From positions 1 through 64,000 of the IMG/VR virus record IMGVR_UViG_3300036770_003657: a DNA stretch of 64,000 nt; one strand, written 5' to 3'. How positions within the stretch are numbered: the stretch's first letter is position 1; the number at the start of each line of letters is the position of its first letter. Below are positions 1-64,000 of this stretch, piece by piece. The notes under the pieces were generated by a model. The model was not told the origin of the DNA. It made no database searches and was given only the letters and a program-made list of their open reading frames with translations. The translations under genes were made by a program, and so were the position numbers.

Positions 1-17
1 GATGAGATGGAGATGGA

Positions 18-200
18 ATGATGAACAAACGAATTCAAAAACTTTTTAACGAGGCTGGTTTTCATCAGCCGGAAATGGAACGACTTGGTATTGAAGACAA
101 GTTTGAAAAGTTCGCCGAGTTGATTGTCAGGGAATGTGCCAGCAAGGTCACCCGCAATGAAGCATTGAATATCTTTGAACATTTCGGAGTTGAAGAATGA
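18..200 (+). CDS. Small phage protein, 'EKFAELIV' paralog family
   Basis: MNKRIQKL...EKFAELIVREC...HFGVEE; shares termini with 5 other ORFs in the window. Confidence 0.75.
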   Translation: MMNKRIQKLFNEAGFHQPEMERLGIEDKFEKFAELIVRECASKVTRNEALNIFEHFGVEE

Positions 201-370
201 ACAAATATATATGGAAAATAACAGTGGGCAAAACTTATGTGGGAATGGCTGACACAGAGGACAGATTTAAGTTGTTGGCAGAAGCAGTAGACAATGGAAT
301 TATCCCTGCTGACTATAACATAACCGATGTGAAAATGGAGATCATAAAAAATGAACAAACGAATTCTTGA
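197..370 (+). CDS. Hypothetical protein (57 aa, below ORF-track cutoff)
   Basis: ATGA overlap with the previous stop; fills the gap between paralogs (MNKYIWKITVGK...). Confidence 0.55.
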   Translation: MNKYIWKITVGKTYVGMADTEDRFKLLAEAVDNGIIPADYNITDVKMEIIKNEQTNS

Positions 371-539
371 ATTGGCTAAACAATGTGGTTATTGGTCCGG
401 CCAGACTATCGAGATGAATGATGTTGGTATTGAAAAGTTCGCCGAGTTGATTGTCAGGGAATGTGCTGATATTGTTGATAGGGCAGAACCATATAAGGCC
501 AATGACTTGATATTAAAACATTTCGGAATTGAAGAATGA
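351..539 (+). CDS. Small phage protein, 'EKFAELIV' paralog family
   Basis: MNKRILELAK...EKFAELIVREC...HFGIEE; core DNA identical to 18..200 over about 35 nt. Confidence 0.75.
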   Translation: MNKRILELAKQCGYWSGQTIEMNDVGIEKFAELIVRECADIVDRAEPYKANDLILKHFGIEE

Positions 540-631
540 AAGTGTTTTGGTTGACCTGTGCGGAATGTGCCATGACAGAACCAATGCAACCATGTGAGGC
601 ATGTTCCAATCGCAGTGCCCAAGGAATGTAA
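536..631 (+). CDS. 31-aa CxxC-x8-CxxC micro-protein (possible Zn ribbon)
   Basis: ATGA overlap; MKVFWLTCAECAMTEPMQPCEACSNRSAQGM. Confidence 0.45.
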   Translation: MKVFWLTCAECAMTEPMQPCEACSNRSAQGM

Positions 632-632
632 A

Positions 633-716
633 ATGAACGAGATTGGTTTGGCACTGCTGGCCTGTTATGTGATAGGTTTTGTCACTGGTTTTGTTTGGGG
701 CTGGCCTAAGAATTAG
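633..716 (+). CDS. 27-aa single-TM micro-protein
   Basis: MNEIGLALLACYVIGFVTGFVWGWPKN; abuts the previous stop. Confidence 0.45.
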   Translation: MNEIGLALLACYVIGFVTGFVWGWPKN

Positions 717-726
717 GATTAGAAGA

Positions 727-951
727 ATGAACGAACGAATTCGAGAACTTGCTGAACAGGCTTGGGCCCAACGAGAGCTGATATCCAAAACTAAACCATT
801 AGACGATGCTTTTACAGAAAAATTGGCTGAACTTATTGTATGTGAATGTGCTGATCTATTCAAAAATGTATTGATCAGTATTGAAACAGAACATGGACAC
901 CAATCAGTTATGGCATCAAAGTTTATCAAAGACCATTTTGGTATAGAATGA
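727..951 (+). CDS. Small phage protein, 'EKFAELIV' paralog family
   Basis: MNERIRELAEQA...EKLAELIVCEC...HFGIE; start moved to ATG 727 by paralog alignment. Confidence 0.75.
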   Translation: MNERIRELAEQAWAQRELISKTKPLDDAFTEKLAELIVCECADLFKNVLISIETEHGHQSVMASKFIKDHFGIE

Positions 952-1130
952 AAATTATCCACGACATTGCTCAAAAAGCACAGATATCTGAAGTAGATGA
1001 CTTTATAATATTCTTTGCTGAACTCATAGCTGAAGAATGTTGTGACATAGCAGAAGCAGCACAAGAAGTAGGATTACCCGCAGCACCAATCATACGCAGA
1101 CACTTTGGACTATTGGAGAAAAGACAATGA
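948..1130 (+). CDS. Divergent member of 'EKFAELIV' family
   Basis: FFAELIAEEC...IRRHFG; ATGA overlap. Confidence 0.65.
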   Translation: MKIIHDIAQKAQISEVDDFIIFFAELIAEECCDIAEAAQEVGLPAAPIIRRHFGLLEKRQ

Positions 1131-1327
1131 CTATTGAAACTTACAATCGCAAGGCCCGTTTTGCTGAACTTAAACCATATGATCACTTGGCAGATGTCAA
1201 TGACTTTATGGAAGTCTGCGAATGGCACAATGGTGAAGGATTTGATGTGACCATAAACAATCGTGTTACATCATACACTTGGGGACAATGGGAATGTCTA
1301 CAGGTATTGGTAAATTATAAGAGGTGA
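1127..1327 (+). CDS. Hypothetical phage protein
   Basis: ORF coupled by ATGA overlap in an operon-like run. Confidence 0.65.
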   Translation: MTIETYNRKARFAELKPYDHLADVNDFMEVCEWHNGEGFDVTINNRVTSYTWGQWECLQVLVNYKR

Positions 1328-1329
1328 AT

Positions 1330-1779
1330 ATGACCAATGAACAGATCAGAGAACAAGATTTAGCCAATCAAAAATCTTTGGCCTTTCCACAGATTGGAGA
1401 CTATTGGCACGAAATGTTCTGTCCCTACTTTGTCATAGTTAACAAGGAAGGTGATAAATTCCGTGTACTCAGTTGTTTGGGTGGCCCTAAAAGTTTCACT
1501 CGTAAGCATGAACTGAACGCACGACTTGAAGTTGATAGTGGTCATTGGGGCTTTGACTACTCTAAGAGTATGCTGGTTGATTATGAATGGATTAGAAAGA
1601 CTGTTACCTACGAGAGTATTGACGGCTTTGTAGCAGATGTAGTCAATACACCAAAGACTCAACATATAGCAGAAGAATGGCGTAAGCACTTCGCACAGGA
1701 CTTGCGTAAACAATTGGCGGATCTCCAAAACCAATATGAAGAATTTACTGGATGGAAATATCTAAAGGAACCGATATGA
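1330..1779 (+). CDS. Hypothetical phage protein
   Basis: 149-aa ORF with GAGGTG SD before ATG 1330. Confidence 0.7.
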   Translation: MTNEQIREQDLANQKSLAFPQIGDYWHEMFCPYFVIVNKEGDKFRVLSCLGGPKSFTRKHELNARLEVDSGHWGFDYSKSMLVDYEWIRKTVTYESIDGFVADVVNTPKTQHIAEEWRKHFAQDLRKQLADLQNQYEEFTGWKYLKEPI

Positions 1780-2099
1780 CCAAAATCGTAATTAATCGTT
1801 GCTTTGGTGGATTTGGTCTAGGAGAATTGGCCATGGTGGAAATTGCTGATCGTAAGGGTTGGACCTTGGTTCAAAAAGGTAGATCCAATTACTTCAAAAG
1901 TCCAGAAGATGAGTTCGCAGACTACGATATCCCACGAGATGACCCAGATCTTGTAGCCACTGTGGAGATGATGGGCGAACATAGTTGGGGCCCATATGCT
2001 GAATTGCTCATAGTAGAAATACCCGATGATGTAGAATGGGTAATTGAAGAATACGATGGTAGAGAATGGATAGCAGAACGACATAGATGTTGGCCTTGA
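1776..2099 (+). CDS. Conserved hypothetical phage protein
   Basis: MTKIVINRCFGGFGL...RDDPDLV...IEEYDGREWI pattern common in phages; ATGA overlap. Confidence 0.75.
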   Translation: MTKIVINRCFGGFGLGELAMVEIADRKGWTLVQKGRSNYFKSPEDEFADYDIPRDDPDLVATVEMMGEHSWGPYAELLIVEIPDDVEWVIEEYDGREWIAERHRCWP

Positions 2100-2287
2100 A
2101 TAACATCATTAGAATTTGGGCAAGAGCCACTGGTCACTTGATGGGGGAGACTGATGAGGATCGTCCCCGTGTACCAGTATTATCATTACGGGAAGCAAGA
2201 ATAGCCCTATTCCTAAAAACATTTTGGGTAGCCATTCACGTCATAACCTGTTGTTTTATCATAGCCAACATAATTCATCATTGGTAA
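2087..2287 (+). CDS. Small membrane protein
   Basis: C-terminal hydrophobic segment; stop lies 4 nt before a promoter -35. Confidence 0.6.
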   Translation: MLALNNIIRIWARATGHLMGETDEDRPRVPVLSLREARIALFLKTFWVAIHVITCCFIIANIIHHW

Positions 2288-2290
2288 TAG

Positions 2291-2319
2291 TTGACAGCAT
2301 ACAGGACCTGTTGTATACT
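2291..2319 (+). promoter_or_regulatory. Sigma70-type early promoter
   Basis: TTGACA-17-TATACT followed by AAACAAAGGAGC RBS. Confidence 0.8.
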
Positions 2320-2347
2320 GTACTTACAGTAAACAAAGGAGCCACAA

Positions 2348-2539
2348 ATGAACAATCGTATCCAAGAACTCATGAAGCAGGCCAATCTCCAACCTTACTA
2401 TGATTCACAAGAAAAAGATATAGAAAAATTCGCCCTATTGATTGTTCAAGAATGTGCCGATATTGTTAGGCATATTAATTGTCAAGGTACTGACTTAGGC
2501 ACTATTATAGAAAGGAGAGTGTTAGGTGAGCGGCTATAA
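2348..2539 (+). CDS. Small phage protein, 'EKFAELIV' paralog family
   Basis: MNNRIQELMKQA...EKFALLIVQECADIV. Confidence 0.75.
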   Translation: MNNRIQELMKQANLQPYYDSQEKDIEKFALLIVQECADIVRHINCQGTDLGTIIERRVLGERL

Positions 2540-2876
2540 TCTTATACGCAAAATACGATACCTCGAGGAAGAATGTCATAAAATAGGCTTCCAAATATGC
2601 CAAGCTCAACATTTTTATCAAGAGTTTGGTGATGTTGTAGCACTAAAACCTAGAGATGACTGCCTTCCTGTATATAGTAGAGATGCTGAACTATTTGTTG
2701 GTACTATACAGGATTTGGAGCGTTGGGTACAGGGTTTCCACTTTGCCCGTAAATACGATAGTCTACTCCTAGGCAATAAACACGATGCTCTACGTGATCG
2801 TAAGGAGCAGGACTATAGAAACAAGGTATTGATTAAGAAAATAAAAGGTGAGGACATTGGGCAAGAAAACTACTAA
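2526..2876 (+). CDS. Hypothetical phage protein
   Basis: 116-aa ORF; GGAG SD before GTG. Confidence 0.7.
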   Translation: MSGYNLIRKIRYLEEECHKIGFQICQAQHFYQEFGDVVALKPRDDCLPVYSRDAELFVGTIQDLERWVQGFHFARKYDSLLLGNKHDALRDRKEQDYRNKVLIKKIKGEDIGQENY

Positions 2877-3216
2877 ACAACCTAATAGGTTCCTTGTCGT
2901 ATGGGATATGTATGGTTTGGAGAGTGTGACCAATCTTACCAGTTTGGATAAACAATATATTTGGAATGCTCTAAAGGATGGTAAAGACGAAGCTTACAAT
3001 AAGGCTATGAACACTGTGAGATATTTTATTCTACGTGCTCGTACCAATACACAAAGATGCTATGAGATTTATACAATAGATGTAGATCCAGAAGTTAGTG
3101 TGGATGAAATTACTGGTATGTTTGAATCAGATCCACAGGGCAGTGCTGAACTTATTCGTAGTAGGGGCAACTTATTACACAGTGATCGTAGCAATCGTAA
3201 ACAGGTGATATCTTGA
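2848..3216 (+). CDS. Hypothetical phage protein
   Basis: 122-aa ORF in a co-directional run; start uncertain. Confidence 0.7.
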   Translation: MRTLGKKTTKQPNRFLVVWDMYGLESVTNLTSLDKQYIWNALKDGKDEAYNKAMNTVRYFILRARTNTQRCYEIYTIDVDPEVSVDEITGMFESDPQGSAELIRSRGNLLHSDRSNRKQVIS

Positions 3217-3446
3217 AAAAGTTTAGGCCACAGGAGTATTGTAAGTTTAAAAAGCACAAATACGGACCGCTTGGTCCTTATAATTGGCTTAAATGCTATG
3301 ATCTTACGCTCGAAAATTACTTGAATCGTGTAGAGGGTATACTACACTATAGGCACTACCACGCACCTAAACCCATTAGACTGAAATGGCATAGTGCTTG
3401 GCTGAGAATGGAACAACGCAGATATAGTAAAAAGGATAGAGTATGA
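3213..3446 (+). CDS. Hypothetical basic protein
   Basis: Overlapping start/stop coupling. Confidence 0.55.
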   Translation: MKKFRPQEYCKFKKHKYGPLGPYNWLKCYDLTLENYLNRVEGILHYRHYHAPKPIRLKWHSAWLRMEQRRYSKKDRV

Positions 3447-3637
3447 GAATAATGATTGATCCCTTAGATGGTTGGAAGTATGACTTCCCCAAAGAGTATG
3501 ACCCAGATCGAGATGGTAGTGACTTTATGGCTTGGCTCTTACGGGAGGGCTATCCACAAACTATGATTGATCGTAGTATTGAATTATATGGCGGAGAGTT
3601 TAAATATCGTAGTTGGATAGTGGAAAAGGATCTTTGA
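3443..3637 (+). CDS. Hypothetical phage protein
   Basis: IDPxxGWKYxFPK pattern; ATGA overlap. Confidence 0.65.
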   Translation: MRIMIDPLDGWKYDFPKEYDPDRDGSDFMAWLLREGYPQTMIDRSIELYGGEFKYRSWIVEKDL

Positions 3638-3858
3638 TGAATGGCCAATTACGCATTATTGCTGAACGTGCCTGTAGACAAATTGACTTGACCTATCCTG
3701 GAGATGCCTTACCCACTGCCATTGCTCAACACTTACTCAAAGACTTGTACGAAGAATTGGGTAAACTTAAATGGGCGGGTGAGGATGAAGGGTGGGACAA
3801 GGCCATAAAGGCTGTTAGAGAAGAACTAAGCATACGTTATGGAGTGAGAGTAAAATGA
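3637..3858 (+). CDS. Hypothetical phage protein
   Basis: TGATG overlap start. Confidence 0.65.
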   Translation: MNGQLRIIAERACRQIDLTYPGDALPTAIAQHLLKDLYEELGKLKWAGEDEGWDKAIKAVREELSIRYGVRVK

Positions 3859-4208
3859 TTGAACTATTAATATTATTCGTAGGATTTTGTCTAGGTTCAG
3901 TGTTTGGTTATATGAAAGGTACTGGCAGTATTATAGACCTGTTTATCAAACATCCAGAAGAATTGGACAAACTAAAAAGGCAGTTAGACAATTTGCCTAA
4001 ACCTAAAGAAACACCTAAAGAACAAGAGGTTATGACTATAGAACGTCATGGAGATGAACTATATGCTTTTACAGTCAATGGAGACTTTCTAGCACAGGCT
4101 CCTAGTATGACTCTATTACTGACACGTATTGAACAACGCTTCCCTGGCCGTGTGTTTAAAGGTGAACTCAGTGCTAAGGATGCCAAAGATTTTGGCATTA
4201 TACAATAA
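3855..4208 (+). CDS. Membrane-anchored hypothetical protein
   Basis: N-terminal TM helix then a soluble domain. Confidence 0.7.
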   Translation: MIELLILFVGFCLGSVFGYMKGTGSIIDLFIKHPEELDKLKRQLDNLPKPKETPKEQEVMTIERHGDELYAFTVNGDFLAQAPSMTLLLTRIEQRFPGRVFKGELSAKDAKDFGIIQ

Positions 4209-4226
4209 TACATTTTACCGTTATAC

Positions 4227-4255
4227 TTGATCTACAGGTCTAGCTGTAGTATACT
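4227..4255 (+). promoter_or_regulatory. Sigma70-type promoter with GGTCTAGCTGT motif in the spacer
   Basis: TTGATC-17-TATACT; motif recurs at 9011, 9171 and 9224. Confidence 0.65.
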
Positions 4256-4279
4256 AGGTATACTAAACAAGGAGATGTT

Positions 4280-4543
4280 ATGAAACTTTTTAACCCAGAA
4301 ACCAAAACCTATAGCGTATTTAAATACCTCTATGAAGGCAATGCTCTTACTACTGTAGAAGCAGAACAACGCTTCAACGTAAAGAACCTTCGTGCTGAAG
4401 TCAGTCGTATCCGTCAAGGTGGATATGCTGTATACAGCCAGACTCGTAAGGGTACTGACACCACTGAATACGTTATTGGTAAGCCCAGCCGTGAAATCGT
4501 TGCTCTTGGCTATAAGGCAAAATCAATGGGTATCACACTTTAA
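4280..4543 (+). CDS. Helix-turn-helix DNA-binding protein
   Basis: LYEGNALTTVEAEQRFNVKNLRAEVSRIRQGGYAV fits winged-HTH (HTH_39-like); own promoter, SD and terminator. Confidence 0.7.
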   Translation: MKLFNPETKTYSVFKYLYEGNALTTVEAEQRFNVKNLRAEVSRIRQGGYAVYSQTRKGTDTTEYVIGKPSREIVALGYKAKSMGITL

Positions 4544-4566
4544 TCTAGATAACTAGAATAAAGCAC

Positions 4567-4591
4567 AGGGGGCTTAGGCCCCTTTCATTTT
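4567..4591 (+). terminator. Intrinsic terminator
   Basis: GGGGC-TTAG-GCCCC followed by TTTCATTTT. Confidence 0.65.
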
Positions 4592-5329
4592 ATGTTAAAA
4601 CTATTCTATCATATACATAGCACAGGCGATCAATACGGAGACTTATTCTTCGTAGACGAACAAATTAAAAGACTTCAATACAGCGAACTCATAGACGCTG
4701 CCAGTGTACATGCCGTTATTACAGGTCCTAGCACAGACGCACTATGGCACCTTGTTGATCGTAGTCGAAAGATACGCATACTAGAACACGTAGAAACACA
4801 CAGTGATCCCATGTACGAAGGACGTACACTACAACATCTTTACAACGATGTCACAGAAGATGATATAGTCATCTACATACACACAAAAGGTATTAGCTAT
4901 CTTGTGGGTAATCGTACTGTGGCAGGATCATTTACTGCTAGACACGTTAAGGCTATCAATGGATGGCGTGAGGATATGGAATATAATATTATTGACTGTT
5001 GGCAGGATAGGCTTAAGGATATGAGTATTTATCAAACACAAGGATGCTTCCTTAAGAATGAACCATGGAGGCACTATATGGGTAATATGTGGTGGGCACA
5101 GGGTAGATATATTCGAAGCTTGCCCAATCCCGTTACATTTCCCGTCTTACCCTATCCTGGTATGGAATACGAAGAAACTAGACCAGAACGTATGAGATAT
5201 GAACAATGGATATTACTGAATAATGGTATGCACAATGATCTCAAACCATATCCCTATGATGCTGTGAAAAATCAACCAGGATATTCAACAGCATTTACTC
5301 CATATGAGGATGATATAAGCACACTATGA
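4592..5329 (+). CDS. HTKG/GNxWW family paralog 1, putative glycosyltransferase-like
   Basis: FYHI, EGRTL, YIHTKGIS, YMGNMWW, RYEQW, YEDD motifs shared by 4 tandem genes. Confidence 0.55.
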   Translation: MLKLFYHIHSTGDQYGDLFFVDEQIKRLQYSELIDAASVHAVITGPSTDALWHLVDRSRKIRILEHVETHSDPMYEGRTLQHLYNDVTEDDIVIYIHTKGISYLVGNRTVAGSFTARHVKAINGWREDMEYNIIDCWQDRLKDMSIYQTQGCFLKNEPWRHYMGNMWWAQGRYIRSLPNPVTFPVLPYPGMEYEETRPERMRYEQWILLNNGMHNDLKPYPYDAVKNQPGYSTAFTPYEDDISTL

Positions 5330-6159
5330 TAAAAATATTCTATCATATCTATACTAGTAAACATCGTAAGATAGGACTGCTTATGGTGGATAATCAAATA
5401 CGTCGTATGCAACGCAGTGGATTATGGCAAAGAGCAGATGAAATCAATTGTGTAATAGTTGGTCCCTATGCTGATGACATAGAAGAATTAGTTAACCTAC
5501 ATGGTAAGATACGTATATTGGAAAAGAGCTATGACGACAAGGAATTAGAGTTTGAAGGACGCACACTAAAACATCTTTGGCGCATGACCAATCCAGAAGA
5601 TAAGGTATTATATTTTCATACTAAAGGTATTAGCTATGTCACAGCAGAGAATAGAATAAATGGCATATATGTAAGCCCACGTAATGTACGTGCCATAAAT
5701 GGATGGCGTCATGCACTAGAATATTTCGCTATTGATGATTGGCAATGGCAGGTCAGTGGATTGGGCACTGCTTATCACACTGTGGGTATTATGTTATTAT
5801 TTTGGCCCTTTTATATGTATGCTGGCAACTTTTGGTGGGCCAGTGGACATCATATTAGGCAGCAGGCTGAACCTATAGTATGGCCTGGACATGACTATGA
5901 CGCACGTAAAGAAGAAGATAGCATAGATACTAATCCATTAACCATAAGTCGTATGCGACACGAACAATGGATCTTTAGCAACAGAGATCATAGCTACTAT
6001 CATTGCCTATTCAGTCAATTAGATAAACCCAAAGATGACGAGTATCACTTGTGTAATAGTTTTTGGTTATATGAGGATGATCTTACTCCCCATGTAATAA
6101 ATGATAGACGTTGGCTGAACCTACACTTTCGCCATAACCAACCACCTCCCCCTGTATAA
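5326..6159 (+). CDS. HTKG/GNxWW family paralog 2
   Basis: Same motif set (YFHTKGIS, YAGNFWW, RHEQW, YEDD). Confidence 0.55.
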   Translation: MIKIFYHIYTSKHRKIGLLMVDNQIRRMQRSGLWQRADEINCVIVGPYADDIEELVNLHGKIRILEKSYDDKELEFEGRTLKHLWRMTNPEDKVLYFHTKGISYVTAENRINGIYVSPRNVRAINGWRHALEYFAIDDWQWQVSGLGTAYHTVGIMLLFWPFYMYAGNFWWASGHHIRQQAEPIVWPGHDYDARKEEDSIDTNPLTISRMRHEQWIFSNRDHSYYHCLFSQLDKPKDDEYHLCNSFWLYEDDLTPHVINDRRWLNLHFRHNQPPPPV

Positions 6160-6174
6160 TAGGATACATACTGT

Positions 6175-6933
6175 ATGGCAACTAAACTATATTATCACGT
6201 ATACACCAGCGCTGATGTTGTAATGAATCAGTGGCTTATAGACGATCAAATCAAACGACTACAATGGAAAAACCTAGCAGGCAACGTGGAATGCTACTGT
6301 ACTATCAGTGGCTATAACGTATTCCCTGCACTGGATCTAATCAATAAACATCGTAGTTGGCTTAAGGTATTAGAGTGGGAAGAAGACGATCCACACGGTG
6401 AGTTTGAAGGACGCACGCTCAAATACTTGTATAGAGATGCACAACCAGGTGATCGCATTTTTTATATGCACACAAAGGGTATTAGCTTTCTCAGTGGCTT
6501 TAGAAATTGGGGAGATGATAACTATCAATTTGGTGCCCGTAATGTAAAGGCTCTAACCAGTTGGCGTCTTGTTATGGAGACTACTCTGCTTGATGTATGG
6601 ACTCAACGTGTTAGGGAATTAGATACTTGTGACAGCATAGGCTGTTATTACTTAGAAGATCCATTTCCTCACTATATGGGCAACTTCTGGTGGACCACAG
6701 GCGATCATATACGCAGGTTGGAACATCCATTTGAATTTCCACCTTTGGCCTATCCCAATATGATGATACAGGAAACTACCCCAGAACGCATTAGATACGA
6801 ACAATGGCTATTTACCAAGCCAGGCTATCATATCAATGCTAGATCATGGCCTTGGCACATTAGCCCAGATAAAAGAGAGCCAGGATATAGCCCGGGTGTA
6901 AACCCTTACGAGGACGACTTCGCAGCCTACTAA
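6175..6933 (+). CDS. HTKG/GNxWW family paralog 3
   Basis: Same motif set (YMHTKGIS, YMGNFWW, RYEQW, YEDD). Confidence 0.55.
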   Translation: MATKLYYHVYTSADVVMNQWLIDDQIKRLQWKNLAGNVECYCTISGYNVFPALDLINKHRSWLKVLEWEEDDPHGEFEGRTLKYLYRDAQPGDRIFYMHTKGISFLSGFRNWGDDNYQFGARNVKALTSWRLVMETTLLDVWTQRVRELDTCDSIGCYYLEDPFPHYMGNFWWTTGDHIRRLEHPFEFPPLAYPNMMIQETTPERIRYEQWLFTKPGYHINARSWPWHISPDKREPGYSPGVNPYEDDFAAY

Positions 6934-6934
6934 T

Positions 6935-7747
6935 ATGATTAGAATATACTATCACATCTATACCAGCAGTCATAAAATATTGAGTCTTAGCTTTGTAGAT
7001 CAACAACTACGCAGGATCTATGTCAGTGGCTTACCTAAATATGCACAATTAAATTGTGTTATACATGGACCCTATCATAAAGACGTAGAAGAAATGGTCA
7101 CACGATACGGCGGATGGAATATTAAGGAAAGTATACCAGAAGATACAGAGGGCCTTAGAGAAACACGTACACTGAGATATCTTTGGACCGAAACACAGTG
7201 GGATGATGCTGTACTATTCCTCCATACTAAAGGTATTAACTATATGAGCGGGGAAAATCGTATACACGGCATAACAATGCCACGTAACCTACGTGCCATA
7301 AACAGTTGGCGTCATGCCTTAGAATACTACAACGTAGACGAATGGTGGCAACGATTCAATAGAATAAAGGACTTGGGTATTGATACAGAAAGCGCCTTTA
7401 TGAACTTAGAACCCTATTGGAACTATTGTGGTAACGTATGGTGGGCCAAGGGCAGTCATATTAGGCTACTACCTGATCCTACTACTATGCAGGGTATTGA
7501 TAAGAAAAACGCAGCCCGTGCTTGGCTGTTTTGGCATAAGGGTAATCATATGAGCGTGTTCCACGTACTGGATAAACCACGTGAAGATGGTAGAGGTGGA
7601 TATGGTACATTTCGTCTACACGAGGATGATCTAATGAAGTATCTCATTGAAGATCGTGATCGTGTCACTGCTAGTAAAGAATTTATTATGACTCCAATGG
7701 CCATGGAAATTGTGGAAAAAGAATTCCTAGCTCGCTCAAATAAATAA
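6935..7747 (+). CDS. HTKG/GNxWW family paralog 4
   Basis: Same motif set (FLHTKGIN, YCGNVWW, HEDD). Confidence 0.55.
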   Translation: MIRIYYHIYTSSHKILSLSFVDQQLRRIYVSGLPKYAQLNCVIHGPYHKDVEEMVTRYGGWNIKESIPEDTEGLRETRTLRYLWTETQWDDAVLFLHTKGINYMSGENRIHGITMPRNLRAINSWRHALEYYNVDEWWQRFNRIKDLGIDTESAFMNLEPYWNYCGNVWWAKGSHIRLLPDPTTMQGIDKKNAARAWLFWHKGNHMSVFHVLDKPREDGRGGYGTFRLHEDDLMKYLIEDRDRVTASKEFIMTPMAMEIVEKEFLARSNK

Positions 7748-7750
7748 ACA

Positions 7751-7990
7751 ATGGGACGCAATAGTTTAGAACTACAAATGATGGCCATGGCTATAAATCA
7801 GGTTATTGGCCTATGCTATGATCAACGTGTTACTACCACTCTACGTGACGTATTCCTATTATTACGCACCCCAGAAGAATATTGGATTGGAGAATGGGGC
7901 CTAGACGACCCCATTGTAATCAACAATGACCAAGACCTAATTACTACTAGGGATGAGATACTAGCGAGGTTTGGTACTCCTAGGCATTGA
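7751..7990 (+). CDS. Hypothetical protein
   Basis: 79-aa ORF preceded by ATAAATA (7740-7746). Confidence 0.55.
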   Translation: MGRNSLELQMMAMAINQVIGLCYDQRVTTTLRDVFLLLRTPEEYWIGEWGLDDPIVINNDQDLITTRDEILARFGTPRH

Positions 7991-8981
7991 GTATCCTAGC
8001 ACAATCTAAAGCACAATAGGTCAGGATTCCATCTGCTCCAGCTCTCCTGAACGCTGTCATAATCTCCATCATGGCCTTATCATAATCTAAATACCCAGCA
8101 AGACTAGCAGCCCTTAACATAGCATACTCACCTGACACATGATACACATAGGTGGGATAATTAAAACGATCCTTTACCCTACGCACAATGTCCAAATAGG
8201 GTAACCCTGGCTTAATCATTACCATATCCGCCCCTTCATTGATATCCATTTCCACTTCCCTTAGTGCTTCATCAGTGTTGGCATAATCCATTTGATACTG
8301 CTTTTTATCTGTAGTACCCAATGCACTAGCACTGCCCACAGCACCCCTAAATGGTGCATAGAACGACGACGCATACTTGGCACTATAACTCATGATCATG
8401 GCATGCACCTTAGATCCATGCCCTGTCTCTAACATACGACGTATGTGCCCAATACGCCCATCCATCATGTCACTGGGCGCTAGGATGTCACATCCCGCTT
8501 CTACTAACACCTGACTCATTATGACTAACTGACGCACTGTGAGATCATTTTGTAAATAACCATTGAGATCTGGTATTCCATCCTGCCCATGATCAGTATA
8601 TGGATCCAATGCTACATCACAGATAATACCCAAACTGGGAAATCTCGTCTTAATATCATGTACAACTGTGGGTATGAGCCCCAATGGATTGATTGCTTCC
8701 GACCCCTCATGATCCTTCTTACTACTATCTATATAAGGGAATAAGGCTATGGCAGGTATGCCCAAGTCTACACATTCTGCACACAATATGAATAACTGGT
8801 CTGGCGTATATCTATATACTCCAGGCATGTTTGATATCTCTTCCTTTATACCTATACCCTCACGTACAAATACAGGTAATACGAGATTACGCACACTTAG
8901 ATCAGTTTCCTGTACCATACTGCGAACCCACGCACTACGACGTACTCTACGGCTACGGTGTAATGGATATTCTAAACGCAT
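7980..8981 (-). CDS. hemB: Porphobilinogen synthase (ALA dehydratase), Asp-rich non-Zn type
   Basis: DVALDPYTDHGQDG, APSDMMDGRIG, MSYSAKYASSFYAPFR, EGADMVMIKPG, YHVSGEYAM. Confidence 0.97.
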   Translation of the reverse strand: MRLEYPLHRSRRVRRSAWVRSMVQETDLSVRNLVLPVFVREGIGIKEEISNMPGVYRYTPDQLFILCAECVDLGIPAIALFPYIDSSKKDHEGSEAINPLGLIPTVVHDIKTRFPSLGIICDVALDPYTDHGQDGIPDLNGYLQNDLTVRQLVIMSQVLVEAGCDILAPSDMMDGRIGHIRRMLETGHGSKVHAMIMSYSAKYASSFYAPFRGAVGSASALGTTDKKQYQMDYANTDEALREVEMDINEGADMVMIKPGLPYLDIVRRVKDRFNYPTYVYHVSGEYAMLRAASLAGYLDYDKAMMEIMTAFRRAGADGILTYCALDCARILNA

Positions 8982-9010
8982 ATTAACTCCAAATTAAACT
9001 ACTATTTAAT

Positions 9011-9240
9011 GGTCTAGCTGTAGGGCCTATAAATATATACATGCCCAAATACTTCTATACCTATCACACAGCTTGGTACACACTACTCATAATCCTATTA
9101 CTTAGAATAGACTGGCTGGCTCTATTGACTCTACATATACTACTAGTATACTCAGTGATGAAGTACTAATGGTCTAGCTGTGGGTATTAAGCCTAGCACA
9201 CTACACACACTATATACAATAAAGGTCTAGCTGTGGGTAT
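9011..9240. repeat. Three direct copies of GGTCTAGCTGT(G/A)GG
   Basis: Copies at 9011, 9171 and 9224; a fourth at 4237. Confidence 0.8.
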
Positions 9241-9399
9241 ACGCACTAGGAGAATACTTATGGAACTCTGGCTTATAATAATGATTATTACGGCTATAAT
9301 AGCACTACTGGGCATCATGGCTACTTGGACCAGCTATACTATAGATCGAATAGAACAAGAACAAGATGGCCAACCCTATAAACACTGGAGAGAACTACT

Positions 9400-9525
9400 A
9401 TGATGAACAATGACGAAATATTTGGTGTGATCATTTTTGTTGGCTTGATTTGGCTGATTTTAACAACTGTGAAATTGAGTGGTACAAAGAACGACGATGA
9501 ATTTAAGAGCACTAAAAAGGATTGA
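9400..9525 (+). CDS. Small single-TM protein
   Basis: GGAG SD; MMNNDEIFGVIIFVGLIWLILTTVK...; stop is the TGA of the next -35. Confidence 0.45.
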   Translation: MMNNDEIFGVIIFVGLIWLILTTVKLSGTKNDDEFKSTKKD

Positions 9526-9550
9526 CAACTGACCAGAAACCATGTATTAT
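9522..9550 (+). promoter_or_regulatory. Sigma70-type promoter
   Basis: TTGACA-17-TATTAT. Confidence 0.7.
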
Positions 9551-9581
9551 ATACACACTTAACACACACATAGGACGCAAA

Positions 9582-9728
9582 ATGAACCAATATTTTACTT
9601 GGATACTGATCAAGAGCACAAGCCAACATGTCAAAGTCTATTGTATGGCTGAAAACATAGATCAGGCCAATGCCATGTTTAGAGCGCAATACGGTAGGCA
9701 GATACTACACGGCGCGGCTCCAGTCTAA
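9582..9728 (+). CDS. Hypothetical protein (48 aa)
   Basis: AGGA SD, downstream of promoter 9522. Confidence 0.6.
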   Translation: MNQYFTWILIKSTSQHVKVYCMAENIDQANAMFRAQYGRQILHGAAPV

Positions 9729-9886
9729 TGAGAAGATATATAGGCTGGGTAGGGTCTACACAATGAACACGATATACAGAATGAGTATTTTTGCATAGTG
9801 GCCCGAGACCTCCCTCCACTCTTTTCTAACCCTGTTACCACCGTAGAAACCACCCTGTCTTAGACGTCAAAACCAAAAAAAGGTTG

Positions 9887-9926
9887 CACTTTTTCACACT
9901 TTTTCACACTTTTCTACACCTTTTAG
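9887..9926. repeat. 4 x 10-bp tandem repeat CACTTTTTCA (phased T-tracts)
   Basis: cactttttca cactttttca cacttttcta caccttttag. Confidence 0.85.
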
Positions 9927-10108
9927 ACCGATAAATACCCAGCGACAGGCCTTGTAACCTGTCCAGGAGGCATCCCAGCCCTGGAAATTCACGCGGCAGC
10001 ATAGCACCGTTTGGCATACTGGGATTCAAAAACCAAATCTACCCCCTGTTATAGAAAGATTAACGAATCCTCCTGTCAACCAAAACCATAATCCCGTCCA
10101 GGTTATTC

Positions 10109-10423
10109 GTTGTATAAGAACAACAGGTGTTGTGATTTCACTACAGTGTTGTATAAGAGCAACAGGTGTTGTGAAAGAGCCACAGGCGAGTGCGGCGGCG
10201 GTGTGGCGGAAATACAACAGAATCTTGTGGATTTTTCGTTTTCAAATTCCAATATAGATAGTATAATGAACGCCTAGACTGTTGTATTATTACAACAAAT
10301 ACCCCTACAGTTTGACAGGTCTTTAGAGCTGTACTATAATAGAGACATGCTAGTAAAAAACGACACAAAAAAAACGACACAGTCGTGTTGTATACATACG
10401 ACACTGTGTTGTACACTAGCAAC
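10109..10423. repeat. Cluster of 16-bp quasi-palindromes GTTGT-N6-ACAAC
   Basis: Copies at 10109, 10129, 10148, 10168, 10203 (degenerate), 10281, 10387 and 10408. Confidence 0.8.
10298..10340 (+). promoter_or_regulatory. Boxed early promoter 1
   Basis: AATACCC-N7-TTGACA-GGTCTTT...TATAAT, 17-bp spacer. Confidence 0.88.
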
Positions 10424-10429
10424 GACGTT

Positions 10430-10472
10430 AAAGACCCTACAGATTGACAGGTCTTTGGACCCAGTGTATAAT
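10430..10472 (+). promoter_or_regulatory. Boxed early promoter 2
   Basis: AAAGACC-N7-TTGACA-GGTCTTT...TATAAT. Confidence 0.9.
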
Positions 10473-10500
10473 GCTTTTATTGTAAACAAAAGGAGCGAAG

Positions 10501-10797
10501 ATGCAAAATTCATTAAGCGCAGACTATTCAGCAGAATTTGAGCTTATGTACAATGAGAGCATAGAAGTAGACGTAGACGATATTGCACATGAGCTCACTG
10601 TTCGCTTTGAGCAAGAGTTCGCAGACTACTTAAGGGGCTGTGACAGTGAAGACGTAGGTGCTGTTATTATATACAGACGTGGAGGAGAAGAAGTTGCGTT
10701 CTTTGACTATGAGAACATGCACGGTAGCGTCTATGAGCTAGGACACAAAAGAGCCAGCGAGACTAGCATAGAGTGGGCAGAACGTGTGGGACTATAA
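10501..10797 (+). CDS. Acidic early hypothetical protein
   Basis: GGAGCGAAG RBS; stop overlaps the next box. Confidence 0.8.
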   Translation: MQNSLSADYSAEFELMYNESIEVDVDDIAHELTVRFEQEFADYLRGCDSEDVGAVIIYRRGGEEVAFFDYENMHGSVYELGHKRASETSIEWAERVGL

Positions 10798-10838
10798 AGA
10801 CCTGACAACTTGACAGGTCTTTAGAAGGCCTGTATAAT
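10796..10838 (+). promoter_or_regulatory. Boxed early promoter 3
   Basis: AAAGACCTGACAACTTGACAGGTCTTT near-perfect palindrome...TATAAT. Confidence 0.9.
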
Positions 10839-10868
10839 GCTTGTATTGTAAACAAAAGGAGCGAAGAA

Positions 10869-11099
10869 ATGCGTGGACCCAATATGTCATATTGTATGTG
10901 CGAGAACACTCTGCTGGCCTTGCACCAAGTCATAGCAGCAATGAAAGAAGAAGGCCCTATGTTCTTAAACGATCTTAGCCGTAGTGAGCGGGAGAGCTTT
11001 GAAGAGCTGTTTAATGCTTGTGAGACCTTTGTAAACCATGCGGATGAGTTGATTGCGGGTGAGGAGGAGTTGGAACTTAGCCCCTATGAGGACGAATAA
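10869..11099 (+). CDS. Early hypothetical protein
   Basis: GGAGCGAAG RBS; NMSYCMCENT motif; stop in the next box. Confidence 0.8.
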   Translation: MRGPNMSYCMCENTLLALHQVIAAMKEEGPMFLNDLSRSERESFEELFNACETFVNHADELIAGEEELELSPYEDE

Positions 11100-11137
11100 C
11101 CTTATAGGTTGACAGGTCTTTAGAAGGCCTGTATAAT
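11095..11137 (+). promoter_or_regulatory. Boxed early promoter 4
   Basis: AATAACC-N7-TTGACA-GGTCTTT...TATAAT. Confidence 0.9.
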
Positions 11138-11166
11138 ATGGGTATAGTAGATAACAAGGAGCGAAT

Positions 11167-11319
11167 ATGAAGTATGCTTGTTGGAGTGTAGTAGGTGGAT
11201 GGGTCACAGCCCTTGTCAATGGTGAGGGTGAGGTCAATGAGTTCATTGGCCCTGTGTTTAATAGTATAACAGATCTTTGGAAGTGGCAGCGTGCTAACCT
11301 TTACGGGGAGATGGCATAA
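11167..11319 (+). CDS. Early hypothetical protein (50 aa)
   Basis: GGAGCGAAT RBS immediately upstream; not in the ORF track. Confidence 0.7.
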   Translation: MKYACWSVVGGWVTALVNGEGEVNEFIGPVFNSITDLWKWQRANLYGEMA

Positions 11320-11504
11320 TGGTTAGGGTAATCACTAACAGTTTGGGCAGTGGAGATTGGGTCATTGTGCAGGCGGGCTCAGAGACCTTGCACGAAGGAC
11401 ATAGAGTTGCTGCTATTGATCTTGTAATGATCCTACAGAATTTGGGCATACACTCAGAGCTTGTTGAGTGTAAAGACAGCGAAATGGAAGATGGAGCATA
11501 CTAA
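11319..11504 (+). CDS. Early hypothetical protein
   Basis: TAATG coupling, GGAG SD. Confidence 0.7.
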   Translation: MVRVITNSLGSGDWVIVQAGSETLHEGHRVAAIDLVMILQNLGIHSELVECKDSEMEDGAY

Positions 11505-11505
11505 A

Positions 11506-11745
11506 ATGGTATTGGCAGAAGACATTGAAATCCTTAGCACATTCACCGCAGCAGACTTGACTGAGGGTATTAGGCTCAGTGGCTATAAGGGTGATAGGTT
11601 TATAACGGCCAAGTTCTTAGGCATCACTAACAGTGGCCAGTTCTGCTATAGTGTAACTTATAAGGCTCTGGACCAGTGCATAGAGCGCACTAAGGTCTTT
11701 GTAGACGTAGACCCAGAGACGGGTGCAACTAGAGTGGATTATTAA
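11506..11745 (+). CDS. Early hypothetical protein
   Basis: GGAGC SD before ATG 11506; FLGITNSGQFCY. Confidence 0.7.
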   Translation: MVLAEDIEILSTFTAADLTEGIRLSGYKGDRFITAKFLGITNSGQFCYSVTYKALDQCIERTKVFVDVDPETGATRVDY

Positions 11746-11746
11746 G

Positions 11747-11893
11747 ATGGATACAGAACTTGTAGAGTTGATTGAAAAGGTCATAGAGCAGATCAAATGG
11801 GACTTTGAGTTGGGACAGACAGAGGACTTGGAGATCCTACTAGCCCAATGCCCTAAAGAATACTTGAGAGATTACTTGCCCGAAGGAGAGTGA
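11747..11893 (+). CDS. Early hypothetical protein (48 aa)
   Basis: Abuts neighbours; MDTELVELIEKVIEQIKWD... Confidence 0.6.
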   Translation: MDTELVELIEKVIEQIKWDFELGQTEDLEILLAQCPKEYLRDYLPEGE

Positions 11894-11894
11894 T

Positions 11895-12065
11895 ATGGAG
11901 TTCCTACAAAGAGCAGAACGGTATGCTGAGGCCCGTGGAGATGACATGTTTTTTAAATGGGTATACTCAAACCACAGGGAATATAACGATGTCGCCGATT
12001 CGGTGTGGAAGACACTGAGTTATCTTTATGGCAATCAGGTGGCAGACCTGTTGGAATTTCAATAA
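11895..12065 (+). CDS. Early hypothetical protein (56 aa)
   Basis: GGAG SD; abuts the previous stop. Confidence 0.6.
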   Translation: MEFLQRAERYAEARGDDMFFKWVYSNHREYNDVADSVWKTLSYLYGNQVADLLEFQ

Positions 12066-12078
12066 TTAGGAGAGCGAG

Positions 12079-12231
12079 ATGAGTGGAGTCCTACATAGAG
12101 TAGACGTAGTGGTCAGTCTGTGGATTGATGAGGACGCAGACCCTACGTGGGTAGTGCAGGAGATGGACTATGAGTTCCGTCACCCTGACATCAAAGAAAC
12201 AGAAATTAGGGATGTCATCACAGAGTTCTAA
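12079..12231 (+). CDS. Early hypothetical protein (50 aa)
   Basis: AGGAG SD; stop overlaps box 5. Confidence 0.65.
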   Translation: MSGVLHRVDVVVSLWIDEDADPTWVVQEMDYEFRHPDIKETEIRDVITEF

Positions 12232-12272
12232 AGACCACATAGGTTGACAGGTCTTTGGAGCGGTGCTATAAT
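12230..12272 (+). promoter_or_regulatory. Boxed early promoter 5
   Basis: AAAGACC-N7-TTGACA-GGTCTTT...TATAAT. Confidence 0.9.
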
Positions 12273-12301
12273 ATGAACATACTGTTAAACAAGGAGCAAA
12301 G

Positions 12302-12703
12302 ATGGGAACTAGAGCGCTAACTTTTGTATACGATGAGCGGGGCAATGCCGTAGTCAACCTCTATCGCCAGTTTGATGGCTACATAGCGGGACACGGAGCA
12401 GAACTTGCTGAGTTCCTCAATGGGCTCACACTGGTCAATGGCTTTGGTCGTGAGGAAAAGGGCATTGCTAATGGTATGGGCTGTTTGGCTGCTCAAATGA
12501 TTGCTCACTTCAAAGATAGTGTAGGTGGCTTTTATATCCACGCAGTCACAGAAAAGGACTGTGGTCAGGACTATGAATACCATGTATACCGGGACAGAGT
12601 TGAGGTGTTAGGTCCAGGCAGCATATTCAATCCAGGACCCAATGACCTAGTGTTCAAAGGCACTTGGGCTGAGTTCGCAGAGCATTGCAAGGTCTCAGCA
12701 TAA
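12302..12703 (+). CDS. Conserved hypothetical phage protein
   Basis: MGTR...YRQFDGY..GHG.EL...NGMGCLAAQ pattern; GGAGC RBS. Confidence 0.8.
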   Translation: MGTRALTFVYDERGNAVVNLYRQFDGYIAGHGAELAEFLNGLTLVNGFGREEKGIANGMGCLAAQMIAHFKDSVGGFYIHAVTEKDCGQDYEYHVYRDRVEVLGPGSIFNPGPNDLVFKGTWAEFAEHCKVSA

Positions 12704-12867
12704 TGGAGATCTACAGAGATGAAACTGGTAGGTACTATGCTTTTGACCCGCAGACGTGTCAACTATGCGCTCTGGAGTCAACAGGCTACACAGATGCGCA
12801 GGAGGAGGCAGATACTGTTTATGGAACGAAGGACTTTGTCGAACTTGTTGACAACTCGCAAGAGTGA
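12703..12867 (+). CDS. Early hypothetical protein (54 aa)
   Basis: TAATG coupling. Confidence 0.6.
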   Translation: MEIYRDETGRYYAFDPQTCQLCALESTGYTDAQEEADTVYGTKDFVELVDNSQE

Positions 12868-12876
12868 CTATATAAT
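12848..12876 (+). promoter_or_regulatory. Sigma70-type promoter (no inverted box)
   Basis: TTGACA-17-TATAAT upstream of the ATPase. Confidence 0.8.
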
Positions 12877-12906
12877 TAGTGCTTAATTAATACATAGGAG
12901 CGAACT

Positions 12907-13779
12907 ATGCCAAAGATGATCAACGCACAAGAACTTATGACCAAACCCACAACCTCCAGCTTTGAACTAGAGCCCACCCGCAAAGTACTAAACGAGACAG
13001 ATGACGAGATCATTGATCGCTTACGTGAACGCTTTAGTATCTTAGACGACATGACCCGTGCTGTAAAGAAGGGTGATGTACGTGCAATGATTGTTAGTGG
13101 TCCTCCAGGAGTAGGCAAGAGCTATGGAGTAGAGCGAGTGCTGAGTAGACACGATGTGTTCGCCGATGTAGCACAGGATGAAAAGCTTAAGAAGTATGAG
13201 GTAGTCAAAGGTGCTATGAGTGCCATTGGTCTGTACAAGAAATTGTACGAGTTCAGTGCTAAGAAGAACATCCTTGTGTTCGATGACTGCGACAGTGTAT
13301 TGTTGGATGATCTCAGTTTAAATATCCTTAAGGCTGCACTAGATTCTAGCGCCAAACGTACTATTCATTGGAACACGGATAGCCGCAGCCTACAGAATGA
13401 AGGAGTGCCCAACAAGTTTGAGTTCAAAGGTGGTGCCATCTTCATCACCAACATCAAATTTGAAAACGTTAGGTCAAAGAAGTTGCGTGACCACTTAGAA
13501 GCATTGGAGAGTCGTTGCCATTACTTGGATCTCACTATTGACACTGACAGAGAGAAATTATTACGTATTAGGCAAGTCACGCAAGATCACAACCTTTTTG
13601 AAGTAAATGGCTTTGAGTTTAAGGACTATGAGAAAGATGAGGTCATTGACTTCATTGATGAGAACAAGCATAAGATGCGTGAGATGAGCTTGCGTATGGT
13701 AATCAAAGTGGCAAGCTTGAAGGCCTCTATGCCCAACTGGAAGAGAGTAGCAGCCCTAACCTGCATGAAAAGAGTATAA
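12907..13779 (+). CDS. AAA+ / P-loop ATPase
   Basis: Walker A GPPGVGKS, Walker B LVFDDCD, sensor-like IFITN, ALESR. Confidence 0.85.
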   Translation: MPKMINAQELMTKPTTSSFELEPTRKVLNETDDEIIDRLRERFSILDDMTRAVKKGDVRAMIVSGPPGVGKSYGVERVLSRHDVFADVAQDEKLKKYEVVKGAMSAIGLYKKLYEFSAKKNILVFDDCDSVLLDDLSLNILKAALDSSAKRTIHWNTDSRSLQNEGVPNKFEFKGGAIFITNIKFENVRSKKLRDHLEALESRCHYLDLTIDTDREKLLRIRQVTQDHNLFEVNGFEFKDYEKDEVIDFIDENKHKMREMSLRMVIKVASLKASMPNWKRVAALTCMKRV

Positions 13780-13785
13780 TCCCCG

Positions 13786-13846
13786 TAAAAACCTGATTCG
13801 CTCCCAGGTTTTTAGCCCCCCGATTCGCTCCCGGGGGGATTTTTTT
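13786..13846 (+). ncRNA. Twin hairpin with identical ATTCGCTCC loops; candidate anti-SD sRNA; second hairpin doubles as terminator
   Basis: TAAAAACCTG-attcgctcc-CAGGTTTTTA and CCCCCCG-attcgctcc-CGGGGGG then a T-run. Confidence 0.55.
13816..13846 (+). terminator. Intrinsic terminator after the ATPase
   Basis: 7-bp GC stem followed by ATTTTTTT. Confidence 0.8.
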
Positions 13847-13867
13847 GACTGTTGTACGTGTACAACG

Positions 13868-13910
13868 AAAGACCCTACAGGTTGACAGGTCTTTGCTTTG
13901 GAGCTATAAT
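13868..13910 (+). promoter_or_regulatory. Boxed early promoter 6, preceded by GTTGTACGTGTACAAC (13851-13866)
   Basis: AAAGACC-N7-TTGACA-GGTCTTT...TATAAT. Confidence 0.9.
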
Positions 13911-13940
13911 GTGAACATACTGTTAAACAAGGAGCAAAAA

Positions 13941-14195
13941 ATGGGAATGTGGACTACGGAGAATCAGGACACTATGAAAGATGTGCTTAAGGCCTTCAAC
14001 GATGCTGCTTATGCTAACTATGGCAATCACTCTTATGCTGCTGGCTACTTGGAGAGCCTTGTTGTAGAGATGCTGGCTCACTGTCCCAAGCGGTATCAGA
14101 AGAGCTTGATACAGAGCATGATTGGTGTAACGCAACGGCAAGAGAAGGAGGCCATTGCCAAGATGAACAAGGTAGTCAATACCCACATAGGTTGA
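13941..14195 (+). CDS. Early hypothetical protein
   Basis: GGAGC RBS; YAAGYLES motif; stop is the TGA inside the next -35. Confidence 0.75.
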   Translation: MGMWTTENQDTMKDVLKAFNDAAYANYGNHSYAAGYLESLVVEMLAHCPKRYQKSLIQSMIGVTQRQEKEAIAKMNKVVNTHIG

Positions 14196-14220
14196 CAGGT
14201 CTTTGGATCGGTTGTATAAT
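14178..14220 (+). promoter_or_regulatory. Boxed early promoter 7
   Basis: AATACCC-N7-TTGACA-GGTCTTT...TATAAT. Confidence 0.9.
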
Positions 14221-14250
14221 ATGGTTATAGTAAACAACAAGGAGCAGCAA

Positions 14251-14445
14251 ATGGGTTGGATAAAGAATGGAGAGCATGTAAAGGCAGTATACATGGGCCA
14301 ACCCATTGAGGGCCGTGTTGAGGACAGCCGTGTCAAGTATGGTGGACGAGTGCAATATACAGTGGAGTTAACGCAGCCAATCCAATTGCGTTGGAGAACT
14401 GAGCAGACAACCCGTGTGCTCATTGAAGATCGAGATTTAGTATAA
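14251..14445 (+). CDS. Early hypothetical protein (small beta-barrel-like)
   Basis: GGAGC RBS; GRVEDSRVKYGGRVQYTV. Confidence 0.75.
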   Translation: MGWIKNGEHVKAVYMGQPIEGRVEDSRVKYGGRVQYTVELTQPIQLRWRTEQTTRVLIEDRDLV

Positions 14446-14455
14446 GGAGCCTATT

Positions 14456-14653
14456 ATGTGGACCAAACAAGATAGCTATCGTAGCCGTCGTTATACTTGC
14501 GAACTCTTAAGCCTTGTGGAAGACGACATGATCGACAAGGACACGTTGATTAGGGACTTATTAGGCTATTTGAGTGAGAGTGAAGTAGCGGACTTTGTTC
14601 GTAAGAATGACTTAATGCCCTGGCTCTACAATGAGGACAATGAAGATGAGTAG
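14456..14653 (+). CDS. Early hypothetical protein
   Basis: AAGGAGC RBS. Confidence 0.7.
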   Translation: MWTKQDSYRSRRYTCELLSLVEDDMIDKDTLIRDLLGYLSESEVADFVRKNDLMPWLYNEDNEDE

Positions 14654-14819
14654 AATGAGTGACTTAGATATAGAAATGCAGGAGATGTTAGAGCGTGGAG
14701 TAGGTATAGATGATGTTGCTGCCTACTTCAATGTACCCGTTGAGTGGGTATGGCAAGCTCATGCCAATCTTCTACAGAGCTTGGCTGACCTGTGGTTTGA
14801 CAACGTAGAAACTAACTAA
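14646..14819 (+). CDS. Small hypothetical protein, possible HTH
   Basis: MLERGVGIDDVAAYFNVPVEWV resembles an HTH. Confidence 0.55.
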   Translation: MSRMSDLDIEMQEMLERGVGIDDVAAYFNVPVEWVWQAHANLLQSLADLWFDNVETN

Positions 14820-14828
14820 GGAATAGAT

Positions 14829-15356
14829 ATGCCTAATTGGTGCTCAAACAAATTAACTCTCAGACACAAGCAGCCAGACCGATTGGAAGCGGCCATAGAT
14901 GCCTTCAAGGAGGGTAAGTTCTTAGAACACTTTGTTGCCTTACCCAATGGTCAATGGAACTATGACTTCTGTGTCTCCAACTGGGGAACTAAGTGGGATG
15001 TCAGTGGAGATGACAGAGATGTGGTGGTAGAACCAGATTCAGTGATCTTCTACTTTGACAGTGCGTGGAGTCCACCCTCTGAAGCATACAGAGCAATGGC
15101 AGCACAAGGCTTTGAAGTAGAGGCCCTGTACAATGAGCCAGGCATGTGCTTTGTAGGCAAGATCATAGCCGATGAGGATGGCTTTGACGATCTCTACTAC
15201 GAATATGGTAGTGAGGATTCAAACACGGTGAGACTCCTCATTGGAGAAGAACTTGATGACTACTATGGCATCAGCGAGTTTATGGAACAGATGGAAGTGG
15301 AAAGACTAGAGAACGAATTAGACGAGATCATCAACGAGGAGAATAAAGATGAGTAA
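14829..15356 (+). CDS. DUF1281/YubB-like ferredoxin-fold protein
   Basis: MPNWCSNKL...WYxxCxxNWGTKWD-like segment...FDSAWSPP...YxEPGMxF signature. Confidence 0.75.
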   Translation: MPNWCSNKLTLRHKQPDRLEAAIDAFKEGKFLEHFVALPNGQWNYDFCVSNWGTKWDVSGDDRDVVVEPDSVIFYFDSAWSPPSEAYRAMAAQGFEVEALYNEPGMCFVGKIIADEDGFDDLYYEYGSEDSNTVRLLIGEELDDYYGISEFMEQMEVERLENELDEIINEENKDE

Positions 15357-15516
15357 GGTCTTTGATTTTGTAGTGGAAGCAGCTCTACGTAGGGCTCCTG
15401 TGTGCAAGGTCTGTGAGCTGCCCACGAGTGCGGCTGTTGTAAATGGACAACGGTTGACGGCCAAACAATTGGCAAAATTCAACAAGGCAAGGCTTGACAA
15501 GGCAACGAAACGGTAG
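15349..15516 (+). CDS. Hypothetical protein (55 aa)
   Basis: GAGGAG SD; overlaps the previous stop. Confidence 0.5.
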   Translation: MSKVFDFVVEAALRRAPVCKVCELPTSAAVVNGQRLTAKQLAKFNKARLDKATKR

Positions 15517-15522
15517 TATTAT
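15494..15522 (+). promoter_or_regulatory. Sigma70-type promoter (no box)
   Basis: TTGACA-17-TATTAT. Confidence 0.7.
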
Positions 15523-15574
15523 ACGATTATGCACTAATGCATATCAACTCTGTTAAATACGAAAGGCAAATATT

Positions 15575-15958
15575 ATGGCAACTGAAAAATTATTCACTGT
15601 AGCAGGCATCAGCAAGCTTCCTTCAACCCACGGCAGCGAGTACAAGGTACGCTTTGCCAATGACGTCATGCGTGTCAAAGTCCTACTCAAAGGTGGACAC
15701 GAAGATGTGCGTCTTGTAGAACTTGATGCTCCTAGTACTAAGATGGAGGCTGTACAAATCCTCAAAGGTATGGATGAGTTTAGCGATGTCATCGCACAGG
15801 CTACCCTCAATGACTTCATTGAGGAGAATACTCCAAAGGCACCTCGTGAGAAGGCAGTTAAGGCACCTAAGATCAAGCCTGAGTCAACTCCTACTGCCAC
15901 TAAGGCACCTAAGGCCAAGATTGAGATGCCCACTGACATGGAGGATGCTCCCTTCTAA
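15575..15958 (+). CDS. Conserved phage protein with K/A/P-rich tail (possible DNA-binding)
   Basis: KVRFAND..RVKVL.KGGH motif; KAP repeats. Confidence 0.7.
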   Translation: MATEKLFTVAGISKLPSTHGSEYKVRFANDVMRVKVLLKGGHEDVRLVELDAPSTKMEAVQILKGMDEFSDVIAQATLNDFIEENTPKAPREKAVKAPKIKPESTPTATKAPKAKIEMPTDMEDAPF

Positions 15959-16148
15959 TGAGCTGGGAATTGTACGAAGTAATGGCCACAGATGATCGTG
16001 GCCATGAGTCACTCTACTATGCTACAAAGAGCTTGAAAGAGGCTAAGGCTATGGCCCAACAGGCTCTACGTGAAGGTATGGTGAGTTGCGTAGTGAATAG
16101 AGAGACTGAAGACGGAGACAGTGAGTGCGTCTTCGAGTGTAAATCATA

Positions 16149-16149
<1 letters not shown>
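15958..16149 (+). CDS. Hypothetical protein
   Basis: TAATG coupling; ends at the tRNA 5' end. Confidence 0.65.
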
Positions 16150-16227
<78 letters not shown>

Positions 16228-16243
16228 ACTACAAAGGTAACAT

Positions 16244-16522
16244 ATGGCAAGTAAACTGGACAAGTATCTTAGACCCACAGTGATCTTTGATGTACAGAAT
16301 CCTGAACATAGACAACACTATTTCAACTTCCTAGACACTAGAACTTGGAGTGCCTGTCCCTATCAGTTCATCACAGGCAATAGAGATGACAGCCCAATCT
16401 TGACTGTGGCCATAGAGCATCAATTGCTCAAATATTACAGGGACGCTGACAGAGCCTTGGCCAAGAAGGGTCACAATCTCATAGAAGTGGCCATGCGTGT
16501 GGTGGATGAGGAGCATGTCTAG
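16244..16522 (+). CDS. Hypothetical phage protein
   Basis: RPxVxFDxxNxEHR...WxxCPYQF pattern; AAGG SD. Confidence 0.75.
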   Translation: MASKLDKYLRPTVIFDVQNPEHRQHYFNFLDTRTWSACPYQFITGNRDDSPILTVAIEHQLLKYYRDADRALAKKGHNLIEVAMRVVDEEHV

Positions 16523-16542
16523 ACTGTTGTTTACGTACAACA

Positions 16543-16585
16543 AATACCCACACAAGTTGACAGGACTTTAGAGCTCGCGTATAAT
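16543..16585 (+). promoter_or_regulatory. Boxed early promoter 8, preceded by GTTGTTTACGTACAAC (16526-16541)
   Basis: AATACCC-N7-TTGACA-GGACTTT...TATAAT. Confidence 0.88.
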
Positions 16586-16618
16586 TGCTTTATTAGTTAA
16601 ACAACACAGGGCAATTAA

Positions 16619-16792
16619 ATGCAAAAAGTATATAATTTGTTTTTTTATAACGACAGCAACGAGCGTGAGCACTGGGGTACATACGGCACAAAAGTGGCTG
16701 CTGAGCGGGCCATTGTAGAGACGCAAGAGGAGTTTGGCAGTGACATTTTTGCAACAGAACAGTTTAGCATAGAGACTAGCACAGTAGCATAA
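16619..16792 (+). CDS. Early hypothetical protein (57 aa)
   Basis: Exactly fills the space between boxes 8 and 9. Confidence 0.7.
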   Translation: MQKVYNLFFYNDSNEREHWGTYGTKVAAERAIVETQEEFGSDIFATEQFSIETSTVA

Positions 16793-16833
16793 TACCCACA
16801 GAGGTTGACAGGTCTTTAGAAGGCCTGTATAAT
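16791..16833 (+). promoter_or_regulatory. Boxed early promoter 9
   Basis: AATACCC-N7-TTGACA-GGTCTTTAGAAGGCCTG-TATAAT; spacer identical to boxes 3 and 4. Confidence 0.9.
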
Positions 16834-16862
16834 GCTTGTATAGTAAACAAAAGGAGCGAAAA

Positions 16863-17066
16863 ATGGGATTTGAAAAGCGTGTTATAGAAGTGGTCAGAAC
16901 TGTTACAGACGCAGAAGCACATTTCTATGAGGGTTCACTGTTCCTGCATACAGCAGACAGAGACATAGCAGTGCTGGTCTACAATGCCCTGCGTAAAAGG
17001 GTAACAGGCAGGCTGGCATTTGGTCCTGCAGGCGAATTTGAAACTGTATACGATTTTTTAGCATAA
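16863..17066 (+). CDS. Early hypothetical protein
   Basis: GGAGCGAAA RBS. Confidence 0.75.
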   Translation: MGFEKRVIEVVRTVTDAEAHFYEGSLFLHTADRDIAVLVYNALRKRVTGRLAFGPAGEFETVYDFLA

Positions 17067-17075
17067 GGACTAGAC

Positions 17076-17396
17076 ATGTTAAAATTACATAAGGTAGAAC
17101 AGTTAGAGGATATGATTACTATACGCTTTGACTGTGACTTTTTTGTAACAATGGCTGGAGACGGCTTGTGGGGCTGTGAGGCTGGACGCAAGGTGCGAGT
17201 GTTCACCATAGATGTTAACATAAGAGACAATATGCGAGTTGAGGTCAATGTGGGACACGACAGCAATTGGGATATCTATACTGATACGGCTTTTGAGCGA
17301 GCAATCAGTGATAGGTTAGGCATCCCAGTAGGCTTTACAGAACAGGGTATGCAGGACGACGAGATGGCTAGTATGGAGGCTAAGGTATGCGTATAG
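17076..17396 (+). CDS. Early hypothetical protein
   Basis: GDGLW...IYTD..FE...FTEQGMQ pattern; AAGGA SD. Confidence 0.75.
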   Translation: MLKLHKVEQLEDMITIRFDCDFFVTMAGDGLWGCEAGRKVRVFTIDVNIRDNMRVEVNVGHDSNWDIYTDTAFERAISDRLGIPVGFTEQGMQDDEMASMEAKVCV

Positions 17397-17623
17397 TACA
17401 TGACTATGGACTGGTTAGGGTTGTGAGCTTGGGAGACCCATTTGCTAACACCTACGATATCCGTTGTGAAGTTTATGACGAGGCAGCAGACATTTGGAGG
17501 CTATGGCATGGCTTTAACAGCCTAAGCGATGACTATGCCTACACCAATGCTCGTGAGGCTGCTGGTCGTGCTATAAAGGAGTTGGCCCGACTAAAGGCAG
17601 AGGCACTCGTAGGCGCTAAATAA
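17387..17623 (+). CDS. Early hypothetical protein
   Basis: GGAGG SD; FNSLSDDYAYTNAR. Confidence 0.7.
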   Translation: MRIVHDYGLVRVVSLGDPFANTYDIRCEVYDEAADIWRLWHGFNSLSDDYAYTNAREAAGRAIKELARLKAEALVGAK

Positions 17624-17630
17624 CATCCAA

Positions 17631-17715
17631 GCTCCAATGGCGTAATAGGTAGCCGCACGGGACTTAAAATCCCGGGTCGAGAGGCGTCCCGGTTCGAGTC
17701 CGGGTTGGAGCACCA
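17631..17715 (+). tRNA. tRNA-Leu(TAA)
   Basis: GCTCCAA/TTGGAGC acceptor stem, CGGGA-CTTAAAA-TCCCG arm, long variable arm, CCA. Confidence 0.93.
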
Positions 17716-17718
17716 AAT

Positions 17719-17793
17719 ACCACCGTCGTTCAACGGATAGGACAGGAGTCTTCTAAACTCTAAATGGGGGTTCGATTCCCTCCGGTGGTGCCA
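17719..17793 (+). tRNA. tRNA-Arg(TCT)
   Basis: ACCACCG/CGGTGGT acceptor stem, GGAGT-CTTCTAA-ACTCT arm, GGTTCGA, CCA. Confidence 0.92.
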
Positions 17794-17811
17794 TACAACA
17801 AAGGACAAGAC

Positions 17812-18051
17812 ATGGGTTGGGTTGTATACACAGAACAACATGGACAGATCATCAGGTACTATAAGACATCTGGACCAGCCAAGAGGTTGGTGAACCAGCA
17901 CAATAGACTGGTGGACCAGCGTGGTTTCAGCTGGTCCAAGGGTAAGGTGGCCTGCTGCCCTTTCCCACAGTTCGAAGGTGTGCTCTTGGGCCTACGAGGA
18001 GAAGAACTAAAGATGTGGCAATTTTTCAACAGTAAGGGAATACCCACATAG
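17812..18051 (+). CDS. Early hypothetical protein
   Basis: AAGGA SD; stop inside box 10. Confidence 0.7.
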   Translation: MGWVVYTEQHGQIIRYYKTSGPAKRLVNQHNRLVDQRGFSWSKGKVACCPFPQFEGVLLGLRGEELKMWQFFNSKGIPT

Positions 18052-18081
18052 GTTGACAGGTCTTTGCTTTGATACTATAAT
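18039..18081 (+). promoter_or_regulatory. Boxed early promoter 10
   Basis: AATACCC-N7-TTGACA-GGTCTTT...TATAAT. Confidence 0.9.
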
Positions 18082-18111
18082 ATCTCTATAGTAAACAACA
18101 AGGAGCAGCAA

Positions 18112-18303
18112 ATGGGCTACAAGGTACTAGGCAAGTTTGAAGATGTTATGCAAGGCTTTGGCCCACGCAAAGGTCTAGAAGGTCCCTTCAACTTTAACGG
18201 CCGTGTGTTGTATTACGACAACAAGGAAGGCAAGTACTACGACCCACGTACTGACTTCTATGTCAGTTACGATGAGTGGTTCCAATTAGCAGGTCTTAAG
18301 TAA
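18112..18303 (+). CDS. Conserved small phage protein
   Basis: GLEGPF...GRVLYYDxKEGxYYDPxTDFY; GGAGC RBS. Confidence 0.8.
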   Translation: MGYKVLGKFEDVMQGFGPRKGLEGPFNFNGRVLYYDNKEGKYYDPRTDFYVSYDEWFQLAGLK

Positions 18304-18313
18304 GGAGATTGAC

Positions 18314-18487
18314 ATGATTGAGCGTAATCTAAATGCAGCGGGTCGGAGAGCCAATGTGCTGTTCGGCTTTGTTGAGGTGGTAGACGGCTTGGTCAGAGTA
18401 TTGAGCTTGGGCTTCCTCCACACCCGCCTGTGCCTAATCGTTACCCGTTGGCAAGTCCGTCGGGCTTTCCAAAACCGTAGAGGTTGA
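18314..18487 (+). CDS. Early hypothetical protein (57 aa)
   Basis: AAGGAG SD; stop is the TGA of the next -35. Confidence 0.6.
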   Translation: MIERNLNAAGRRANVLFGFVEVVDGLVRVLSLGFLHTRLCLIVTRWQVRRAFQNRRG

Positions 18488-18512
18488 CACTAGCACCGAA
18501 AGGTGCTATACT
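18470..18512 (+). promoter_or_regulatory. Variant early promoter with spacer hairpin
   Basis: TTGACA-17-TATACT; TAGCACC-GAAA-GGTGCTA replaces the right half-box; leader shared with box 11. Confidence 0.8.
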
Positions 18513-18542
18513 ATGGTTACAGTGAACAACAAGGAGCGGCAA

Positions 18543-18713
18543 ATGGATCAAGCAATCTACGTTATAGAAGGTGTTGGTGAGTACGGCTTGGACCTGGATC
18601 ACAGCCCAGGAGTTGGCGGCTACTATGTCAAACTCTACGATGGATCCTACGATGCCAGTGGCTTTGACACTGAACGAGAAGCACGAGAAGAACTGGAGTA
18701 CCTAACCCAATGA
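18543..18713 (+). CDS. Early hypothetical protein
   Basis: GGAGCG RBS. Confidence 0.7.
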   Translation: MDQAIYVIEGVGEYGLDLDHSPGVGGYYVKLYDGSYDASGFDTEREAREELEYLTQ

Positions 18714-18880
18714 ACACCGAGGAGCAGGAGATCTCTTACTATGTGGTCATAGAGCACGAGGGCGAAACTGCTCGCTTAGAGTGTGCTAGCCTTGAAGAAG
18801 CACAGCGGGTAAGGCAAAGTTTTGTCAACTGGGGTGGCTACCAATCTGTTGAGATTCTCAGCAAAGACCCTACAGGTTGA
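18710..18880 (+). CDS. Early hypothetical protein (56 aa)
   Basis: GGAG SD, ATGA overlap; stop is the TGA of the next -35. Confidence 0.65.
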   Translation: MNTEEQEISYYVVIEHEGETARLECASLEEAQRVRQSFVNWGGYQSVEILSKDPTG

Positions 18881-18905
18881 CAGGGTATTCAAACGGTGCT
18901 ATACT
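18863..18905 (+). promoter_or_regulatory. Boxed early promoter 11
   Basis: AAAGACC-N7-TTGACA-GGGTATT...TATACT. Confidence 0.9.
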
Positions 18906-18935
18906 ATGGTTACAGTGAACAACAAGGAGCAAGAA

Positions 18936-19160
18936 ATGAACGAAAGAATCCGAGAACTTGCTGAACAGGCTGAATGGCGATTTGCCGACCGAGCAACAGG
19001 TAATTTTTCCGAATATGATCAACGATTAGAAAAGTTCGCCGAGTTGATTGTACGGAATTGTATTGTAGACTTTTACAGAAATTACCTAGATACCACTAGT
19101 GATGAAGATATCACCAAGCAGGTTGATAGATATGTAAAACAACAATTTGGAGTTGAATAA
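18936..19160 (+). CDS. Small phage protein, 'EKFAELIV' paralog family, in cassette form
   Basis: MNERIRELAEQA...EKFAELIVRNC...QFGVE. Confidence 0.8.
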   Translation: MNERIRELAEQAEWRFADRATGNFSEYDQRLEKFAELIVRNCIVDFYRNYLDTTSDEDITKQVDRYVKQQFGVE

Positions 19161-19198
19161 CCCTACAGGTTGACAGGTCTTTGGAACGGCACTATAAT
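19156..19198 (+). promoter_or_regulatory. Boxed early promoter 12
   Basis: AATAACC-N7-TTGACA-GGTCTTT...TATAAT. Confidence 0.9.
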
Positions 19199-19227
19199 AG
19201 ACACATAGTAAACAAAAGGAGCGATAG

Positions 19228-19344
19228 ATGAGCAAGTTGGATAGAGTGTTAGATGAACTGTTTTGGTTGGCTCTTTTTGCCATCCCCCCAGTGTTCGTTG
19301 TAACCTGTGTGAGTGGTATTGTTTACGGCCTGTTGTTTAGGTAA
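19228..19344 (+). CDS. 38-aa single-TM micro-protein
   Basis: GGAGCGAT RBS; fills the cassette between boxes 12 and 13. Confidence 0.7.
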   Translation: MSKLDRVLDELFWLALFAIPPVFVVTCVSGIVYGLLFR

Positions 19345-19385
19345 TACCCACATAGGTTGACAGGTCTTTGGAACGGTTGTATAAT
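19343..19385 (+). promoter_or_regulatory. Boxed early promoter 13
   Basis: AATACCC-N7-TTGACA-GGTCTTT...TATAAT. Confidence 0.9.
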
Positions 19386-19472
19386 ATGGTTATAGTAAGC
19401 AAGCAGGGGCGAACAGACAAATTGCTTAGGCAGATGACCCCTGTGGACTTACCCAACATTTAGGAGCAACAA

Positions 19473-19772
19473 ATGGCCAAACTTATGATCCAGACCCAAG
19501 TACTTGAAAACTACGGCACTGAGTTCCGTCCACGCTGGAAAGCCAAAGGAGGCGACGACTATGTGGTACCCAACTTCACCCAATTCAATGACATCCACGC
19601 CGCTATCGATAGCATCAGGCAGCAGATTGAGACCGATAACAGTTTCTACCAGGAGTACATCGTTGACTGGTACGTGGCTGAGGACAACGAACTCACTAAG
19701 TGGGAACAACAGCAACTCGATCTCGACGGCAGGATCATCTACCCGGCAAAAGAGCTGGTGGCTGTAGCCTAA
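19473..19772 (+). CDS. Conserved hypothetical phage protein
   Basis: KLMIQTQVLENY...WKAKGG.DY pattern; GGAGC RBS. Confidence 0.8.
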   Translation: MAKLMIQTQVLENYGTEFRPRWKAKGGDDYVVPNFTQFNDIHAAIDSIRQQIETDNSFYQEYIVDWYVAEDNELTKWEQQQLDLDGRIIYPAKELVAVA

Positions 19773-19782
19773 GGAGCAGACA

Positions 19783-19992
19783 ATGATAGAACTACACGGA
19801 TTGACCCGCAAGCAACGAATCCTAGCGGACACTCTTTGGAACAAATGCCAAAGCCAACAGGAAGTTGACTACATTCTCCAAACCTTTGGAGTGGATGCTC
19901 GTATTGTATACGAGATGATGTTGGCCCACAGCATGGACCAATATACACAAACGGATGAGGCTATGATGGTACTAGAGAGGTTTATGCTATGA
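19783..19992 (+). CDS. Early hypothetical protein
   Basis: AAGGAGC RBS. Confidence 0.7.
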   Translation: MIELHGLTRKQRILADTLWNKCQSQQEVDYILQTFGVDARIVYEMMLAHSMDQYTQTDEAMMVLERFML

Positions 19993-20270
19993 GGGTAGAA
20001 GCCATACACGGTGCAGGCTCCAGTGCTAGGGAGGTCATGATGGAGATGTGGAAGATGTCAATGACCCAGAGACTTATGCAGGACATGAAGAACAGGGTAA
20101 ACGGACAAAGCCGCCATCATAGCCAAGACATTATGGTGAACAGTGTGGGATCAGAGAACATCCATAGCCGTCCAGATAAGGACCGTCCACAGCCAGTTGA
20201 GCCTGCTGTGAAGATACATCTTAGTCCACAGGCCCAACTTATGGCCAAGATCAATACCCACACAGATTGA
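19989..20270 (+). CDS. Early hypothetical protein
   Basis: ATGA overlap; stop is the TGA of the next -35. Confidence 0.6.
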   Translation: MRVEAIHGAGSSAREVMMEMWKMSMTQRLMQDMKNRVNGQSRHHSQDIMVNSVGSENIHSRPDKDRPQPVEPAVKIHLSPQAQLMAKINTHTD

Positions 20271-20295
20271 CAGGTCTTTGGAATGAGTGCATAAT
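20253..20295 (+). promoter_or_regulatory. Boxed early promoter 14
   Basis: AATACCC-N7-TTGACA-GGTCTTT...CATAAT. Confidence 0.88.
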
Positions 20296-20325
20296 ACGAA
20301 CATACTAACACAACGGAGCAACAAG

Positions 20326-20541
20326 ATGCAAACCCTACTAGTTCATACCCTTGTACAATTCATCCTCAAGCGTCGTGCAGACTATCCCAGACATTTTAGC
20401 ATCAAACGAAGTGAACTTAACATTGTGGCATATCATAGTTTGGGTGTGGAGAGCCTCCGTTATATGACTGTGAAGAACTTAGAGACTGTGGCTTCAATGG
20501 TCAATGGTACTTACGAAAAGGCTCGTATAGAGTTCAACTAA
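20326..20541 (+). CDS. Early hypothetical protein
   Basis: GGAGC RBS; stop overlaps box 15. Confidence 0.7.
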   Translation: MQTLLVHTLVQFILKRRADYPRHFSIKRSELNIVAYHSLGVESLRYMTVKNLETVASMVNGTYEKARIEFN

Positions 20542-20582
20542 TACCCACACAGATTGACAGGTCTTTGGAACGAGTGCATAAT
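20540..20582 (+). promoter_or_regulatory. Boxed early promoter 15
   Basis: 50/51-nt identical to box 14 and its first leader bases. Confidence 0.88.
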
Positions 20583-20588
20583 ACGAAC

Positions 20589-20915
20589 ATGAAGACAAAA
20601 CGAACAGCCCGTAAAGACAGCACGTTCATCATCTACGAAGTCGTTGCTAGCGACGGCAACAATTACATTGGACTTACTCGTAAGGGTACTACCACTGTAG
20701 CAAAGGCCGTTGCTGAACGATGGAGAAAGCATAAGAGTCGTGCTCGTAACGAACAGAGAGACTGGGCCCTATACACTCACTTACGCAACGGTGGACTGGA
20801 CATGGAGTGGGAACACAAGATCATAGCCATTGTTAGAGGTCGTGCTGAAGCATATGCACAAGAGCGCTGTGTTGTACGAGAACAACAACCCACACTGAAT
20901 ACACAATACAACTAA
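20589..20915 (+). CDS. GIY-YIG family nuclease (minimal domain), leaderless
   Basis: IIYEV...NYIGLT...ERWRKH...AYAQE...LN; ATG 7 nt after the -10. Confidence 0.8.
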   Translation: MKTKRTARKDSTFIIYEVVASDGNNYIGLTRKGTTTVAKAVAERWRKHKSRARNEQRDWALYTHLRNGGLDMEWEHKIIAIVRGRAEAYAQERCVVREQQPTLNTQYN

Positions 20916-20956
20916 TAACCCTACAGGTTGACAGGGTATTGGAACACTGCTATACT
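20914..20956 (+). promoter_or_regulatory. Boxed early promoter 16
   Basis: AATAACC-N7-TTGACA-GGGTATT...TATACT. Confidence 0.9.
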
Positions 20957-20985
20957 GTTAACACTTAAACACAACGGAGCAACAA

Positions 20986-21321
20986 ATGAGCAAAGACACA
21001 TTAGACATTGTTAAACTTACTGTAGAAGTAGGCCTCAACGTAGCACACAAAGCGGCACAGGACTTCCTCGCTACACACGGGGACAGGGACGCTTGCGGCT
21101 TTGCTTGGGTTACTGTATACGAGAAGGGTAGTACTAAGCTTGGGCGTGCGCTACTCAAGTGTGGCTTCCGTAAGGAGTACGGGGGTGGACTTACTATGTG
21201 GAACCCCAGCGGCTTAGGCGTACAGAGCATCAACGTTAAAGAAGAAGGCGCTGAGGCTTTTGCTAAGTTTATTAGAGAACACTTGGGCGTTAAGGCCTAC
21301 GCACAGAGTAGAATGGATTGA
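20986..21321 (+). CDS. Conserved hypothetical phage protein
   Basis: CGFAWV...QS...KE.GA.AFA...SRMD pattern; GGAGC RBS. Confidence 0.8.
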   Translation: MSKDTLDIVKLTVEVGLNVAHKAAQDFLATHGDRDACGFAWVTVYEKGSTKLGRALLKCGFRKEYGGGLTMWNPSGLGVQSINVKEEGAEAFAKFIREHLGVKAYAQSRMD

Positions 21322-21340
21322 AAAGTTGAAACTCCTTTTG

Positions 21341-21375
21341 GTCCAGGTGGCTATACGGTCCCTGGACTTTTTTTT
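21341..21375 (+). terminator. Intrinsic terminator closing the cassette array
   Basis: GTCCAGG...CCTGGAC followed by T8. Confidence 0.75.
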
Positions 21376-21596
21376 GGCTCTGGTGGCATGGTGGTGGAGG
21401 CTTATAAAAATAAATTATATATTATATAGCGCTGCTGCTACAGAACCCATGGTGGCAGAAAAACCCCCTGAAAACTCTAAGTACTTCATATAAATTTTTC
21501 GTAGCGCAGAATTTTTTATGCTGTAGACCCGGTTCGGCTTCTGTGCTATAAGTTTCTGTAATATTCTTGTAAATAAGGGTGAATAGGGGAGCGGCC

Positions 21597-21761
21597 ATGG
21601 ATTTAAACTATTACACTGCGCTAACACCAGAAGAAGTCAACCGTAAGTTAAATGAAGTCTTTGCCAAGGAAATAGTATGGCAGCGTGAGGAATTATTAAG
21701 ACAGCGGGCGTTAATAGATCAACAAACTGAACAAATAGTTAAACTATTATTAAGTAAGTAG
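21597..21761 (+). CDS. Small coiled-coil protein
   Basis: GTAAATA at 21569 and GGGGAG SD before ATG 21597. Confidence 0.55.
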   Translation: MDLNYYTALTPEEVNRKLNEVFAKEIVWQREELLRQRALIDQQTEQIVKLLLSK

Positions 21762-21811
21762 TTAACCCAATAAATTCTTTTTACCGTAGTCGCTTCGCGA
21801 GGCCTTCGGCA

Positions 21812-22684
21812 TCATACGTAATTTTTAGGGATCAAGTTTCTAAGTAGTTCATCTTCAGGAGTACCGAAATCTGGTTCATAGTTGTATTGCCAACGTACTA
21901 AAGGTGGCATACTCATCAGTATACTTTCAGTACGACCATTGCTCTGTAGACCAAACAGTGTGCCTCTGTCATAGACCAAGTTAAATTCAACATATCTACC
22001 TCTGCGATAAAGTTGCCATTCTCTTTCCCGTTCACCGTAACTCATGTCTAATCTTTGACCAACAATAGGGGCATAGCCTTTCAAAAAAGCATGTCCAGTG
22101 GACTGTACTAACTTACTGCCTAGTTCACTATCAATGTCGTCAAAAAATATGCCACCTATGCCTCTAGCTTCGTTACGATGTTTAAGATGAAAATAATGAT
22201 CACACCATTGTTTATATTTAGGATAGAGGGTAGGATCTATAGGATCTAGTGCCTCTTTACAGGTCTTGTGCCAGTGTACAGCATCTTGTTCATAGTAGTA
22301 ATATGGTGTTAGATCCATGCCACCACCGTACCAACTAGTGCCATCTTCTGTTGTAAACATACGTACATTAGCATGTACAGTGGGAATGTATGGATTACGT
22401 GGGTGTATGACCAAACTCACTCCCATAGCCTCCCAGTGTTGATTGGGGTCAATGGTCCTATGTGCTGTAGCACTTTCTGGTAGTCTAGTTCCCTTAACAT
22501 GGCTAAAGTTAACGCCACCACGTTCGAAAACATTACCGTTTTCTATCAATATACTAGTGCCACCACCACCTTCTGGTCTACGCCAACTATCTGACTTAAA
22601 GGGTCTTCCATCAATGTTTTCCAACCCTTCTACTATTGTTGTTTGTAAGTTTTTAAAAAATTCTAGTGCTTGATCTTTTAACAT
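21812..22684 (-). CDS. hemF: Oxygen-dependent coproporphyrinogen III oxidase
   Basis: [69 protein letters not shown]. Confidence 0.97.
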
Positions 22685-22690
22685 AGTCAG

Positions 22691-22945
22691 CTATTTAGTA
22701 TAGCCTCTACGTGTCCATTGTGACTTTTTATTTTTTTCCCAGTATTCTTTGTACAGGTTCATGTCTCCCTTGAAGTGTTCTTCAACGAATAAATCGCTAA
22801 TATCCAAGCATCGCATAACATCTTTAGGTTCAAGTTGTCCTTTCATATAGGCTGTGTCACAGTCCCAATAAAGTTGTTCAAGGTCGTATTTTGGCACAGG
22901 TGAAACCTGTAGTTGTGTGGCTATTAAAAATTCTAATATCATCAA
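22691..22945 (-). CDS. Hypothetical protein
   Basis: AGGAGC SD; 84 aa. Confidence 0.6.
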   Translation of the reverse strand: MMILEFLIATQLQVSPVPKYDLEQLYWDCDTAYMKGQLEPKDVMRCLDISDLFVEEHFKGDMNLYKEYWEKNKKSQWTRRGYTK

Positions 22946-22964
22946 CGCTCCTAGTAAATAAAGT

Positions 22965-23234
22965 ATGAGTACATTTGATGATTTTGATATTGGTAGTAAT
23001 ATTAACAGTGCTGTAATTAAGAGTTACAGTACTGACCTACGTAATCCAGGGAATTTCCTACACACTACCTGTGCTCTGCCTGCCATATATTATGATTTTG
23101 AGGCACAGCGTCGTCACAGTGATAAGTTAAAGATCAATCGTCCCACATTTCGCGAAAGCGGCCCTGGCTATGTATCACCGTCCACGCCACCTCAGCAAGA
23201 AAGTCAAAGTGACGAATCATCAACTCTAGATTAG
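22965..23234 (+). CDS. Hypothetical protein
   Basis: GTAAATA 5 nt upstream; 3' end overlaps a convergent gene by 100 nt. Confidence 0.4.
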   Translation: MSTFDDFDIGSNINSAVIKSYSTDLRNPGNFLHTTCALPAIYYDFEAQRRHSDKLKINRPTFRESGPGYVSPSTPPQQESQSDESSTLD

Positions 23235-23562
23235 TGTCTGGGCCTGTATGTTGTAATAATCTTGTATAGCAGCCTTGTCCTAAGTCTGTATAATAGCTGG
23301 CACTAATGCCTCTGCGTTCTCCAAGTTGTGGGAATACGGCACGAGTAAACCAGCAAGTGTCACCAAGCCATTTTAGAGTAGATGGTGTTCGTGCTGTGAG
23401 ATATTGTTCAGCATAGCTGGGTTCAGGTTGCCAAGGATTTTTATCTACTTTGTTCACCAAAATAGAAACCATTGAGTCTTGTAAACTCTTTGGGATCCGC
23501 CAACCCTGCCTATCTAGGGTTTCAGTAAACAGATCAGAGAAGGCTAGTTCTAGACCTTTCAA
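23134..23562 (-). CDS. Hypothetical protein resembling a bacterial conserved family
   Basis: LGDxxxF...YYxxxGxxxY...FxxLxEV pattern; ATAAATA upstream on the - strand. Confidence 0.6.
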   Translation of the reverse strand: MKGLELAFSDLFTETLDRQGWRIPKSLQDSMVSILVNKVDKNPWQPEPSYAEQYLTARTPSTLKWLGDTCWFTRAVFPQLGERRGISASYYTDLGQGCYTRLLQHTGPDTNLELMIRHFDFLAEVAWTVIHSQGRFREMWDD

Positions 23563-23627
23563 TATATTGCTCTATTCATTTGTATTTATTGATAAGTATG
23601 CTATAATAGCAGATAAGGGAGAATTCT

Positions 23628-23855
23628 ATGAATAAAAATCTAATTACTGAACAATATAATACAGAATCTACTCCTAATAGTAATAACAGCCCTTTGAGCA
23701 CAGGCAGTGATCTTGTGGCCAAGAACCCACAGGACTATGACCTAGTGCGTGTCCTACAGCGCCAAATACAGCAACTTACCCAGGAAATACGTAAACTACA
23801 CAATCGTCATCGTGAACTACACAGTGAGATCGAAAGACTCAAAAGTAGGCAATAA
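23628..23855 (+). CDS. Coiled-coil hypothetical protein
   Basis: GGGAG SD; heptad-rich C-terminus. Confidence 0.6.
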   Translation: MNKNLITEQYNTESTPNSNNSPLSTGSDLVAKNPQDYDLVRVLQRQIQQLTQEIRKLHNRHRELHSEIERLKSRQ

Positions 23856-23862
23856 ATACTAT

Positions 23863-24294
23863 ATGATATTCAATTTATATGCTGTATTAAAATGGTTTGA
23901 GCGCACTTGGCGATTTTGGGTAGCTTTAGTATTTGTGTTCAATGTGGCCTATATCATACATAATTATAGATTAGCCACAGTTCCAGTACCAGTTCAGCCA
24001 CAGATCATTGAACCAGTGGAGGATAAACAAGACCAATTAGACATGTTGATTAAACGCATTGATGCATTGGAAAAGCGTATTGAAGACCAGCAAAAAGTTA
24101 TCTCATGGTATGACACCTATAAGCAAGCCAATGAAACTAATTTCAAACGATTGGACAAGAATCAGCAAAATCAAATTGATGTTCTCAAACGCATGTGTGA
24201 ATACATATGGGTAATCACCATAGATAAGAAAATTGTTCCTAGACAGTGTTATCCAGAGTATAACTGGCGTAGGGAAGAAATACGTGGAAACTAA
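23863..24294 (+). CDS. Membrane-anchored coiled-coil protein
   Basis: ATAAATA at 23852 then ATG 23863; TM helix FWVALVFVFNVAYII. Confidence 0.65.
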   Translation: MIFNLYAVLKWFERTWRFWVALVFVFNVAYIIHNYRLATVPVPVQPQIIEPVEDKQDQLDMLIKRIDALEKRIEDQQKVISWYDTYKQANETNFKRLDKNQQNQIDVLKRMCEYIWVITIDKKIVPRQCYPEYNWRREEIRGN

Positions 24295-25513
24295 ATTAGC
24301 CACTATAGTATGCAGTGATGTAATTGGTTATAGCACATTGATGCAGAGAGATGAAGCAGGAACATTGGCCAAGTTAGATGCTTGCCGTGCTGTAATTGAT
24401 CCCTTAATAGACTCAAGTAAAGGGCGTCTATTTAATACAGGAGGAGACAGTGTACTCATTGAGTTTGCCAGCGCAGTTGATGCTGTTCGCTTTGGTATAG
24501 AAATGCAGGCACGTATTCGTAAACTTAATAATGGTATGCGTTGGCGTATAGGCATGCACATGGGTGAAGTATGGATATATGGTACCAACCTAATGGGTGA
24601 TGCCGTTAACTTAGCCGCCCGTACAGAAAGCCTTGCTGATCTGGGTGGTGTCACTATGACTGATGCTGTGTATAGGCTAGTCAGTCCAAAAATTAAGGAT
24701 CATAAGTTTATAAGCCGTGGAGTACAAGAGTTTAAAAATGTAGATCCCATGGAAATATTCAGTGTGGAAATTGAGGGCAGTGAGCCCAATCCTAATCTCA
24801 GTAAGAGTAAGAAAAAGGTTGAATTATCTAACACTAAATCACATGCCGAGTTGATCAGTGCTGTAGTAAATGATCAAGCAGCCCGTAATCGTACACTCAA
24901 CGATGCTATCTCATTTAAACATGACGGTAAGTATGGTCCAGCCACACGTATCATGATGTGGCGTGTTGGCAAACAGGACAAGCAGGCATTAGATGAATTA
25001 ATTAACATGGTGCAAAAGGATCTAGTACCAAAAGAACTAGAACCCTATGTATTTGCAGTGTTTAGAGAGTTTTGCACCAAGATTGACAGTGAAACAGCCA
25101 TACGCATAGTAGACCTAGTACAAGATCAAAGTCGTAGTTTAGCCATGCAGTTTCTAAGGCAAGCAGCCAAGGTAAATGAACAGGCCAGTTATCGTTTGGC
25201 CATGATGGTGTTCAACGATCCTAACAGCAGTGACAGCGAAATAGACAGTATCTTAGGTGATCTTAGAGAAAGTGCCATGAAACGAAAGGTTCCAGCAATG
25301 ATAAGTCTTGGACAATATTATACACAGATAGGTGATAAGAAAAATGCGTTTCGTTGGCTCTATACTGCCCGTGCTGAACATAATACTGAAGCACAGAAAT
25401 TATTAGAAGATTTAATTAAGACAATAAGTAAGAGTGAATTTAATAATTTCAAGACTGACGCAGATGCTCTAGTTGATGAAATTAAATTCATTGATAACAA
25501 CAGAATGAAATGA
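24284..25513 (+). CDS. Class III adenylate/guanylate cyclase with C-terminal Sel1/TPR-like helical repeats
   Basis: IVCSDVIGYS, GGDSVL, RIGMHMGEV, GDAVNLAARTES; GTG start at 24284 inferred. Confidence 0.85.
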   Translation: METKLATIVCSDVIGYSTLMQRDEAGTLAKLDACRAVIDPLIDSSKGRLFNTGGDSVLIEFASAVDAVRFGIEMQARIRKLNNGMRWRIGMHMGEVWIYGTNLMGDAVNLAARTESLADLGGVTMTDAVYRLVSPKIKDHKFISRGVQEFKNVDPMEIFSVEIEGSEPNPNLSKSKKKVELSNTKSHAELISAVVNDQAARNRTLNDAISFKHDGKYGPATRIMMWRVGKQDKQALDELINMVQKDLVPKELEPYVFAVFREFCTKIDSETAIRIVDLVQDQSRSLAMQFLRQAAKVNEQASYRLAMMVFNDPNSSDSEIDSILGDLRESAMKRKVPAMISLGQYYTQIGDKKNAFRWLYTARAEHNTEAQKLLEDLIKTISKSEFNNFKTDADALVDEIKFIDNNRMK

Positions 25514-25725
25514 TAGTTATATATAGCATATATTTTGTTTTTCTAGTTTACGGACTAGTTCTTTTTATTACAGGATTTGCCACACTACCCAAAGAGGTAA
25601 GACAAAGCCTTAACCCTGCTGAGATTGAACAATTTGATAATGAAATGACTCAAAGACAAATAGTAGGAATTCTATTACTATTTGTTCCCGTTTTCAGTTT
25701 TATTTGGTGGTTGATTATTAATTAA
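25510..25725 (+). CDS. Two-TM membrane protein
   Basis: Two hydrophobic helices; ATGA-coupled to the cyclase. Confidence 0.65.
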   Translation: MIVIYSIYFVFLVYGLVLFITGFATLPKEVRQSLNPAEIEQFDNEMTQRQIVGILLLFVPVFSFIWWLIIN

Positions 25726-25995
25726 GTCATCAAACTGTTCAGTTTCTTTTTCAATACGTTCACCTCTAAGTTCCATAACAGTTTCAACTTTTTGATTTAA
25801 TCTAATTAAGTCGTTGTCTAACATGCGTACACGATCAATTAGTTCAAGTAGAGTGTCATTGGCTTGACCTATAACTGGTTTAATTTCTTTAGTAACCCAA
25901 TTCCAAATATACCATATCAATGCGCCCAAGCAGCCACTAAACACTATGGGAAATCCATATTTATTGATAAAAGTGACTATGTCGTTTGGGTTCAC
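25678..25995 (-). CDS. TM + coiled-coil protein (paralog B)
   Basis: GFPIV...WYIW TM; LIDRVRMLDNDLIRLNQKV. Confidence 0.7.
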   Translation of the reverse strand: MNPNDIVTFINKYGFPIVFSGCLGALIWYIWNWVTKEIKPVIGQANDTLLELIDRVRMLDNDLIRLNQKVETVMELRGERIEKETEQFDDLINNQPPNKTENGNK

Positions 25996-26279
25996 TAGTC
26001 TTTTCTCTTATCTTTTATTTCTGATCTACTTAAACGATCATAGTCAGGTTTTAGACCAAGAGCAGTACTTACTTTAACATCAATCTGTATAAGTTGACTG
26101 GTCATAGTGTATACCCTATGATCTAGCCTTTTGATAGTGTTACCCATGCCAGTAATGCTACTAGTCACACCTGCTAGGATAAACTTAATTGTAAGATAGA
26201 CAAAATAAAAGGCCACAATACTGGCAGCAATAGGGCTACCTATTTCCAATAATTGTGTAATTAAACCGATCTCGTCCAT
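25995..26279 (-). CDS. TM + coiled-coil protein (paralog A)
   Basis: GSPIA...FVYL TM; LDHRVYTMTSQLIQIDVKV; GTAAATA upstream. Confidence 0.7.
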   Translation of the reverse strand: MDEIGLITQLLEIGSPIAASIVAFYFVYLTIKFILAGVTSSITGMGNTIKRLDHRVYTMTSQLIQIDVKVSTALGLKPDYDRLSRSEIKDKRKD

Positions 26280-26317
26280 ATTGTATTTACGGACAAAATC
26301 GGTAGTATTAAGTGCTA

Positions 26318-27727
26318 TTAGATATCTTCAGTGTTTAAATTATTCAGCAAGTCACGTAGTTTAGTATTTGATACTTGAACTTGTGAATTTTTAACACTAA
26401 TACCTTGAGTTGGGTCATCTCTTTGTGCCATACTGCGCTGTCTAATATTATCTAGTACAGCCTGTCCACCTTTATATTCAGGAACTTCTCCATCTTCAAG
26501 ATCTCTAATTCTCAAGGTATCAATATCAAATTCTAAGTCAATGTTTTGTCCTACGCCGCTTGAGCTACGTGTCTTAAGTAGCTGTATTTGATAGCGTCCT
26601 TTCTCTCTCCAACTACGACTAGTAAAGATACCAAATACATTATCAGCAGTTTGAATTTTACTAAGTCCACCACTAATATGACTATGATCAAAGCTGATTT
26701 CTTCTACTGCGCTTCTATTCAATTGTGCCGCAGTGACCAGTATAACGTTCTTTTCTACTGCTAAATTTCTAAGTTCTTCGGATACGAACTTATCTTTAAT
26801 AAACAAGTTTTCAGCACTAATCTTACGACTAATTGGCATCAACAAGTCCAAATAATCTACTAATAATATATCAATACGTTTGCCAGTCTTAACTTCATAT
26901 TCTTTCATAAAACTTCGTATGTCATTTGTTGTTTTACCACTGGGCATATATTTTATTTGGAACTGCCCACTCTTTTTACCCATGACACGAACTTTCATTT
27001 CAATGTCATCAATTTGTTTAAAAATTTCTCTAGTAGGTATATCAGTAATCATACTATCAATACGCATACTAACAAGTTCTTCAGCAAGCTCTAATGTTAA
27101 GTATACTACATTAAGTCCAGCAAGGCTCCAATTTAATCCTAGATTAGCTAGGAATAAACTTTTACCAGCACCACTACCACCAGCAAAAATATTAAGCTCA
27201 CCTCTGTTAAATCCGCCAAACAATTTTTGATCTAGAGCACGCCAACCTGTACTAATTTGTCCGTTTTTATCTTTAATACGCATTAACCTACTACGTGGAT
27301 CTTCATAGTAGTTTGTACCCATATCCTTTTGTAGACCAATCTGTACTGCCTTCTTAATTAAATCTTCTACTGGTCCATATTCACCTTGTTCAAGCAAATC
27401 AGCACTGGCTAGGATGGCACGTTCAAGACCTTTGTGTTTAATAAAAGTTTCAAAGTCTTGTAATAGCCAATCATAATGTTCCTCACGTAAGTCGGTTGGT
27501 TTGATAAAGTCACTCTTGGTGGCAGCATTTACAATTTCATATGTAGGTAGTATGTTGTGTTCTATAACATAGTCATTAATAAATTTTGCTGTAGTTTGTA
27601 GTCGTCTATCAAATAGTTCATGATCAAAGATACTTTGACATCTTACAAATGTTTCAGCATCACTGAGCATGAGCTCAAGATAAAGTTTTTGTATATCATA
27701 TCCATAGTCTGCGTTTTGTTTTGTCAT
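26318..27727 (-). CDS. Replicative DnaB/gp41-like DNA helicase
   Basis: Walker A GGSGAGKS, YLTLEL, VDYLDL, TAAQLNR, KTR. Confidence 0.93.
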   Translation of the reverse strand: MTKQNADYGYDIQKLYLELMLSDAETFVRCQSIFDHELFDRRLQTTAKFINDYVIEHNILPTYEIVNAATKSDFIKPTDLREEHYDWLLQDFETFIKHKGLERAILASADLLEQGEYGPVEDLIKKAVQIGLQKDMGTNYYEDPRSRLMRIKDKNGQISTGWRALDQKLFGGFNRGELNIFAGGSGAGKSLFLANLGLNWSLAGLNVVYLTLELAEELVSMRIDSMITDIPTREIFKQIDDIEMKVRVMGKKSGQFQIKYMPSGKTTNDIRSFMKEYEVKTGKRIDILLVDYLDLLMPISRKISAENLFIKDKFVSEELRNLAVEKNVILVTAAQLNRSAVEEISFDHSHISGGLSKIQTADNVFGIFTSRSWREKGRYQIQLLKTRSSSGVGQNIDLEFDIDTLRIRDLEDGEVPEYKGGQAVLDNIRQRSMAQRDDPTQGISVKNSQVQVSNTKLRDLLNNLNTEDI

Positions 27728-27744
27728 AATATATTATACACTCT

Positions 27745-28665
27745 TTAGGTTTTAATTTCAAGATGTTTGACAGGATTCCATTGGTAATCCCATAGTCTAT
27801 TTTTAGTATGATATAGCACTGCGCCTATAGCACTGCTAGGATCACCAGGCATAGGCAAGCTCCATACATACTGCCAATGATTTTTTAATAGTTGATTATA
27901 CTTACTGTTCATAGCACATCCGCCCATATAGACCAAACTGTCACTTCCAGTAAGTTCTTTGGCCTTACGCATAATTGTGTCTACTTCTAATTCAAATACA
28001 AATTGTACAGCAGCAGCAATATCTTTATGGTCTTCAGGATTTATAGTATAGGGCCAGTCTCTTACACCTTTATGTAGATTGGTGTTATATCTTCTTAGTA
28101 CATCATTTAAATATCGATTTCTATCACCCTGTACGCTTAATTGTTGTAGTAAGTATTCTTCTTTTATAGGTCGAAGTTGTATTAGATCAGTGAATGCACT
28201 ATAGAAAAGTCCTAGACTAGTGGGGTATCTATTACTCCATAATTTTGTAATTTCTCCATGTTTACCTTCCCATATGCTCATAGTATCCCATTCACCTATA
28301 GCATCAAGTACCACAATAGCACAATGATTAAATGGACTTGTATAGTATCCAGCAGCAGCATGACTAGCGTGATGTGGAGTATAGGTAATAGGAGCTGTGA
28401 TTTTATTGGCTTTTAGGTATAATTTAGGAATCGCCTTAAAATCAAAAACTCTACGCCATTGTCCAGCATAGACTTGACGAGTTTTCTTAATCCAAGGTCT
28501 TTCATACCAATAAATTTTATCTGGCTTATATTTGAATTCAAAATATTCTAAATCAAGTTTAGGTATTTCATCATCTGTAAAAAATTGCCAATGAACTAGA
28601 TTGTCATGTTGAAAGATAGCTATGCTGCTTCCATGATTTAAACAGTTTAACCCCCAAGTAATCAT
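27745..28665 (-). CDS. NodU/CmcH-family carbamoyltransferase, N-terminal Kae1-like domain only
   Basis: HHASHAAAGYYTSPF, VLDAIGE, SLGLFYS, GGCAMN, GDPSSAIGA. Confidence 0.85.
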   Translation of the reverse strand: MITWGLNCLNHGSSIAIFQHDNLVHWQFFTDDEIPKLDLEYFEFKYKPDKIYWYERPWIKKTRQVYAGQWRRVFDFKAIPKLYLKANKITAPITYTPHHASHAAAGYYTSPFNHCAIVVLDAIGEWDTMSIWEGKHGEITKLWSNRYPTSLGLFYSAFTDLIQLRPIKEEYLLQQLSVQGDRNRYLNDVLRRYNTNLHKGVRDWPYTINPEDHKDIAAAVQFVFELEVDTIMRKAKELTGSDSLVYMGGCAMNSKYNQLLKNHWQYVWSLPMPGDPSSAIGAVLYHTKNRLWDYQWNPVKHLEIKT

Positions 28666-28778
28666 TTGTATATAAATGGATCTCTTTTTCGTAATTCTTC
28701 AAGTCTTAATTTGATACGTTGACGTTCTTTGTACCAATAGTAAGGATATAAAACATAGTATCTAATTTTCCTGAACAT
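28662..28778 (-). CDS. 38-aa peptide ending RKRDPFIYK
   Basis: Bridges primase and carbamoyltransferase with overlaps on both sides. Confidence 0.6.
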   Translation of the reverse strand: MFRKIRYYVLYPYYWYKERQRIKLRLEELRKRDPFIYK

Positions 28779-29736
28779 ATTCATTTTTCAACCATTCCTT
28801 TAATAACAATTTAATTTTTATTTCAGATGTATGTGAGTTCTGTCTTATCTTCATCAAAGTATTTAATTTTCCATATTTTATTACAGCGTCATTAATATCT
28901 TTTACCTCCCAATTGGGTAAGCTTACACTCCAACTATTAAGTATAGCCTGTTCTATAAGTTTAGTTCCTGCTTGGTCTCTATCTGGTACTACTATGACTT
29001 CACGCTGTAATTGTTTAATTAATAAAGTTTGTTGTTGACTGATTTCTGAACCTAGTACTGCAACTCCATCGATACTGATTGCATCAAATGGGCCTTCACA
29101 AACTATGACAAATTGTCTATTATGGTTTTGTCTATCTAAATTAAACACATACCCTGGTTGTTGTTCAGACAAATATTTTGATTTACTTTGACTAATAGAT
29201 CTCGCTGTATAACCAACAGTGATTCCCTTGTAGTAAAAAGGAATAATTAGTCTATCATCAAACCCTTCTTCTGGTGTCCAGTAAAAATTATAATCATCTA
29301 CTGTTAATGATCTTGAATATATGTATTCTAATATTGGTAATAATTTTTCTGGCAAATCGTTAAGATAACTTAATATAGGTTCAGCGCCTCTAGGTAAACT
29401 TCTCGGTATAAAAGTTGGTGTAGTTACGCCACGAGTCGGTACCCCTTCACTTAGGTGCCTAATAGCTTCTAATTGTAGTTTACTTATAGTTGCGTCATCA
29501 ACATTTAATAATTGTAATATCTTTCTTATCTTTACGCTAATACTGCGTCCTGGTTGCCAACTAGCCTTAAATCCGCAATTAAAACAATGATAACTAACAG
29601 CTTCACCATCCTGTATGACTCCGCCGCGATTTCTTTGATCGTTACAACATACAGCATTGAAACTGATCCAACCGCTAGGAGTTTGACGTCTACGAAAAGG
29701 TAGGTGACTGATTAGTGTATCCGCAATAAGGCTCAT
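28762..29736 (-). CDS. DNA primase (Zn-binding + TOPRIM)
   Basis: YHCFNCG, VCEGPFDA, PDRDQAG, KDINDA. Confidence 0.92.
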   Translation of the reverse strand: MSLIADTLISHLPFRRRQTPSGWISFNAVCCNDQRNRGGVIQDGEAVSYHCFNCGFKASWQPGRSISVKIRKILQLLNVDDATISKLQLEAIRHLSEGVPTRGVTTPTFIPRSLPRGAEPILSYLNDLPEKLLPILEYIYSRSLTVDDYNFYWTPEEGFDDRLIIPFYYKGITVGYTARSISQSKSKYLSEQQPGYVFNLDRQNHNRQFVIVCEGPFDAISIDGVAVLGSEISQQQTLLIKQLQREVIVVPDRDQAGTKLIEQAILNSWSVSLPNWEVKDINDAVIKYGKLNTLMKIRQNSHTSEIKIKLLLKEWLKNEYVQEN

Positions 29737-29744
29737 ACCTTATT

Positions 29745-30563
29745 TTACACTACTAGTTCTACATAGTCAATTGAACCGGCAGTTTTAGTATACCTCACTC
29801 TAAGGTATGTTAAGTCTGTAATATTAAGTGGACTAGTTTCCCAAACTCCATTATATCCATCCCAAACAAATTCTAATAATAGTTTAGGGTCTCTAAATGA
29901 CTCATTACCAATCACTTCGGTGTTTGTTCCCTGTAAATAAATTTTTCCAAAAAAATCATTCATTTTGATTCTTAATTTAACTTGTTCAGGTAATGTAGCT
30001 CTATAACTAGCTAATTGAATAGCCTCGCTATTATAGTAGACCCGTCTTTCTTCCCAACGACTATCTTGGTAATTAGTTTCAGTGGTCCATCTATCATATT
30101 TCTTAGTTTGAGTAGTTGAGTAGTTTATACCATTTAATAATTGTATAGTACCCACAGCACCAAACTGACTATCATTATAGGTTAGTATATTTTCAAATAT
30201 AGCATTGACTTGATATACAGCAAATCGTAGATATTGTGGATCTAAATTAGCTATATCAGCACTGGGTATAGTAATACGTGCTAGTCCTACTTGGGTACTG
30301 TCTTCTAAACTTTGTGCGGTATAAGTATTAATTAAGTTTTGACTTTGATCCATAAGAACAAGTTTAAGTTCGCTAACACCAAGCTCAATTCGTTTCTGAT
30401 CATTATTTTTTAATTCTAATTCTATGATATTATCAATACCTTTATATATTTTTACAGTACGTTGGTACACTATTCTCCACTCCACGTTATTGGCGGATCC
30501 TTCATCCAAATTGGATACTAAAGTAATACGATTTGGATATAAATAAACTTGAATTCTTTGCAT
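29745..30563 (-). CDS. Late hypothetical protein, possibly virion structural
   Basis: Beta-rich; exact TATAAATA on the - strand at 30579-30586. Confidence 0.55.
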   Translation of the reverse strand: MQRIQVYLYPNRITLVSNLDEGSANNVEWRIVYQRTVKIYKGIDNIIELELKNNDQKRIELGVSELKLVLMDQSQNLINTYTAQSLEDSTQVGLARITIPSADIANLDPQYLRFAVYQVNAIFENILTYNDSQFGAVGTIQLLNGINYSTTQTKKYDRWTTETNYQDSRWEERRVYYNSEAIQLASYRATLPEQVKLRIKMNDFFGKIYLQGTNTEVIGNESFRDPKLLLEFVWDGYNGVWETSPLNITDLTYLRVRYTKTAGSIDYVELVV

Positions 30564-30585
30564 TGGATACCTCAGTATTATTTAT

Positions 30586-30960
30586 ATGGCTAAAAAGCTA
30601 AAAGATACAACTAAAGAACAATTACCCTTTATCAGCGTCATAAACTACGGTGAGCAGGAATATGTAGGTATCATCATCAATCAAGATCAATTTGTAACTA
30701 CTTTTTACGACATAGATGCTATAAGAACAGCAGAGGAAAAAAATCAGTTTTTACTTTTAGGTGAAACTTGGTGGTGGGAAAGCAATCGTCAAATACCAAT
30801 AAGTATATTTCTGAAAACTGAAATAGATGCCTTTAAATATTGTATCAAAACCTTTAATAGTAAAGGTGTTAGAATAGTATTAGGTCCGACGGTGAATGTT
30901 CTAAATATGACTCTAAAACGTGCCAAGAGGCGCAGTGTAGAGTTGGTTAGAAAGATTTAA
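30586..30960 (+). CDS. Conserved hypothetical phage protein
   Basis: 124-aa ORF; WWWESNRQIPI motif. Confidence 0.7.
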   Translation: MAKKLKDTTKEQLPFISVINYGEQEYVGIIINQDQFVTTFYDIDAIRTAEEKNQFLLLGETWWWESNRQIPISIFLKTEIDAFKYCIKTFNSKGVRIVLGPTVNVLNMTLKRAKRRSVELVRKI

Positions 30961-31535
30961 CCGTATTCATAACTCAAACTTTCACAAATCAAATTCATCT
31001 GTACTACCACAGCCATAGCATAGGCTATAGCATGTGGCTTCTTAAAATAATACTCATCATTCTCTGGAATCGTCCATACCTCCGTCATGATCTCGGGCCA
31101 TGATTTTCCAATTAAGTGCCTCTTCGATGGTCGGATCATAGCTAGGACGGCAGCTAATTGTTCCACGGAAACTGGCTGGGTCTTCCTCAATATAGTCCCA
31201 TGCCCTTTCAAATGAAATAATAGATCCGTAAACTCGTCTTGTAGTAATAGTTCCCATAGTGGTTCAGTCTCCATTAATTGTGTTAAATGAGCTTCATTTT
31301 TTACATCTTTGTAGATGCTTACATTAAGAAAATCTATTTTAAAATAGCCACGTTGTTCGGCTTGTTTATATTCGATACCAGCTAGATTAGTCACTGGATC
31401 ATATGGTATACTTTGAGCATATATACCCGTATTGTGTGCGTGTTTTTGATCTCGATCTTGACGCATGGCCTTAATATGACTAATAATAGTTAAGGCTTGA
31501 TCTCTATCAGCAAAGTCAATATCAATATCAGGCAT
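30957..31535 (-). CDS. Miniature DNA polymerase III alpha (DnaE)-like protein
   Basis: MPDIDIDF, H(N)TGIY, GYFKIDFL, LAMIRP, FKKPHAIAYA. Confidence 0.8.
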   Translation of the reverse strand: MPDIDIDFADRDQALTIISHIKAMRQDRDQKHAHNTGIYAQSIPYDPVTNLAGIEYKQAEQRGYFKIDFLNVSIYKDVKNEAHLTQLMETEPLWELLLQDEFTDLLFHLKGHGTILRKTQPVSVEQLAAVLAMIRPSKRHLIGKSWPEIMTEVWTIPENDEYYFKKPHAIAYAMAVVVQMNLICESLSYEYG

Positions 31536-31705
31536 CAGTGTTTAACTTCACTATTAAACAACATTAGAGGTAAATTTTCTGCCAAATATTCACCATAAGC
31601 ATCAGCATCTTCTAAGTTGTCAAATCCTGTAATTTTAACAAAGACAGCATTATCTTCTTCACTTAAGATTACTTCTAAGCCTAATTCTATTTCTTTTGGA
31701 GTCAT
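31535..31705 (-). CDS. Hypothetical protein (56 aa)
   Basis: TGATG-coupled to the DnaE-like gene. Confidence 0.6.
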   Translation of the reverse strand: MTPKEIELGLEVILSEEDNAVFVKITGFDNLEDADAYGEYLAENLPLMLFNSEVKH

Positions 31706-31707
31706 AC

Positions 31708-32388
31708 TCATAAATTACTTTCCTTTATAACTTGTCGAACTAGGTCAATATCTTCTGAACTTGAACGAAACTTCTTAATCCAAAACTCTGGATCAATAAT
31801 AGTACTGATTCCATTTAATTGTTCATCATTCATCTGTGATAATAATTTTTTACCACTAGTACTATTTAATAATATCCAAGGGCTTATTTTTCCGTCTTTT
31901 ATATCAAAAGTAGCACGACTAGGGCTCACATAAGCAAAATAATGGTTCCAGATGCTTTGATGATTGTCAGCCCAATCCATCATAGTTGCTATGCTTCTTT
32001 GTAGGGCAGTTTCAACATTTTCACTTTTAATTAATTGTAAAACATATTTTTCATACAAGGCTTCACTACACCAATGATCTAGCTTGACTCCACTGGTGAC
32101 TACATAATCTATAAAATGTTCAGGGTATAATGGGTTTACATTATGTAAAAAACTTCCAAATTTTACAAACGCATTATAGTATTGACTTCGAGCAAAATCA
32201 TCATAGCTTTTTTGTCCTTCGAACTTTTGTGCTAATTGATAAAATTTATTATAGGCCAGATAACCCATTTGTACATGTCGATCATTTTTAGCTAAATGAC
32301 GTCGTTTTTGTTCACACATATGTACTACTAGAGTTTTTTCTCTAGTAAACTTACTTTGACAATGTGTACAAATAAAAGGACTTTGCAT
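31708..32388 (-). CDS. Protein with N-terminal C2HC/C2H2 Zn finger
   Basis: FICTHCQSKFTREKTLVVHMC; in the replication operon. Confidence 0.65.
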   Translation of the reverse strand: MQSPFICTHCQSKFTREKTLVVHMCEQKRRHLAKNDRHVQMGYLAYNKFYQLAQKFEGQKSYDDFARSQYYNAFVKFGSFLHNVNPLYPEHFIDYVVTSGVKLDHWCSEALYEKYVLQLIKSENVETALQRSIATMMDWADNHQSIWNHYFAYVSPSRATFDIKDGKISPWILLNSTSGKKLLSQMNDEQLNGISTIIDPEFWIKKFRSSSEDIDLVRQVIKESNL

Positions 32389-32852
32389 TAGAAAAATTTA
32401 GCAATAGTTTTGTCATCCCATCCAGCATTAATAGCTAATTGTTTTAAATCTTTAACACTAGTCATTTGAGCCAATAGTTCTAAGTCTGCCATTTTTCTAG
32501 CAGGATACATTTCTTCTAAAAATTTTAATTTTTTGGGTTCTGCTTTTTTCTTTTTAAAACCAATCCATTCATGAAAGAATTCTTGTTTACTTTCATAACC
32601 ACACATACATAATAGTTGCCAAAGCAATTTAGGATGTTTACTTAAATTGAAAAAATGTTTATTGAAATATTCATTAGTAGCTAGAACAAAATGTTCCTGT
32701 ACTTCACGTTTACTGGTTTTTACACTACTAACATATCTATTCATTAAAAAGAAACTTACACTCTTTTTTTGTTCATCATCAAGTAGGTCCCAAATATCTC
32801 TACCACCTTGGTCTACTGCGCTGAGTATATCTTTTAATTCAAGTTTGGCCAT
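32388..32852 (-). CDS. Putative clamp-loader small subunit (T4 gp62-like)
   Basis: FFLMNRYVS...ATNE...WIGFKKKK pattern, size and context. Confidence 0.5.
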   Translation of the reverse strand: MAKLELKDILSAVDQGGRDIWDLLDDEQKKSVSFFLMNRYVSSVKTSKREVQEHFVLATNEYFNKHFFNLSKHPKLLWQLLCMCGYESKQEFFHEWIGFKKKKAEPKKLKFLEEMYPARKMADLELLAQMTSVKDLKQLAINAGWDDKTIAKFF

Positions 32853-33078
32853 GATCTTTAGTTAGTTTATGTATAAGTATAACACGGTCTATTGCTGCTT
32901 GTAAAGTAGGGTTGGAGTCTTTTCTATTAAAGATCTCCATCCATTCTATTCTTGCTCGTCGGTCAAGGGCATATTTATCTTCACTTATCATTTCTTTATC
33001 CTTATCACCAATAAGACGCCTATATACAGTATGTCCACCATCTGGACTTTCATAAATGTATTCAGGATCAAAACTCAT
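32839..33078 (-). CDS. Hypothetical phage protein
   Basis: IYESPDGGxTVYxR motif. Confidence 0.7.
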   Translation of the reverse strand: MSFDPEYIYESPDGGHTVYRRLIGDKDKEMISEDKYALDRRARIEWMEIFNRKDSNPTLQAAIDRVILIHKLTKDHGQT

Positions 33079-33593
33079 AATATTCTAGTTATGTCTAACA
33101 ATTCACTCTGTCTACTAACTTCCTTAACAAAAAAAGCACATTCTGGTTTTTCTTCATATTGTAAAGGAGTGACTAATAAATGATTATTACGCATTTTTGG
33201 AAAATACCATTTGACGTCATTATAGAAATTCACAATCTCAATCGGTCTATATTCAATTTTAAAACTACTCAAAGGATTGAATATTACAGCATCAAATCCG
33301 CGATCATTCAAGCTGGTTAAGGGTAATATTTCAGCATCTACATTACTACTACCATCACCAACAACTATGCTCCAATCAATGGGCATACTGATTTCATTAT
33401 CGCCTATTCTTAATACAATAGCGGGACTATTAAAACTTTCTAAAAATATAAGTGGAACAAAAAAGAAATCTGGATTTTTTGGATCACTGTTATCTAATAC
33501 AGCAAATCTTGTGTTTTCATCTACTTCTTCAGGTAAATTGTTTAATGAGAATAATTTGTTTTCTAATGTTAGTATTTGCATAGTTATTGCCAA
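33075..33593 (-). CDS. Conserved hypothetical phage protein
   Basis: 172-aa ORF coupled to the UvsW gene; start may be 33581. Confidence 0.7.
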   Translation of the reverse strand: MAITMQILTLENKLFSLNNLPEEVDENTRFAVLDNSDPKNPDFFFVPLIFLESFNSPAIVLRIGDNEISMPIDWSIVVGDGSSNVDAEILPLTSLNDRGFDAVIFNPLSSFKIEYRPIEIVNFYNDVKWYFPKMRNNHLLVTPLQYEEKPECAFFVKEVSRQSELLDITRIL

Positions 33594-35050
33594 TCCACCT
33601 TTTCTATACTGAATGGATATTGAGCTTCCTTATAATATTTTTTACGTTCTGTAAGATGGCGCTTGCTAAACTTACAGGTGCTGGTTACATCCCAGATTTC
33701 AACGAAGTCCTTGTCTTCCGCCTTGCGTATGCCCCTACCAATCGATTGTATAACACGAACAAAGGACTTGCCAGGCTCAATAAGAACCAAATTAAAAATG
33801 CGAGGAATATTGATACCAACTGCCGCCACACCGTAGGTTGCGACGATGACTTTATTTTGTCTCGTTGCCACTTCGTCATACTCTTCTTTCCTATCTTTTG
33901 TCTTTACATTGCCTGATATGAATACGCTGCCTTCTAATTCATTTACTATAAATTTGCCTGTATCTATTCTATTTACTAGTACTAGAGTATTGCCTTTTAA
34001 TGCTACATTTTTAATAAAATTACTTACATAAATCATCCTGTTTTCATCAGTAACAAGATACTTTAATTCTTCGGCATAGTTCTTAAATTCGGGTAGGTCA
34101 ATAAGTTGTACAATGTTTACGTGGCAGTTACTGAGTACACCTTTTTCCTGTAGTTCACTGGCTTTAATACCACCAACTAATGGACCAATACTAGCAAAGA
34201 TTTGCTCGTGTTCATAAGGTTCTTTGGGCACAGTTCCAGTCAATCCCCATCGTATACCTGCATTGTTTAGGTTGCGTGTAAGTAGATTTTTCAATACTTC
34301 TGCCTTGGCCATATGTACTTCATCAACTATTACAGCGGCGACCCCATCTAAAAATTCAGCCAAGGTAAGTTGATCTGCTTCGCCGTTCTTGCTCTTTTTA
34401 TCCAGTATGTTTAGGCTTTGCCAAGTACATATTGTATGGGTACATTCTAACTCTTTACGATCACCATAATATACACCAACATCTAATCCTACATTTCGAA
34501 AATCTTCCTCAGTTTGTTCAACTAAACTCTTGTTTGGTACTATGGTTATGGTCCTACCATATGGTTCACACAGTTGACTTAAGGTGGCTGTAGTAATAGT
34601 TTTACCAGCACCAGTAGCAATCTCTTGTAGGCTTTGATGGTGTTCTAGGAAGGTATTGATGGCATCTATTTGATAGTCACGTAATAATATAGGTTGACCT
34701 TCTTGTTGATGTCCTTTGGGCCATACCTTGCCCTGATCAGCCCAATATGTTTCTGTAACTGGTGTAAACGTGATTTGTTTGTTGCTTCTATGATCTTCAA
34801 TATCAGTGACTTCAATATCCATAGAATCTAATACACTTAGTATCTTTTCTATGTGTGTTAGGTAGCCTGATCCTCCTATGCCAAAGAGGCTAGTAGTACC
34901 ATCCCAACGTCCTAATTTGTAAGCAGGTTGAAAACGTGCGTAGGGCAATACATATTTGAAGGTATTGGCCAACTTGCGACGTGCTTCTAATGGCAAGCCC
35001 TCAAATTTTATGTTTACCTCATCTTTTATAATTAATTTACAGGATTTCAT
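33584..35050 (-). CDS. uvsW: UvsW-like SF2 DNA helicase
   Basis: LRDYQ, ATGAGKT, DEVH, GLTGT, QSIGRGIR, H...R...Y C-terminus. Confidence 0.88.
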   Translation of the reverse strand: MKSCKLIIKDEVNIKFEGLPLEARRKLANTFKYVLPYARFQPAYKLGRWDGTTSLFGIGGSGYLTHIEKILSVLDSMDIEVTDIEDHRSNKQITFTPVTETYWADQGKVWPKGHQQEGQPILLRDYQIDAINTFLEHHQSLQEIATGAGKTITTATLSQLCEPYGRTITIVPNKSLVEQTEEDFRNVGLDVGVYYGDRKELECTHTICTWQSLNILDKKSKNGEADQLTLAEFLDGVAAVIVDEVHMAKAEVLKNLLTRNLNNAGIRWGLTGTVPKEPYEHEQIFASIGPLVGGIKASELQEKGVLSNCHVNIVQLIDLPEFKNYAEELKYLVTDENRMIYVSNFIKNVALKGNTLVLVNRIDTGKFIVNELEGSVFISGNVKTKDRKEEYDEVATRQNKVIVATYGVAAVGINIPRIFNLVLIEPGKSFVRVIQSIGRGIRKAEDKDFVEIWDVTSTCKFSKRHLTERKKYYKEAQYPFSIEKVDWQ

Positions 35051-36209
35051 CTACGCTCGACAATAATGGTTTTACATCTGTATAGTATACAATTAAATCG
35101 CAATCATTACAATATACATCTGTTTTATTATTTCTTAAACTACTTGTAAAACTTATTACAGCATCTGGATACCAATCAGTTTTTAGGATAAATTTAGGCA
35201 TTTTACCATTACTAATACCAACTATTTCAGTGGTAGCATCTAATTTTTTATTAAATTTGTTTTCAGATATGATTCTATTAAAAGTTTCACCTTCACCTTT
35301 ATTATCAAACCTAAAATAAATTCCAACACTATCTATTCTTAAATCCTCTAGTGAATTTTTGACGGTATGCATATGCGTTAAACATTCACTGATTCTAAAA
35401 TCATCGAAAATTAGTAAAATTTTTGACCTTTTTAAAGATCTCAAACTTTCAATTAAACTGGTAAAATCTGTAGTTAAACTGCTCAAATAAATTTTATTAT
35501 TGTTTCTACTAGCAATTTTATATACTAATGTATTTTGTACATTTTTGTCAAATTCTTGGGTAAAAATATACTGATACTGAATTTTTTGGTCTAAAATTAC
35601 TAGGGCACTTTCTTGCTCTAAATTACTAAAAGGCTTATTTTTTATAAAATTATCAAATTCATATTTTTGTAGAGTTGACTCTAATTCAATATTTTTAGTC
35701 TTTTCGTGTAGGTCTAAAAATTCCGTAGAAAAGTGAAATTTTAGTGGATTCAGCAAATCATATACAGTAATCAAGTTTTTTTCATTTAGGGTATAATGTT
35801 GAGTTTTATTATCTCCACCAAATCCACTAATTCCAATTTTTTTGTTTAAGATGCCTAATACTTTTTTAATTTCCTTATCAAAGGTATATCGTATGACAAT
35901 GCGAAAATTCGTGTTTTTGTCATTTTCTATGAAAACTTCCCTGATTTTTTCCTGTACCCTAAATGGCTTTTTCCACATAGGATTTTGTACATAGAAATGT
36001 ATGTTATCATAGACCAAATCTAAATGTACTAGATTTTCGTTAAAAATTTTGAGAAGTAATCGACCTTGATTTTCGGTAATGTATGATGGACTAACCATTA
36101 GGTTGGCAATATTTTTCAATATTTTTATATCTCTAGCGGGTATGCTAGGATGTAGGTTATTGAAGCCGATATTGTTGAGTTCATCAATGACGCTATCAAT
36201 TGTTTTCAT
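35037..36209 (-). CDS. Hypothetical protein
   Basis: 390-aa ORF upstream of uvsW. Confidence 0.7.
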   Translation of the reverse strand: MKTIDSVIDELNNIGFNNLHPSIPARDIKILKNIANLMVSPSYITENQGRLLLKIFNENLVHLDLVYDNIHFYVQNPMWKKPFRVQEKIREVFIENDKNTNFRIVIRYTFDKEIKKVLGILNKKIGISGFGGDNKTQHYTLNEKNLITVYDLLNPLKFHFSTEFLDLHEKTKNIELESTLQKYEFDNFIKNKPFSNLEQESALVILDQKIQYQYIFTQEFDKNVQNTLVYKIASRNNNKIYLSSLTTDFTSLIESLRSLKRSKILLIFDDFRISECLTHMHTVKNSLEDLRIDSVGIYFRFDNKGEGETFNRIISENKFNKKLDATTEIVGISNGKMPKFILKTDWYPDAVISFTSSLRNNKTDVYCNDCDLIVYYTDVKPLLSSVDEIL

Positions 36210-36225
36210 ACCTTATTGTATACTA

Positions 36226-37083
36226 TCAGGTATTGTGTGTCAAGTCCACTTTACTCAATAAACGTTTCAAAGGTATACCTTCACCTATTTCTTCTAAGGT
36301 CCACTCAGTATGTGTAATTCTTTCAAACCATTGCTGTCTGTCTATGATGGTAGGACGATCAAGGTTGGATAAATTTATACTGACCTCACTGGCTAGGCTG
36401 GATTCGTCACAAATGATGGGTACACCATGTTGAGCAGCCTGTACACTTACTCCACTGTTATAGTTAAAAATAGCATGGTAGTTAAAGTTTAGATCATATT
36501 GGTCATATGTATTGGCTATTTTTGTGGGAGTTTCAATAATTATGTTTTTTCCAAAATTTTCTCTAAAAAAATTCCTAGGATGCGGTCTTACATGTATGGG
36601 CTTACTGGTAAATTTTCTAATTTCTGTAATTTTATCCTTAATCCATTTAGCATTATTATACTTGTAGGTCCATTGTAGGCTTTGGTCATGTTGTCCTGCT
36701 ATGAGTATTGGCATATTTGGCATTAATTTATAATCATACAAATTAACGCCTAATTTTTTTGCTCTGTTAGGTATAAAATTATCATTGTTAGCATATATGC
36801 CTTGGTTTGTTATGTTATTAATGGAAACTTTCCAAGTTTTCCCACGTATCAAGCTACCAACTTCAATAATGAATACAGGCTTGTTTAATTTTCTGTAATG
36901 ATGATAAACTTGTTCATTATTTTTCATTCTACCTTGCCATAGCACACTCCAAATTAAAGCACAATCAGCATCTAATGAATTTTCCAATGGACCTATACCT
37001 AAATTCTGACAACTTTCGAGGAATCTAGTCCAAATAGGCTCACTTTGCAGAGCTGTCTGTTTTGTAAAATATGCAATTTTCAT
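36226..37083 (-). CDS. GT-B glycosyltransferase, KpsS/KpsC-like (candidate Kdo transferase)
   Basis: ILIAGQHDQS, VRPHP, YNSGVSVQAAQHGVPI. Confidence 0.65.
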   Translation of the reverse strand: MKIAYFTKQTALQSEPIWTRFLESCQNLGIGPLENSLDADCALIWSVLWQGRMKNNEQVYHHYRKLNKPVFIIEVGSLIRGKTWKVSINNITNQGIYANNDNFIPNRAKKLGVNLYDYKLMPNMPILIAGQHDQSLQWTYKYNNAKWIKDKITEIRKFTSKPIHVRPHPRNFFRENFGKNIIIETPTKIANTYDQYDLNFNYHAIFNYNSGVSVQAAQHGVPIICDESSLASEVSINLSNLDRPTIIDRQQWFERITHTEWTLEEIGEGIPLKRLLSKVDLTHNT

Positions 37084-37099
37084 ATATTAAATATATATT

Positions 37100-37903
37100 A
37101 TGATTTTACCTAACATTGAAGGAAATTTTCCTAATTACGATACTATTTTTTTCATATCTGCTGATGATAATTATTTTAACTTATATGGAAAAATCTTAAT
37201 TAATAGTATTAGACAGCATTTTAGCTATCCTATTCATTTTCATCTATATAATCCTTCAGAAAATACTAAAAAATTTTGTAATACAAATAATATCTCATTT
37301 ACCTACGAATTTTTTAATCAAAACTTGGTAGACGAAGCTTTTAACATTTATAAAAATCCAATTCAAGATTTAGAATTTTCACGTAGACGCAGTAAAATGA
37401 TAAAAATTGGTGAAAATATTGAAAAAATACACCATGAACTAGTTAGAACATATTATGCTTGTACAAGATTTATAAGATTGGATCAATTACTTAAAAACCC
37501 TACTTATGTTATAATGTTAGACACAGATAGCTTGGTTAGAAAATTTTTTAGCTTACCCAAAAGTAATTACGATATACATATTTTCGAAAAAACTCATAAA
37601 AAACATGTTCCTTACAAGCAACATTTAGCCAGCACAATTTTTTATACTGGAACTCATGCTAGCCGACAATTAATTCGTGATCATGCCAAATTAATTTTGA
37701 AAGAATATGAGAAAAATACTTTTTATTGGTTTTTAGATCAAGAAACTTTGGACTTATCAATACAAAAATATAGAAAAAATCCATTATCTCAAGAATTTGT
37801 GGATTTTGACATGAATGTTGACAGTTATATATGGTGTGCTAAAGGAAAACGCAAATTTGAGGAAGAATGGATCAAGGAAAGTGTAAAATATCAAACATTG
37901 TAA
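37100..37903 (+). CDS. GT-A glycosyltransferase-like protein
   Basis: RFIRL, MLDTDS (DXD), WFLDQ. Confidence 0.65.
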   Translation: MILPNIEGNFPNYDTIFFISADDNYFNLYGKILINSIRQHFSYPIHFHLYNPSENTKKFCNTNNISFTYEFFNQNLVDEAFNIYKNPIQDLEFSRRRSKMIKIGENIEKIHHELVRTYYACTRFIRLDQLLKNPTYVIMLDTDSLVRKFFSLPKSNYDIHIFEKTHKKHVPYKQHLASTIFYTGTHASRQLIRDHAKLILKEYEKNTFYWFLDQETLDLSIQKYRKNPLSQEFVDFDMNVDSYIWCAKGKRKFEEEWIKESVKYQTL

Positions 37904-38805
37904 AAGTTTTTAAATCTTTTCCAGTAAAATCCGTTTTCAATTTCACTAGTACTCCAATGTATATTTGCTATTTTTTCTAACCATTCATTTCTTTCTGGCA
38001 TTGGTGGTGTCTCTAGCAGTTTTAAGTTATCAAACCCGACATCTCTAGCCCAACTGTTAAGAGGATTGTCTAAATATACTGGAATTCCTTCAATTACACT
38101 AACGCAGGCTGGTGTACTATTATATCCTACACTACACCAAGCATTTTCAAGGTCAGATCTGATATTTTCATGATTTGATATAGTAATGTTATGTTTTCCA
38201 AATATATCTTGTATTCTTTTTCTATTTTCTAAGTTATAAGTGGTGTCACCTGGATGCAACCTAATAACAATTTTTCTATCTGTGTATTGTTTTATCTTAA
38301 CAATCATACCTATGATCCAATCAGCACCATTTTTGTTAAGCATATTCCAAGATAGCGTTCTTTGACCCAATAATAGTATATGATCACCAGTTTTTCTCCA
38401 AGGTTTAATAGTTATATTATGAAAATTTAAAATCTGTTGTAATTTACCACTACTTCTATCTTTTCCTAAAAAATATTCTCCATCAGTTGGGTAAACACTG
38501 TCAACACTGTATCTATGATAGTTATAAAACTTATTTGAGTAACTAAAAATATTACTGTCTACAAAAATAATCTTTGCTTTCATCAATTTCAGTGTATCGA
38601 TTATTTTTCTTCTATGATTATTTTCTAAAGTATAACCTAAAATAAATCCTGCGTCTAATTGATCAATTTTTTGATATTTGTTCTTATAATCTTTAACATT
38701 ATCACCACAACTTAGCACTCCTTGACGAAATGCGTCCATTAAAAATTGTTTATGTGGGGCCTTATGTATATTTGATATGGAACTATAAAAAATTCCAACA
38801 TTCAT
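37891..38805 (-). CDS. GT-B glycosyltransferase, KpsS/KpsC-like (paralog of 36226..37083)
   Basis: ILLLGQ, IRLHP, YNSTPACVSVIEGIPV, W...EI..G. Confidence 0.65.
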   Translation of the reverse strand: MNVGIFYSSISNIHKAPHKQFLMDAFRQGVLSCGDNVKDYKNKYQKIDQLDAGFILGYTLENNHRRKIIDTLKLMKAKIIFVDSNIFSYSNKFYNYHRYSVDSVYPTDGEYFLGKDRSSGKLQQILNFHNITIKPWRKTGDHILLLGQRTLSWNMLNKNGADWIIGMIVKIKQYTDRKIVIRLHPGDTTYNLENRKRIQDIFGKHNITISNHENIRSDLENAWCSVGYNSTPACVSVIEGIPVYLDNPLNSWARDVGFDNLKLLETPPMPERNEWLEKIANIHWSTSEIENGFYWKRFKNFYNV

Positions 38806-39629
38806 TGACTTTTTACCAGTTCATCTATAGCTTTTAGGTCTTTTAACAATTTAGGCATGTCTTTCATACGTATCATGTTGGGCCCGTCGCTTGGAGCGTT
38901 GTCTGGATCATCATGACACTCAATGAACACTGCTGCTAGGCATCCGGTGGCAACTGCTGCTCGGGCAAGGTAGGGTACCATCCCGCGATCCCCGCCAGAA
39001 CTCGTACCCAATCCTCCTGGTTGTTGGACACTATGAGTACAATCGAACACGACAGGGTAACCAGTACTGGCCATAATAGGCAAACTACGCATATCAACCA
39101 CCAAGTTGTTATATCCATGGGTATATCCTCTTTCACATAGCATAATTTTATCGTTTCCAGTACTGGCTATCTTTTCTGCCACGTTTTTCATGTCGTGTGG
39201 AGCAAGAAATTGACCTTTTTTCACATTAATGGCTAGTCCTGTCTCACCTGCCGCTATGAGTAGGTCAGTTTGACGACAAAGGAACGCAGGAATTTGTATA
39301 ACGTCGATTTCATAAGCCTCTGCCAGTTTAGCATGTTCTTTTTCGTGTATATCTGTTAGCACTGGTACACTTAATTTAGTTTTTATTTCATTAAGTATGC
39401 TTAAGCCACTGTGTAAGCCCACTCCACGGCGTCCGTGAACACTTGATCTGTTAGCTTTATCAAAACTACTCTTAAAAATTAAATTTATACCTACTTCTCT
39501 ACAAATATCCAATAATTCGGCAGCTATTTGGTAGGCATGATCCCTACTTTCTATTTGACAGGGTCCTGATATTAAACTAATTTTATTATTATTAATTAAA
39601 GAAATATTACCTATTTTAACTTCTTTCAT
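38802..39629 (-). CDS. kdsA: KDO 8-phosphate synthase
   Basis: GPCQIES, KSSFDKANRSS, QIPAFLCRQTDLL, NVKKGQF, CERG, DCTHSVQ, SDG. Confidence 0.97.
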   Translation of the reverse strand: MKEVKIGNISLINNNKISLISGPCQIESRDHAYQIAAELLDICREVGINLIFKSSFDKANRSSVHGRRGVGLHSGLSILNEIKTKLSVPVLTDIHEKEHAKLAEAYEIDVIQIPAFLCRQTDLLIAAGETGLAINVKKGQFLAPHDMKNVAEKIASTGNDKIMLCERGYTHGYNNLVVDMRSLPIMASTGYPVVFDCTHSVQQPGGLGTSSGGDRGMVPYLARAAVATGCLAAVFIECHDDPDNAPSDGPNMIRMKDMPKLLKDLKAIDELVKSQ

Positions 39630-40383
39630 TTAGCCTGCTCTCTAGTTCAAGTATACTTACCTTACTATCTACTACTGTATTTTTTTCATTAATTATTTCG
39701 TTCACCATAGTTTCAGTAGGATCACCATATAGTGCTCTCAATAATTTAGGAATTTTGCTTCCATAATGAACAGTACCTAAATTATAGGTATGTAGACCAC
39801 CACCATGGTCAATATTTTTTATTTTATAACTAGGATATTGATCAAACAAACTTTCTACAGCATGGCCGTCATAATACCTATCTAGTTCAAAAATTTTGCC
39901 ACTTTCCCATACATTTTCATAATCGTAAATGAATTGATCTAATTGTTTATTACGCATATTAACTACAATATGTCCAGCATCTAACTTCTTTTTTTGACTT
40001 TCTCCTGTAGCCCAAATAACTCTCGAGTCTAAAGTATTTTTTAGTATTGTATCAAATTCTTCTTTATTAAAATTTATAACTTCGACATCAGTGTCTAATA
40101 AAACTACCCAATCATATCTTTTTAAATTTTTTAGCGCCCATATTTGACTTTGCATTTTACGCCAAAAGTTTACAGGTTTTGTTCTTTTGCACTCTTTAAT
40201 AAAGTTTGCATCTTTATTATATGCATATTTCCAATCGATAGTGGTAATAAATGAATATTGAATATCGTTTGAATCATGTACAATATATTTGTCTCCTGGT
40301 AAATTTTGCCAAGAGGGCAAACAATATTTTGCTATTTGATTATAATATTTAGAGTCTGCTAGTCCAGACCAAGCTATACCCAT
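39616..40383 (-). CDS. GT-A glycosyltransferase-like protein
   Basis: FWRK, WVVLLDTDV (DXD), YDG, HYGS. Confidence 0.6.
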   Translation of the reverse strand: MGIAWSGLADSKYYNQIAKYCLPSWQNLPGDKYIVHDSNDIQYSFITTIDWKYAYNKDANFIKECKRTKPVNFWRKMQSQIWALKNLKRYDWVVLLDTDVEVINFNKEEFDTILKNTLDSRVIWATGESQKKKLDAGHIVVNMRNKQLDQFIYDYENVWESGKIFELDRYYDGHAVESLFDQYPSYKIKNIDHGGGLHTYNLGTVHYGSKIPKLLRALYGDPTETMVNEIINEKNTVVDSKVSILELESRLNERS

Positions 40384-40385
40384 AT

Positions 40386-40943
40386 CTATATAGATTTAGT
40401 AAAAAATAACCCACAATTCTGTACAAAAGGTTTTTTCATACTACTATGTTTTCTTAATTGATCTGTCAAATCTTCGTCATGAATAAAATTATATTTTTTA
40501 AAAACATCTATCCAATATTCGGCTGGTTTACAGTTAACATGATGATGTCCAGGTTTTCCTGGTGGAGCATACGTCATTATAACTCGCTTGGCTGAGGCTA
40601 TTGTTTTCATATAGTTATCAACATAAATTTCTTTAACATGTTCTACAAATTCACAGCTCCAGCATAGGTCAAATTCTTGGTCTAGTACTAAGGAACCTTT
40701 AGTGAAATCATGTATAATAAATTTAGATGAATCAAATCTTTTTAAAGTATAATCACCATCAATACCAAGTGAGTATAAATTCTTAGTATTTGCTAACTCT
40801 ACCATACCACCTGGACCACATCCAACATCTAAAAAACTTTTAATATTAAAAAGATTTATAGACCAATCCAAACTGCCCTCATCTACATGAGTTTTATTAG
40901 CATGGCCGCCTAGGTGTTTAGGTAGATTCATTTTTCTGCTCAC
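40386..40943 (-). CDS. Class I SAM-dependent methyltransferase
   Basis: LDVGCGPG, FDLCWSCEFVEHV, GHHHVN..YW. Confidence 0.85.
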   Translation of the reverse strand: MSRKMNLPKHLGGHANKTHVDEGSLDWSINLFNIKSFLDVGCGPGGMVELANTKNLYSLGIDGDYTLKRFDSSKFIIHDFTKGSLVLDQEFDLCWSCEFVEHVKEIYVDNYMKTIASAKRVIMTYAPPGKPGHHHVNCKPAEYWIDVFKKYNFIHDEDLTDQLRKHSSMKKPFVQNCGLFFTKSI

Positions 40944-41610
40944 AATATATAGTTAAGTTTTTTTCATACTGCCAATCATCTGCCATTTCTGTATTAGAAA
41001 ATTCATTAAAACATGGAGCACCCAGTGTGTAATGTAATAATTTTGCATTAGCATTTGGTCCAAGTTCATCAGGCAACCAGTTCCACTCTATGGGTAATTC
41101 TCCTATACGTTCATCTTTTAACCATAGAAACCTATGTAAATGACTTCCAGATGATTTCATAATATATTCAGGAGTTAAACAACGATTGGGAAAATTTTGA
41201 CAGTTCCATAGTATCACACTACTCCAATTTTTTCTTGGATAGTCTTCATTTTTATTACCTAAGTATTTTATAGGCATCTGTGTTTTATAGTTATGTTTAA
41301 CTACCTGTACATCTGCTTGATAATCACGTAGATTCCATAATTCTGTTATATCACCTTTTACAATCATGTCACCATCTATGTAGATTGCGTGTCCTCGCCA
41401 ATGCATCAAATATGGCACGAGAAATCTACTATAGATAAATGCGTTGCTTCCATCTTCGTGATTTTCTGTATAATCGTCAAATAAGTTTAATGCTAAGGGA
41501 ATTATACTTACAGGATTAGTCGCTTGTCTTATTATACTATTTGCACAAACATGAAAAACAATACTTTCCCTTGGGTCATACCCAATGAAAATAGGTATAA
41601 TATCTTTCAT
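40918..41610 (-). CDS. GT8-like glycosyltransferase
   Basis: IFIGYDPRE, FIYSRFLVP, DGDM, YPRKNWSSV, WN, HYTLG. Confidence 0.8.
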   Translation of the reverse strand: MKDIIPIFIGYDPRESIVFHVCANSIIRQATNPVSIIPLALNLFDDYTENHEDGSNAFIYSRFLVPYLMHWRGHAIYIDGDMIVKGDITELWNLRDYQADVQVVKHNYKTQMPIKYLGNKNEDYPRKNWSSVILWNCQNFPNRCLTPEYIMKSSGSHLHRFLWLKDERIGELPIEWNWLPDELGPNANAKLLHYTLGAPCFNEFSNTEMADDWQYEKNLTIYCEQKNEST

Positions 41611-42545
41611 GTTGGAACGTTTGATGTATTCCAAACAACAGATGTCTGATAAGTTGGAGTTTCTACATTAACATAACTACCGCTAGGTCTATCTTGGCTA
41701 ACTACAATTCCTGTAGTGCCACTAACGTTTTCGTCCACAGCAGGTCCTTCACCAGTTTTATCTCCAGTATCAGCATCAACCAAATTCAATGCAAATCTAA
41801 AAATACCGGCACCATCTCGTTGAGCTTTCAATAACAGATAATTTTCAGTATAAACGCTTTCTCCGCTAGCAAATCTCTTAAAAATTTCTACTTGGGTATT
41901 GTTAGTTGGTATTCCATAGAATCCGGCTGGTGGGCTAATTACATTTCCTGCACCACTAATTGAATTATGATTGATTGTAATAGTGCCAATATTATTAAAT
42001 AATGCTACCCAATTGTTAAATTTTCTACCAGATCCACCAGTTAGAGTGAATCTGATTTTAAAAACTCCTCCTGCATTGAAAAAATATCGTAGACCTCGTT
42101 CTGCACCATCACTATGTTGATTAGCACCTTGCATGTAAAAAGCATAATTTAAACGATTTTGATTTCCACCACCCCAAGTAAATGTTGTAGTATTAGTAAA
42201 TTTTTCTTCAGTTGAATATTGTAAGCTGTGTATTGCTCTTTTATCTGTTACACAAGCATTGGCCATTGTGTTAATTTGGCCTAAATGATTAGCATAATGA
42301 ATAACGTCACCTTGACTTATACTGTTCAATGTGGCACTAGTTCCTATTTGATGAATCCTTGAATTTAATACATAGCTACGTAAATTTTGCCATTCTGTAG
42401 CATATATAATTATATTGTTGCCTACAGGGTTAGCTGCCATGATCTGACCATATCCGTCATCGTTTCTTCCATATACATTAAATATTTTATTATATACGGT
42501 AGTATAATCAGTGTCTTCAATTATTTCACCAGTTCCGAATGCCAT
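41607..42545 (-). CDS. Putative virion structural protein
   Basis: G/N/T-rich; RYFFNAGG; ATAAATA upstream; tail locus. Confidence 0.6.
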   Translation of the reverse strand: MAFGTGEIIEDTDYTTVYNKIFNVYGRNDDGYGQIMAANPVGNNIIIYATEWQNLRSYVLNSRIHQIGTSATLNSISQGDVIHYANHLGQINTMANACVTDKRAIHSLQYSTEEKFTNTTTFTWGGGNQNRLNYAFYMQGANQHSDGAERGLRYFFNAGGVFKIRFTLTGGSGRKFNNWVALFNNIGTITINHNSISGAGNVISPPAGFYGIPTNNTQVEIFKRFASGESVYTENYLLLKAQRDGAGIFRFALNLVDADTGDKTGEGPAVDENVSGTTGIVVSQDRPSGSYVNVETPTYQTSVVWNTSNVPT

Positions 42546-42572
42546 ATTAAATCCTTTTTTTATTTATTTGAA

Positions 42573-44393
42573 CTATAGTATCAACGCTTCTATTAGTTTT
42601 ACATCCATAACATCCGATGATTCTAAAGCAATGGCAAATACATTTGAACTATTTGAGTAATCATGAACTGCTACTCCATTTTGTCCAGCAACTAGTTTAG
42701 CACCCTTTATAATTGGTCCTTGAACCTTCACTGGTACCCTACCTTTTAGAGCAACTGCTGTTCCATTCTCTAAATCTTTGTTCATTAAATAAGCAGGCTT
42801 AGCACTTACTACACCTATTGCTCTACAAGATAAATTACAAGCAGTCACTTCTTTTTCACCACCAATCATTAGAACAGTACCTACTTCATAGTCTTGATCA
42901 GCTAAATATTTCTCCGCCAAGTCAGCATATTTGGCACTTGCAGCCGCACCATCAAAGAAATCAGTAGTCAATGTGTTAGTACCAGGATTATATGTTAGTG
43001 TGTTAGTATGAACTTTAAAATCTTGGAAACCCGTACTACCACTAACAAATGTTAAATAATAATTTCCTGCATCTGTTTCCTCTTCTACGTTTAATTGACT
43101 TGCTTCAATAGATGGTAATAGGTCACCTAGATTAGTCCAGGTTAAATTTCCTGATTGAACTGATAATACTTGATCTTCGGCACCTATGTCTAAAAAATCT
43201 GTTACGTTTGTACTACTTTGATATACTAATTCTTGAGCGCCGCCACCTTCTAAATTGTTTGCTTGACCAGCAGTACCTATAAACGCATTTGCAGTAATAG
43301 CCCCATTACCGTCTCTTACAACTATTGTATCGGCTTCAGCATCTACAGTAGCGTCAACATAGCTTCCATCAGCCAACATCTGTTTAGCTTTATCTGCTTC
43401 ACCTATAAATGTTCCATAAAAACTTGCAGCATATATTTCTAAAAATCTATTATTTGTTCCAGTTCCTATTTTACTAACTTCATGAGTGCCTGGAAGGATA
43501 TTATCACCCAATAACTTCAAACTAGTTTTTGGTAGTGTACTTGAACTAATTTTAGTTTTAAATATTATACCTGCATCGTCAGTTTTATTATAAAGTATAG
43601 GGATATTGCTATCAATAAAGAAACTTATATCTTCGTCATCACCTAGTACAAATCCTTCATCACTAAATTTTGCTACGCTATTAAATTCTACATTATCTTT
43701 TCTAACAAAATCAGCAGAAGTTAATAAAGTTGTACCGTCAACTAATCCTTTGGCACTGCTAGCTGTTCCCCAATGTTGCCAATCTAGATTACTAATTCCA
43801 CTAGAGGGATTAGTATTAGATAAGGTTATTCCTTTTTTAATTTCTATAAATTCGTCTCTTAAAGGACTATCATTGCGTAGGGTAAATTCTGTATTACTGA
43901 TTATGAAAACAGGTACATTATTAACTAATGCTTTAACTATGGGTCTACTAATACCATTTGTATCAATAACACTTTCACTTTTTAGTTCTGTGGCTCCAAA
44001 GTTTTCAACAGCCTGTGGACCAACTAGGACAAATTCATCACCGTCCCAGGCAAAAAGTTGATTAGTGCTAGTATTAAACCAAAAGTCTCCTTGACTTAGG
44101 CCACTTGGCTGTGTGACCCCAACTTCTGCTCCTCCAGTAGTTCTAAACTGTGTGCCATCATAGAATTTAAGTTTTTTACTTAAACTATCATACCAAAGTT
44201 GACCAGTTATTTTACGGGGCGGTGGGGCAGTATTGGCAAAATTTTCTAGTAGATGAACAAAATTCTCATTTTGGATCTCTCCATATCCAGCATAATTTTT
44301 GCCCACTAGTTTTAGATCTAGTGTGTTATCAACCGTACCATCTTCAACGGTAGTAACCTTTACGCCGTTAAATTTATTAATATTATATGGCAT
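42573..44393 (-). CDS. Tail fibre/baseplate protein with C-terminal intramolecular chaperone-like domain
   Basis: Shared N-domain (GKNY.GYGE..NENF.HLLENFA...GQLW); ADLAEKY...GVVS..PA...VALKGRVP. Confidence 0.75.
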   Translation of the reverse strand: MPYNINKFNGVKVTTVEDGTVDNTLDLKLVGKNYAGYGEIQNENFVHLLENFANTAPPPRKITGQLWYDSLSKKLKFYDGTQFRTTGGAEVGVTQPSGLSQGDFWFNTSTNQLFAWDGDEFVLVGPQAVENFGATELKSESVIDTNGISRPIVKALVNNVPVFIISNTEFTLRNDSPLRDEFIEIKKGITLSNTNPSSGISNLDWQHWGTASSAKGLVDGTTLLTSADFVRKDNVEFNSVAKFSDEGFVLGDDEDISFFIDSNIPILYNKTDDAGIIFKTKISSSTLPKTSLKLLGDNILPGTHEVSKIGTGTNNRFLEIYAASFYGTFIGEADKAKQMLADGSYVDATVDAEADTIVVRDGNGAITANAFIGTAGQANNLEGGGAQELVYQSSTNVTDFLDIGAEDQVLSVQSGNLTWTNLGDLLPSIEASQLNVEEETDAGNYYLTFVSGSTGFQDFKVHTNTLTYNPGTNTLTTDFFDGAAASAKYADLAEKYLADQDYEVGTVLMIGGEKEVTACNLSCRAIGVVSAKPAYLMNKDLENGTAVALKGRVPVKVQGPIIKGAKLVAGQNGVAVHDYSNSSNVFAIALESSDVMDVKLIEALIL

Positions 44394-44419
44394 TATCCAA
44401 CCCCTTTTTCATATTTAGT

Positions 44420-47400
44420 TTATCGTTTATCATCATAACACCAGCCCCTATCAACCCCTGTATAAACTAATGTAAATGCTATTCCTGCTGTACTTAAAGT
44501 TAAGTCACTATTAATTCCATTAATTTTATTACCATTTCTAATTACTTCTACAACAAAAATTGAAAAGTCCTTCTTATCTACAATCCTTATCTCATCACCT
44601 ACTGATGGAGCCACCGGGTTAGTTAAGTTAGGTGGTAATCGTATTTCTAAATTACCATTAGTTGTATCTACTAGCAGTCTATCACCTGCATAAGCATCGT
44701 AACTGGTAATTACTGTTTTCCAAGCTGGTCTAAATCTACCTGGTAATGTCACTGAACTATTTGTTGAGCCTAGAGTTAATATACTGTTATTAGCACCACC
44801 AATAGTCATAGTGCCTGTTACCCCTGTAAATACACTTTTATTAACACTAGTACTGGTTAAATTTCCTACTATTTCTAAAACTTGATCTACTCTAGCTGAA
44901 GTTAACACAGCAGGATTTGTACCACTAGCACCGGTGATTGACCCGTTGACCCAAATAGAACCACCAACACTTACTGTACCTGCGTCTGTTACAGTAAAAT
45001 TGCTAGTTCCTCGTACTTCATTATACTGATTTCTAAATAATATACCACCTGTAGCATAGTAACTGTTATTTGGCAGTAATAGTTGACTTCTTACAAGAAA
45101 ATTATTTCTAGAGATAACTACAGGAAATTGTGTTCTATATTCCTGTATACCACCTACAATAACTGTAGGGATATCAGATTTTGGACTAGCATTAGGACCT
45201 TGTATAGCAGTATCTCGCCACCAATCCTCAGTTTTTAAAGGTAAGTCAACAGGTTCACCCATTAGGATATCTTGAGTATTATTGGCAAAAAACACTCTTT
45301 CTAAATTTTGTGGAGCGAACTCAAATTCTTGGACATTATCACTAGTTTGTACAAATGCTCTAACTCTACCAGATACATTACCAGTTCTCAGAGTAATATT
45401 ACCAGTAGATCCAGCCTGTAGTAGACCTGCTTCAACTATGGTATTACTTCCACCTAAAATGATAGCTGCCGAATTACCACCTATAGTTATAGCAGTGACA
45501 TCAGTAAAAATACTACCACTATTACTCGAAGCTAAAATATTAGCTCCTTCAACTGTTAAATTACCTTCAATAATTGTTGAGGTAGCATTTAAATTTAATG
45601 TTCTAGTTCCTTGTCTTGACCCAAAACTACCAGCACTTCCGTCACCAAATATATTAACTGTGCTAGCATCTTGTGCCATATTGATTGTTTTCGTGGCAGT
45701 AGTATTGAAAAGATTTACAACCTGACCTGAACTTCTGACTACTCCAGGATTACCAATATTATCACCTATAACTAAATCATCATAAGTTTGTAATTTACTT
45801 AGAGCATTTACGTATGCAACATTACTGGCTAAATTACCTAAATTAATATTACGACTTTCAGCTCCAACATTTATAGTTTCCACTGTAGTATTTAAAATAT
45901 CAAATGACCCTGTAAATGCAGGATCTACTCTAATTTCACCAACATTATCAAAAGTTAGCCCATCTTGTAATATAAAGTTTTCTTGTGCAGTAGTTATATC
46001 AATTAATCTTACACCTTGGTTTGGTTCAAGTGCTCCAATTTCTAAATCAAAAGCACCAATACTAGTAACTAGGTTATTTCTTATACTGACATTATCTATT
46101 TGATAGATACCTTGAATATTAATATCACCTATGATATTAACATCGTTTTTAAAGGTTACTTGCCCATTATTAGCACCAATATAGATAGCAGTAGCCTCAT
46201 CTCCTATATTAATGGTTTGAGTAGTTTCATTTAAAAGATTAAAAACTGTATTACCACTGTTTAAATTTTGACCATTAAGAGTTAGTACTTCTTCTACAAT
46301 TAGGTTGTTATTAATAGTAGTATTACCAGTAGTTGCTGCTATATTAATTTCAGTAGCTTCCCCTCCAAAATTAATAGTTTCTGTGTTAGCATTAAAAATG
46401 TTAATTGTATCGTTATTAGTTTGTAAGTTCCCTCTAAAATTAACATCACCATTTACATCTAATGTAGCAATGGGAGCATTAGTCATAACACCTAATCTTG
46501 AATCACTAGCTTTAACAAATACTGCATCAACAAATGTAGCATCATCTTTTACTGTAATAACAAAATCTTGATCAGCTCGATTATTACGCAGTCTTACAGG
46601 AGGTGTTAATGGATTACCATCTTGTAGTTGTTGTGTTTCAAATGTAAGATTAGGCCCCCAGCCTAAACTTAAAGGTTTATTTAAAATGTCACTTAGGTTA
46701 CTAGTGTTTGCTCCAGTAATAGTTAATCTACCATCAATAGTATTGTTTCCTGAAACTTTTACAAATTCATCTACACTAATTGGTGAGCCAAAAGCATCAA
46801 CTAAGCTTTCTGATCGTGCAGCAGTAACATTAAACTTAAATAGATTACTTACTGGAGTAAATCCTTTAACAATATTTCCGCTAATAAGTTCAGAGTTTAA
46901 TTTTAGACCTTCCCCTTCTGAATAATTTGGAGTAAAATCGTCATTACTAAAAATACCTACTAAAATATTTCCTAATTTAAGTTTAGCTATTATATGATTA
47001 TTACCGTTAATATCTTTTACTGTAGCTATTTCAAATCCTGAAATTCCTTGTTGATTAGTATATATAGGACCAGCTAGTCTTAGGCCAGCTCCATCATTAA
47101 AGTATAACTGTCTAGTTTCATTATTAAACCAAAAGTCCCCTACACTGGTTGCTGGTTCTGTAGTGGAAATAATAGGTCTAGCGAACTCTTTAAAGTCGTT
47201 GCCATCATAAATTTTTAAGCTATTATCACTGGTATCAAACCATAATTGACCTTGAATAGGACTTCTAGGTGCTTCATCGCTGGCAAAATTCTCTAATAAT
47301 TTAATAAAATTTTCATTAAAATACTCACCATAATTTGGTGTATTTTTACCAATTAATGCCAAATCAGTAGTGGTTCTGTCTATACTATTATCTAATATAT

Positions 47401-47443
47401 CAGTTAGTATAGTACCATTAGTTTTGTTTAGGGTATATGGCAT
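44420..47443 (-). CDS. Long tail fibre-like protein
   Basis: Same N-domain; repeated 'xLxNxTxxTINIG' units. Confidence 0.75.
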   Translation of the reverse strand: MPYTLNKTNGTILTDILDNSIDRTTTDLALIGKNTPNYGEYFNENFIKLLENFASDEAPRSPIQGQLWFDTSDNSLKIYDGNDFKEFARPIISTTEPATSVGDFWFNNETRQLYFNDGAGLRLAGPIYTNQQGISGFEIATVKDINGNNHIIAKLKLGNILVGIFSNDDFTPNYSEGEGLKLNSELISGNIVKGFTPVSNLFKFNVTAARSESLVDAFGSPISVDEFVKVSGNNTIDGRLTITGANTSNLSDILNKPLSLGWGPNLTFETQQLQDGNPLTPPVRLRNNRADQDFVITVKDDATFVDAVFVKASDSRLGVMTNAPIATLDVNGDVNFRGNLQTNNDTINIFNANTETINFGGEATEINIAATTGNTTINNNLIVEEVLTLNGQNLNSGNTVFNLLNETTQTINIGDEATAIYIGANNGQVTFKNDVNIIGDINIQGIYQIDNVSIRNNLVTSIGAFDLEIGALEPNQGVRLIDITTAQENFILQDGLTFDNVGEIRVDPAFTGSFDILNTTVETINVGAESRNINLGNLASNVAYVNALSKLQTYDDLVIGDNIGNPGVVRSSGQVVNLFNTTATKTINMAQDASTVNIFGDGSAGSFGSRQGTRTLNLNATSTIIEGNLTVEGANILASSNSGSIFTDVTAITIGGNSAAIILGGSNTIVEAGLLQAGSTGNITLRTGNVSGRVRAFVQTSDNVQEFEFAPQNLERVFFANNTQDILMGEPVDLPLKTEDWWRDTAIQGPNASPKSDIPTVIVGGIQEYRTQFPVVISRNNFLVRSQLLLPNNSYYATGGILFRNQYNEVRGTSNFTVTDAGTVSVGGSIWVNGSITGASGTNPAVLTSARVDQVLEIVGNLTSTSVNKSVFTGVTGTMTIGGANNSILTLGSTNSSVTLPGRFRPAWKTVITSYDAYAGDRLLVDTTNGNLEIRLPPNLTNPVAPSVGDEIRIVDKKDFSIFVVEVIRNGNKINGINSDLTLSTAGIAFTLVYTGVDRGWCYDDKR

Positions 47444-49521
47444 TATATTTTCCCAGTATAAATTATGTAATGTAAACCGTCAGTTAATCTAACTGATCCA
47501 GATCCTGTACCTGGATGCGTGGCCCCAACCCAAGTAGCAGTAAATACGCTATTAACTTGTGCAGTACCAGTTAGTCCTAATGCTGCCCAATTTGTATCAC
47601 CTACATTTGTAATAACATAGCTAAGATTTTTTAGTATTTCATTTGGTTTAAAATTGGGAACCATATTTCTTAAATCAGGTAGACAAAATGTGTTGACTCC
47701 ACTACCAAAGCTAGGTAATTGTTCTAAAGGTTTGTATCGTAGACCTATTTTATTAAACAATTCTTGATAAAAAGTTTGTGGTAATTCACGACCATCACAA
47801 GGCAAGTAACCAACAGGCAGTGCCGATAAACTTCCGCTATAAAGTATAATTGTTGCTGTTGGAGTGACTGGTAAACTATCTGCTATACCTTTTTTAGTTG
47901 TTTTATAATAATCAGTTCCTCTTTGAACTAGAAAAGTATCTGTGTTTTGAATATAGAATAATTCTGTTTTTGAATTAATTAAATTAGTACTAAGTTCGGT
48001 TTTAATTGTAATAGTGTCTGGTGAGTTTTTTATTGAAATTGGCTGTGCTGGATTAGTTGCGTTAACAAAATTTATTTCGCTATCACTACTAGTAACTATA
48101 GTTACAGGGTCACCAAATCCTATTGAATATCCATCAATAGTGCCTGTTCCACCGCTAATGCTTAAATTATTTGCTATAATATTTCCATAAATTATAGGAT
48201 AATTGTTTGATTCACCAATCTGATCTACCCATAATCTTGCCCATTTTTTATCAGGTTGTCCTAACTCATGAATTGGTTGAAGATCTCCATTTTGTAAAAT
48301 GTTTTGTCTAGGAATTATATTGCCAACATTAATAATATTTCCATCATCAGGATCAAAATTTGTATAATTAATATCAAACGTAATATCACCAACTAATGAT
48401 AACGGGCCATCTGTTTCTAGTCCCTGTATACCAGCTACTACCTTTCCATCTGCTAATAAATTTCCAGATGCTATAATATTTCCAGTAACATCTAATGCTT
48501 CCTGCGGAGCAGTTTTATTAATGCCTACACGACCGCCACCTTCACCAGATACTCTAACTACTGAATTAAAATCACTACTCGTAGGTTTTTTAATTCTTAA
48601 TTCTATAGCTTGATTTGGATTTTTATTGTATAAAAAACTTACTTGTGAAGTTTTACCAATTTGAAAACTTGAATCAGATCCTATGTTTATACCATTATCT
48701 GCTCTAATGTTTATTTCATGATTAGTTGTACTAATAATATCCGAACGTAAAAAATTACCAGCACCAATAACATCAGTTCCAACCAATAATGCTTGAGCCT
48801 TTTCACTAGTTCCCCAAAATTTTGTATTAGAATCAAAACTACTATTACTTAAATTTAATCCTTGTTTAAAACTCTTAAATCCTTCATAAATTAATTTTGG
48901 AGTAAAATCTTTGTCACTTAATACTGCTACTCGTCTAGCTTTTATAAAAAAGCTAACAACAGCTACAGGTTGATTATCTAAACTATTAATGACTTCCTCA
49001 ACTTCGATACCAGTTTTTTCAAAAGCATTAAACAATGGCCCTACTAGGTTATAGCCAGTTCCATTAAAAATATAAAGTTGATTTTTACTAGTATCAACAT
49101 ACAAATCACCCTTCTTTAAATTTGTGCTTTCTAAATTTAAAGTACTAGGTGATACTGCTGCTTTTTTAATTAATCCTATAGGAAGCCAAGTAGTACCATC
49201 ATAAACCTTTAATCCGTATGTGTTTAAACTAGAACTTGCACTGGGACTAGGGTCTATTATTTGTAGACTATTAGTATTGAACCAAAGTTGCCCACGTTCT
49301 GGGTTGGTAGGTGCGTTATTGCTGGCAAAATTTTCTAACAAATGTAAAAAATTTTCTGCAATATCCTTAGTATAACTTCCTGAATACTTTCTTCCTAGTA
49401 ATGTTAACGATGTAGATGAGTCTAGGCTACCATCATTAATAACAATATTACTTGTAGATCTTCCGTTACTAATTGGTCTGCTTGGGTCTGAAAATTCTAT
49501 TTCTGTACTCATATTATTCAC
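47443..49521 (-). CDS. Tail fibre protein with tail-collar domain
   Basis: Same N-domain; TIILYSG..P.GYLPCDG...ELF..IG..Y...FCLPDLR. Confidence 0.8.
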   Translation of the reverse strand: MNNMSTEIEFSDPSRPISNGRSTSNIVINDGSLDSSTSLTLLGRKYSGSYTKDIAENFLHLLENFASNNAPTNPERGQLWFNTNSLQIIDPSPSASSSLNTYGLKVYDGTTWLPIGLIKKAAVSPSTLNLESTNLKKGDLYVDTSKNQLYIFNGTGYNLVGPLFNAFEKTGIEVEEVINSLDNQPVAVVSFFIKARRVAVLSDKDFTPKLIYEGFKSFKQGLNLSNSSFDSNTKFWGTSEKAQALLVGTDVIGAGNFLRSDIISTTNHEINIRADNGINIGSDSSFQIGKTSQVSFLYNKNPNQAIELRIKKPTSSDFNSVVRVSGEGGGRVGINKTAPQEALDVTGNIIASGNLLADGKVVAGIQGLETDGPLSLVGDITFDINYTNFDPDDGNIINVGNIIPRQNILQNGDLQPIHELGQPDKKWARLWVDQIGESNNYPIIYGNIIANNLSISGGTGTIDGYSIGFGDPVTIVTSSDSEINFVNATNPAQPISIKNSPDTITIKTELSTNLINSKTELFYIQNTDTFLVQRGTDYYKTTKKGIADSLPVTPTATIILYSGSLSALPVGYLPCDGRELPQTFYQELFNKIGLRYKPLEQLPSFGSGVNTFCLPDLRNMVPNFKPNEILKNLSYVITNVGDTNWAALGLTGTAQVNSVFTATWVGATHPGTGSGSVRLTDGLHYIIYTGKI

Positions 49522-50122
49522 CCATCAAACCAGTTAAACTTTGTATTCTTACAGTATAATCAATTTGAATTAATCTATTCAAACTTTTTTGTACAGGGTG
49601 AAAAATAACATGCGTAAGTAATCTATCACCACCTGATTCGTTATCAGTTACAAGTCCTAATTCATCAAAAGTATATAAACTATTGTTATCAGTTGTATTG
49701 TCAAATGCCTCCTGACCATCTGGCTCACCATAATCTAGTAAACAAGTTACAAAAACGTCTGTATAGGTTGTTCCAGTTACATGCCTTGTTTCTACATAGT
49801 TTCTCACAGGATCAGTATTTGCTGTACTAGTATCATCAACAATTTTGCTGTATGTTTGATTATATAAGTTAGCATTTACACCTGTAGTATTTGGTGTAAG
49901 ATATGTGATAATTCCTGTAGGATCTACAGCAGTACCACCATTCCCAAAGACCATTTTTGTAACAAATCCGCTACCTGAATTAGCTAGACTATTAGCCAAT
50001 GCTATACTCATGTTTTCGTAGTGAATAGCATTACGTTTATTGATGTAGACTTCTTGAGAACTAGGATCCCAAATTTTTATGTGCCCTTCAATATGAACTC
50101 CGCCGAAATCTCTTGTTTGCAT
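49514..50122 (-). CDS. Putative baseplate/tail structural protein
   Basis: FDELGL...LLTHVIFHPVQKS..IDYTVRI; ATAAATA upstream. Confidence 0.6.
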   Translation of the reverse strand: MQTRDFGGVHIEGHIKIWDPSSQEVYINKRNAIHYENMSIALANSLANSGSGFVTKMVFGNGGTAVDPTGIITYLTPNTTGVNANLYNQTYSKIVDDTSTANTDPVRNYVETRHVTGTTYTDVFVTCLLDYGEPDGQEAFDNTTDNNSLYTFDELGLVTDNESGGDRLLTHVIFHPVQKSLNRLIQIDYTVRIQSLTGLMGE

Positions 50123-50168
50123 ATGTTCTCTCTATCAAAATATTTATTATATTTAAAAAGTGCTAGTA

Positions 50169-51755
50169 TTACCTTCTAATGCGTTGCCTAGGGTATAATC
50201 TACCACTATTTGGTCTAGGCTTATAATTAAGCTTGGGCCAAGTTGATCCTGTGTCTGGTCGTTCCTTATAATAAAATAAGTATCTATTAGCACTGCCTTG
50301 TAGGCTAAAATAATCATTATAACCACCATTAGTATCTGTCATTTGTCCATACTTGCTATATTTCACTAAGTAATCTCTAACTTGACTTTGATTAAAATTG
50401 GGATAAATTTCTAAAACACAGGCTAATAAACCACATACTTGGGGACTGGCCATACTGGTTCCATTATACTTACTGATCCAATATGTAGTACCTGCGCTGC
50501 GTGGATCACCTACTCCACCACTAAGAACGCTGCTCATTATACTGCGGCCTGGTGCGTAGATATCGATTCTCGGGCCACAATTACTGAAATCTGCTTTGGC
50601 TTCGTTGATGCTACGTCCTATAGCACCTACACAAATACTATCATTTCCCACATTTGGTGCCATACCTTGATGATAAAAGATATTATATCCATTCCAAATA
50701 TAATAATTGTTGTAATCCAGCCCACCTTCTACGTCAATTTTATAGCTTTCATTACCAGCAGCACCAACCATAATTATACCATCATCAATGGCATCTTGTA
50801 CATCTGCTTCTAAAGCAAAGTATCTTGCTGGTGTACTAGCAGTTACTCCATCATTTATTACACCTAAGCTTTCTAAAAATGCGCTAGTCAATCCTGTAGT
50901 ATAATCCACACCCCTCACATTTACTCTTGTAATACTGGAAATATCAAGTCCATAACCATAGCCCCAGCTATTATTACATATTGTAGGATTTCTTCTACCT
51001 GTAGCTGGGTTAATAGGTTTACTATTATGCCAAGCTCTTATATAATCAAATAGGAATAGCGTATCTAAACCATTTGGGTCTGTAGAATAAGGATGTAAAT
51101 TATAAATGTTAGCACCTCTTGCCCAACCTTGCGTGTTTCCCGCAGCAGTTCCAGCAACGTGCATGCCATGATTATTATCCCCATTAGCAGTTAAAGGCGT
51201 ATATTGATAAACACCTGGTGGGCTAGCATGTTGTAGCCAGTTATATTGTACTACCTTAGTACCACCAGTACCATCACTGTTGACTGCCATTTCAGGGTGG
51301 TCTGGGTTTATAAACCCATCAACAATAACTATATCCACGTTACGACCTTCAGCGTTAACTTGAATAGTCCCAGATTGACTTTTTGTTGCTAAAAAATCAT
51401 CGCCCCAATTTTCCCTTTGTACTCCTTCAACACATCTTAATAAAGCCCAATTTTTAAAAAGACTGTTATTATTAGCAGACTTATCCCAATAATCACTAGT
51501 TTGAACCCAACTACGCACCACCTTCATACCAAGCTCTTCTGGTCTCAGCATACAGGATAAGACTCTTGGATCGTTTCTAATCTGTTCAGCTTCCTCATCA
51601 GTAAGCATATAATGAGTATTACGGCTTATTTCTCTACGATTAACACACTCTATCATTCTATCTGGTATGTACAGATTACCGCCAGGTGTTTCCATATCCT
51701 CGTAAAAGGCTGCTAAATCATCAAAATTCTTTAAGGTAACTATATATTCTCTCAT
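50169..51755 (-). CDS. Subtilisin-like (S8) serine protease with I9-like prodomain
   Basis: [32 protein letters not shown]. Confidence 0.93.
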
Positions 51756-52840
51756 GCTTCAGCCTGTAATAAAGTTAATGTTACAGTTACAGTGGTACTA
51801 GAACCACTTAAGTTTGTTACTGCTACTGGTATTGTAGTGGTTACTGGTGATTCATCATTAAATCCATGTACTGCTGGAACCATTACAACTGTTTCAGCAC
51901 CAGTGGTAATAATCTCAGTAATTACACCGGCATCATAAGCTGGATCAGAACCTTGCGTCCTACTTGCATCCGCTGTCCTTGTTGCGTCAGATACATATAA
52001 CCTGACCCATGCCGCTTGATCAGTTTGTATTTTATATAACACATAACCTTTAAATCCAATAATATCTAAATTTGCTGTGCTATTATCACTCAATGAAGAC
52101 GTAGTTCCTTGTCTTGTAGTTCTACTACCTATAAATCCAGTACCCTGTGGTCCTGGTTCACCTTGAATACCTTGCTCACCTTGTGGTCCTGGTTCACCTT
52201 GAATACCTTGCTCACCTTGTGGTCCTTGTTCACCTTGAATACCTTGCTCACCTTGTGGTCCTGGTTCACCTTGTGGTCCTGGTTCACCTTGAATACCTTG
52301 CTCACCTTGTGGTCCTGGTTCACCTTGAATACCTTGCTCACCTTGTGGTCCTGGTTCACCTTGTGGTCCTGGTTCACCTTGAATACCTTGCTCACCCTGT
52401 GGTCCTTGTTCACCTTGTATACCTTGTTCACCTTGTGGTCCTTGTTCACCTTGAATACCTTGTTCACCTTGTGGTCCTGGTTCACCTTGAATACCTTGCT
52501 CACCTTGTGGTCCTTGTTCACCTTGAATACCTTGCTCACCTTGTGGTCCTGGTTCACCTTGTGGTCCTGGTTCACCTTGTGGTCCTGGTTCACCTTGTGG
52601 TCCTGCCGGTCCCTGAAGCCCTTGTGAACCCGTTGCTCCAGCCAATCCTTGTGGTCCTTGTGGACCTTGTGGTCCTTGTGGACCTTCAGTAAATTGAATA
52701 GCCTCTATAGCAGTTTGTAAAGTTTGAATACTGGTATAGTTTTCAGTAAAATTTTCATTAATTTTAATAGCAGCTCGTCGAATACTGTCACCAGTACCAT
52801 CGTTAGCTCTAGTTCCTACATTAATTGTCTGCTTGGCCAT
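51752..52840 (-). CDS. Collagen-like fibre protein with gp9/gp10-type N-terminus
   Basis: [29 protein letters not shown] then about 60 Gly-X-Y triplets. Confidence 0.88.
52142..52685 (-). repeat. Coding tandem repeats (GPQ/GEP/GEQ/GIQ; 9-, 18- and 36-bp units)
   Basis: Near-identical units such as ttcaccttgtggtcctgg and caccttgaataccttgct. Confidence 0.95.
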
Positions 52841-52842
52841 TT

Positions 52843-55800
52843 TTATTCCTCATCCGTCTTAAGTTTGTCTAAATCTACAGAATATGATGTACTATCTAGT
52901 GTTGTCTGTGTACCTCTAATTTCAGCTACTTGAATCTTTAAGAATTCAGATACTTTATTATTCGATTCTGCAAGACTCTTTCCAATATCACTCCAAACTG
53001 TACCTTGTTTCCTAACCACAGTAATTCTTGTGTTTACCGGTATACTTTTATCTAGTTTAATAAATGCTACAGGTCTACCATTTGTAGTACCGTGATCTAC
53101 CCCATCTGTAATAAAATCTGCCGCATAATTTACATCTCCTTCTGGACTATGTGGATGTATTTCTGCATTATGAATAGTATATTCATATTTTTTAAGTCTT
53201 GTAGTACCGATAAAAATTTCAGTATCTAAAACATTCTTGTCAAAATTATTAGTTATAGAATTACTTCTTACCACAGGTAACCAAGGAACTACAATTATTT
53301 CAATATTTCCTGAATCGTTTACTGAGCCAAAATCAGTTTGTTCCCAATTAGGATTGTTAGCACTTGGATGATCAGTAACATTACTTAATGTTTCCTGCCA
53401 CCAATCTGTTTCTAAATCGGGTTGTTGATTAATATTTTTAATAACACCATCTACAGTTTTTATTGAAGTATATAACTTATTGTTATATACAACTTGTTGG
53501 TTAAGTTTATAAATTATTTGACTATCCCATAAGTCATAATTAACGCCATTAACAGATAACCAATTAGTGTTGTTGTAACTTACTACGTCATTTTTAAAAT
53601 ACCTTATAGCAGGTTGCCATTCACCACTCCAATTATAGGTAATTATTACGTCCTCATATGGAATATTTTCGTCAAATCCTATATCATTTACTTCTGTTCC
53701 TACGCTGTGTACTAGTGGAACACCAGTGCCTAGAGTACCCCTACGTAGATCCATTAGTCTATTACCAATTCGTGTATAATATTCTATTCTTTCACCATTT
53801 ATATAAACTATACCTGGTAAATTACTTTCCTTAATTGGAAATGCTACTCTATTACTTTGTTCAATAATTACTTCTTTATCAGTACTTGTAAGATTTTGTA
53901 TTAATCGTGTTGTTCTATTTCTACTTAAACGTTTATAAGTATAGTCATTTAACATGTCTTTGAATAACATAAAACTTACAGGAGTTCTTTCTATATTACT
54001 AACAAAGGTAATAATACCTATCTTATCATCACCATTAGGTTCATCTACTAATTTGATGCTCTTTTTATCTTCTTGTAGTATATAATCTGTTAAAGGAACT
54101 AGTAATTTTTTGTTTTTAGTGACCCATACATAATTACTATTTTTAATTTCTTGATCTAGATAAAATACCCCGCCACTGGCCTGTATCAAAATTGGATAGT
54201 AGGCATTTTCTAATAGTAAAGTATTGTTATTTTCTATATCTAGATATGTTCTATTAATACCTAATAGATCGTGGTTAGTCATTGCAATCACTTCTATTCT
54301 AGTACCTGCTGGAAAGGGCACTCTAAATCTTATTCTACTGTATCCTAGTGTATTGTCTATAAAATATTCTGCAAATTTAACAATAGTAACTAATACTAGT
54401 GCATTTTCTCTATAGTAATTAGGTTTGATAGTTATTACGCCATCTAATAAATTTAAAGTATATGCAATAGCATCAGGAACTTTTATACCATCTATAAACA
54501 CTTCATAATCAGTACTTGAGTAAACATCTAAATCATTTTTATTCAAGGGTATAGGATATTGTGTTCTTCTATTAGTTAGAGTAAATTTGAATTGATCCAC
54601 ACTATTCAATATATCATCACCTACTCTAACTATTGTACTAACTCCTAATGGAATCTTATATCCTACAAAATTTTGTAAATTGAATATAGTACTAGTACCA
54701 TTGCTTATAATAATTTCTCTAGTCAAAATACTTTGACTTACATCACTGCTTAAGAACACACTGAATACCAGTATATCGCCTTGTTTAACTACTTCTGGAA
54801 ATTTAATTCCAATTTTACCAACTTTAATATAAGCATCTACATTATCTTGCACTTTTTCCCAATATTTTTCATTTGGTATTTGTGTATTATCAGCTATGTC
54901 TAAAACAAAAGGCAAATTATTTCTATTACTATTAACTAAACTTTTAAACAATGTATTTTGATATACTATTTCATCACCTATTTTATAAAATACGGTATTT
55001 TGCCAAGATCCATAGGTTTTAAATGGTATATTAGTTAGTACTCTGCCTGCTACAACTGTAAACACTCTGACATTTGGTTGGTGATCAATATCTAATATGA
55101 TAATTTCACTATCTTCTTCTACAACAAAACTATTAGTTTCTATCATATCTAAACCATTGAATCCTAGACCAATTACGGATAAGTCTTGATTTTCTTCAGG
55201 TGTCTCAAAAAGAGTTATAGTTAAATTATTGTAATCAAAATAATAATCATCAATGCTTAATAATCTTTCATTTAGTTTTACAATAATAGCTTTGTCATTG
55301 TTTGGATAATTTGTTATGGTGTAATCTTTACTACTACCATCTGTAATAAATCTTTCACAAAATACTTCACTAGTAACTGTGGTATTTCTTTCAAACACTT
55401 TTATAGCCAATGTATCATAAACGTGTCCTGGCAACATTTCCTCAGGTGCAGGACTCGTTGTAGGTGTAATAAAGTTATCACCATCTATTATGATATCATC
55501 TGCTCGTAATCCACTAGCTGTTCTATAAATTGGGTTAAGTTTGGGTAAATTACCACCATCTATAATAGTATCATATAGTTCGTCATCTGTTGGTTCTCCT
55601 GCATCCCAATTTCTGCTGCCCCAACTATAAGCTCCGTCCCATAAATTAGGCTTGTCAAAACCAATTCCAGTAACACTTACACCACCATAATCAATACCAA
55701 TCATTAATTGATCAAAATCAATACCTAACATGCCACTGGTTGGTTTATAAAAATACTTTATTCTTTCTAAAGCATTTAAATTATTAAAGTCTTTATCATA

Positions 55801-58800
55801 ACTTACAATGATTGAAACTTGATCTGCTGGGGGATTTTTGAAAGTTATTGTAGCATAATAACTTGTATATTTTCTACTTTGACTAGTTTTCTTTTCTACT
55901 GTATATTCTGTTAAAAATAATTCTGCGTTATTGATGAATACTGTAAAGGTGTCACGATCAAGTATTGGACTATATCTTAAGTCGAAACTAGTAGTAGTAC
56001 CATCTCCTATGAACTGATCATTTACTGATAGGTTTAATAAATTATCAATACTTTCCTTAGTATATCTATCAAATTTTATACTTAATTGATTGCTTCGAAT
56101 AGGGCTATTCCCTAATATTGCAATAAGTTTTGCTTCACGACCAGTTTCTATATATTGGCCTTTAATTCTTATAGATGGTGCATTAAAATACCCTTCGCCT
56201 TGATCTATGATATCAACTTTTGCTACTCTACCTCTGCTGATATAAATTTTAATTCTTGCTGGTCTTGTACATTCACCGACTATTTCTATAGTGGGTTGAA
56301 GTAAATACCCGTCTCCACTATCTACAATTACAATATCTTTTACATTAAATCCAAGATTATCTTTCCAAGCACGCCAAGGATATTGATTAGCTAAATCTGG
56401 ATTGTTGATATAAACATCTTTATTAGAAAATTGAGTTATAAATGAAACACTTGTTCCATCATTTTTAATATAAGGTTGAAGATCAAAATCAGTTATCAAA
56501 CTATTACTATTTTCTAAATTATTATAGACACTGACATATTCTCTTATTTTGGTTCTATATGGTTTAACTTCTTTTATGTAACTTTCATAGTCTTCTAAAT
56601 TGTCATTATTAAAATTAGCTTTTTGACGCAATGGTCCAACATTATGTAAAACTTTAACAAAACTTGTTTTGAATACCCAATCAACAAATGGCTGCTCGTA
56701 TAATATGTGTCTTATGTTAGAGAAAAATAAGTTAAGATAAATGCTTCTTCTATCATCTATTAGAATTTTATTCTTCAATGCATTTAAAATTATTCGGAAT
56801 TCAATACTACCAATTCTATCATAAAGATCACTATCATATAACAATCCATCATAGCCTTGTTCATTAATTCTAAAATTATAAAAGTTTGAACTTAATTGTA
56901 TAGCACCATTTTTTCTTGCTACAATTTTGTAGATTTTAGTATAGTCTAGAGCAATATCGTCACTAATTTTTTCGGCTAATACCCAATCATCTGTGCCTAA
57001 AACATTTTCTACTTTTACAATACTACCTATATCTGCTTTTAATAAAATTAATTCATTAAATCCTTTGACAAGATAGTCTACTTTAGTAAATTGACTGTAA
57101 CCTTCACTATACCAATCTATAAAATACCAATAATCTGTAACATCGTATTCTTTAGTTTTAACCTTTGTCCATTCAAAATTTACAAAATGATATATGGACC
57201 AGTTTCCTAATGTAAGCCTATCACTTCTAACTAATACGCTTAAAGGTCTTACAATTAATTCTGTATTATCAATATATCCGTACCCACTTGATACAACAAA
57301 AACATTGCTAATAGATCCTTGTGAATTTATAGTGGTTTTAATTACTGCATCAACCCCATTACCTTTTACCATAACTGTAGGTGCTGATTTATAACCAAAT
57401 CCTGAATTAACAATATTAATACCTGTAATTTTACCGTTGCTAATAATCGGTGTTAATGTTGCTTGTTTAAAGGTATCAACTATGACAAACCTAAGTTCAT
57501 CATAACTATCTTTAATTATATCATATAATCCATCACTAAATTTAGGTATTTCATCTTTTAAGTATAGCTCACTTAGATCAATATTATCAACTTGAATAGA
57601 CTTAAATTCATAATTAAATCTTTCTATAAAGATTTTAACTGCTTCTAGTCTATTAAAGAACATGGTTTGATTAGGGTTATTTTCTATACCATATCTCAAT
57701 TTAGGTGGAAGTCCTATGTTAGGTAAAGATATACCATTCTTATCATTTCCTATTAGGCTATCAAACCATTTTTCTTCAATATTTTTTGGTATTACTGTTT
57801 TTTCATTATCTGATACAATTTTCCATTCATTATGAATAGCTAAATTTGTCGGATCTTCAGTCCAATATTGAACACTTAGTATAACATTTTTATTATCAGT
57901 CAATGGTTTTACATTGGATAAGCTCACGGCATTTTTGTCTAAAAAGCTAATATATTTTATATTAAAGTTTTTAGGATTTTCTATTAAACTAGCCACATCA
58001 ATAGCACTAAATTTTCTATTTTGACTTGTTGGTGCTAATTTTTTATTTTTTACCCAGAAATAATATGTAGAAATAGATTTATTACTTAAGGTATCGTATG
58101 TAATTTTAACACTGTATACATTATCCCCATATAAGCTTTGACCACTAATGCCTTCAGCTAATCCTTCTACAGTATCAGCTAATTCATCCCATATACTAGG
58201 TAGTACGCTTGATTCTACCCATTCGTAGATATCTATGCTGGCTGTTGGGAATAATGTGTTCCAAACACTGTTATTATATACTATATCACCTATGCTGCTA
58301 TCTAAGAACTTAGCACGTCTTAAGTCCCACCATAATACGCCCACATAGTTGTCAGTCCAAGATAATCCTTGATCAACATTTACACTGGTTGTAAATGTAG
58401 AATCTTTATAACTGTAGGTAGCAGGATCATAATATAATTTAAATTTAATGTCTTGTTCTGCTGATCCACATATCTTACCCTGTGTTGGATCTACTATATC
58501 TAAATAAGTTAATAGACTATTGTTAGCTCTTGTATATAAAAATATCTTTTTAAATAAAGTTAAATCAATTTTATCTTTTTCTTCAATAAACAACTGCCAA
58601 CTATAGGTATTACGCTTTTTTTCCTGTAGATATACTATACCTTCTTTTTTACCATCACTATTAGTATAGCTTGGATCACCTATAATTATTAGGTTATCTG
58701 CTACAGCCATTGAATTTGGTGCAGTTAATACTGTATTACTAGCAGGCAAAGACTCACTGAATATGAATTTAGTTTCATATCTATCATAAACATCAATACG

Positions 58801-61800
58801 ACCAACATCCGCTGTAGTATTAGCGTCAGTTATAATACCAGTACTATCATCAAGAGTAAGTGCATCACCTTTTTTACTATAAATTATTAAAGTTTTTGGA
58901 TCTCTGTTTAAGTCATCGTTAGCAAAAAATACATTGTGACCAAATTCTTCATTAGTTTCAGCATTACGATTTTCTATAGTTTGCTGTAACGCATATTGAC
59001 TAGTTACATACTTATATATTCTAACACGGCCTTGGTTTGTAAATGGTTCATCTTCTAGTGTACTTCCAATAGCAAGATAATTTCCATTAATGCTGATACA
59101 AGTACTATGTCCAAATCTTTGAGAGTTTACTGCTGTAATAGTTTGTTGTATAGTCGTATAATTGTTTGATGCGCTATATACATATACTTCACCATTAACT
59201 TTAGCAGGATCACTAATAACTATTTTTGATCCATCATCATTAACATCGTAATCATAGGCGAATTCACTAGAATCTTCCTTTTCAATTAATGTCCAACTAC
59301 TAATATTAGGAAAGTTAAAAACAAATAACCCAGTACCAATTTTATTAGCATAAAATTTATATGTAACTAAGTTAGGATTAGGATTATCTATTCTACTAAA
59401 TTTAAATTTTGTACCAAAATCTTGATCAAATCCTTGTGGATTATCAATTATAACTTCTAATGAATAGTCTTGACTAAGTTTTAAGTTTGTTATATAGTGT
59501 GTTCCAGATACAGTTTGTCCTAATTGTACAACATCTTCTAACTCAACGTCTCTACATAATCTAAAACTATCTGAATCAATAACTTTTACATAATATTCCT
59601 CATTATTTTCTAACCCTTTAATCGTAGTATCTGTTGTACTATATTTTATTAAAGCACCATCCAATAATAAATGTGATTCTATAATAATTTTATTCTGTAG
59701 ATGACTTAATCTATTACCGGTTACTAGAGTGAAATTACTACTAAAAGTTAAAGTTTTTTGCGGTACTGAATAAATTAATACACTCTTTTGCCAATTTGAG
59801 TTATCGCTAGTTCTAGTTATCCCACTAATTGCCAAATATCTAGCATCATCACTTATGGCTAGAATATCTCCAAAATTAAATGTATTTTGTCGAGCAGGGA
59901 TTACTTGTTTCTTACTCCATTGATTACTTAGATATGGTTTATCATAAACAACGATTTCATTATTAGAAATATTAGTTTGTATCCAATCACCTAATAATAT
60001 AAATGAAAGACCGTCAGTATCACCATCTTCAGTATCTATTTCAGTATCATCTAAATTTACTAATTTAAATAAATTAGTTCCGTATAATTCACTTACTTTG
60101 TAAATTTTTCCATCTTCATAATCTAAAATTCTACCAGTTACTTCTGAATTAACAGCACCTATTACTTGTATAAGACTTCCTTCATATACATAATCATCGT
60201 TGGCACAACTGAATATACCATTATCTGGACTAGCTTCAATGTTAACATTACTCAAAGTTTTAGTTGGATTAAATAGTACCTGTGTTGAACTAGATTTAAA
60301 ACAACGCCAAAATAACTGATCTTGAAATACTACATCATTTAAATTATAAGTTATGTTACTGGTCCAAGTACCTTTCCATTGTTCACCGTTACTGGATTTA
60401 GCCAAAAGAATTGTACTATCTTTATTAACACTTACTCTACTACCTAATTCTGGTATAGAATTCAAACTTAAATTTTTTAATGTTTTTTGTTGGTAAACTT
60501 TATAGTTTTTCCAAATAGACTTTTTATCCCCGTTAAACCATACTAGTTCACCATAAGGCCAATTGTTTGATGCTAGGTTTAAATATTTTGGAATAACAAA
60601 ATCATCAATACTATTAAATCTTTGTAGAGTAAACACAAAGGTTTCGATTGTTGACTGATCTAAATTATTATAATTAAATCCAGAAGGTAAATCAATAGTA
60701 ATAGTTTTAGCAACACTGTCAGTGTCAATAATTTCAAAAAATTGATTAAACTTATTGTAATCACTGGTAAAACCAACTAAGTCACCTATATTAAAATTAT
60801 ACAATAAATCAAATTCAATTACTAGTGTAGTGCCAGTTGGCTCAATTACCGTAGCAGTTGAATATAATTTATTATACCTATAGATACACCAGTCATCTTC
60901 AAATTGATTTATTTTCTTTTCAAATCCACACCAAATATAATCACCAGGTATTAAATCACTGATTGATAATGTTTCATTAACTTGTTCAAGTAATATATCA
61001 CTTAAGTCATCTATAATTAGTTTAGCAAATTCTATTTTACTGAACCCAGGTGTTTTTAGTAATGGTTCATAATTATTGTTTACTGGCCAAATATTATTAC
61101 TATATTGATTAGGTTTTAAGAATATGTCATTTGGAGTTTGTCTTATTACAAAGTCTACTTTATTTGGGTCTACAATGTCAACTAGTTCAATAGCCTGTGG
61201 CTCTAGCTTAAAAAGACTTTCATCTAAAATAAATTCCACTTCTTCAAATGCATCTATAGCACCATATCTTCCTACTCTAAGAGCCCATTCTTCTAAGAAT
61301 GTCAAACTATTGCCATCTTCGGGACCTAATACATCAAATAACTTACTAAGGCTATTTCTAGTACCTTTTTCAGTGATCATACCTTGATAAAACTTAAACT
61401 CACTGACATCATTTTTTATAATGTTACTTAAATACTGACGTTTTTGATACCCTATAAGATGTTGTGCTATACGTTGTTGGTCATAGTCAAAATTATCACT
61501 GTCTAGATCATAAAAATCTAAAAATTGTAAACTTTTATAGTCCCAATTTGGTATTAATTTAGATTCAGGAGTTTCATTTATTCTAACCCAGTCATTTATA
61601 TCAAAGGATTCATTACCTGGGATCTTTTTACTGGCAGTATAGTAAAATTCTTTATATTTTACAATGTCACCTATAGCATAATCAACCCATGGTGTCCATT
61701 CCTGTAAATTAGCAGTGTCATATACGAATCCTGGACTATATAAACTTCCGTCCCAATCTATAGTTTTATATCCGTAAACTTTAATTCTTTCCTGTCTATA

Positions 61801-63999
61801 ACCAGTTGGAGTATTGTATATAACGTCATTAAATTGAGTTAAGTTGTCTATGACAACAACATGTTCTTTTTGTATTAAGTAACAGCCAAAACCATATATA
61901 CCTACATCTAAATTTTTAGGTTTAATTATAAAATTATTACCATCTCTGTAATAATTAAGATCTCCTGCTCTATATTTTAAGCCGTCAGCTCTAAAAATTT
62001 CATATTCAAAAAAGTCAGTGATCTCATCAACTACGTTATATTTGTTTTTAAGCTCTATGGCTAATGCTGCTGGACTTAAGCTTATAGCACTAGCTCCTTC
62101 AGTATTGATATTATCGATAGGTGTATAATAACTTGGGTCAAATACTGATGATGTAACATGCTCTATTTTAGTTTGATAAAAATTTCTATTATAAAAAACT
62201 AAATCACCTACTTTATAATTAGTAAGTTCTTCCCATTCATCATATACATCACGGCCAGAACTCCAGTTTTGTGTTATCCAAAATAAAAATTCTTTAGTAC
62301 TTGTTAACCAGTTAGCTACATTTTTAAGTTCAGGAATATAAGTATCAAAAATAAAGCCTTGACTTTTTAGGTATTCACCGTAACCTAATAGAAAATCTAC
62401 TACTTCTTGTACATTGTAAATTATAGTTCCATAATTTAACACTAGTGGAATAGGATCAAAAATACTTCTAATATTGGCATCAACACCTCCTACAATAGGC
62501 AATTTTGGCAATTTTTGCAGATAATCATAATCTGGATTTGTTGAGCTAGTATGACTAATTTTTACTCTATAATAAAATTCATTTATTTTAACAATATTTC
62601 CTGCAATATATCGTTGATTGCTATCCCAAATAATGTAACTTTCACTAATACCACCTACATTTATATCATAACCAGGTTTAGACCAAGGATAATAGTAAAA
62701 ATATGGTTGACTAACACTATAACCTTTTATTTCATAGCCTACCCCATATCTAGTTCTAATTTTAGTAATAATAACACCACTATAGAATAATTTTTTAGTA
62801 GGTGAACTAGTATTTAGAAAAATTTTATAATTTTCATTAGGTACAAAAACACTGGTTGTAGATTTAATATTTCTACTGTCTAAAATTAAATTATATTTTT
62901 CTTTACTACTATATCCACTTAACCTATGACTAATTTTATTAGTTAAATTTTTTAAATTATTTGCGTATTCTGTTAAAAATTGATTTTTATTGTTTACCAA
63001 ATAGTCTACAATATAATTAACTAGGCCGCTGGTTTGAGTTCTTTGTTGAGTTGATCCAGTATTTGGTAGCAATATATCCTTTAGCCTAATGCGTAATCCT
63101 GTATCTTTATATACATTTTGTGCTGCTGAATTTTTTACTATTCTTGATCTGTCATAGTACAGGCTAAAAACCTTGTTAGGAGTCATTAGTATTATTGTTT
63201 TTAACAAACTAAATGGATAATAACTACTACGTCGCCAAGCACTTTCCACTGGACTAATATCACCGAATACATAATTCTTTTCTAATCTAGTATTAAACAA
63301 TCCAGTAGCCAAATTAGCCTGTATAGGATCTAACAAATTGCCATTACTATCTACAGGAATATTATTTAAAACAGGTTTAACAAATCGTTCGTTAACTCTT
63401 ATCCCTTTGTTTGGTTCACGAATAATACCATCTCTTAGGTCATTCCATAATACGTAATTGTCACTGGTATATGGAGCAGGGCCATACACTTCTTTCCACC
63501 ATATAGGCTCCATACTAAAACCTAAACTTTCCCAAGGACAGATATGTATACGATCTGTATCATAATACCATTTATAAACACCTCTCCAAAATCCTGGTAA
63601 AGTGACTAAATCAAAACTTTGTACCTCACTGTAGTTATAGGTAAATGGATTACTTTGTAGATATAATTCCTGTTTAGTATAATCCTGATCAATTAGAGTT
63701 GTCCATTTAAAGAAACTTGTTGATAATATTCTATTAAATTCCTCTTTATTGTATAAACTGGGTCTATTAGATCCTTCTATATAATCGTATATGTCTATTA
63801 GCGTAGGATCGTAATTAATTTTAATATTATTAAAGATTCTTTTTTCAAACTCTAATATTATATCATCTCTAAAGTCGTCAAAAGCTAGTACAATACTACC
63901 ATCATGTCCTTGAATTACTGTACGTGGTTCTAAAAAAGTATCATCTACATACTTTTTTGGTTCGTATTTTGGATAAAGTCCTAAACTGGTAGGTGTAGG
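52843..63999 (-). CDS. Giant virion structural protein (baseplate wedge/tail-associated), 5'-truncated, >3718 aa
   Basis: Frame stays open from 63513 to the window edge ([14 protein letters not shown]...); W...Y..GD.V.Y repeats, FG-GAP-like propeller motifs, G.GY...P.I repeats. Confidence 0.8.
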
Positions 64000-64000
64000 T

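What the first reader, a model, noticed from the sequence alone, without database searches (positions are those of the whole stretch)
10109..10423. Second palindrome family (GTTGT-N6-ACAAC): iteron-like cluster, also fused to selected promoters
Seen: 16-bp quasi-palindromes at 10109, 10129, 10148 and 10168 (19-20-bp period, about two helical turns), 10203, 10281, 10387 and 10408. Single copies lie 1 bp upstream of boxed promoters at 10281, 13851 and 16526, each preceded by GACT, and one is inside the nuclease gene at 20871. Inference: binding sites for a second dimeric protein; the cluster could be a replication origin, a packaging/terminus or injection-stop signal, or a parS-like nucleation site that also gates a subset of promoters.
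Basis: partly seen in the sequence, partly recalled or inferred. Interest (0 to 1): 0.65.

Follow-up and report, generated by a model that had tools for sequence, protein, structure and literature searches.

The report
Operator-like palindromes at jumbo-phage early promoters
A 16-bp palindrome (GTTGT-N6-ACAAC) occurs only in the early-gene block of an uncultivated 400-kb phage, mostly just upstream of its strong early promoters; it is most likely the docking site of an unidentified regulator protein, not a proven replication origin.

Summary
The window is the first 64 kb of a 399,796-bp IMG/VR jumbo-phage record from the T4 superfamily. GTTGT-N6-ACAAC occurs 7 times in the whole genome, or 9 times as GTTGY-N6-RCAAC. 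All copies lie between 10,109 and 20,886, where about 0.02 are expected. This is the same 11-kb block that holds 16 near-identical sigma-70 "boxed" promoters.

Three exact copies sit exactly 15 nt upstream of a -35 hexamer. In five aligned copies the arms are invariant and the spacer is free. Across 23 related loci plus the window, 17 of 27 exact copies lie 0-60 nt upstream of a strong promoter, against 4.5% of positions. One copy downstream of a conserved AAA ATPase gene is kept in about 17 of 24 relatives.

Best reading: operators for a dimeric, probably phage-encoded regulator of early promoters. The 10.1-10.4 kb cluster would be a cooperative control region bracketing the first two promoters.

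The origin, parS and terminus readings gained no support. There is no skew inflection and no ParB. The nearest relative has a different repeat array at the same place. Termini could not be tested because only contigs were available.

No binding protein was identified. This is a new member of a known kind and of moderate interest.

The parts
10109..10183 (.). Tandem array of four dyad sites, starting at 10109 (exact), 10129 (1 mismatch), 10148 (GCAAC variant) and 10168 (2 mismatches). The period is 19-20 bp. It is a 39-bp two-site unit duplicated.
10211..10220 (.). Lone right half-site AATACAACAG. It is preceded by the GAGTGCGGC motif that accompanies dyads elsewhere.
10281..10296 (.). Exact dyad, preceded by GACT, 15 nt upstream of the -35 of promoter P1. 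Its centre is near -58.
10312..10340 (+). Boxed promoter P1 (TTGACA-17-TATAAT, 12 of 12).
10387..10423 (.). Two degenerate dyads (10387 with 1 mismatch, 10408 the GCAAC variant) between P1 and P2. They lie in the remnant of a deleted small GIY-YIG gene that is intact at this place in L002.
10444..10472 (+). Boxed promoter P2, which drives the first early gene (10501-10797).
13851..13866 (.). Exact dyad after the two terminators of the AAA ATPase gene (12907-13779) and 15 nt upstream of the promoter at 13882-13910. A dyad at this post-ATPase place is kept in about 17 of 24 related loci.
15436..15451 (.). Exact dyad inside ORF 15349-15516, preceded by GAGTGCGGC. Orthologues in L001 and L002 carry a G in place of the first A of the right arm (GCAAC), through a synonymous change.
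16526..16541 (.). Exact dyad 3 nt after the stop codon of ORF 16244-16522, preceded by GACT, and 15 nt upstream of the promoter at 16557-16585.
18207..18222 (.). Exact dyad inside ORF 18112-18303. No promoter lies within 60 nt.
20871..20886 (.). Exact dyad in the 3' end of the GIY-YIG-like gene 20589-20915, where it encodes VVREQQ. It lies 41 nt upstream of the promoter at 20928-20956. The same arrangement is found in L002 at 4072.
10304..20960 (+). Early-gene block: 16 near-identical boxed sigma-70 promoters found nowhere else in the genome, about 35 small ORFs with strong Shine-Dalgarno sites, and 3 tRNA genes. The dyads are confined to this block and its 0.8-kb leader.
9887..9924 (.). Phased T-tract repeat (CACTTTTTCA, 3.8 copies, 10-bp period) in the leader. 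In L001, L002 and L023 the same repeat sits upstream of paired dyads, after the ATPase gene.

Best explanation
The GTTGT-N6-ACAAC dyads are operator-type DNA sites for a sequence-specific homodimeric protein, most probably encoded by the phage. This protein would modulate a subset of the host-sigma-70 early promoters. I think the effect is to shut them down or insulate them, because every promoter that carries a dyad already has consensus -35 and -10 hexamers and needs no activator.

The 10.1-10.4 kb cluster is the control region at the head of the early block. A duplicated four-site array, with sites about two helical turns apart, would load the protein cooperatively. Further sites bracket the first two promoters: one at about -58 of P1, and two between P1 and P2. 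Single sites 15-41 nt upstream of three later promoters put those under the same control.

Shown here: the enrichment, the confinement to the early block, the conservation of the arms against a free spacer, the fixed spacing, the link to promoters, and the conservation in relatives.

Inferred: that a protein dimer binds, that it is phage-encoded, and the direction of its effect.
For: - All 7 exact copies (9 with the Y/R variant) in 400 kb lie in the 11-kb early block, where 0.02 are expected.
- The copies at 10281, 13851 and 16526 are each exactly 15 nt from TTGACA.
- In the alignment of these three with the L001 and L023 orthologues, GACTGTTGT and CAAC are invariant while the spacer positions vary.
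- In the window plus 23 related loci, 17 of 27 exact and 16 of 49 one-mismatch dyads lie 0-60 nt upstream of a TTGAC-N-TATAAT-type promoter on the same strand. Only 4.5% of positions qualify (P = 6e-17 and 2e-10).
- The dyad recurs in unrelated flanks in relatives with 65-74% ATPase identity: after tRNA genes, after stop codons, and abutting a -35.
- Paired dyads 21 bp apart sit upstream of one promoter in L001, L002 and L023.
- A dyad 70-340 bp downstream of the ATPase gene is kept across the family and is invariant in 7 aligned distant relatives.
- Variants seen in lake-water strains fall in the spacers of the array (10119, 10173, 10174).
- Five betaproteobacterial genomes from the taxa nearest to the phage hemF hold only 0-2 copies each, fewer than the control pattern. 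This argues against a host regulon.
Against: - No binding protein was found. About 30 early ORFs have no DNA-binding Pfam, PHROG or NCBIfam match.
- The genome gives no hit over the cut-off for HTH_3, ParB_N, Crp, HU or GntR.
- The one LuxR/GerE protein lies 320 kb away and is absent from the 96%-complete relative G001.
- The sites lie upstream of the core promoter (centres about -43 to -85) and not in one helical phase, which is unusual for a simple repressor.
- Three exact copies are inside ORFs. The orthologue of 15436 has its right arm changed by a synonymous substitution in relatives.
- G001 has only 4 copies against 3 for the control pattern. G002-G004, which are partial records, have none.
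- Part of the copy number reflects duplicated promoter cassettes.
Confidence: 0.5

Rival explanations
1. Replication origin. The four-site array would be a set of iterons for an initiator. The flanking moderately AT-rich stretch and promoter P1 would supply unwinding and priming. The dispersed copies would be secondary or regulatory sites.
For: - The array has four evenly spaced sites about two helical turns apart.
- A 70% AT stretch at 10211-10280 and a strong promoter lie next to it.
- The array sits in a 0.8-kb non-coding leader near a local strand switch (minus-strand hemB, plus-strand early genes). T4 origins tend to lie at such switches, and T4 oriE carries evenly spaced repeats (PMC3016281).
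- The relative L020 has five DnaA boxes in a comparable leader.
- L002 has a different array at the same place, as expected if initiator and site co-vary.
Against: - No skew inflection: the extremes are at 389 and 192 kb.
- The array is a recent 39-bp duplication and is absent from L002.
- No initiator-like gene is adjacent. The conserved AAA ATPase is only weakly RFC-like.
- No DnaA boxes lie near the array.
- 70% AT is barely above the genome mean of 63%.
- Most copies sit at promoters spread over 11 kb, which iterons do not do.
Confidence: 0.14
2. Boundary signal of a long terminal repeat. The early block would be a T5- or SPO1-style terminal redundancy. Dyads near its edges would serve terminase cutting or a pause in injection.
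For: - The early block resembles the host-takeover modules that lie in the terminal repeats of T5 and SPO1 (own knowledge).
- The array lies at the left edge of the block. In distant relatives the best-conserved dyad lies at the right edge, just before a T4-type late promoter.
- In the probable source run, exact unitigs have depth 16.5 at 8500-8619 but 34-50 at 10427-12296.
Against: - The depth figures come from unitigs that co-occurring strains can share. They range over 2.1-3.1x rather than a clean 2x.
- IMG/VR finds no terminal repeat.
- The contig ends lie in a 95-bp paralogous repeat, not at this place.
- The window has no dyad at the right edge.
- The relative G001 breaks inside an early gene, not at a boundary.
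- Most dyads are internal to the block.
Confidence: 0.08
3. Sites for a host DNA-binding protein, acting either as a regulatory input to early promoters or as a decoy array that titrates the host factor.
For: - The related phage L020 places host DnaA boxes in a comparable leader.
- No phage binder was found.
- The 5-N6-5 or 6-N4-6 geometry fits many bacterial HTH dimers (own knowledge).
Against: - Five candidate-host-clade genomes have 0-2 copies, below the reversed control pattern.
- The host is unknown: hemF identity to bacteria is only about 60%.
- I know of no bacterial consensus that matches in both sequence and spacing. This comparison was made from memory only.
Confidence: 0.08
4. An RNA-level element: a short hairpin in read-through transcripts that acts as a processing or stability signal, or as the operator of an RNA-binding protein.
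For: - The copies fold into 5-8-bp hairpins of -4 to -9.6 kcal/mol.
- Several lie directly after stop codons or tRNA 3' ends.
Against: - The arms never covary; the same stem sequence is kept everywhere.
- No T-run follows the hairpins.
- The copy at 13851 lies behind two intrinsic terminators, so it would seldom be transcribed.
- The four-site array is not downstream of any strong promoter.
Confidence: 0.07
5. No function of its own. The copies would be passengers in duplicated promoter cassettes or gene remnants, plus coding coincidences (VVxxQ peptides).
For: - Three cassette lineages share flanks: TAGACT-dyad-promoter, GAGTGCGGC-dyad, and the GIY-YIG 3' end.
- The copies at 15436 and 20871 encode VVxxQ.
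- The 10387-10423 copies lie in a gene remnant.
Against: - The spacer diverges while the arms stay invariant inside otherwise 77%-identical cassettes.
- Three unrelated flanks converge on one dyad.
- Distant relatives keep the dyad in further contexts.
- The chance expectation is 0.02.
Confidence: 0.05
6. A parS-like centromere bound by a ParB/KorB-type protein that spreads from its site and also silences promoters.
For: The sites are 16-bp palindromes dispersed at promoters, as with IncP KorB sites or the N15 sop sites. The 13851 copy loosely resembles chromosomal parS in its TGTT...ACGT...AACA pattern. Both points rest on my own knowledge.
Against: - No ParB_N match in six-frame translation of the whole genome, not even a candidate.
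- The PHROG 'partition protein' hit belongs to an HSP70/DnaK homologue.
- The phage has a T4-type lytic gene set.
Confidence: 0.02

Closest known systems
[quoted passage not shown]
   Same: A phage-encoded dimer recognises imperfect inverted repeats that lie upstream of strong host-RNAP early promoters. Several sites of graded quality are clustered in one control region. Arms separated by a non-specific spacer are what is read.
   Different: The p4 site is CTTTTT-N15-AAAATG, there are only four sites, and the binder is known. Here the dyad is 5-N6-5, there are 9 or more sites spread over 11 kb of a 400-kb myovirus, and no binder is known. No p4 homologue was looked for by structure.
Multi-copy operator sets of temperate phages: phiC31 conserved inverted repeats, P1 C1 operators, L5 stoperators (own knowledge, not checked here)
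   Same: One short motif is repeated many times, is confined to early or intergenic regions, often lies next to promoters or gene ends, and serves a single regulator.
   Different: Those phages are temperate and have an identified immunity repressor. This genome has a T4-type lytic gene set, and no repressor-like gene was found.
Iteron arrays of origins: lambda ori with O protein, P1 oriR, and the evenly spaced 12-nt repeats at T4 oriE (PMC3016281)
   Same: The sites are evenly spaced about two helical turns apart, lie in a non-coding region near a strand switch, and belong to a member of the T4 superfamily.
   Different: The T4 repeats are direct 12-mers whose function is itself unproven. Here the units are dyads, most copies are at promoters, the array is a recent duplication not shared by the nearest relative, and there is no adjacent initiator gene and no skew signal.
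IncP KorB operators and the dispersed centromere sites of phage N15 (own knowledge)
   Same: Palindromes lie at variable distances from many promoters and give global control.
   Different: The defining ParB-family protein is absent.
Host-takeover early modules in the terminal repeats of T5 and SPO1, including the T5 injection-stop region (own knowledge)
   Same: An 11-kb block of many small genes, each with a very strong promoter and ribosome-binding site, with repeat-rich non-coding DNA at its edge. DnaA boxes occur in a relative.
   Different: No terminal repeat or physical end has been shown here, and the dyad sequence is unrelated.
EBNA1, LANA and E2 sites of herpes- and papillomaviruses (own knowledge for the biology; for the fold lead)
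   Same: Dimer-bound palindromes are used both in arrays about 21 bp apart and singly at promoters. The most conserved early protein (20986-21321) has the EBNA1 DNA-binding domain as its only full-length structural match.
   Different: The match is weak (Z 5.3, rmsd 4.4 over 91 residues; Foldseek E about 1) and within the range that the tool calls a common arrangement. The protein is not notably basic, and nothing links it to the dyad.

Membership tests
Transcription-factor operator set (dimeric regulator) | A dyad-symmetric site of fixed geometry, with conserved arms and a free spacer | tested here: met
   GACTGTTGT and CAAC are invariant and the spacer is variable in 5 aligned copies. The same holds in 7 distant relatives.
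Transcription-factor operator set (dimeric regulator) | A non-random position relative to promoters | tested here: met
   17 of 27 exact copies lie 0-60 nt upstream of a promoter against 4.5% of positions. Three copies are at exactly 15 nt. However, the sites lie upstream of the core promoter, not over it.
Transcription-factor operator set (dimeric regulator) | A cognate DNA-binding regulator encoded by the phage or the host | tested here: inconclusive
   No hit among about 30 early ORFs. Only one LuxR/GerE protein was found in the genome, and it is absent from G001. Two conserved early proteins were modelled, and neither gave a clear DNA-binding fold.
Origin iterons | A tandem array of initiator sites at helical-repeat spacing | tested here: met
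   Four sites with a period of 19-20 bp.
Origin iterons | An adjacent initiator gene, a DNA-unwinding element and DnaA boxes | tested here: not met
   No initiator-like ORF is nearby. AT content is 70% against a genome mean of 63%. No DnaA box lies within 8-23 kb.
Origin iterons | A compositional-skew inflection at the site | tested here: not met
   The cumulative-skew minimum is at 389 kb and the maximum at 192 kb. In T4-type phages skew follows transcription, so this is a weak test.
Origin iterons | The array is conserved in close relatives | tested here: not met
   L002 has an unrelated AT-rich array at the same place. Strains about 92% identical do keep the array.
ParB-parS / KorB | A ParB N-terminal domain protein encoded by the element | tested here: not met
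   No candidate at all in the six-frame search. The control genomes were positive.
Packaging or terminus signal, or T5-type injection stop | Coincidence with a physical DNA end or a terminal-repeat boundary | not testable with these tools
   All runs are kept as contigs, and no molecule starts or ends are reported. There is only an ambiguous 2-3x depth step.
Intrinsic terminator or structured RNA | A stem kept by covariation, followed by a T-run | tested here: not met
   The arms are invariant with no compensatory changes, and no T-run follows. The hairpins are weak, at -4 to -9.6 kcal/mol. No Rfam hit other than tRNAs.

The most novel reading that the evidence does not exclude
The dyads could be the cis sites of an E2/EBNA1-like system in a bacteriophage. 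A small early protein with a dimeric alpha/beta DNA-binding fold would bind them. The candidate is the 20986-21321 family, which is present in 23 of 24 related loci and usually lies next to the AAA ATPase gene. This protein would use an array to fire or mark an origin and single sites to tune early promoters, coupling replication start to early-gene shut-off.
Probability: 0.06. Interest if true: 0.8.

Novelty: new member of a known kind. Interest (0 to 1): 0.4.

Why it matters
How huge uncultivated phages time their early, host-RNAP-dependent genes is almost unknown. T4-type phages are thought to switch off early promoters by modifying RNA polymerase, not by operators. This is a conserved DNA dyad tied to a subset of early promoters across a freshwater and subsurface jumbo-phage clade, so it is a concrete handle. 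The promoters are consensus sigma-70 and should work in E. coli reporters, and the site can be used as bait to fish out the regulator from about 35 early ORFs of unknown function. If the binder proves to be a new fold, or if the array is an origin, the value rises. If it is an ordinary repressor, the result is a useful annotation and nothing more.

Tried and rejected
- Near-identical phage records: none found.
- Rfam on 1-24 kb: only three tRNAs.
- Conserved 100-nt leader block 9925-10040 folded on both strands: z = -0.5 and -0.6, so no sign of structure.
- DnaA boxes in the window: not enriched, and none near the cluster.
- Pfam, PHROGs and NCBIfam on about 40 ORFs in and around the early block: no DNA-binding family.
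- Whole-genome family searches: HTH_3 only sub-threshold; ParB_N none; Sigma70_r4 hit turned out to be the LuxR/GerE protein; Crp none; HU none; GntR only sub-threshold.
- LuxR/GerE protein as binder: plausible geometry, but it is absent from G001-G005, and there is no dyad near its own gene.
- Protein 15575-15958 (basic tail, SSB-like tip): modelled, but no PDB match by Foldseek or VIA (best Z 3.2), and no ESM Atlas hit.
- Protein 20986-21321: confident model, but only a weak EBNA1/LANA resemblance.
- AAA ATPase as an initiator: only weakly RFC-like, with no DNA-binding domain seen.
- Host-regulon test in five betaproteobacterial genomes: no enrichment.
- Literature word search for the motif: nothing relevant.
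- Read-terminus analysis: not possible, because the runs are kept as contigs only.
- The big protein searches were not used. The open question is which protein binds the DNA, and those searches would not settle it.

Full report
**What the window is.** The window is the first 64 kb of a single-contig IMG/VR virus record of 399,796 bp. Its GC content is 36.6% and it carries 27 tRNA genes. IMG/VR classes it as linear, and CheckV estimates it as 100% complete. Its family-B DNA polymerase is closest to three groups of jumbo phages: Sinorhizobium phage Phosso (51%), Agrobacterium phage Atu_ph07 (47%) and the Rak2-like coliphages (43%). It is therefore an uncultivated jumbo myovirus of the T4 superfamily. 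The probable source is a subsurface metagenome, and relatives occur in lake and freshwater runs.

**The early block.** Between 10.3 and 21.4 kb lies a block that is richer in GC (about 45%) and coded on the plus strand. It holds about 35 small ORFs with strong Shine-Dalgarno sites, three tRNA genes, and 16 near-identical sigma-70 promoters with a conserved upstream box. These boxed promoters occur nowhere else in the genome. Minus-strand hemB and hemF genes flank the block. A leader of about 0.8 kb without convincing ORFs precedes it.

**Observation check.** GTTGT-N6-ACAAC occurs 7 times in the window, where 0.11 are expected. These 7 are the only copies in the whole genome, and all lie within 10,109-20,886. 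Composition-matched simulations of the block give 0.0245 copies. It is the most frequent perfect 5-Nx-5 dyad in the block.
- If the inner base pair is allowed to vary (GTTGY-N6-RCAAC), there are 9 copies, again all in the block. The reversed control pattern has one.
- Twelve of the 28 genome hits with at most one mismatch lie in the block.
The copies at 10129, 10148, 10387 and 10408 have one mismatch, and those at 10168 and 10203 have two. The copy at 10203 is only a good half-site.
- The array at 10109-10183 has a period of 19-20 bp. It is a 39-bp two-site unit duplicated at 96% identity.

**Anatomy of the sites.** Flank comparison gives three kinds of cassette.
- Type A (10281, 13851, 16526): GACT, then the dyad, then exactly 15 nt, then TTGACA. 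This puts the dyad centre near -58. When these three are aligned with the orthologues of 10281 in L001 and L023, GACTGTTGT and CAAC are invariant while the spacer positions vary. The surrounding cassette has 77% mean column identity.
- Type B: the motif GAGTGCGGC followed by one or two dyads 21 bp apart, placed 42 and 21 nt from a -35. This occurs at window 15436 (inside ORF 15349-15516) and 10188-10220 (degenerate). It also occurs in L001, L002 and L023.
- Type C: the dyad lies in the 3' end of a 108-aa GIY-YIG-like gene and is 41 nt from the next promoter. This occurs at window 20871 and L002 4072.

The two degenerate copies at 10387 and 10408 lie in what remains of a second copy of that GIY-YIG-like gene. 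The gene is intact between the same two promoters in L002. As a result, P1 (10312) has a dyad at about -58 and two more downstream of its start site, and the four-site array lies 130-200 bp upstream.

**Relatives.** I fetched 24 IMG/VR loci through the conserved AAA ATPase gene at 12907-13779; their ATPase identity to the window is 59-88%.
- Exact dyads occur in 15 of the 24 loci (20 copies in 371 kb; 18 after dropping L011, which repeats L010), often in contexts unrelated to the window's: after tRNA genes, after stop codons, and abutting a -35.
- Over the window's first 24 kb plus 23 loci, 17 of 27 exact copies and 16 of 49 one-mismatch copies end 0-60 nt upstream of a strong same-strand promoter. 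Only 4.5% of positions do so (P = 6e-17 and 2e-10).
- The preferred distances are 15-16, 20-21 and 41-42 nt, but distances of 0, 10, 34, 45 and 54 nt also occur. There is therefore no single helical phase.
- A dyad 70-340 bp downstream of the ATPase gene is present in about 17 of the 24 loci. It is invariant in seven aligned distant relatives.
- Turnover is also evident. Partial records G002-G004 have no exact copy. The 96%-complete G001 has four copies against three for the control pattern. The L001 and L002 orthologues of 15436 have a synonymous change that alters the right arm.

- Origin: the cumulative GC-skew extremes are at about 389 and 192 kb. At 9-10 kb there is only the dip caused by the minus-strand hemB gene.
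- Origin: no DnaA box lies between 8 and 23 kb.
- Origin: the stretch next to the array is 70% AT, against a genome mean of 63%.
- Origin: no initiator-like gene is adjacent.
- Origin: where the window has the array, L002 has an unrelated AT-rich repeat array.
- Two points still keep the origin idea alive. L020 has five DnaA boxes in a comparable leader. T4 oriE carries evenly spaced repeats near a strand switch, although their function is unproven (PMC3016281).
- parS: the six-frame search found no ParB_N candidate at all.
- Terminus or injection stop: all runs are stored as contigs, so molecule ends cannot be seen.
- One hint for a terminal repeat: exact unitigs of the probable source run have depth 16.5 just upstream of the block and 34-50 inside it. 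Strains that share the early block would produce the same pattern.
- The contig's own ends lie in a 95-bp paralogous repeat.
- Host factor: five betaproteobacterial genomes, from the taxa nearest to the phage hemF (about 60% identity), carry 0-2 copies each. This is below the reversed control pattern.
- RNA hairpin: the stems are weak, at -4 to -9.6 kcal/mol. They never covary and lack a T-run. The copy at 13851 lies behind two terminators.

**Search for the binder.**
- About 40 ORFs gave no DNA-binding family.
- Whole-genome searches found only one classical HTH regulator above its cut-off. It is a 254-aa LuxR/GerE protein near 330 kb. Regulators of this family commonly bind 16-20-bp dyads (own knowledge). 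However, it is absent from G001-G005, and there is no dyad at its own gene.
- I modelled two widely conserved early proteins.
- The 15575-15958 family has a basic tail and an acidic C-terminal tip that resembles the SSB tip. Its domain has no recognisable fold.
- The 20986-21321 family gave a confident model (pLDDT 94). Its only full-length structural match is the EBNA1 DNA-binding domain (Z 5.3, 91 residues, rmsd 4.4). LANA and EBNA1 chains also appear in the Foldseek list at E about 1. By the tool's own calibration this is a lead, not a finding.

**Mechanism I commit to (confidence 0.5).** The dyads are operators for a dimeric regulator, most probably phage-encoded, that acts on a subset of early promoters.
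- The effect is probably negative. Candidates are shut-off, insulation from upstream read-through, or holding RNA polymerase at the promoter. I favour a negative effect because all the dyad-bearing promoters have consensus hexamers.
- The cluster is a cooperative control region bracketing P1 and P2.
- Shown: the enrichment, the confinement to the block, arms conserved against a free spacer, the fixed spacing, the link to promoters, and conservation across the family.
- Inferred: that a protein binds, the origin of that protein, and the sign of the effect.
- Against: no binder was found. The sites lie upstream of the core promoter, which is unusual for a simple repressor. Some copies are inside genes, and some owe their number to cassette duplication.

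**Comparison and novelty.**
- In function, the nearest parallel is phi29 p4. It is a phage-encoded dimer that binds inverted repeats clustered around strong early promoters (PMC3100819, PMC1904284).
- In distribution, the dyads resemble the multi-copy operator sets of phiC31, P1 and L5, or the KorB sites of IncP plasmids (own knowledge). The proteins that define those systems were not found here.
- The array by itself resembles iterons, but it fails most origin criteria that could be tested.
- I rate this a new member of a known kind, of moderate interest. It gives an experimentally tractable handle on early-gene control in uncultivated jumbo phages.
- The most novel reading still open is an E2/EBNA1-like protein-and-site system that couples origin function to early transcription (about 6%).

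**Limits.** No host, no transcript data and no raw reads were available. Relatives are mostly partial contigs. Comparisons with known binding-site consensus sequences were made from memory.

Noticed in passing
window 7980-8981 (-) and 21812-22684 (-): Two haem/tetrapyrrole biosynthesis genes flank the early block on the opposite strand: hemB (ALAD, Pfam E = 1e-123) and hemF (coproporphyrinogen III oxidase, E = 8e-123). hemF is 55-63% identical to betaproteobacterial genes (Undibacterium, Thiobacillus, Methylophilus). This is a weak hint about the host.
   Followed up: partly
window 15575-15958 (+); homologues in 17 of 24 loci: A conserved early protein with three parts: an 85-aa domain of no recognisable fold, a Lys/Ala/Pro-rich tail, and an acidic C-terminus (EDAPF or ENIPF). 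The C-terminus resembles the protein-docking tip of bacterial SSB, so it may be an SSB-tip mimic.
   Followed up: partly
window 20986-21321 (+); homologues in 23 of 24 loci: The most conserved small early protein. In distant relatives its gene lies directly upstream of the AAA ATPase gene. The model is confident (pLDDT 94). Its only full-length structural match is the EBNA1 DNA-binding domain, and the match is weak (Z 5.3).
   Followed up: partly
G000 329993-330757 (+) (locus L026 913-1677): A 254-aa protein with a C-terminal LuxR/GerE HTH domain (Pfam E = 1e-16) and an unassigned N-terminal 195 aa. It is the only classical HTH regulator found in the genome. It is not present in five related records.
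   Followed up: partly
L020 826-936: Five DnaA boxes within 110 bp, including two in tandem, about 130 bp upstream of a strong early promoter in a related phage. The window has none at the comparable place.
   Followed up: partly
L002 3531-3640: At the place where the window has the dyad array, the closest relative has a different tandem array that is AT-rich (unit roughly TGTTATAGGTTATAT, period 24-31 bp). Arrays with different sequences thus occupy one position in related phages.
   Followed up: partly
window 9887-9924; L001 2653-2692, L002 11095-11134, L023 2451-2490: A phased T-tract repeat (10-bp period, 3-4 copies), which probably bends the DNA. It lies in the window's leader, but in the close relatives it lies after the ATPase gene, upstream of paired dyads. 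The control-region modules are mosaic.
   Followed up: partly
window 9925-10025; L002 3372-3468: A non-coding block about 83% identical between the window and L002, also present in lake-water strains. There is no Rfam hit and no significant fold on either strand. Its function is unknown.
   Followed up: partly
L006-L019 beside the post-ATPase dyad (alignment A5); window about 9790-9810 and about 21450: An 18-nt element, CATAGGTGCCAAATCACC, is invariant in seven distant relatives, between variable flanks that pair as a terminator-like stem. Diverged versions occur at both edges of the window's early block.
   Followed up: no
window 13790-13846: Two tandem intrinsic terminators after the ATPase gene share the same loop sequence, ATTCGCTC. 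The same loop recurs in L002 and L010.
   Followed up: no
window 8500-12300 in run X1: Exact-match unitigs of the probable source run have depth 16.5 upstream of the early block and 34-50 inside it. Either the block is present at a higher copy number (a terminal repeat) or co-occurring strains share it.
   Followed up: partly
G000 about 105-200 and about 399,660-399,760: The two ends of the contig share a repeat of about 95 bp inside small paralogous genes. This probably caused the assembly to break there, so the contig ends are not physical ends.
   Followed up: no
G000 52843-67248, 103124-123172, 128515-146517, 354502-366831: Four giant ORFs of 4801, 6682, 6000 and 4109 aa. The genome also encodes a DnaK-type HSP70 (341772-343649) and a Lon-like ATP-dependent protease (225187-227451).
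   Followed up: no
window 20589-20915 and 10347-10430; L002 3787-4116: A small GIY-YIG-like gene with a leaderless or near-leaderless start directly behind a boxed promoter. It is intact at 20.6 kb, reduced to a remnant at 10.35 kb in the window, and intact at the latter place in L002. This is the pattern expected of a mobile nuclease gene.
   Followed up: partly

Follow-up and report, generated by a model that had tools for sequence, protein, structure and literature searches.

Why should an uncultured phage carry, directly after an early ATPase gene, two hairpins with unrelated stems but the same loop, and why should that loop be the exact antisense of the ribosome-binding site (RBS) used by its early genes? 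The locus lies in a 64,000 nt stretch of DNA (hereafter, the window), which is part of a 399,796-bp IMG/VR contig. An earlier note, made from the sequence alone, proposed that the hairpins form a 3'-UTR-derived, anti-Shine-Dalgarno (SD) RNA controlling the translation of early phage genes, and suggested loop conservation and loop/RBS covariation in relatives as a test. We carried out this test and the outcome was positive. Hundreds of relatives keep the locus, and the complementarity and its selection are shown below, whereas expression of the RNA, the direction of its effect and its timing are inferred.

The sequence is as the note described. Hairpin 1 consists of TAAAAACCTG (13786-13795), the loop ATTCGCTCC (13796-13804) and CAGGTTTTTA (13805-13814). 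Hairpin 2 consists of CCCCCCG (13816-13822), the same loop (13823-13831) and CGGGGGG (13832-13838), followed by A and then T7 at 13840-13846. RNAfold predicts exactly these two hairpins, with energies of -9.2 and -15.1 kcal/mol, and every loop base is at least 0.99 unpaired in the ensemble. Hairpin 2, with its all-G-C stem and U7 tract, is a standard intrinsic terminator, and was missed by a terminator scan only because that scan allows loops of 3-8 nt. No other GCUCC-loop hairpin was found in the 1-23 kb region of the window. The features relevant to the locus are as follows.

12848..12876 (+): sigma-70 consensus promoter (TTGACA-17-TATAAT) inferred to drive the ATPase mRNA and, by read-through to 13846, the twin-hairpin 3' end.
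12897..12904 (+): GGAGCGAA, the RBS of the ATPase gene itself and a predicted target of the loops (duplex with the loop, -13.9 kcal/mol).
12907..13779 (+): 290-aa P-loop ATPase (PHROG 1250; homologue of T4-type nrdC.10), the syntenic anchor of the RNA in relatives; the ORF ends 6 nt before hairpin 1.
13786..13814 (+): hairpin 1, with a 10-bp stem and the 9-nt loop AUUCGCUCC (13796-13804).
13816..13846 (+): hairpin 2, with a 7-bp G+C stem, the same loop (13823-13831) and a U7 tract; intrinsic terminator and second anti-RBS loop.
10492..10499 (+): predicted target RBS GGAGCGAA of a 98-aa early ORF (start 10501), behind promoter 10444.
10858..10865 (+): predicted target RBS GGAGCGAA of a 76-aa early ORF (start 10869), behind promoter 10810.
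11158..11166 (+): predicted target RBS GGAGCGAAT (9 of 9) of a 50-aa early ORF (start 11167), behind promoter 11109 (-15.5 kcal/mol).
16853..16860 (+): predicted target RBS GGAGCGAA of an early ORF starting at 16863, behind promoter 16805.
19218..19224 (+): predicted target RBS GGAGCGA (7 of 8), behind promoter 19170 (-13.2 kcal/mol).

The antisense matches listed in the note are correct, and one more copy of GGAGCGAA, which it had missed, occurs on the + strand at 45312 but is not next to a start codon. The other five perfect sites lie 1-4 nt before an ATG. Over both strands there are 8 matches, against 0.35 expected from shuffled sequences. Two corrections are needed. Firstly, the conserved complementarity is 8 nt (UUCGCUCC:GGAGCGAA) and not 9, as the ninth RBS base is T in only 5 of 129 distinct contexts in relatives. 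Secondly, two identical loops is not the rule for the family, as members carry from one to five loops, and the closest relatives of the window share its architecture but have CTTCGCTCC or CTAGGCTCC in loop 2.

Between about 9.5 and 21 kb (9522-20956, + strand) lie 20 of the 21 TTGACA-N17-TATAAT-type promoters of the window, each preceding a small ORF. Most sit in a repeated module, AAAGACC..TTGACA..GGTCTTT, then TATAAT, then an A-rich leader of about 20 nt ending in GGAGC, then ATG. The remark in the note that other early genes keep GGAGC is right, as 15 of the 21 promoter-proximal leaders have it. This arrangement matches that published for the PeSL (promoter-early stem-loop) cassettes of T4-type phages, which are repeated modules of stem-loop, sigma-70-like promoter, SD and ATG in a hyperplastic region of small ORFs (PMC2839356; PMC4122927), and the five GGAGCGAA sites are therefore the SD ends of promoter-proximal leaders. 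PeSLs are presented as recombination and expression modules (PMC4122927), and we saw no antisense RNA matched to their SD in that account. Three tRNA genes, Met-CAT (16149-16227), Leu-TAA (17631-17715) and Arg-TCT (17719-17793), lie among the early cassettes, and relatives also carry tRNAs in this region. No promoter-like site with 9 or more of 12 matches lies on the + strand between 12876 and 13882, so that in the window the hairpins represent the 3' end of the ATPase mRNA, and the description '3'-UTR-derived' fits.

A scan of viral contigs for two copies of ATTCGCTCC, and a protein-anchored search with the ATPase, converged on the same loci. In 48 non-redundant related viral contigs the loop never changes while the stems differ completely, and it is invariant across ATPase homologues of roughly 60-88% identity. 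In relatives whose ATPase is 65-88% identical, the stretch after the stop codon keeps ATTCGCTCC once, twice or three times, while the stems have nothing in common with those of the window. Typical contexts are CCAACG-loop-CGGCAA and TAAGCCCG-loop-CGGCA, the related locus L111 has three AT-rich stems, and L153 has 7-nt TCGCTCC loops with a compensated stem. In one sub-clade (L164-L177 and similar loci) two small genes are inserted directly after the ATPase, one Cys-rich (..KSYC..HY..) and the other resembling a membrane protein. Of 23 class A loci (those of the GGAGCGAA type) that lack an adjacent RNA but have enough sequence, 21 have a single hairpin 600-870 nt further downstream. In 25 such single-hairpin members CCGAUUCGCUCCCGGGG is invariant, and 5 of 6 outer-stem pairs show compensatory changes. 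Some relatives have a second copy of the loop RNA after a different gene, and others have a free-standing copy, in a neighbourhood whose genes use GAGGTGG RBSs (L028 2978-3015; L097; L050 4612-4660; L056; L068). In L050, L056 and L068 the RNA lies behind its own TTGACA-17-TATACT promoter, so that a 3'-UTR origin does not fit all relatives, and these other contexts argue for a trans-acting molecule.

In the 48 non-redundant class A loci (440 kb), GGAGCGAA occurs 135 times on the RNA-sense strand, and 134 of these are within 0-6 nt of a following ATG. It accounts for 26% of all GGAG..ATG sites, the next most common being GGAGCGAC, GGAGCGAT and GGAGCGAG, and its 129 distinct contexts carry little information outside the 8-mer. 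Over all loci, 224 of 232 distinct contexts have an ATG 1-5 nt downstream and 216 have a -10-like hexamer 13-33 nt upstream, so that the motif marks the first gene behind an early promoter, on a very short 5'UTR. The bases CGAA would not be expected to pair with the canonical 16S 3' end, so the SD function does not explain them. On the other hand, the lineage of the window uses the perfect target at only 5-6 of about 20 early leaders, and its nearest relatives at 0-2.

More distant ATPase loci revealed a sister clade (class B) in which both sides have changed together. Here, the dominant early RBS is GAGGGCA(A), with 11 copies in L210 and 11 each in L232 and L244, and the post-ATPase region holds 2-5 hairpins with (U)GCCCUC in or at the loop. 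Among 153 non-redundant ATPase loci, RBS class against loop class gave 38 A/A, 26 B/B and no crossed case. The antisense motif occurs at 3.6-4.7 per kb in the 305 nt after the ATPase and at 0.03-0.08 per kb elsewhere on that strand, a 50-190 fold difference. On a tree of the ATPase, class B is one clade (support 93), and the switch is therefore a single evolutionary event, not repeated covariation. The weight of the argument lies in the exact complementarity of both classes, which extends 4 nt (class A) and only 2-3 nt (class B) beyond the generic SD/anti-SD relation. Finer covariation within class B, between the base 5' of GCCCUC and the base 3' of GAGGGC, was looked for but not found, and some sub-lineages have drifted RBSs (AAGGGCAAA, AGAGGGAA) with unchanged loops. 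A T-loop or tRNA mimic, a 16S 3'-end mimic, a boxA/nut-like site and 16S h24 (GGAGCGAAC in some phyla) were also considered as partners, but none explains the class B switch.

The related phages L214, L213 and L218 have equally uniform but different early RBSs (AACGGAGAAAC, CAACGGAGCA, CAAGGAGCA), with AACGGAGAAAC found 8-9 times in L214 (e.g. at 55, 318 and 799), yet no antisense loop (predicted as GUUUCUCCG for L214) was found within the 12 kb examined for each, and uniform RBSs can therefore arise from module spread alone. In the search for a third RBS/loop class, a scan for twin GTTTCTCCG loops gave only chance-like hits. As a control, a twin-loop scan with an unrelated 9-mer found a complementary RBS in 3 of 112 loci, against 27 of 120 for ATTCGCTCC.

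A near-identity search of cultured phages found no match, the best cultured relatives of the ATPase (PA5oct, T4-like nrdC.10) are less than 50% identical, and PA5oct, Acj9 and Merlin lack the RNA after the gene. A cmscan against Rfam (E up to 1) of 11 loci, including the window region, returned tRNAs and three sub-threshold matches (Plastid-ycf2, YrlA) that overlap those tRNA genes, with nothing at the RNA locus. Literature searches by keyword and by sequence string returned nothing relevant. The scan of bacterial genomes for the twin loop gave 95 hits, but all were tandem repeats or REP-like palindromes in which ATTCGC is part of a stem, so no cellular homologue was found. Those in Thalassolituus (L308, L313, L333) and a Natronospirales MAG (L304, L328, L358) are REP-like repeats of the form TCGCGAAT..GATTCGCTCCCACAGG that contain the same 11-mer, and are structurally unrelated to the phage hairpins.

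Taken together, the best explanation (probability about 0.6) is that the twin hairpin is the window's copy of a conserved phage regulatory RNA, transcribed by host RNA polymerase from the early promoter at 12848 as the 3' end of the ATPase mRNA and terminated at hairpin 2 plus U7. Its single-stranded loops would pair with the extended SD, GGAGCGAA, which lies about 13-16 nt from the 5' end of the short leaders of promoter-proximal early genes, including that of the ATPase. The loop:RBS duplex is predicted at -13.2 to -15.5 kcal/mol (-13.9 to -15.5 for the five perfect sites), against -6.5 to -9.0 for the same RBSs paired with an E. coli-type 16S 3' end, a difference of about 6 kcal/mol. The six best-scoring of the window's 161 initiation regions include these five early genes (the sixth, at 21597, pairs partly with a stem base), and the median over all regions is -5.1 kcal/mol. 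Pairing would therefore block 30S binding and shut down early translation. There are no expression data for these uncultured phages, so that the stability of the RNA, its action in trans and a repressive outcome are inferred, as is the suggestion in the note that GGAGG mRNAs are spared. The putative repressor would be made from the same early promoters as its targets, so the timing has to be assumed, perhaps with the structured 3' fragment gaining the upper hand as it outlives the mRNA bodies. The RBS of the ATPase carries the class motif in 50 of 60 class A contexts and 17 of 25 class B contexts, and so the RNA would also be autoregulatory.

Early-gene shut-off is understood mainly through the RegB and RegA proteins of T4. 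RegB cuts GGAG in early translation-initiation regions and RegA competes with the ribosome on about 30 mRNAs (PMC3014915), a similar logic to that proposed here, except that recognition would be by RNA-RNA pairing. Among RNAs, Staphylococcus aureus RNAIII and the RsaE/RoxS-type sRNAs are thought to use a short C-rich loop, repeated on different stems, to pair with G-rich RBSs of several mRNAs and block initiation, but in the present case the RNA is phage-encoded, the predicted targets are the phage's own early genes, and the match extends 2-4 nt beyond the SD into a private sequence. The c4 antisense RNA of phages P1 and P7 (RF01695) appears to be made from the same transcription unit as its target and to expose two loops complementary to sites that include an RBS. 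However, c4 controls one operon (icd/ant) in a temperate phage, whereas a regulon of many early leaders would be involved here, in virulent T4-like or huge phages, and no match to RF01695 was found in the loci scanned. The position immediately after a stop codon, sharing the intrinsic terminator and U-tail of the mRNA, is that of 3'UTR-derived enterobacterial sRNAs such as CpxQ, SroC and DapZ, although some relatives have a separate promoter. The RNA has not been shown to be a member of any of these families.

Phage-encoded trans-acting small RNAs with a defined regulon are rare, and in this case the sequence alone defines the regulator, its seed and dozens of targets per genome, across hundreds of environmental phages. 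A wider reading, about as likely as not, is that a large group of uncultured T4-related and huge phages run an RNA-only early-gene shut-off, in which a multi-loop small RNA reads a private extension of the SD that distinguishes early phage messages from host and late messages, and which has been re-written at least once (GGAGCGAA to GAGGGCAA) together with the loops. The proposed mechanism would also explain why PeSL-type early leaders keep non-canonical bases after GGAG and, if it holds, classes A and B would be a natural orthogonal pair offering compact translational switches.

Two alternatives accept the pairing, but both appear unlikely. In the first, the loops act only in cis, on the RBS of the same ATPase mRNA, and other early genes share the motif because promoter-leader modules are copied and homogenised. 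This is consistent with the frequent presence of the class motif at the ATPase RBS, the nearly constant linkage of the RNA to this gene, and the uniform RBSs of related phages with no detectable RNA. However, the 8-mer is invariant in 129-232 distinct leaders whose flanks have diverged, copies exist behind their own promoter and after another gene, and members carry up to 5 loops per RNA. In the second, the outcome of pairing is protective or positive, for example by shielding the GGAG site from decay or from a RegB-type endonuclease. RNA structure does protect against RegB cleavage in T4 (PMC3014915), and the RNA would be made at the same time as its targets, but a duplex over the SD excludes the 30S subunit, and sRNAs that cover the SD, such as RNAIII, RsaE, OxyS and c4, are generally regarded as repressors.

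Less likely still is that the motif is a double-stranded DNA operator for a phage or host protein, present in one orientation downstream of early promoters and in the other at the end of the ATPase operon. The motif does lie at a fairly fixed distance from the -10 hexamer (peak 19-23 nt), and a change in protein specificity would also alter both kinds of site together. This does not explain why the inverted copies are always displayed in hairpin loops with covarying stems and occur only in that RNA locus, while the sense copies double as SD sequences 1-5 nt from the ATG. That these are ordinary tandem terminators, with the loop identity and RBS match due to chance or to a remnant of an inverted leader fragment, is very unlikely: hairpin 2 is a textbook terminator, and the reverse complement of hairpin 1 (TAAAAACCTGGGAGCGAAT) vaguely resembles the A-rich leader, but this reading is contradicted by the invariant loop in dozens of diverged phages with unrelated stems, by the matched class B and by the control scan. 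The alternative raised in the note, an opposite-strand sponge for a CsrA/RsmA-type protein, is rejected, since although the minus-strand loops read GGAGCGAAU and fold equally well, there is no minus-strand promoter nearby or terminator, the U-tract and all flanking genes are on the + strand, the + strand loops and the class B antisense loops (GAGGGCA) contain no GGA, and the Rfam scans matched nothing here, including CsrB, RsmY and RsmZ.

A palindrome, TGTTGT-N5-ACAAC, lies immediately after the twin-hairpin terminator (13850-13866) and recurs in the window (10280-10297, 16525-16542, 18206-18223, 20870-20889 and others), with 13 matches against 0.55 expected. Relatives such as L075, L065 and L061 have CTGTTGT..ACAACAG at the same place, and it could be an operator or another hairpin element. 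In several class A relatives (L142, L149, L150, L157) a small hairpin-like motif, GGTGCAAAATCACC, recurs about 150-250 nt after the RNA. At about 22000 there is a sharp change in composition, from 39-47% G+C with genes on the + strand (1-22 kb) to 28-40% G+C with genes mostly on the - strand (22-64 kb), which could be an early/late boundary, acquired DNA or an assembly join. The low-G+C part includes a single ORF of 3556 aa (52843-63513, - strand).

What the first reader, a model, noticed from the sequence alone, without database searches (positions are those of the whole stretch)
23852..26290. Phage-encoded class III nucleotidyl cyclase module flanked by four membrane proteins
Seen: TAAATA motif, then TM/coiled-coil gene, cyclase with Sel1-like repeats, and 2-TM gene (overlapping starts/stops), converging on two paralogous TM/coiled-coil genes with their own TAAATA. 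Both metal-binding Asp and the NxAAR motif are intact, but the usual adenine-specifying Lys position reads Asn (FNTGGD). Established: Pycsar couples a class III cyclase to a TM effector, and cAMP drives CRP regulons. Inference: a phage cyclic-nucleotide signalling unit for superinfection sensing, lysis timing or host reprogramming, possibly with a non-cAMP product.
Basis: partly seen in the sequence, partly recalled or inferred. Interest (0 to 1): 0.6.

Follow-up and report, generated by a model that had tools for sequence, protein, structure and literature searches.

The report
Phage adenylyl-cyclase module with membrane partners
A 400-kb freshwater jumbo phage carries an intact, strongly conserved cyclic-nucleotide synthase next to a pair of small membrane proteins that, across hundreds of aquatic phages, almost never occur without such a cyclase, which points to a little-studied phage signalling module that probably makes cAMP late in infection.

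Summary
Window 24284-25513(+) encodes a 409-aa class III nucleotidyl cyclase. Both metal Asp, the transition-state Asn/Arg and the phosphate Lys are intact. It is fused to a C-terminal Sel1/TPR-like helical solenoid. It is flanked by g2 (TM + coiled coil), g4 (2 TM) and a convergent pair of paralogous TM/coiled-coil genes, g6 then g5 (phrog_18771).

The cyclase family is abundant: at least 341 close homologues, dN/dS about 0.07, all from aquatic phage contigs. Asn at the adenine-specifying Lys position (N51), and Asn at the partner Asp position (N102), are the commonest pair in this cyclase subfamily. Rv1900c, deposited as an adenylyl cyclase, also has Asn at the Lys position. So cAMP remains the likeliest product.

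The neighbours differ in how firmly they are linked:
- **g2 and g4** are lineage-variable add-ons.
- **The g6/g5 pair** lies next to a cyclase in 69 of 80 viral loci, either the CHASE2 type or this Sel1-like type, with or without the published pelagiphage curli (T8SS) genes.
- **The reverse does not hold:** a complete 150-kb phage has this cyclase without the pair.

A late-promoter-like TAAATA motif precedes both units. The Pycsar analogy fails: no cNMP-binding effector and only a weak PycC match. Verdict: a new variant of a partly described phage cyclase module. Its biological role is unresolved.

The parts
23628..23855 (+). g1: 75-aa coiled-coil protein without a TM segment. It lies directly upstream of the cyclase unit, just outside the finding's start.
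   Evidence: ORF, with only weak coiled-coil Pfam hits. Conserved at 58-80% identity upstream of the cyclase in the jumbo-phage relatives L004-L011, L019 and L023, and a g1-like 75-aa ORF lies upstream of the cyclase in L062.
23853..23858 (+). TAAATA, a T4-type late-promoter-like motif (context AATAAATA), 4 nt before the g2 ATG.
   Evidence: Sequence. The same motif sits 10-12 nt before the cyclase ATG in relatives that lack g2 (L004, L009, L011, L015, L019, L027, L033, L118), and also in L022. TAAATA is depleted genome-wide (373 observed, 793 expected), and half of the TAAATA-N3-6-ATG sites open ORFs of at least 50 aa. Promoter function is inferred.
23863..24294 (+). g2: 143-aa membrane protein with an N-terminal hydrophobic segment (residues 20-38), a coiled-coil region and a conserved Cys-containing C-terminus. 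Its stop overlaps the cyclase start by 11 nt.
   Evidence: It is absent from the closest relatives. g2-like genes (34-57% identity, same C-terminal motif, same overlap with the cyclase start) lie directly upstream of the cyclase in L012, L013, L014 and L034, and upstream (41%, separated by a short gap) in L022, in a different gene order. dN/dS is about 0.3. There is a weak Rz-like spanin PHROG hit, E 0.008.
24284..25513 (+). Class III nucleotidyl cyclase, 409 aa, GTG start. The catalytic domain covers residues 1-161 (24284-24766), a low-confidence linker covers 162-186, and a Sel1/TPR-like helical solenoid covers 187-409 (24842-25510). Key residues: D12, N51 (24434-24436), D55 (24446-24448), N102 (24587-24589), N109, R113, K151.
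   Evidence: PF00211 at 36 bits. PDB phmmer hits: 3mr7 at E 1.7e-21, then Rv1900c and Ma1120. The AF2 model has pLDDT 80.2, and Foldseek matches Ma1120, 3mr7 and Rv1900c with target TM-score (TMt) 0.71-0.86. The C-domain model has pLDDT 92.9 and hits Sel1-repeat proteins. 341 homologues were found, the best 120 at 75-96% identity. Invariant residues are listed. dN/dS is 0.07-0.08.
25510..25725 (+). g4: 71-aa protein with two TM segments. Its ATG overlaps the cyclase stop (ATGA), and its 3' end overlaps g5 by 48 nt.
   Evidence: It is conserved downstream of the cyclase in the jumbo lineage (68-94% identity), and at 31-77% in other gene orders (L015, L016, L026, L028, L031, L143). It is absent from many cyclase loci. 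dN/dS is 0.18. No Pfam family.
25678..25995 (-). g5 (type A of the phrog_18771 pair): 105 aa, with one aromatic-rich hydrophobic segment and a C-terminal coiled coil. GTG start, overlapping the g6 stop by 1 nt.
   Evidence: phrog_18771 at E 1e-26. More than 548 viral stretches encode relatives. It contains an invariant block D-R-x-R-x-L-D-N-D-x-I-R. Homologues are HTVC008M gp012 and Melnitz gene 98. dN/dS is 0.06-0.12.
25995..26279 (-). g6 (type B of the pair): 94 aa, with an acidic N-terminus, one TM segment (residues 17-35) and a coiled-coil C-terminal part.
   Evidence: phrog_18771 at E 3e-22. Paralogous to g5 (hhalign 97.8%). A type B gene lies upstream of type A in 79 of 80 loci, always in the order B then A. 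Homologues are HTVC008M gp011 and Melnitz gene 97.
26284..26289 (-). TAAATA late-promoter-like motif, 4 nt before the g6 start.
   Evidence: Sequence. TAAATA occurs within 45 nt upstream of the type B gene in 58 of 71 distinct viral loci. Function is inferred.

Best explanation
The locus is the jumbo-phage version of an accessory module found widely in aquatic myoviruses, probably expressed late. The module joins a class III cyclase to a pair of paralogous single-pass membrane proteins.

**The enzyme.** It is a soluble cyclase of 409 aa. The catalytic domain is closest to the Ma1120, Rv1900c and 3mr7 group of bacterial adenylyl cyclases and keeps every catalytic residue. It should therefore work as a head-to-tail homodimer that turns a purine NTP, most probably ATP, into a 3',5'-cyclic nucleotide. 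A minor cGMP activity is possible.

**Regulation.** The C-terminal Sel1/TPR-like solenoid is a protein-binding, regulatory part. In the related CHASE2-type phage cyclases, a membrane sensor domain takes that place.

**Timing and output.** Both convergent units (g2-cyclase-g4, and g6-g5) carry a T4-type late-promoter-like motif next to the start codon, so the signal is probably made late in infection. The phage encodes no cNMP-binding protein, so the cyclic nucleotide is probably read by host receptors of the CRP/cNMP-binding type.

**The membrane proteins.** The g6/g5 pair depends evolutionarily on having a cyclase nearby, but the cyclase does not depend on the pair. The pair is therefore best read as a membrane-level modulator or client of the cyclase signal. 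g2 and g4 are lineage-specific membrane add-ons, translationally coupled to the cyclase.

**Shown:** gene structure, family, catalytic residues, fold, purifying selection, gene-neighbourhood statistics.

**Inferred:** product, dimer, late timing, host receptor, and any physical contact with the membrane proteins.
For: **Enzyme identity**
- Family and residues.
- Fold.
- N/N is the commonest specificity pair among the nearest 147 cluster representatives. It is also present in the Rhodobacteraceae and Burkholderiaceae homologues.
- Rv1900c has Asn at the Lys position and is deposited as an adenylyl cyclase.
- The only full-length cellular homologue (34% identity, in a Burkholderiaceae MAG between rpoN and other chromosomal genes) is followed by a cNMP-binding protein, PF00027 at E 1e-19.

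**Selection and abundance**
- 341 homologues, and dN/dS of 0.07.

**The module**
- 69 of 80 loci with the g5/g6 pair have a cyclase downstream: 59 convergent as here, 10 co-directional, 25 without any curli gene.
- 10 of the 11 exceptions are cut by contig ends.
- In 50,697 isolate-phage records the pair occurs in 6, and all 6 have a cyclase. Only 3 other records have such a cyclase.
- The Sel1-type cyclase occupies the 'AC' slot of a curli module in L118, and lies beside the pair in L062 and L073.

**Timing and receptor**
- Late motif.
- No cNMP-binding, FecR, CsgG or DUF3307 gene in the phage genome.

**Asymmetry**
- A complete 149.6-kb phage has the cyclase but no type A gene. The positive control for that search worked.
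Against: - No biochemical datum exists for any member, and the canonical Lys/Asp pair is absent, so the product is not proven.
- Co-folding of the cyclase with g6 and g5 gave no verdict (score 0.00).
- No RNA data exist for the locus, so late expression rests on a 6-nt motif.
- The g5/g6-cyclase association could partly reflect shared ancestry of the phages sampled. The several rearrangements and two cyclase types argue against that, but no phylogenetically independent contrast was computed.
- The host is unknown, so the presence of a host cAMP receptor is assumed.
Confidence: 0.55

Rival explanations
1. Lysis-timing or superinfection device. g6/g5, perhaps with g2 and g4, are holin/antiholin-like or spanin-like late membrane proteins. 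The cyclase is a sensor that tunes when they act, so the output is the phage's own membrane proteins rather than host regulators.
For: - The proteins are small, with a single TM segment and a coiled coil, and carry late-promoter-like motifs.
- The nearest named neighbours in the ESM Atlas are small membrane proteins including Holin_BhlA, at a score of 0.85, which is a lead only.
- g2 has a weak Rz-like spanin hit, E 0.008.
- In L118 a GH19 hydrolase follows the cyclase.
- Published speculation holds that the neighbouring phage curli pore regulates lysis (PMC9004378).
- The CHASE2-type partner cyclases have an extracytoplasmic sensor domain.
Against: - None of the four proteins has a cNMP-binding domain or a significant holin or spanin match.
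- The pair is absent from nearly all other T4-like marine phage isolates, so it is not their general holin.
- No endolysin of the two families searched (PF00182, PF00959) was found in this genome, though the PF00182 search rang in no control genome.
- The cyclase also occurs without the pair.
Confidence: 0.2
2. Stand-alone auxiliary gene. The cyclase acts alone on host physiology, and the membrane genes are merely neighbours in a variable region, with no functional coupling.
For: - g2 and g4 come and go.
- The 55-62-aa TM/coiled-coil gene that flanks the cyclase in the about 150-kb phages occurs in 37 of 68 loci without any cyclase, and is not homologous to g5.
- A complete phage has the cyclase but no g5-type gene.
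- The complex prediction gave no support (this is not evidence either way).
Against: - The g5/g6 pair is almost never found without a cyclase, across at least five arrangements and two cyclase architectures.
- The start/stop overlaps of g2-cyclase-g4 are conserved in unrelated gene orders.
Confidence: 0.2
3. Pycsar-like abortive-infection or exclusion system. The cyclase makes a pyrimidine or other non-canonical cyclic nucleotide that activates a TM effector, killing the cell when a competing phage enters.
For: - A cyclase lies next to small TM proteins.
- The Lys/Asp specificity pair is replaced by Asn/Asn.
- There is a weak PADLOC PycC hit, E 1.3e-4.
Against: - The PycC match covers only 67 residues of a generic cyclase core.
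- No Pycsar cyclase appears among the PDB sequence hits or among the Foldseek matches listed, all of which are adenylyl or guanylyl cyclases.
- No neighbour has a cNMP-binding domain, and nothing in the 400-kb genome has one.
- N/N is the subfamily norm.
- The full-length cellular homologue lies beside a cNMP-binding-domain (PF00027) protein.
Confidence: 0.06

Closest known systems
Pelagiphage / Melnitz curli (T8SS) region with 'HK', FecR and adenylate cyclase (Wittmers et al. 2022, PMC9599517; Buchholz et al. 2022, PMC9004378; phages HTVC008M and Melnitz)
   Same: - The same pair of small paralogous membrane proteins, in the same order: g6/g5 correspond to HTVC008M gp011/gp012 and Melnitz genes 97/98, at 39-52% identity. 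These are very probably the short, paralogous 'HK' genes of that paper.
- A class III cyclase lies close by.
- A late-promoter-like motif lies upstream of the pair.
- Relatives of this very cyclase family sit in the 'AC' slot of such a region (L118).
   Different: - This genome has no CsgG and no FecR, and CsgF was not searched for here.
- The cyclase is a soluble Sel1/TPR-fusion type. The published one is the membrane-bound CHASE2 type; the two show only marginal pairwise similarity, E 0.004 over 66 residues.
- The orientation is convergent.
- The host environment is freshwater or subsurface, and the phage is a 400-kb jumbo phage.
- The 'histidine kinase' label is not borne out: there is no HisKA or HATPase_c match and no conserved His.
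Bacterial class III adenylyl cyclases of the Ma1120 / Rv1900c / 3mr7 group
   Same: - The same fold (Foldseek target TM-score 0.71-0.86) and the best sequence matches.
- Metal-binding Asp residues and the Asn/Arg transition-state pair are present.
- The adenine-Lys is replaced by Asn, as in Rv1900c.
- The nearest cellular catalytic domains are alphaproteobacterial (Rhodobacteraceae, SAR116), with the same G-R-L-F-N-T-G-G-D motif.
   Different: - It is phage-encoded.
- It is fused to a helical solenoid found in only about a dozen 50%-identity clusters, all metagenomic. The one exception found in a genome collection is a Burkholderiaceae MAG homologue.
- The second specificity residue is also Asn.
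Pycsar (PycC cyclase + TM or TIR effector)
   Same: A class III-like cyclase is encoded beside small membrane proteins.
   Different: - There is only a weak, partial PycC HMM match.
- There is no effector with a cyclic-nucleotide-binding domain.
- It lies in a lytic-type jumbo phage among replication genes, not in a bacterial defence island.

Membership tests
Class III nucleotidyl cyclase (PF00211) | Significant match to the catalytic-domain profile, and the cyclase fold | tested here: met
   PF00211 scores 36 bits against a cut-off of 21.9, and 37.6 bits in the genome scan. Foldseek matches to Ma1120, Rv1900c and 3mr7 have probability 1.00 and TMt 0.71-0.86.
Class III nucleotidyl cyclase (PF00211) | Two metal-binding Asp, the transition-state Asn and Arg, and a phosphate-binding Lys | tested here: met
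   D12, D55, N109, R113 and K151 are invariant in 32 homologues and align with the corresponding residues of 3mr7 and Rv1900c.
Class III nucleotidyl cyclase (PF00211) | Canonical adenine-specifying Lys/Asp pair (or Glu/Cys for guanine) | tested here: not met
   The pair is N51/N102, against K101/D157 of Ma1120. N/N is nevertheless the commonest pair among the nearest 147 representatives. This feature defines specificity, not family membership.
Class III nucleotidyl cyclase (PF00211) | Catalytic dimer and measured cyclase activity | not testable with these tools
   No homodimer job was run, and activity needs an enzyme assay.
Pycsar | Cyclase belonging to the PycC clade | tested here: not met
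   PADLOC PycC gives E 1.3e-4 and 19 bits, covering residues 71-137 only. No Pycsar cyclase appears among the PDB sequence hits or the listed Foldseek matches.
Pycsar | Adjacent effector with a cyclic-nucleotide-binding domain fused to TM helices or TIR | tested here: not met
   g1, g2, g4, g5 and g6 have no cNMP_binding or TIR match. PF00027 is absent from the whole 399,796-bp genome.
Phage curli/T8SS region with 'HK', FecR and AC (pelagiphage type) | Pair of small paralogous membrane proteins ('HK') upstream | tested here: met
   g6/g5 are homologous to HTVC008M gp011/gp012 and Melnitz genes 97/98, in the same B-then-A order.
Phage curli/T8SS region with 'HK', FecR and AC (pelagiphage type) | Adenylate cyclase within the region | tested here: met
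   A cyclase lies next to the pair, but it is the Sel1-fusion type rather than the CHASE2 type. The same Sel1 type sits in the AC slot in L118.
Phage curli/T8SS region with 'HK', FecR and AC (pelagiphage type) | CsgG/CsgF pore genes, curlin repeats and FecR | tested here: not met
   PF03783 (CsgG) and PF04773 (FecR) have no match in the genome. 25 of the 80 loci that carry the pair also lack these genes.
Sel1-like repeat (SLR) proteins | Match to the Sel1 repeat profile | tested here: inconclusive
   No Sel1 hit for the window protein. A 39%-identical relative, P0127, gives Sel1 at E 9e-4, below the cut-off. phmmer links residues 327-375 to a 1501-aa TPR/Sel1 repeat protein.
Sel1-like repeat (SLR) proteins | Alpha-solenoid of paired helices resembling solved SLR proteins | tested here: inconclusive
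   The 13-helix model has pLDDT 92.9. The top Foldseek hits are LpnE, AlgK, c5321 and Oxalobacter Sel1 proteins, but at E 4e-3 to 7e-3 and TM 0.39-0.48, and TPR proteins score almost equally.
Holin / antiholin | Small late membrane protein with a significant match to a holin family, or adjacency to an endolysin | tested here: not met
   Only sub-threshold leads were found: phrog_4898 holin at E 0.025, and Atlas Holin_BhlA at 0.85. No lysozyme of PF00959 or PF00182 was found in the genome, though the PF00182 control did not ring.

The most novel reading that the evidence does not exclude
The g6/g5 pair plus a class III cyclase, of either architecture, is the invariant core of a previously unrecognised phage membrane-signalling system. 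The published curli/T8SS genes would then be only an optional output. In this system the phage makes a cyclic nucleotide late in infection, under control of the membrane pair, to time lysis or respond to superinfection or extracellular cues. That would be a cyclic-nucleotide counterpart of T4 lysis inhibition.
Probability: 0.25. Interest if true: 0.8.

Novelty: new variant of a known kind. Interest (0 to 1): 0.58.

Why it matters
Cyclic-nucleotide signalling in phage-host conflict is so far known mainly on the defence side (CBASS, Pycsar, type III CRISPR). Phage-encoded adenylyl cyclases have been noted only in passing, as part of the pelagiphage curli region.

The comparisons made here show three things:
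- A soluble Sel1-fusion cyclase family is abundant and under strong purifying selection in freshwater phages, including jumbo phages.
- The conserved partner of phage cyclases is not the curli machinery. It is a pair of small paralogous membrane proteins of unknown function, found in more than 500 viral contig stretches.
- The dependence runs one way: the pair needs a cyclase, but the cyclase does not need the pair.

This turns a vague annotation ('HK ... AC') into a testable two-component hypothesis. Cultured phage-host systems that carry the module already exist: HTVC008M with Pelagibacter, and Melnitz with OM43. If the product is cAMP acting on host receptors, this would be a clear case of a lytic phage rewiring a global host regulator late in infection.

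Tried and rejected
**Searches that came back empty or uninformative**
- DNA and protein searches of the locus and the cyclase against 50,697 isolate-phage records found no match. g2 found none either.
- Co-folding of the cyclase with g6 and g5 gave no verdict (score 0.00, controls not run). It is not evidence for or against binding.
- The sigma-70 promoter and terminator scan of 23000-26500 found no more sites than shuffled sequence.
- Only DNA metagenomes (subsurface, lake, freshwater) hold the stretch and there are no RNA runs.
- Rfam over the window found only three tRNAs and no riboswitch near the module.
- A profile of the g5 family against PDB sequences gave nothing below E 0.3. Pfam at E up to 10 gave nothing credible for g4, g5 or g6.
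- Cluster look-ups of the nearest cyclase relatives returned no organism names.
- Searches of the genome for GH19 and T4-type lysozyme were empty, and the GH19 control did not ring, so that absence is not informative.

**Ideas considered and dropped**
- The 55-62-aa TM/coiled-coil gene that flanks the cyclase in about 150-kb phages was tested as a possible homologue of g5. hhalign gave probability 0.4%, and the gene occurs without a cyclase in 37 of 68 loci. It is a backbone gene, not a partner.
- The cyclase as a recent horizontal import into unrelated phages was rejected. The 'other' backbones share many genes with this genome at similar identity.

**Literature checks that failed**
- The Rv1900c paper (PMC549627) is not held.
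- The Q/N specificity pair of Rv0386 is from my own memory. Only the paper's existence was confirmed, through a reference list.

Full report
**Setting.** The window is the first 64 kb of a 399,796-bp IMG/VR virus record that CheckV rates complete. Its gp41-like helicase (26318-27727, minus strand) is about 52% identical to those of the jumbo phages PA5oct and Atu_ph07. Primase, a carbamoyltransferase and a coproporphyrinogen oxidase lie nearby. Near-identical DNA is held only in subsurface, lake and freshwater metagenomes, and no RNA run holds it.

**Anatomy.**
- On the plus strand: g1 (23628-23855, coiled coil); then TAAATA at 23853-23858; then g2 (23863-24294, one hydrophobic segment, coiled coil, two Cys near the C-terminus); then the cyclase (24284-25513); then g4 (25510-25725, two strong TM segments).
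- The g2 stop overlaps the cyclase start by 11 nt. The cyclase stop overlaps the g4 start as ATGA.
- On the minus strand, converging on g4 with a 48-nt overlap: TAAATA at 26284-26289; then g6 (26279-25995); then g5 (25995-25678). The g6 stop and g5 start share one base.
- The cyclase start is GTG 24284, not the TTG at 24233 or the internal ATG used by the public gene call (390 aa, P0002). Homologues are 408-412 aa and begin M-[EDNQ]-T-K-L-A-T-I. The shorter call would remove the first metal-binding Asp.

**The cyclase.**
- It matches PF00211 above the curated cut-off.
- Its best solved relatives by sequence are 3mr7 (Silicibacter pomeroyi, E 1.7e-21), Rv1900c and Ma1120.
- An AlphaFold model (pLDDT 80.2) superposes on Ma1120, 3mr7 and Rv1900c with target TM-scores (TMt) of 0.71-0.86. 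All the Foldseek matches listed are adenylyl or guanylyl cyclases.
- In a 32-sequence alignment, D12, D55, N109, R113 and K151 are invariant.
N51 aligns with K101 of Ma1120 and with the Lys of 3mr7. The partner position (D157 of Ma1120) is also Asn, N102.
- This is not a phage peculiarity. Among the 147 nearest 50%-identity cluster representatives that align there, the pairs are N/N 39, N/D 36, G/N 21 and K/D 19.
- Rv1900c, whose PDB entries are titled adenylyl cyclase, has Asn at the Lys position.
- From memory, marked as such: Rv0386 with a Gln/Asn pair is also an adenylyl cyclase with guanylyl side activity. Only the existence of that paper was confirmed.
- The nearest cellular catalytic domains carry the same G-R-L-F-N-T-G-G-D motif. 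They come from marine Alphaproteobacteria: Rhodobacteraceae including HIMB11, and SAR116.
- The single full-length cellular homologue (34% identity, N/N) lies in a Burkholderiaceae MAG, downstream of flhB and rpoN. It is immediately followed by a 195-aa cNMP-binding protein, PF00027 at E 1e-19. That context fits classical cAMP or cGMP signalling.
- cAMP is therefore the most probable product. This is an inference.

**The C-terminal domain.** Residues 187-409 were folded alone with a more diverse alignment and gave a 13-helix solenoid at pLDDT 92.9.
- The best PDB matches are Sel1-like repeat proteins (LpnE, AlgK, c5321, Oxalobacter SLR proteins). They are followed closely by TPR proteins, at weak scores (E 4e-3, TM about 0.48).
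- Pfam Sel1 is not reached. A relative gives a sub-threshold hit, and residues 327-375 match a long TPR/Sel1 repeat protein 16 times.
- 'Sel1-like' is therefore a fair description of the fold class, not a family assignment.
- Full-length relatives (cyclase plus this domain) form only about a dozen 50%-identity clusters, all from metagenomes.

**Abundance and selection.**
- The word search found 341 homologues, and the best 120 are 75-96% identical.
- 27 viral contigs carry the cyclase.
- dN/dS against relatives is 0.07-0.08 for the cyclase, 0.18 for g4, 0.06-0.13 for g5/g6 and about 0.3 for g2. Synonymous sites are near saturation.

- *Closest relatives.* Jumbo-type contigs with hemF, the 142-aa gene, g1, DnaB and primase in the same order keep g1, g4, g5 and g6 but lack g2. 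There the TAAATA motif sits directly before the cyclase ATG.
- *Related phages with a different gene order.* They share many other genes with this genome at 65-78% identity. The cyclase is preceded by a g2-like gene in five loci; in the three examined (L012-L014) the C-terminal motif and the overlap with the cyclase start are the same. In other loci it is followed by a g4-like gene. Many loci have neither. g2 and g4 are thus optional, translationally coupled add-ons.
- *The small flanking gene in those phages.* The cyclase there always abuts a 55-62-aa TM/coiled-coil gene. That gene is not homologous to g5 (hhalign probability 0.4%) and occurs without a cyclase in 37 of 68 loci. It is a backbone gene beside which the cyclase sits.

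**The g6/g5 pair is different.**
- Both genes match phrog_18771 and are paralogues.
- They have orthologues, in the same B-then-A order, in Pelagibacter phage HTVC008M (gp011/gp012) and Methylophilales phage Melnitz.
- In those phages the pair opens the published curli/T8SS region, which ends in a CHASE2-type adenylate cyclase.
[quoted passage not shown] They call the HK genes short, divergent and paralogous (PMC9599517). These are very probably the g6/g5 family.
- I find no HisKA or HATPase_c match and no conserved His in either family.
- A scan of IMG/VR with a g5 profile gave more than 548 confirmed stretches.
- In the best 80 loci, 79 have the B gene upstream and 69 have a class III cyclase downstream: 66 CHASE2-type and 3 of the window's type. 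L073 has both and was counted under the CHASE2 type.
- By orientation, 59 are convergent as in the window and 10 are co-directional. 25 have no curli, CsgF/G or FecR gene at all.
- Of the 11 loci without a cyclase, 10 end within 4.3 kb downstream of the pair.
- In 50,697 isolate-phage records, both genes of the pair occur in the same six, and all six have the cyclase. Only three other records have such a cyclase.
- The window's cyclase type also occurs beside the pair in more distant phages: L062 at 49% identity, directly convergent with no g4; and L073 at 47%, next to a CHASE2 cyclase.
- It also sits in the 'AC' slot of a full curli region in L118, at 36% identity.
- The present genome has no CsgG, FecR or DUF3307.
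- The conserved core is therefore the pair plus a cyclase, and the curli genes are facultative.
- The dependence is asymmetric. A complete 149.6-kb phage with terminal repeats has the cyclase but no g5-type gene, and the same search found the gene in two positive controls.

**Timing.**
- TAAATA lies within 45 nt upstream of the B gene in 58 of 71 distinct loci. It lies 10-12 nt before the cyclase ATG in nine lineages. It resembles the T4-type late promoter TATAAATA (established knowledge).
- In this genome the hexamer is half as frequent as expected (373 against 793). 30 of the 60 TAAATA-N3-6-ATG sites open ORFs of at least 50 aa.
- I infer late transcription with very short or no leaders. No transcript data exist to test this.

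**How it most likely works.** The cyclase dimerises and makes cAMP late in infection. The solenoid domain mediates regulation by a protein partner. The membrane pair, with predicted N-out/C-in topology from charge distribution (inference), modulates or uses the signal. The phage has no cNMP-binding domain, so host receptors read it.
- A co-folding test of the cyclase with g6 and g5 gave no verdict.
- The Pycsar analogy fails its two defining tests.
- A role in lysis timing or superinfection response remains possible, but rests only on weak leads.

**Novelty.** Phage adenylate cyclases in the pelagiphage curli region are published. The following appear not to be described in the papers searched:
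- the soluble Sel1-fusion family in freshwater and jumbo phages;
- the recognition that the small membrane pair, not the curli machinery, is the constant partner;
- the one-way dependence of the pair on the cyclase.

I rate the finding as a new variant of a known kind and of moderate to good interest.

Noticed in passing
window 23853-23865, 26277-26289, 7751, 22965, 37100; whole genome G000: TAAATA lies only 3-6 nt before start codons of about 30 ORFs of at least 50 aa. The hexamer is depleted two-fold genome-wide (373 observed, 793 expected). This suggests T4-type late promoters that give leaderless or nearly leaderless mRNAs in this phage group.
   Followed up: partly
window 24341-25513 (public gene call P0002, 390 aa): The database gene call for the cyclase starts at an internal ATG and would remove the first metal-binding Asp (D12). 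Homologues support the GTG start at 24284.
   Followed up: yes
L188:5001-7102 (Burkholderiaceae MAG contig CANJBQ010000020.1): This is the only full-length homologue of the Sel1-fusion cyclase found in genome contigs, the collection of GTDB species-representative genomes. It lies downstream of flhB and rpoN and is directly followed by a stand-alone cNMP-binding protein. It may be a cellular prototype of the family, and a weak hint at the host group.
   Followed up: partly
L118:8004-10669: A CHASE2-type cyclase appears split into a CHASE2 ORF (332 aa) and a cyclase ORF (360 aa) by an inserted 195-aa ORF. The N-terminus of that ORF looks like a GIY-YIG homing endonuclease.
   Followed up: no
L117:5620-5991, L118:719-1090, L119:5971-6342: A DUF3307 membrane protein (123 aa) lies next to distant members of the Sel1-fusion cyclase family, or at the head of the curli region, in three different contigs. 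It is absent from the window's genome.
   Followed up: partly
window 21812-22684 (-): A complete coproporphyrinogen III oxidase (hemF-like, Pfam E 8e-123) is encoded by the phage, an auxiliary haem-biosynthesis gene. It is conserved in the related jumbo-phage contigs.
   Followed up: no
window 27745-28665 (-): The carbamoyltransferase-like gene is only 306 aa (N-terminal domain match). Relatives L009 and L011 have 484-486-aa versions at the same place. It may be truncated or a domain-only form.
   Followed up: no
window 10000-21000: This segment has 43-47% G+C, against 29-35% in most of the rest of the window (beyond about 26 kb). It has few ORFs over 100 aa and three tRNA genes (Met-CAT 16149-16227, Leu-TAA 17631-17715, Arg-TCT 17719-17793).
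   Followed up: no
window 52843-63513 (-): A giant ORF of 3,556 aa. The frame stays open to the window end, giving 3,718 aa if read from there.
   Followed up: no
window 25678-25725: The convergent genes g4 and g5 overlap by 48 nt at their 3' ends. A similar overlap (57 nt) is kept in relatives such as L004.
   Followed up: partly
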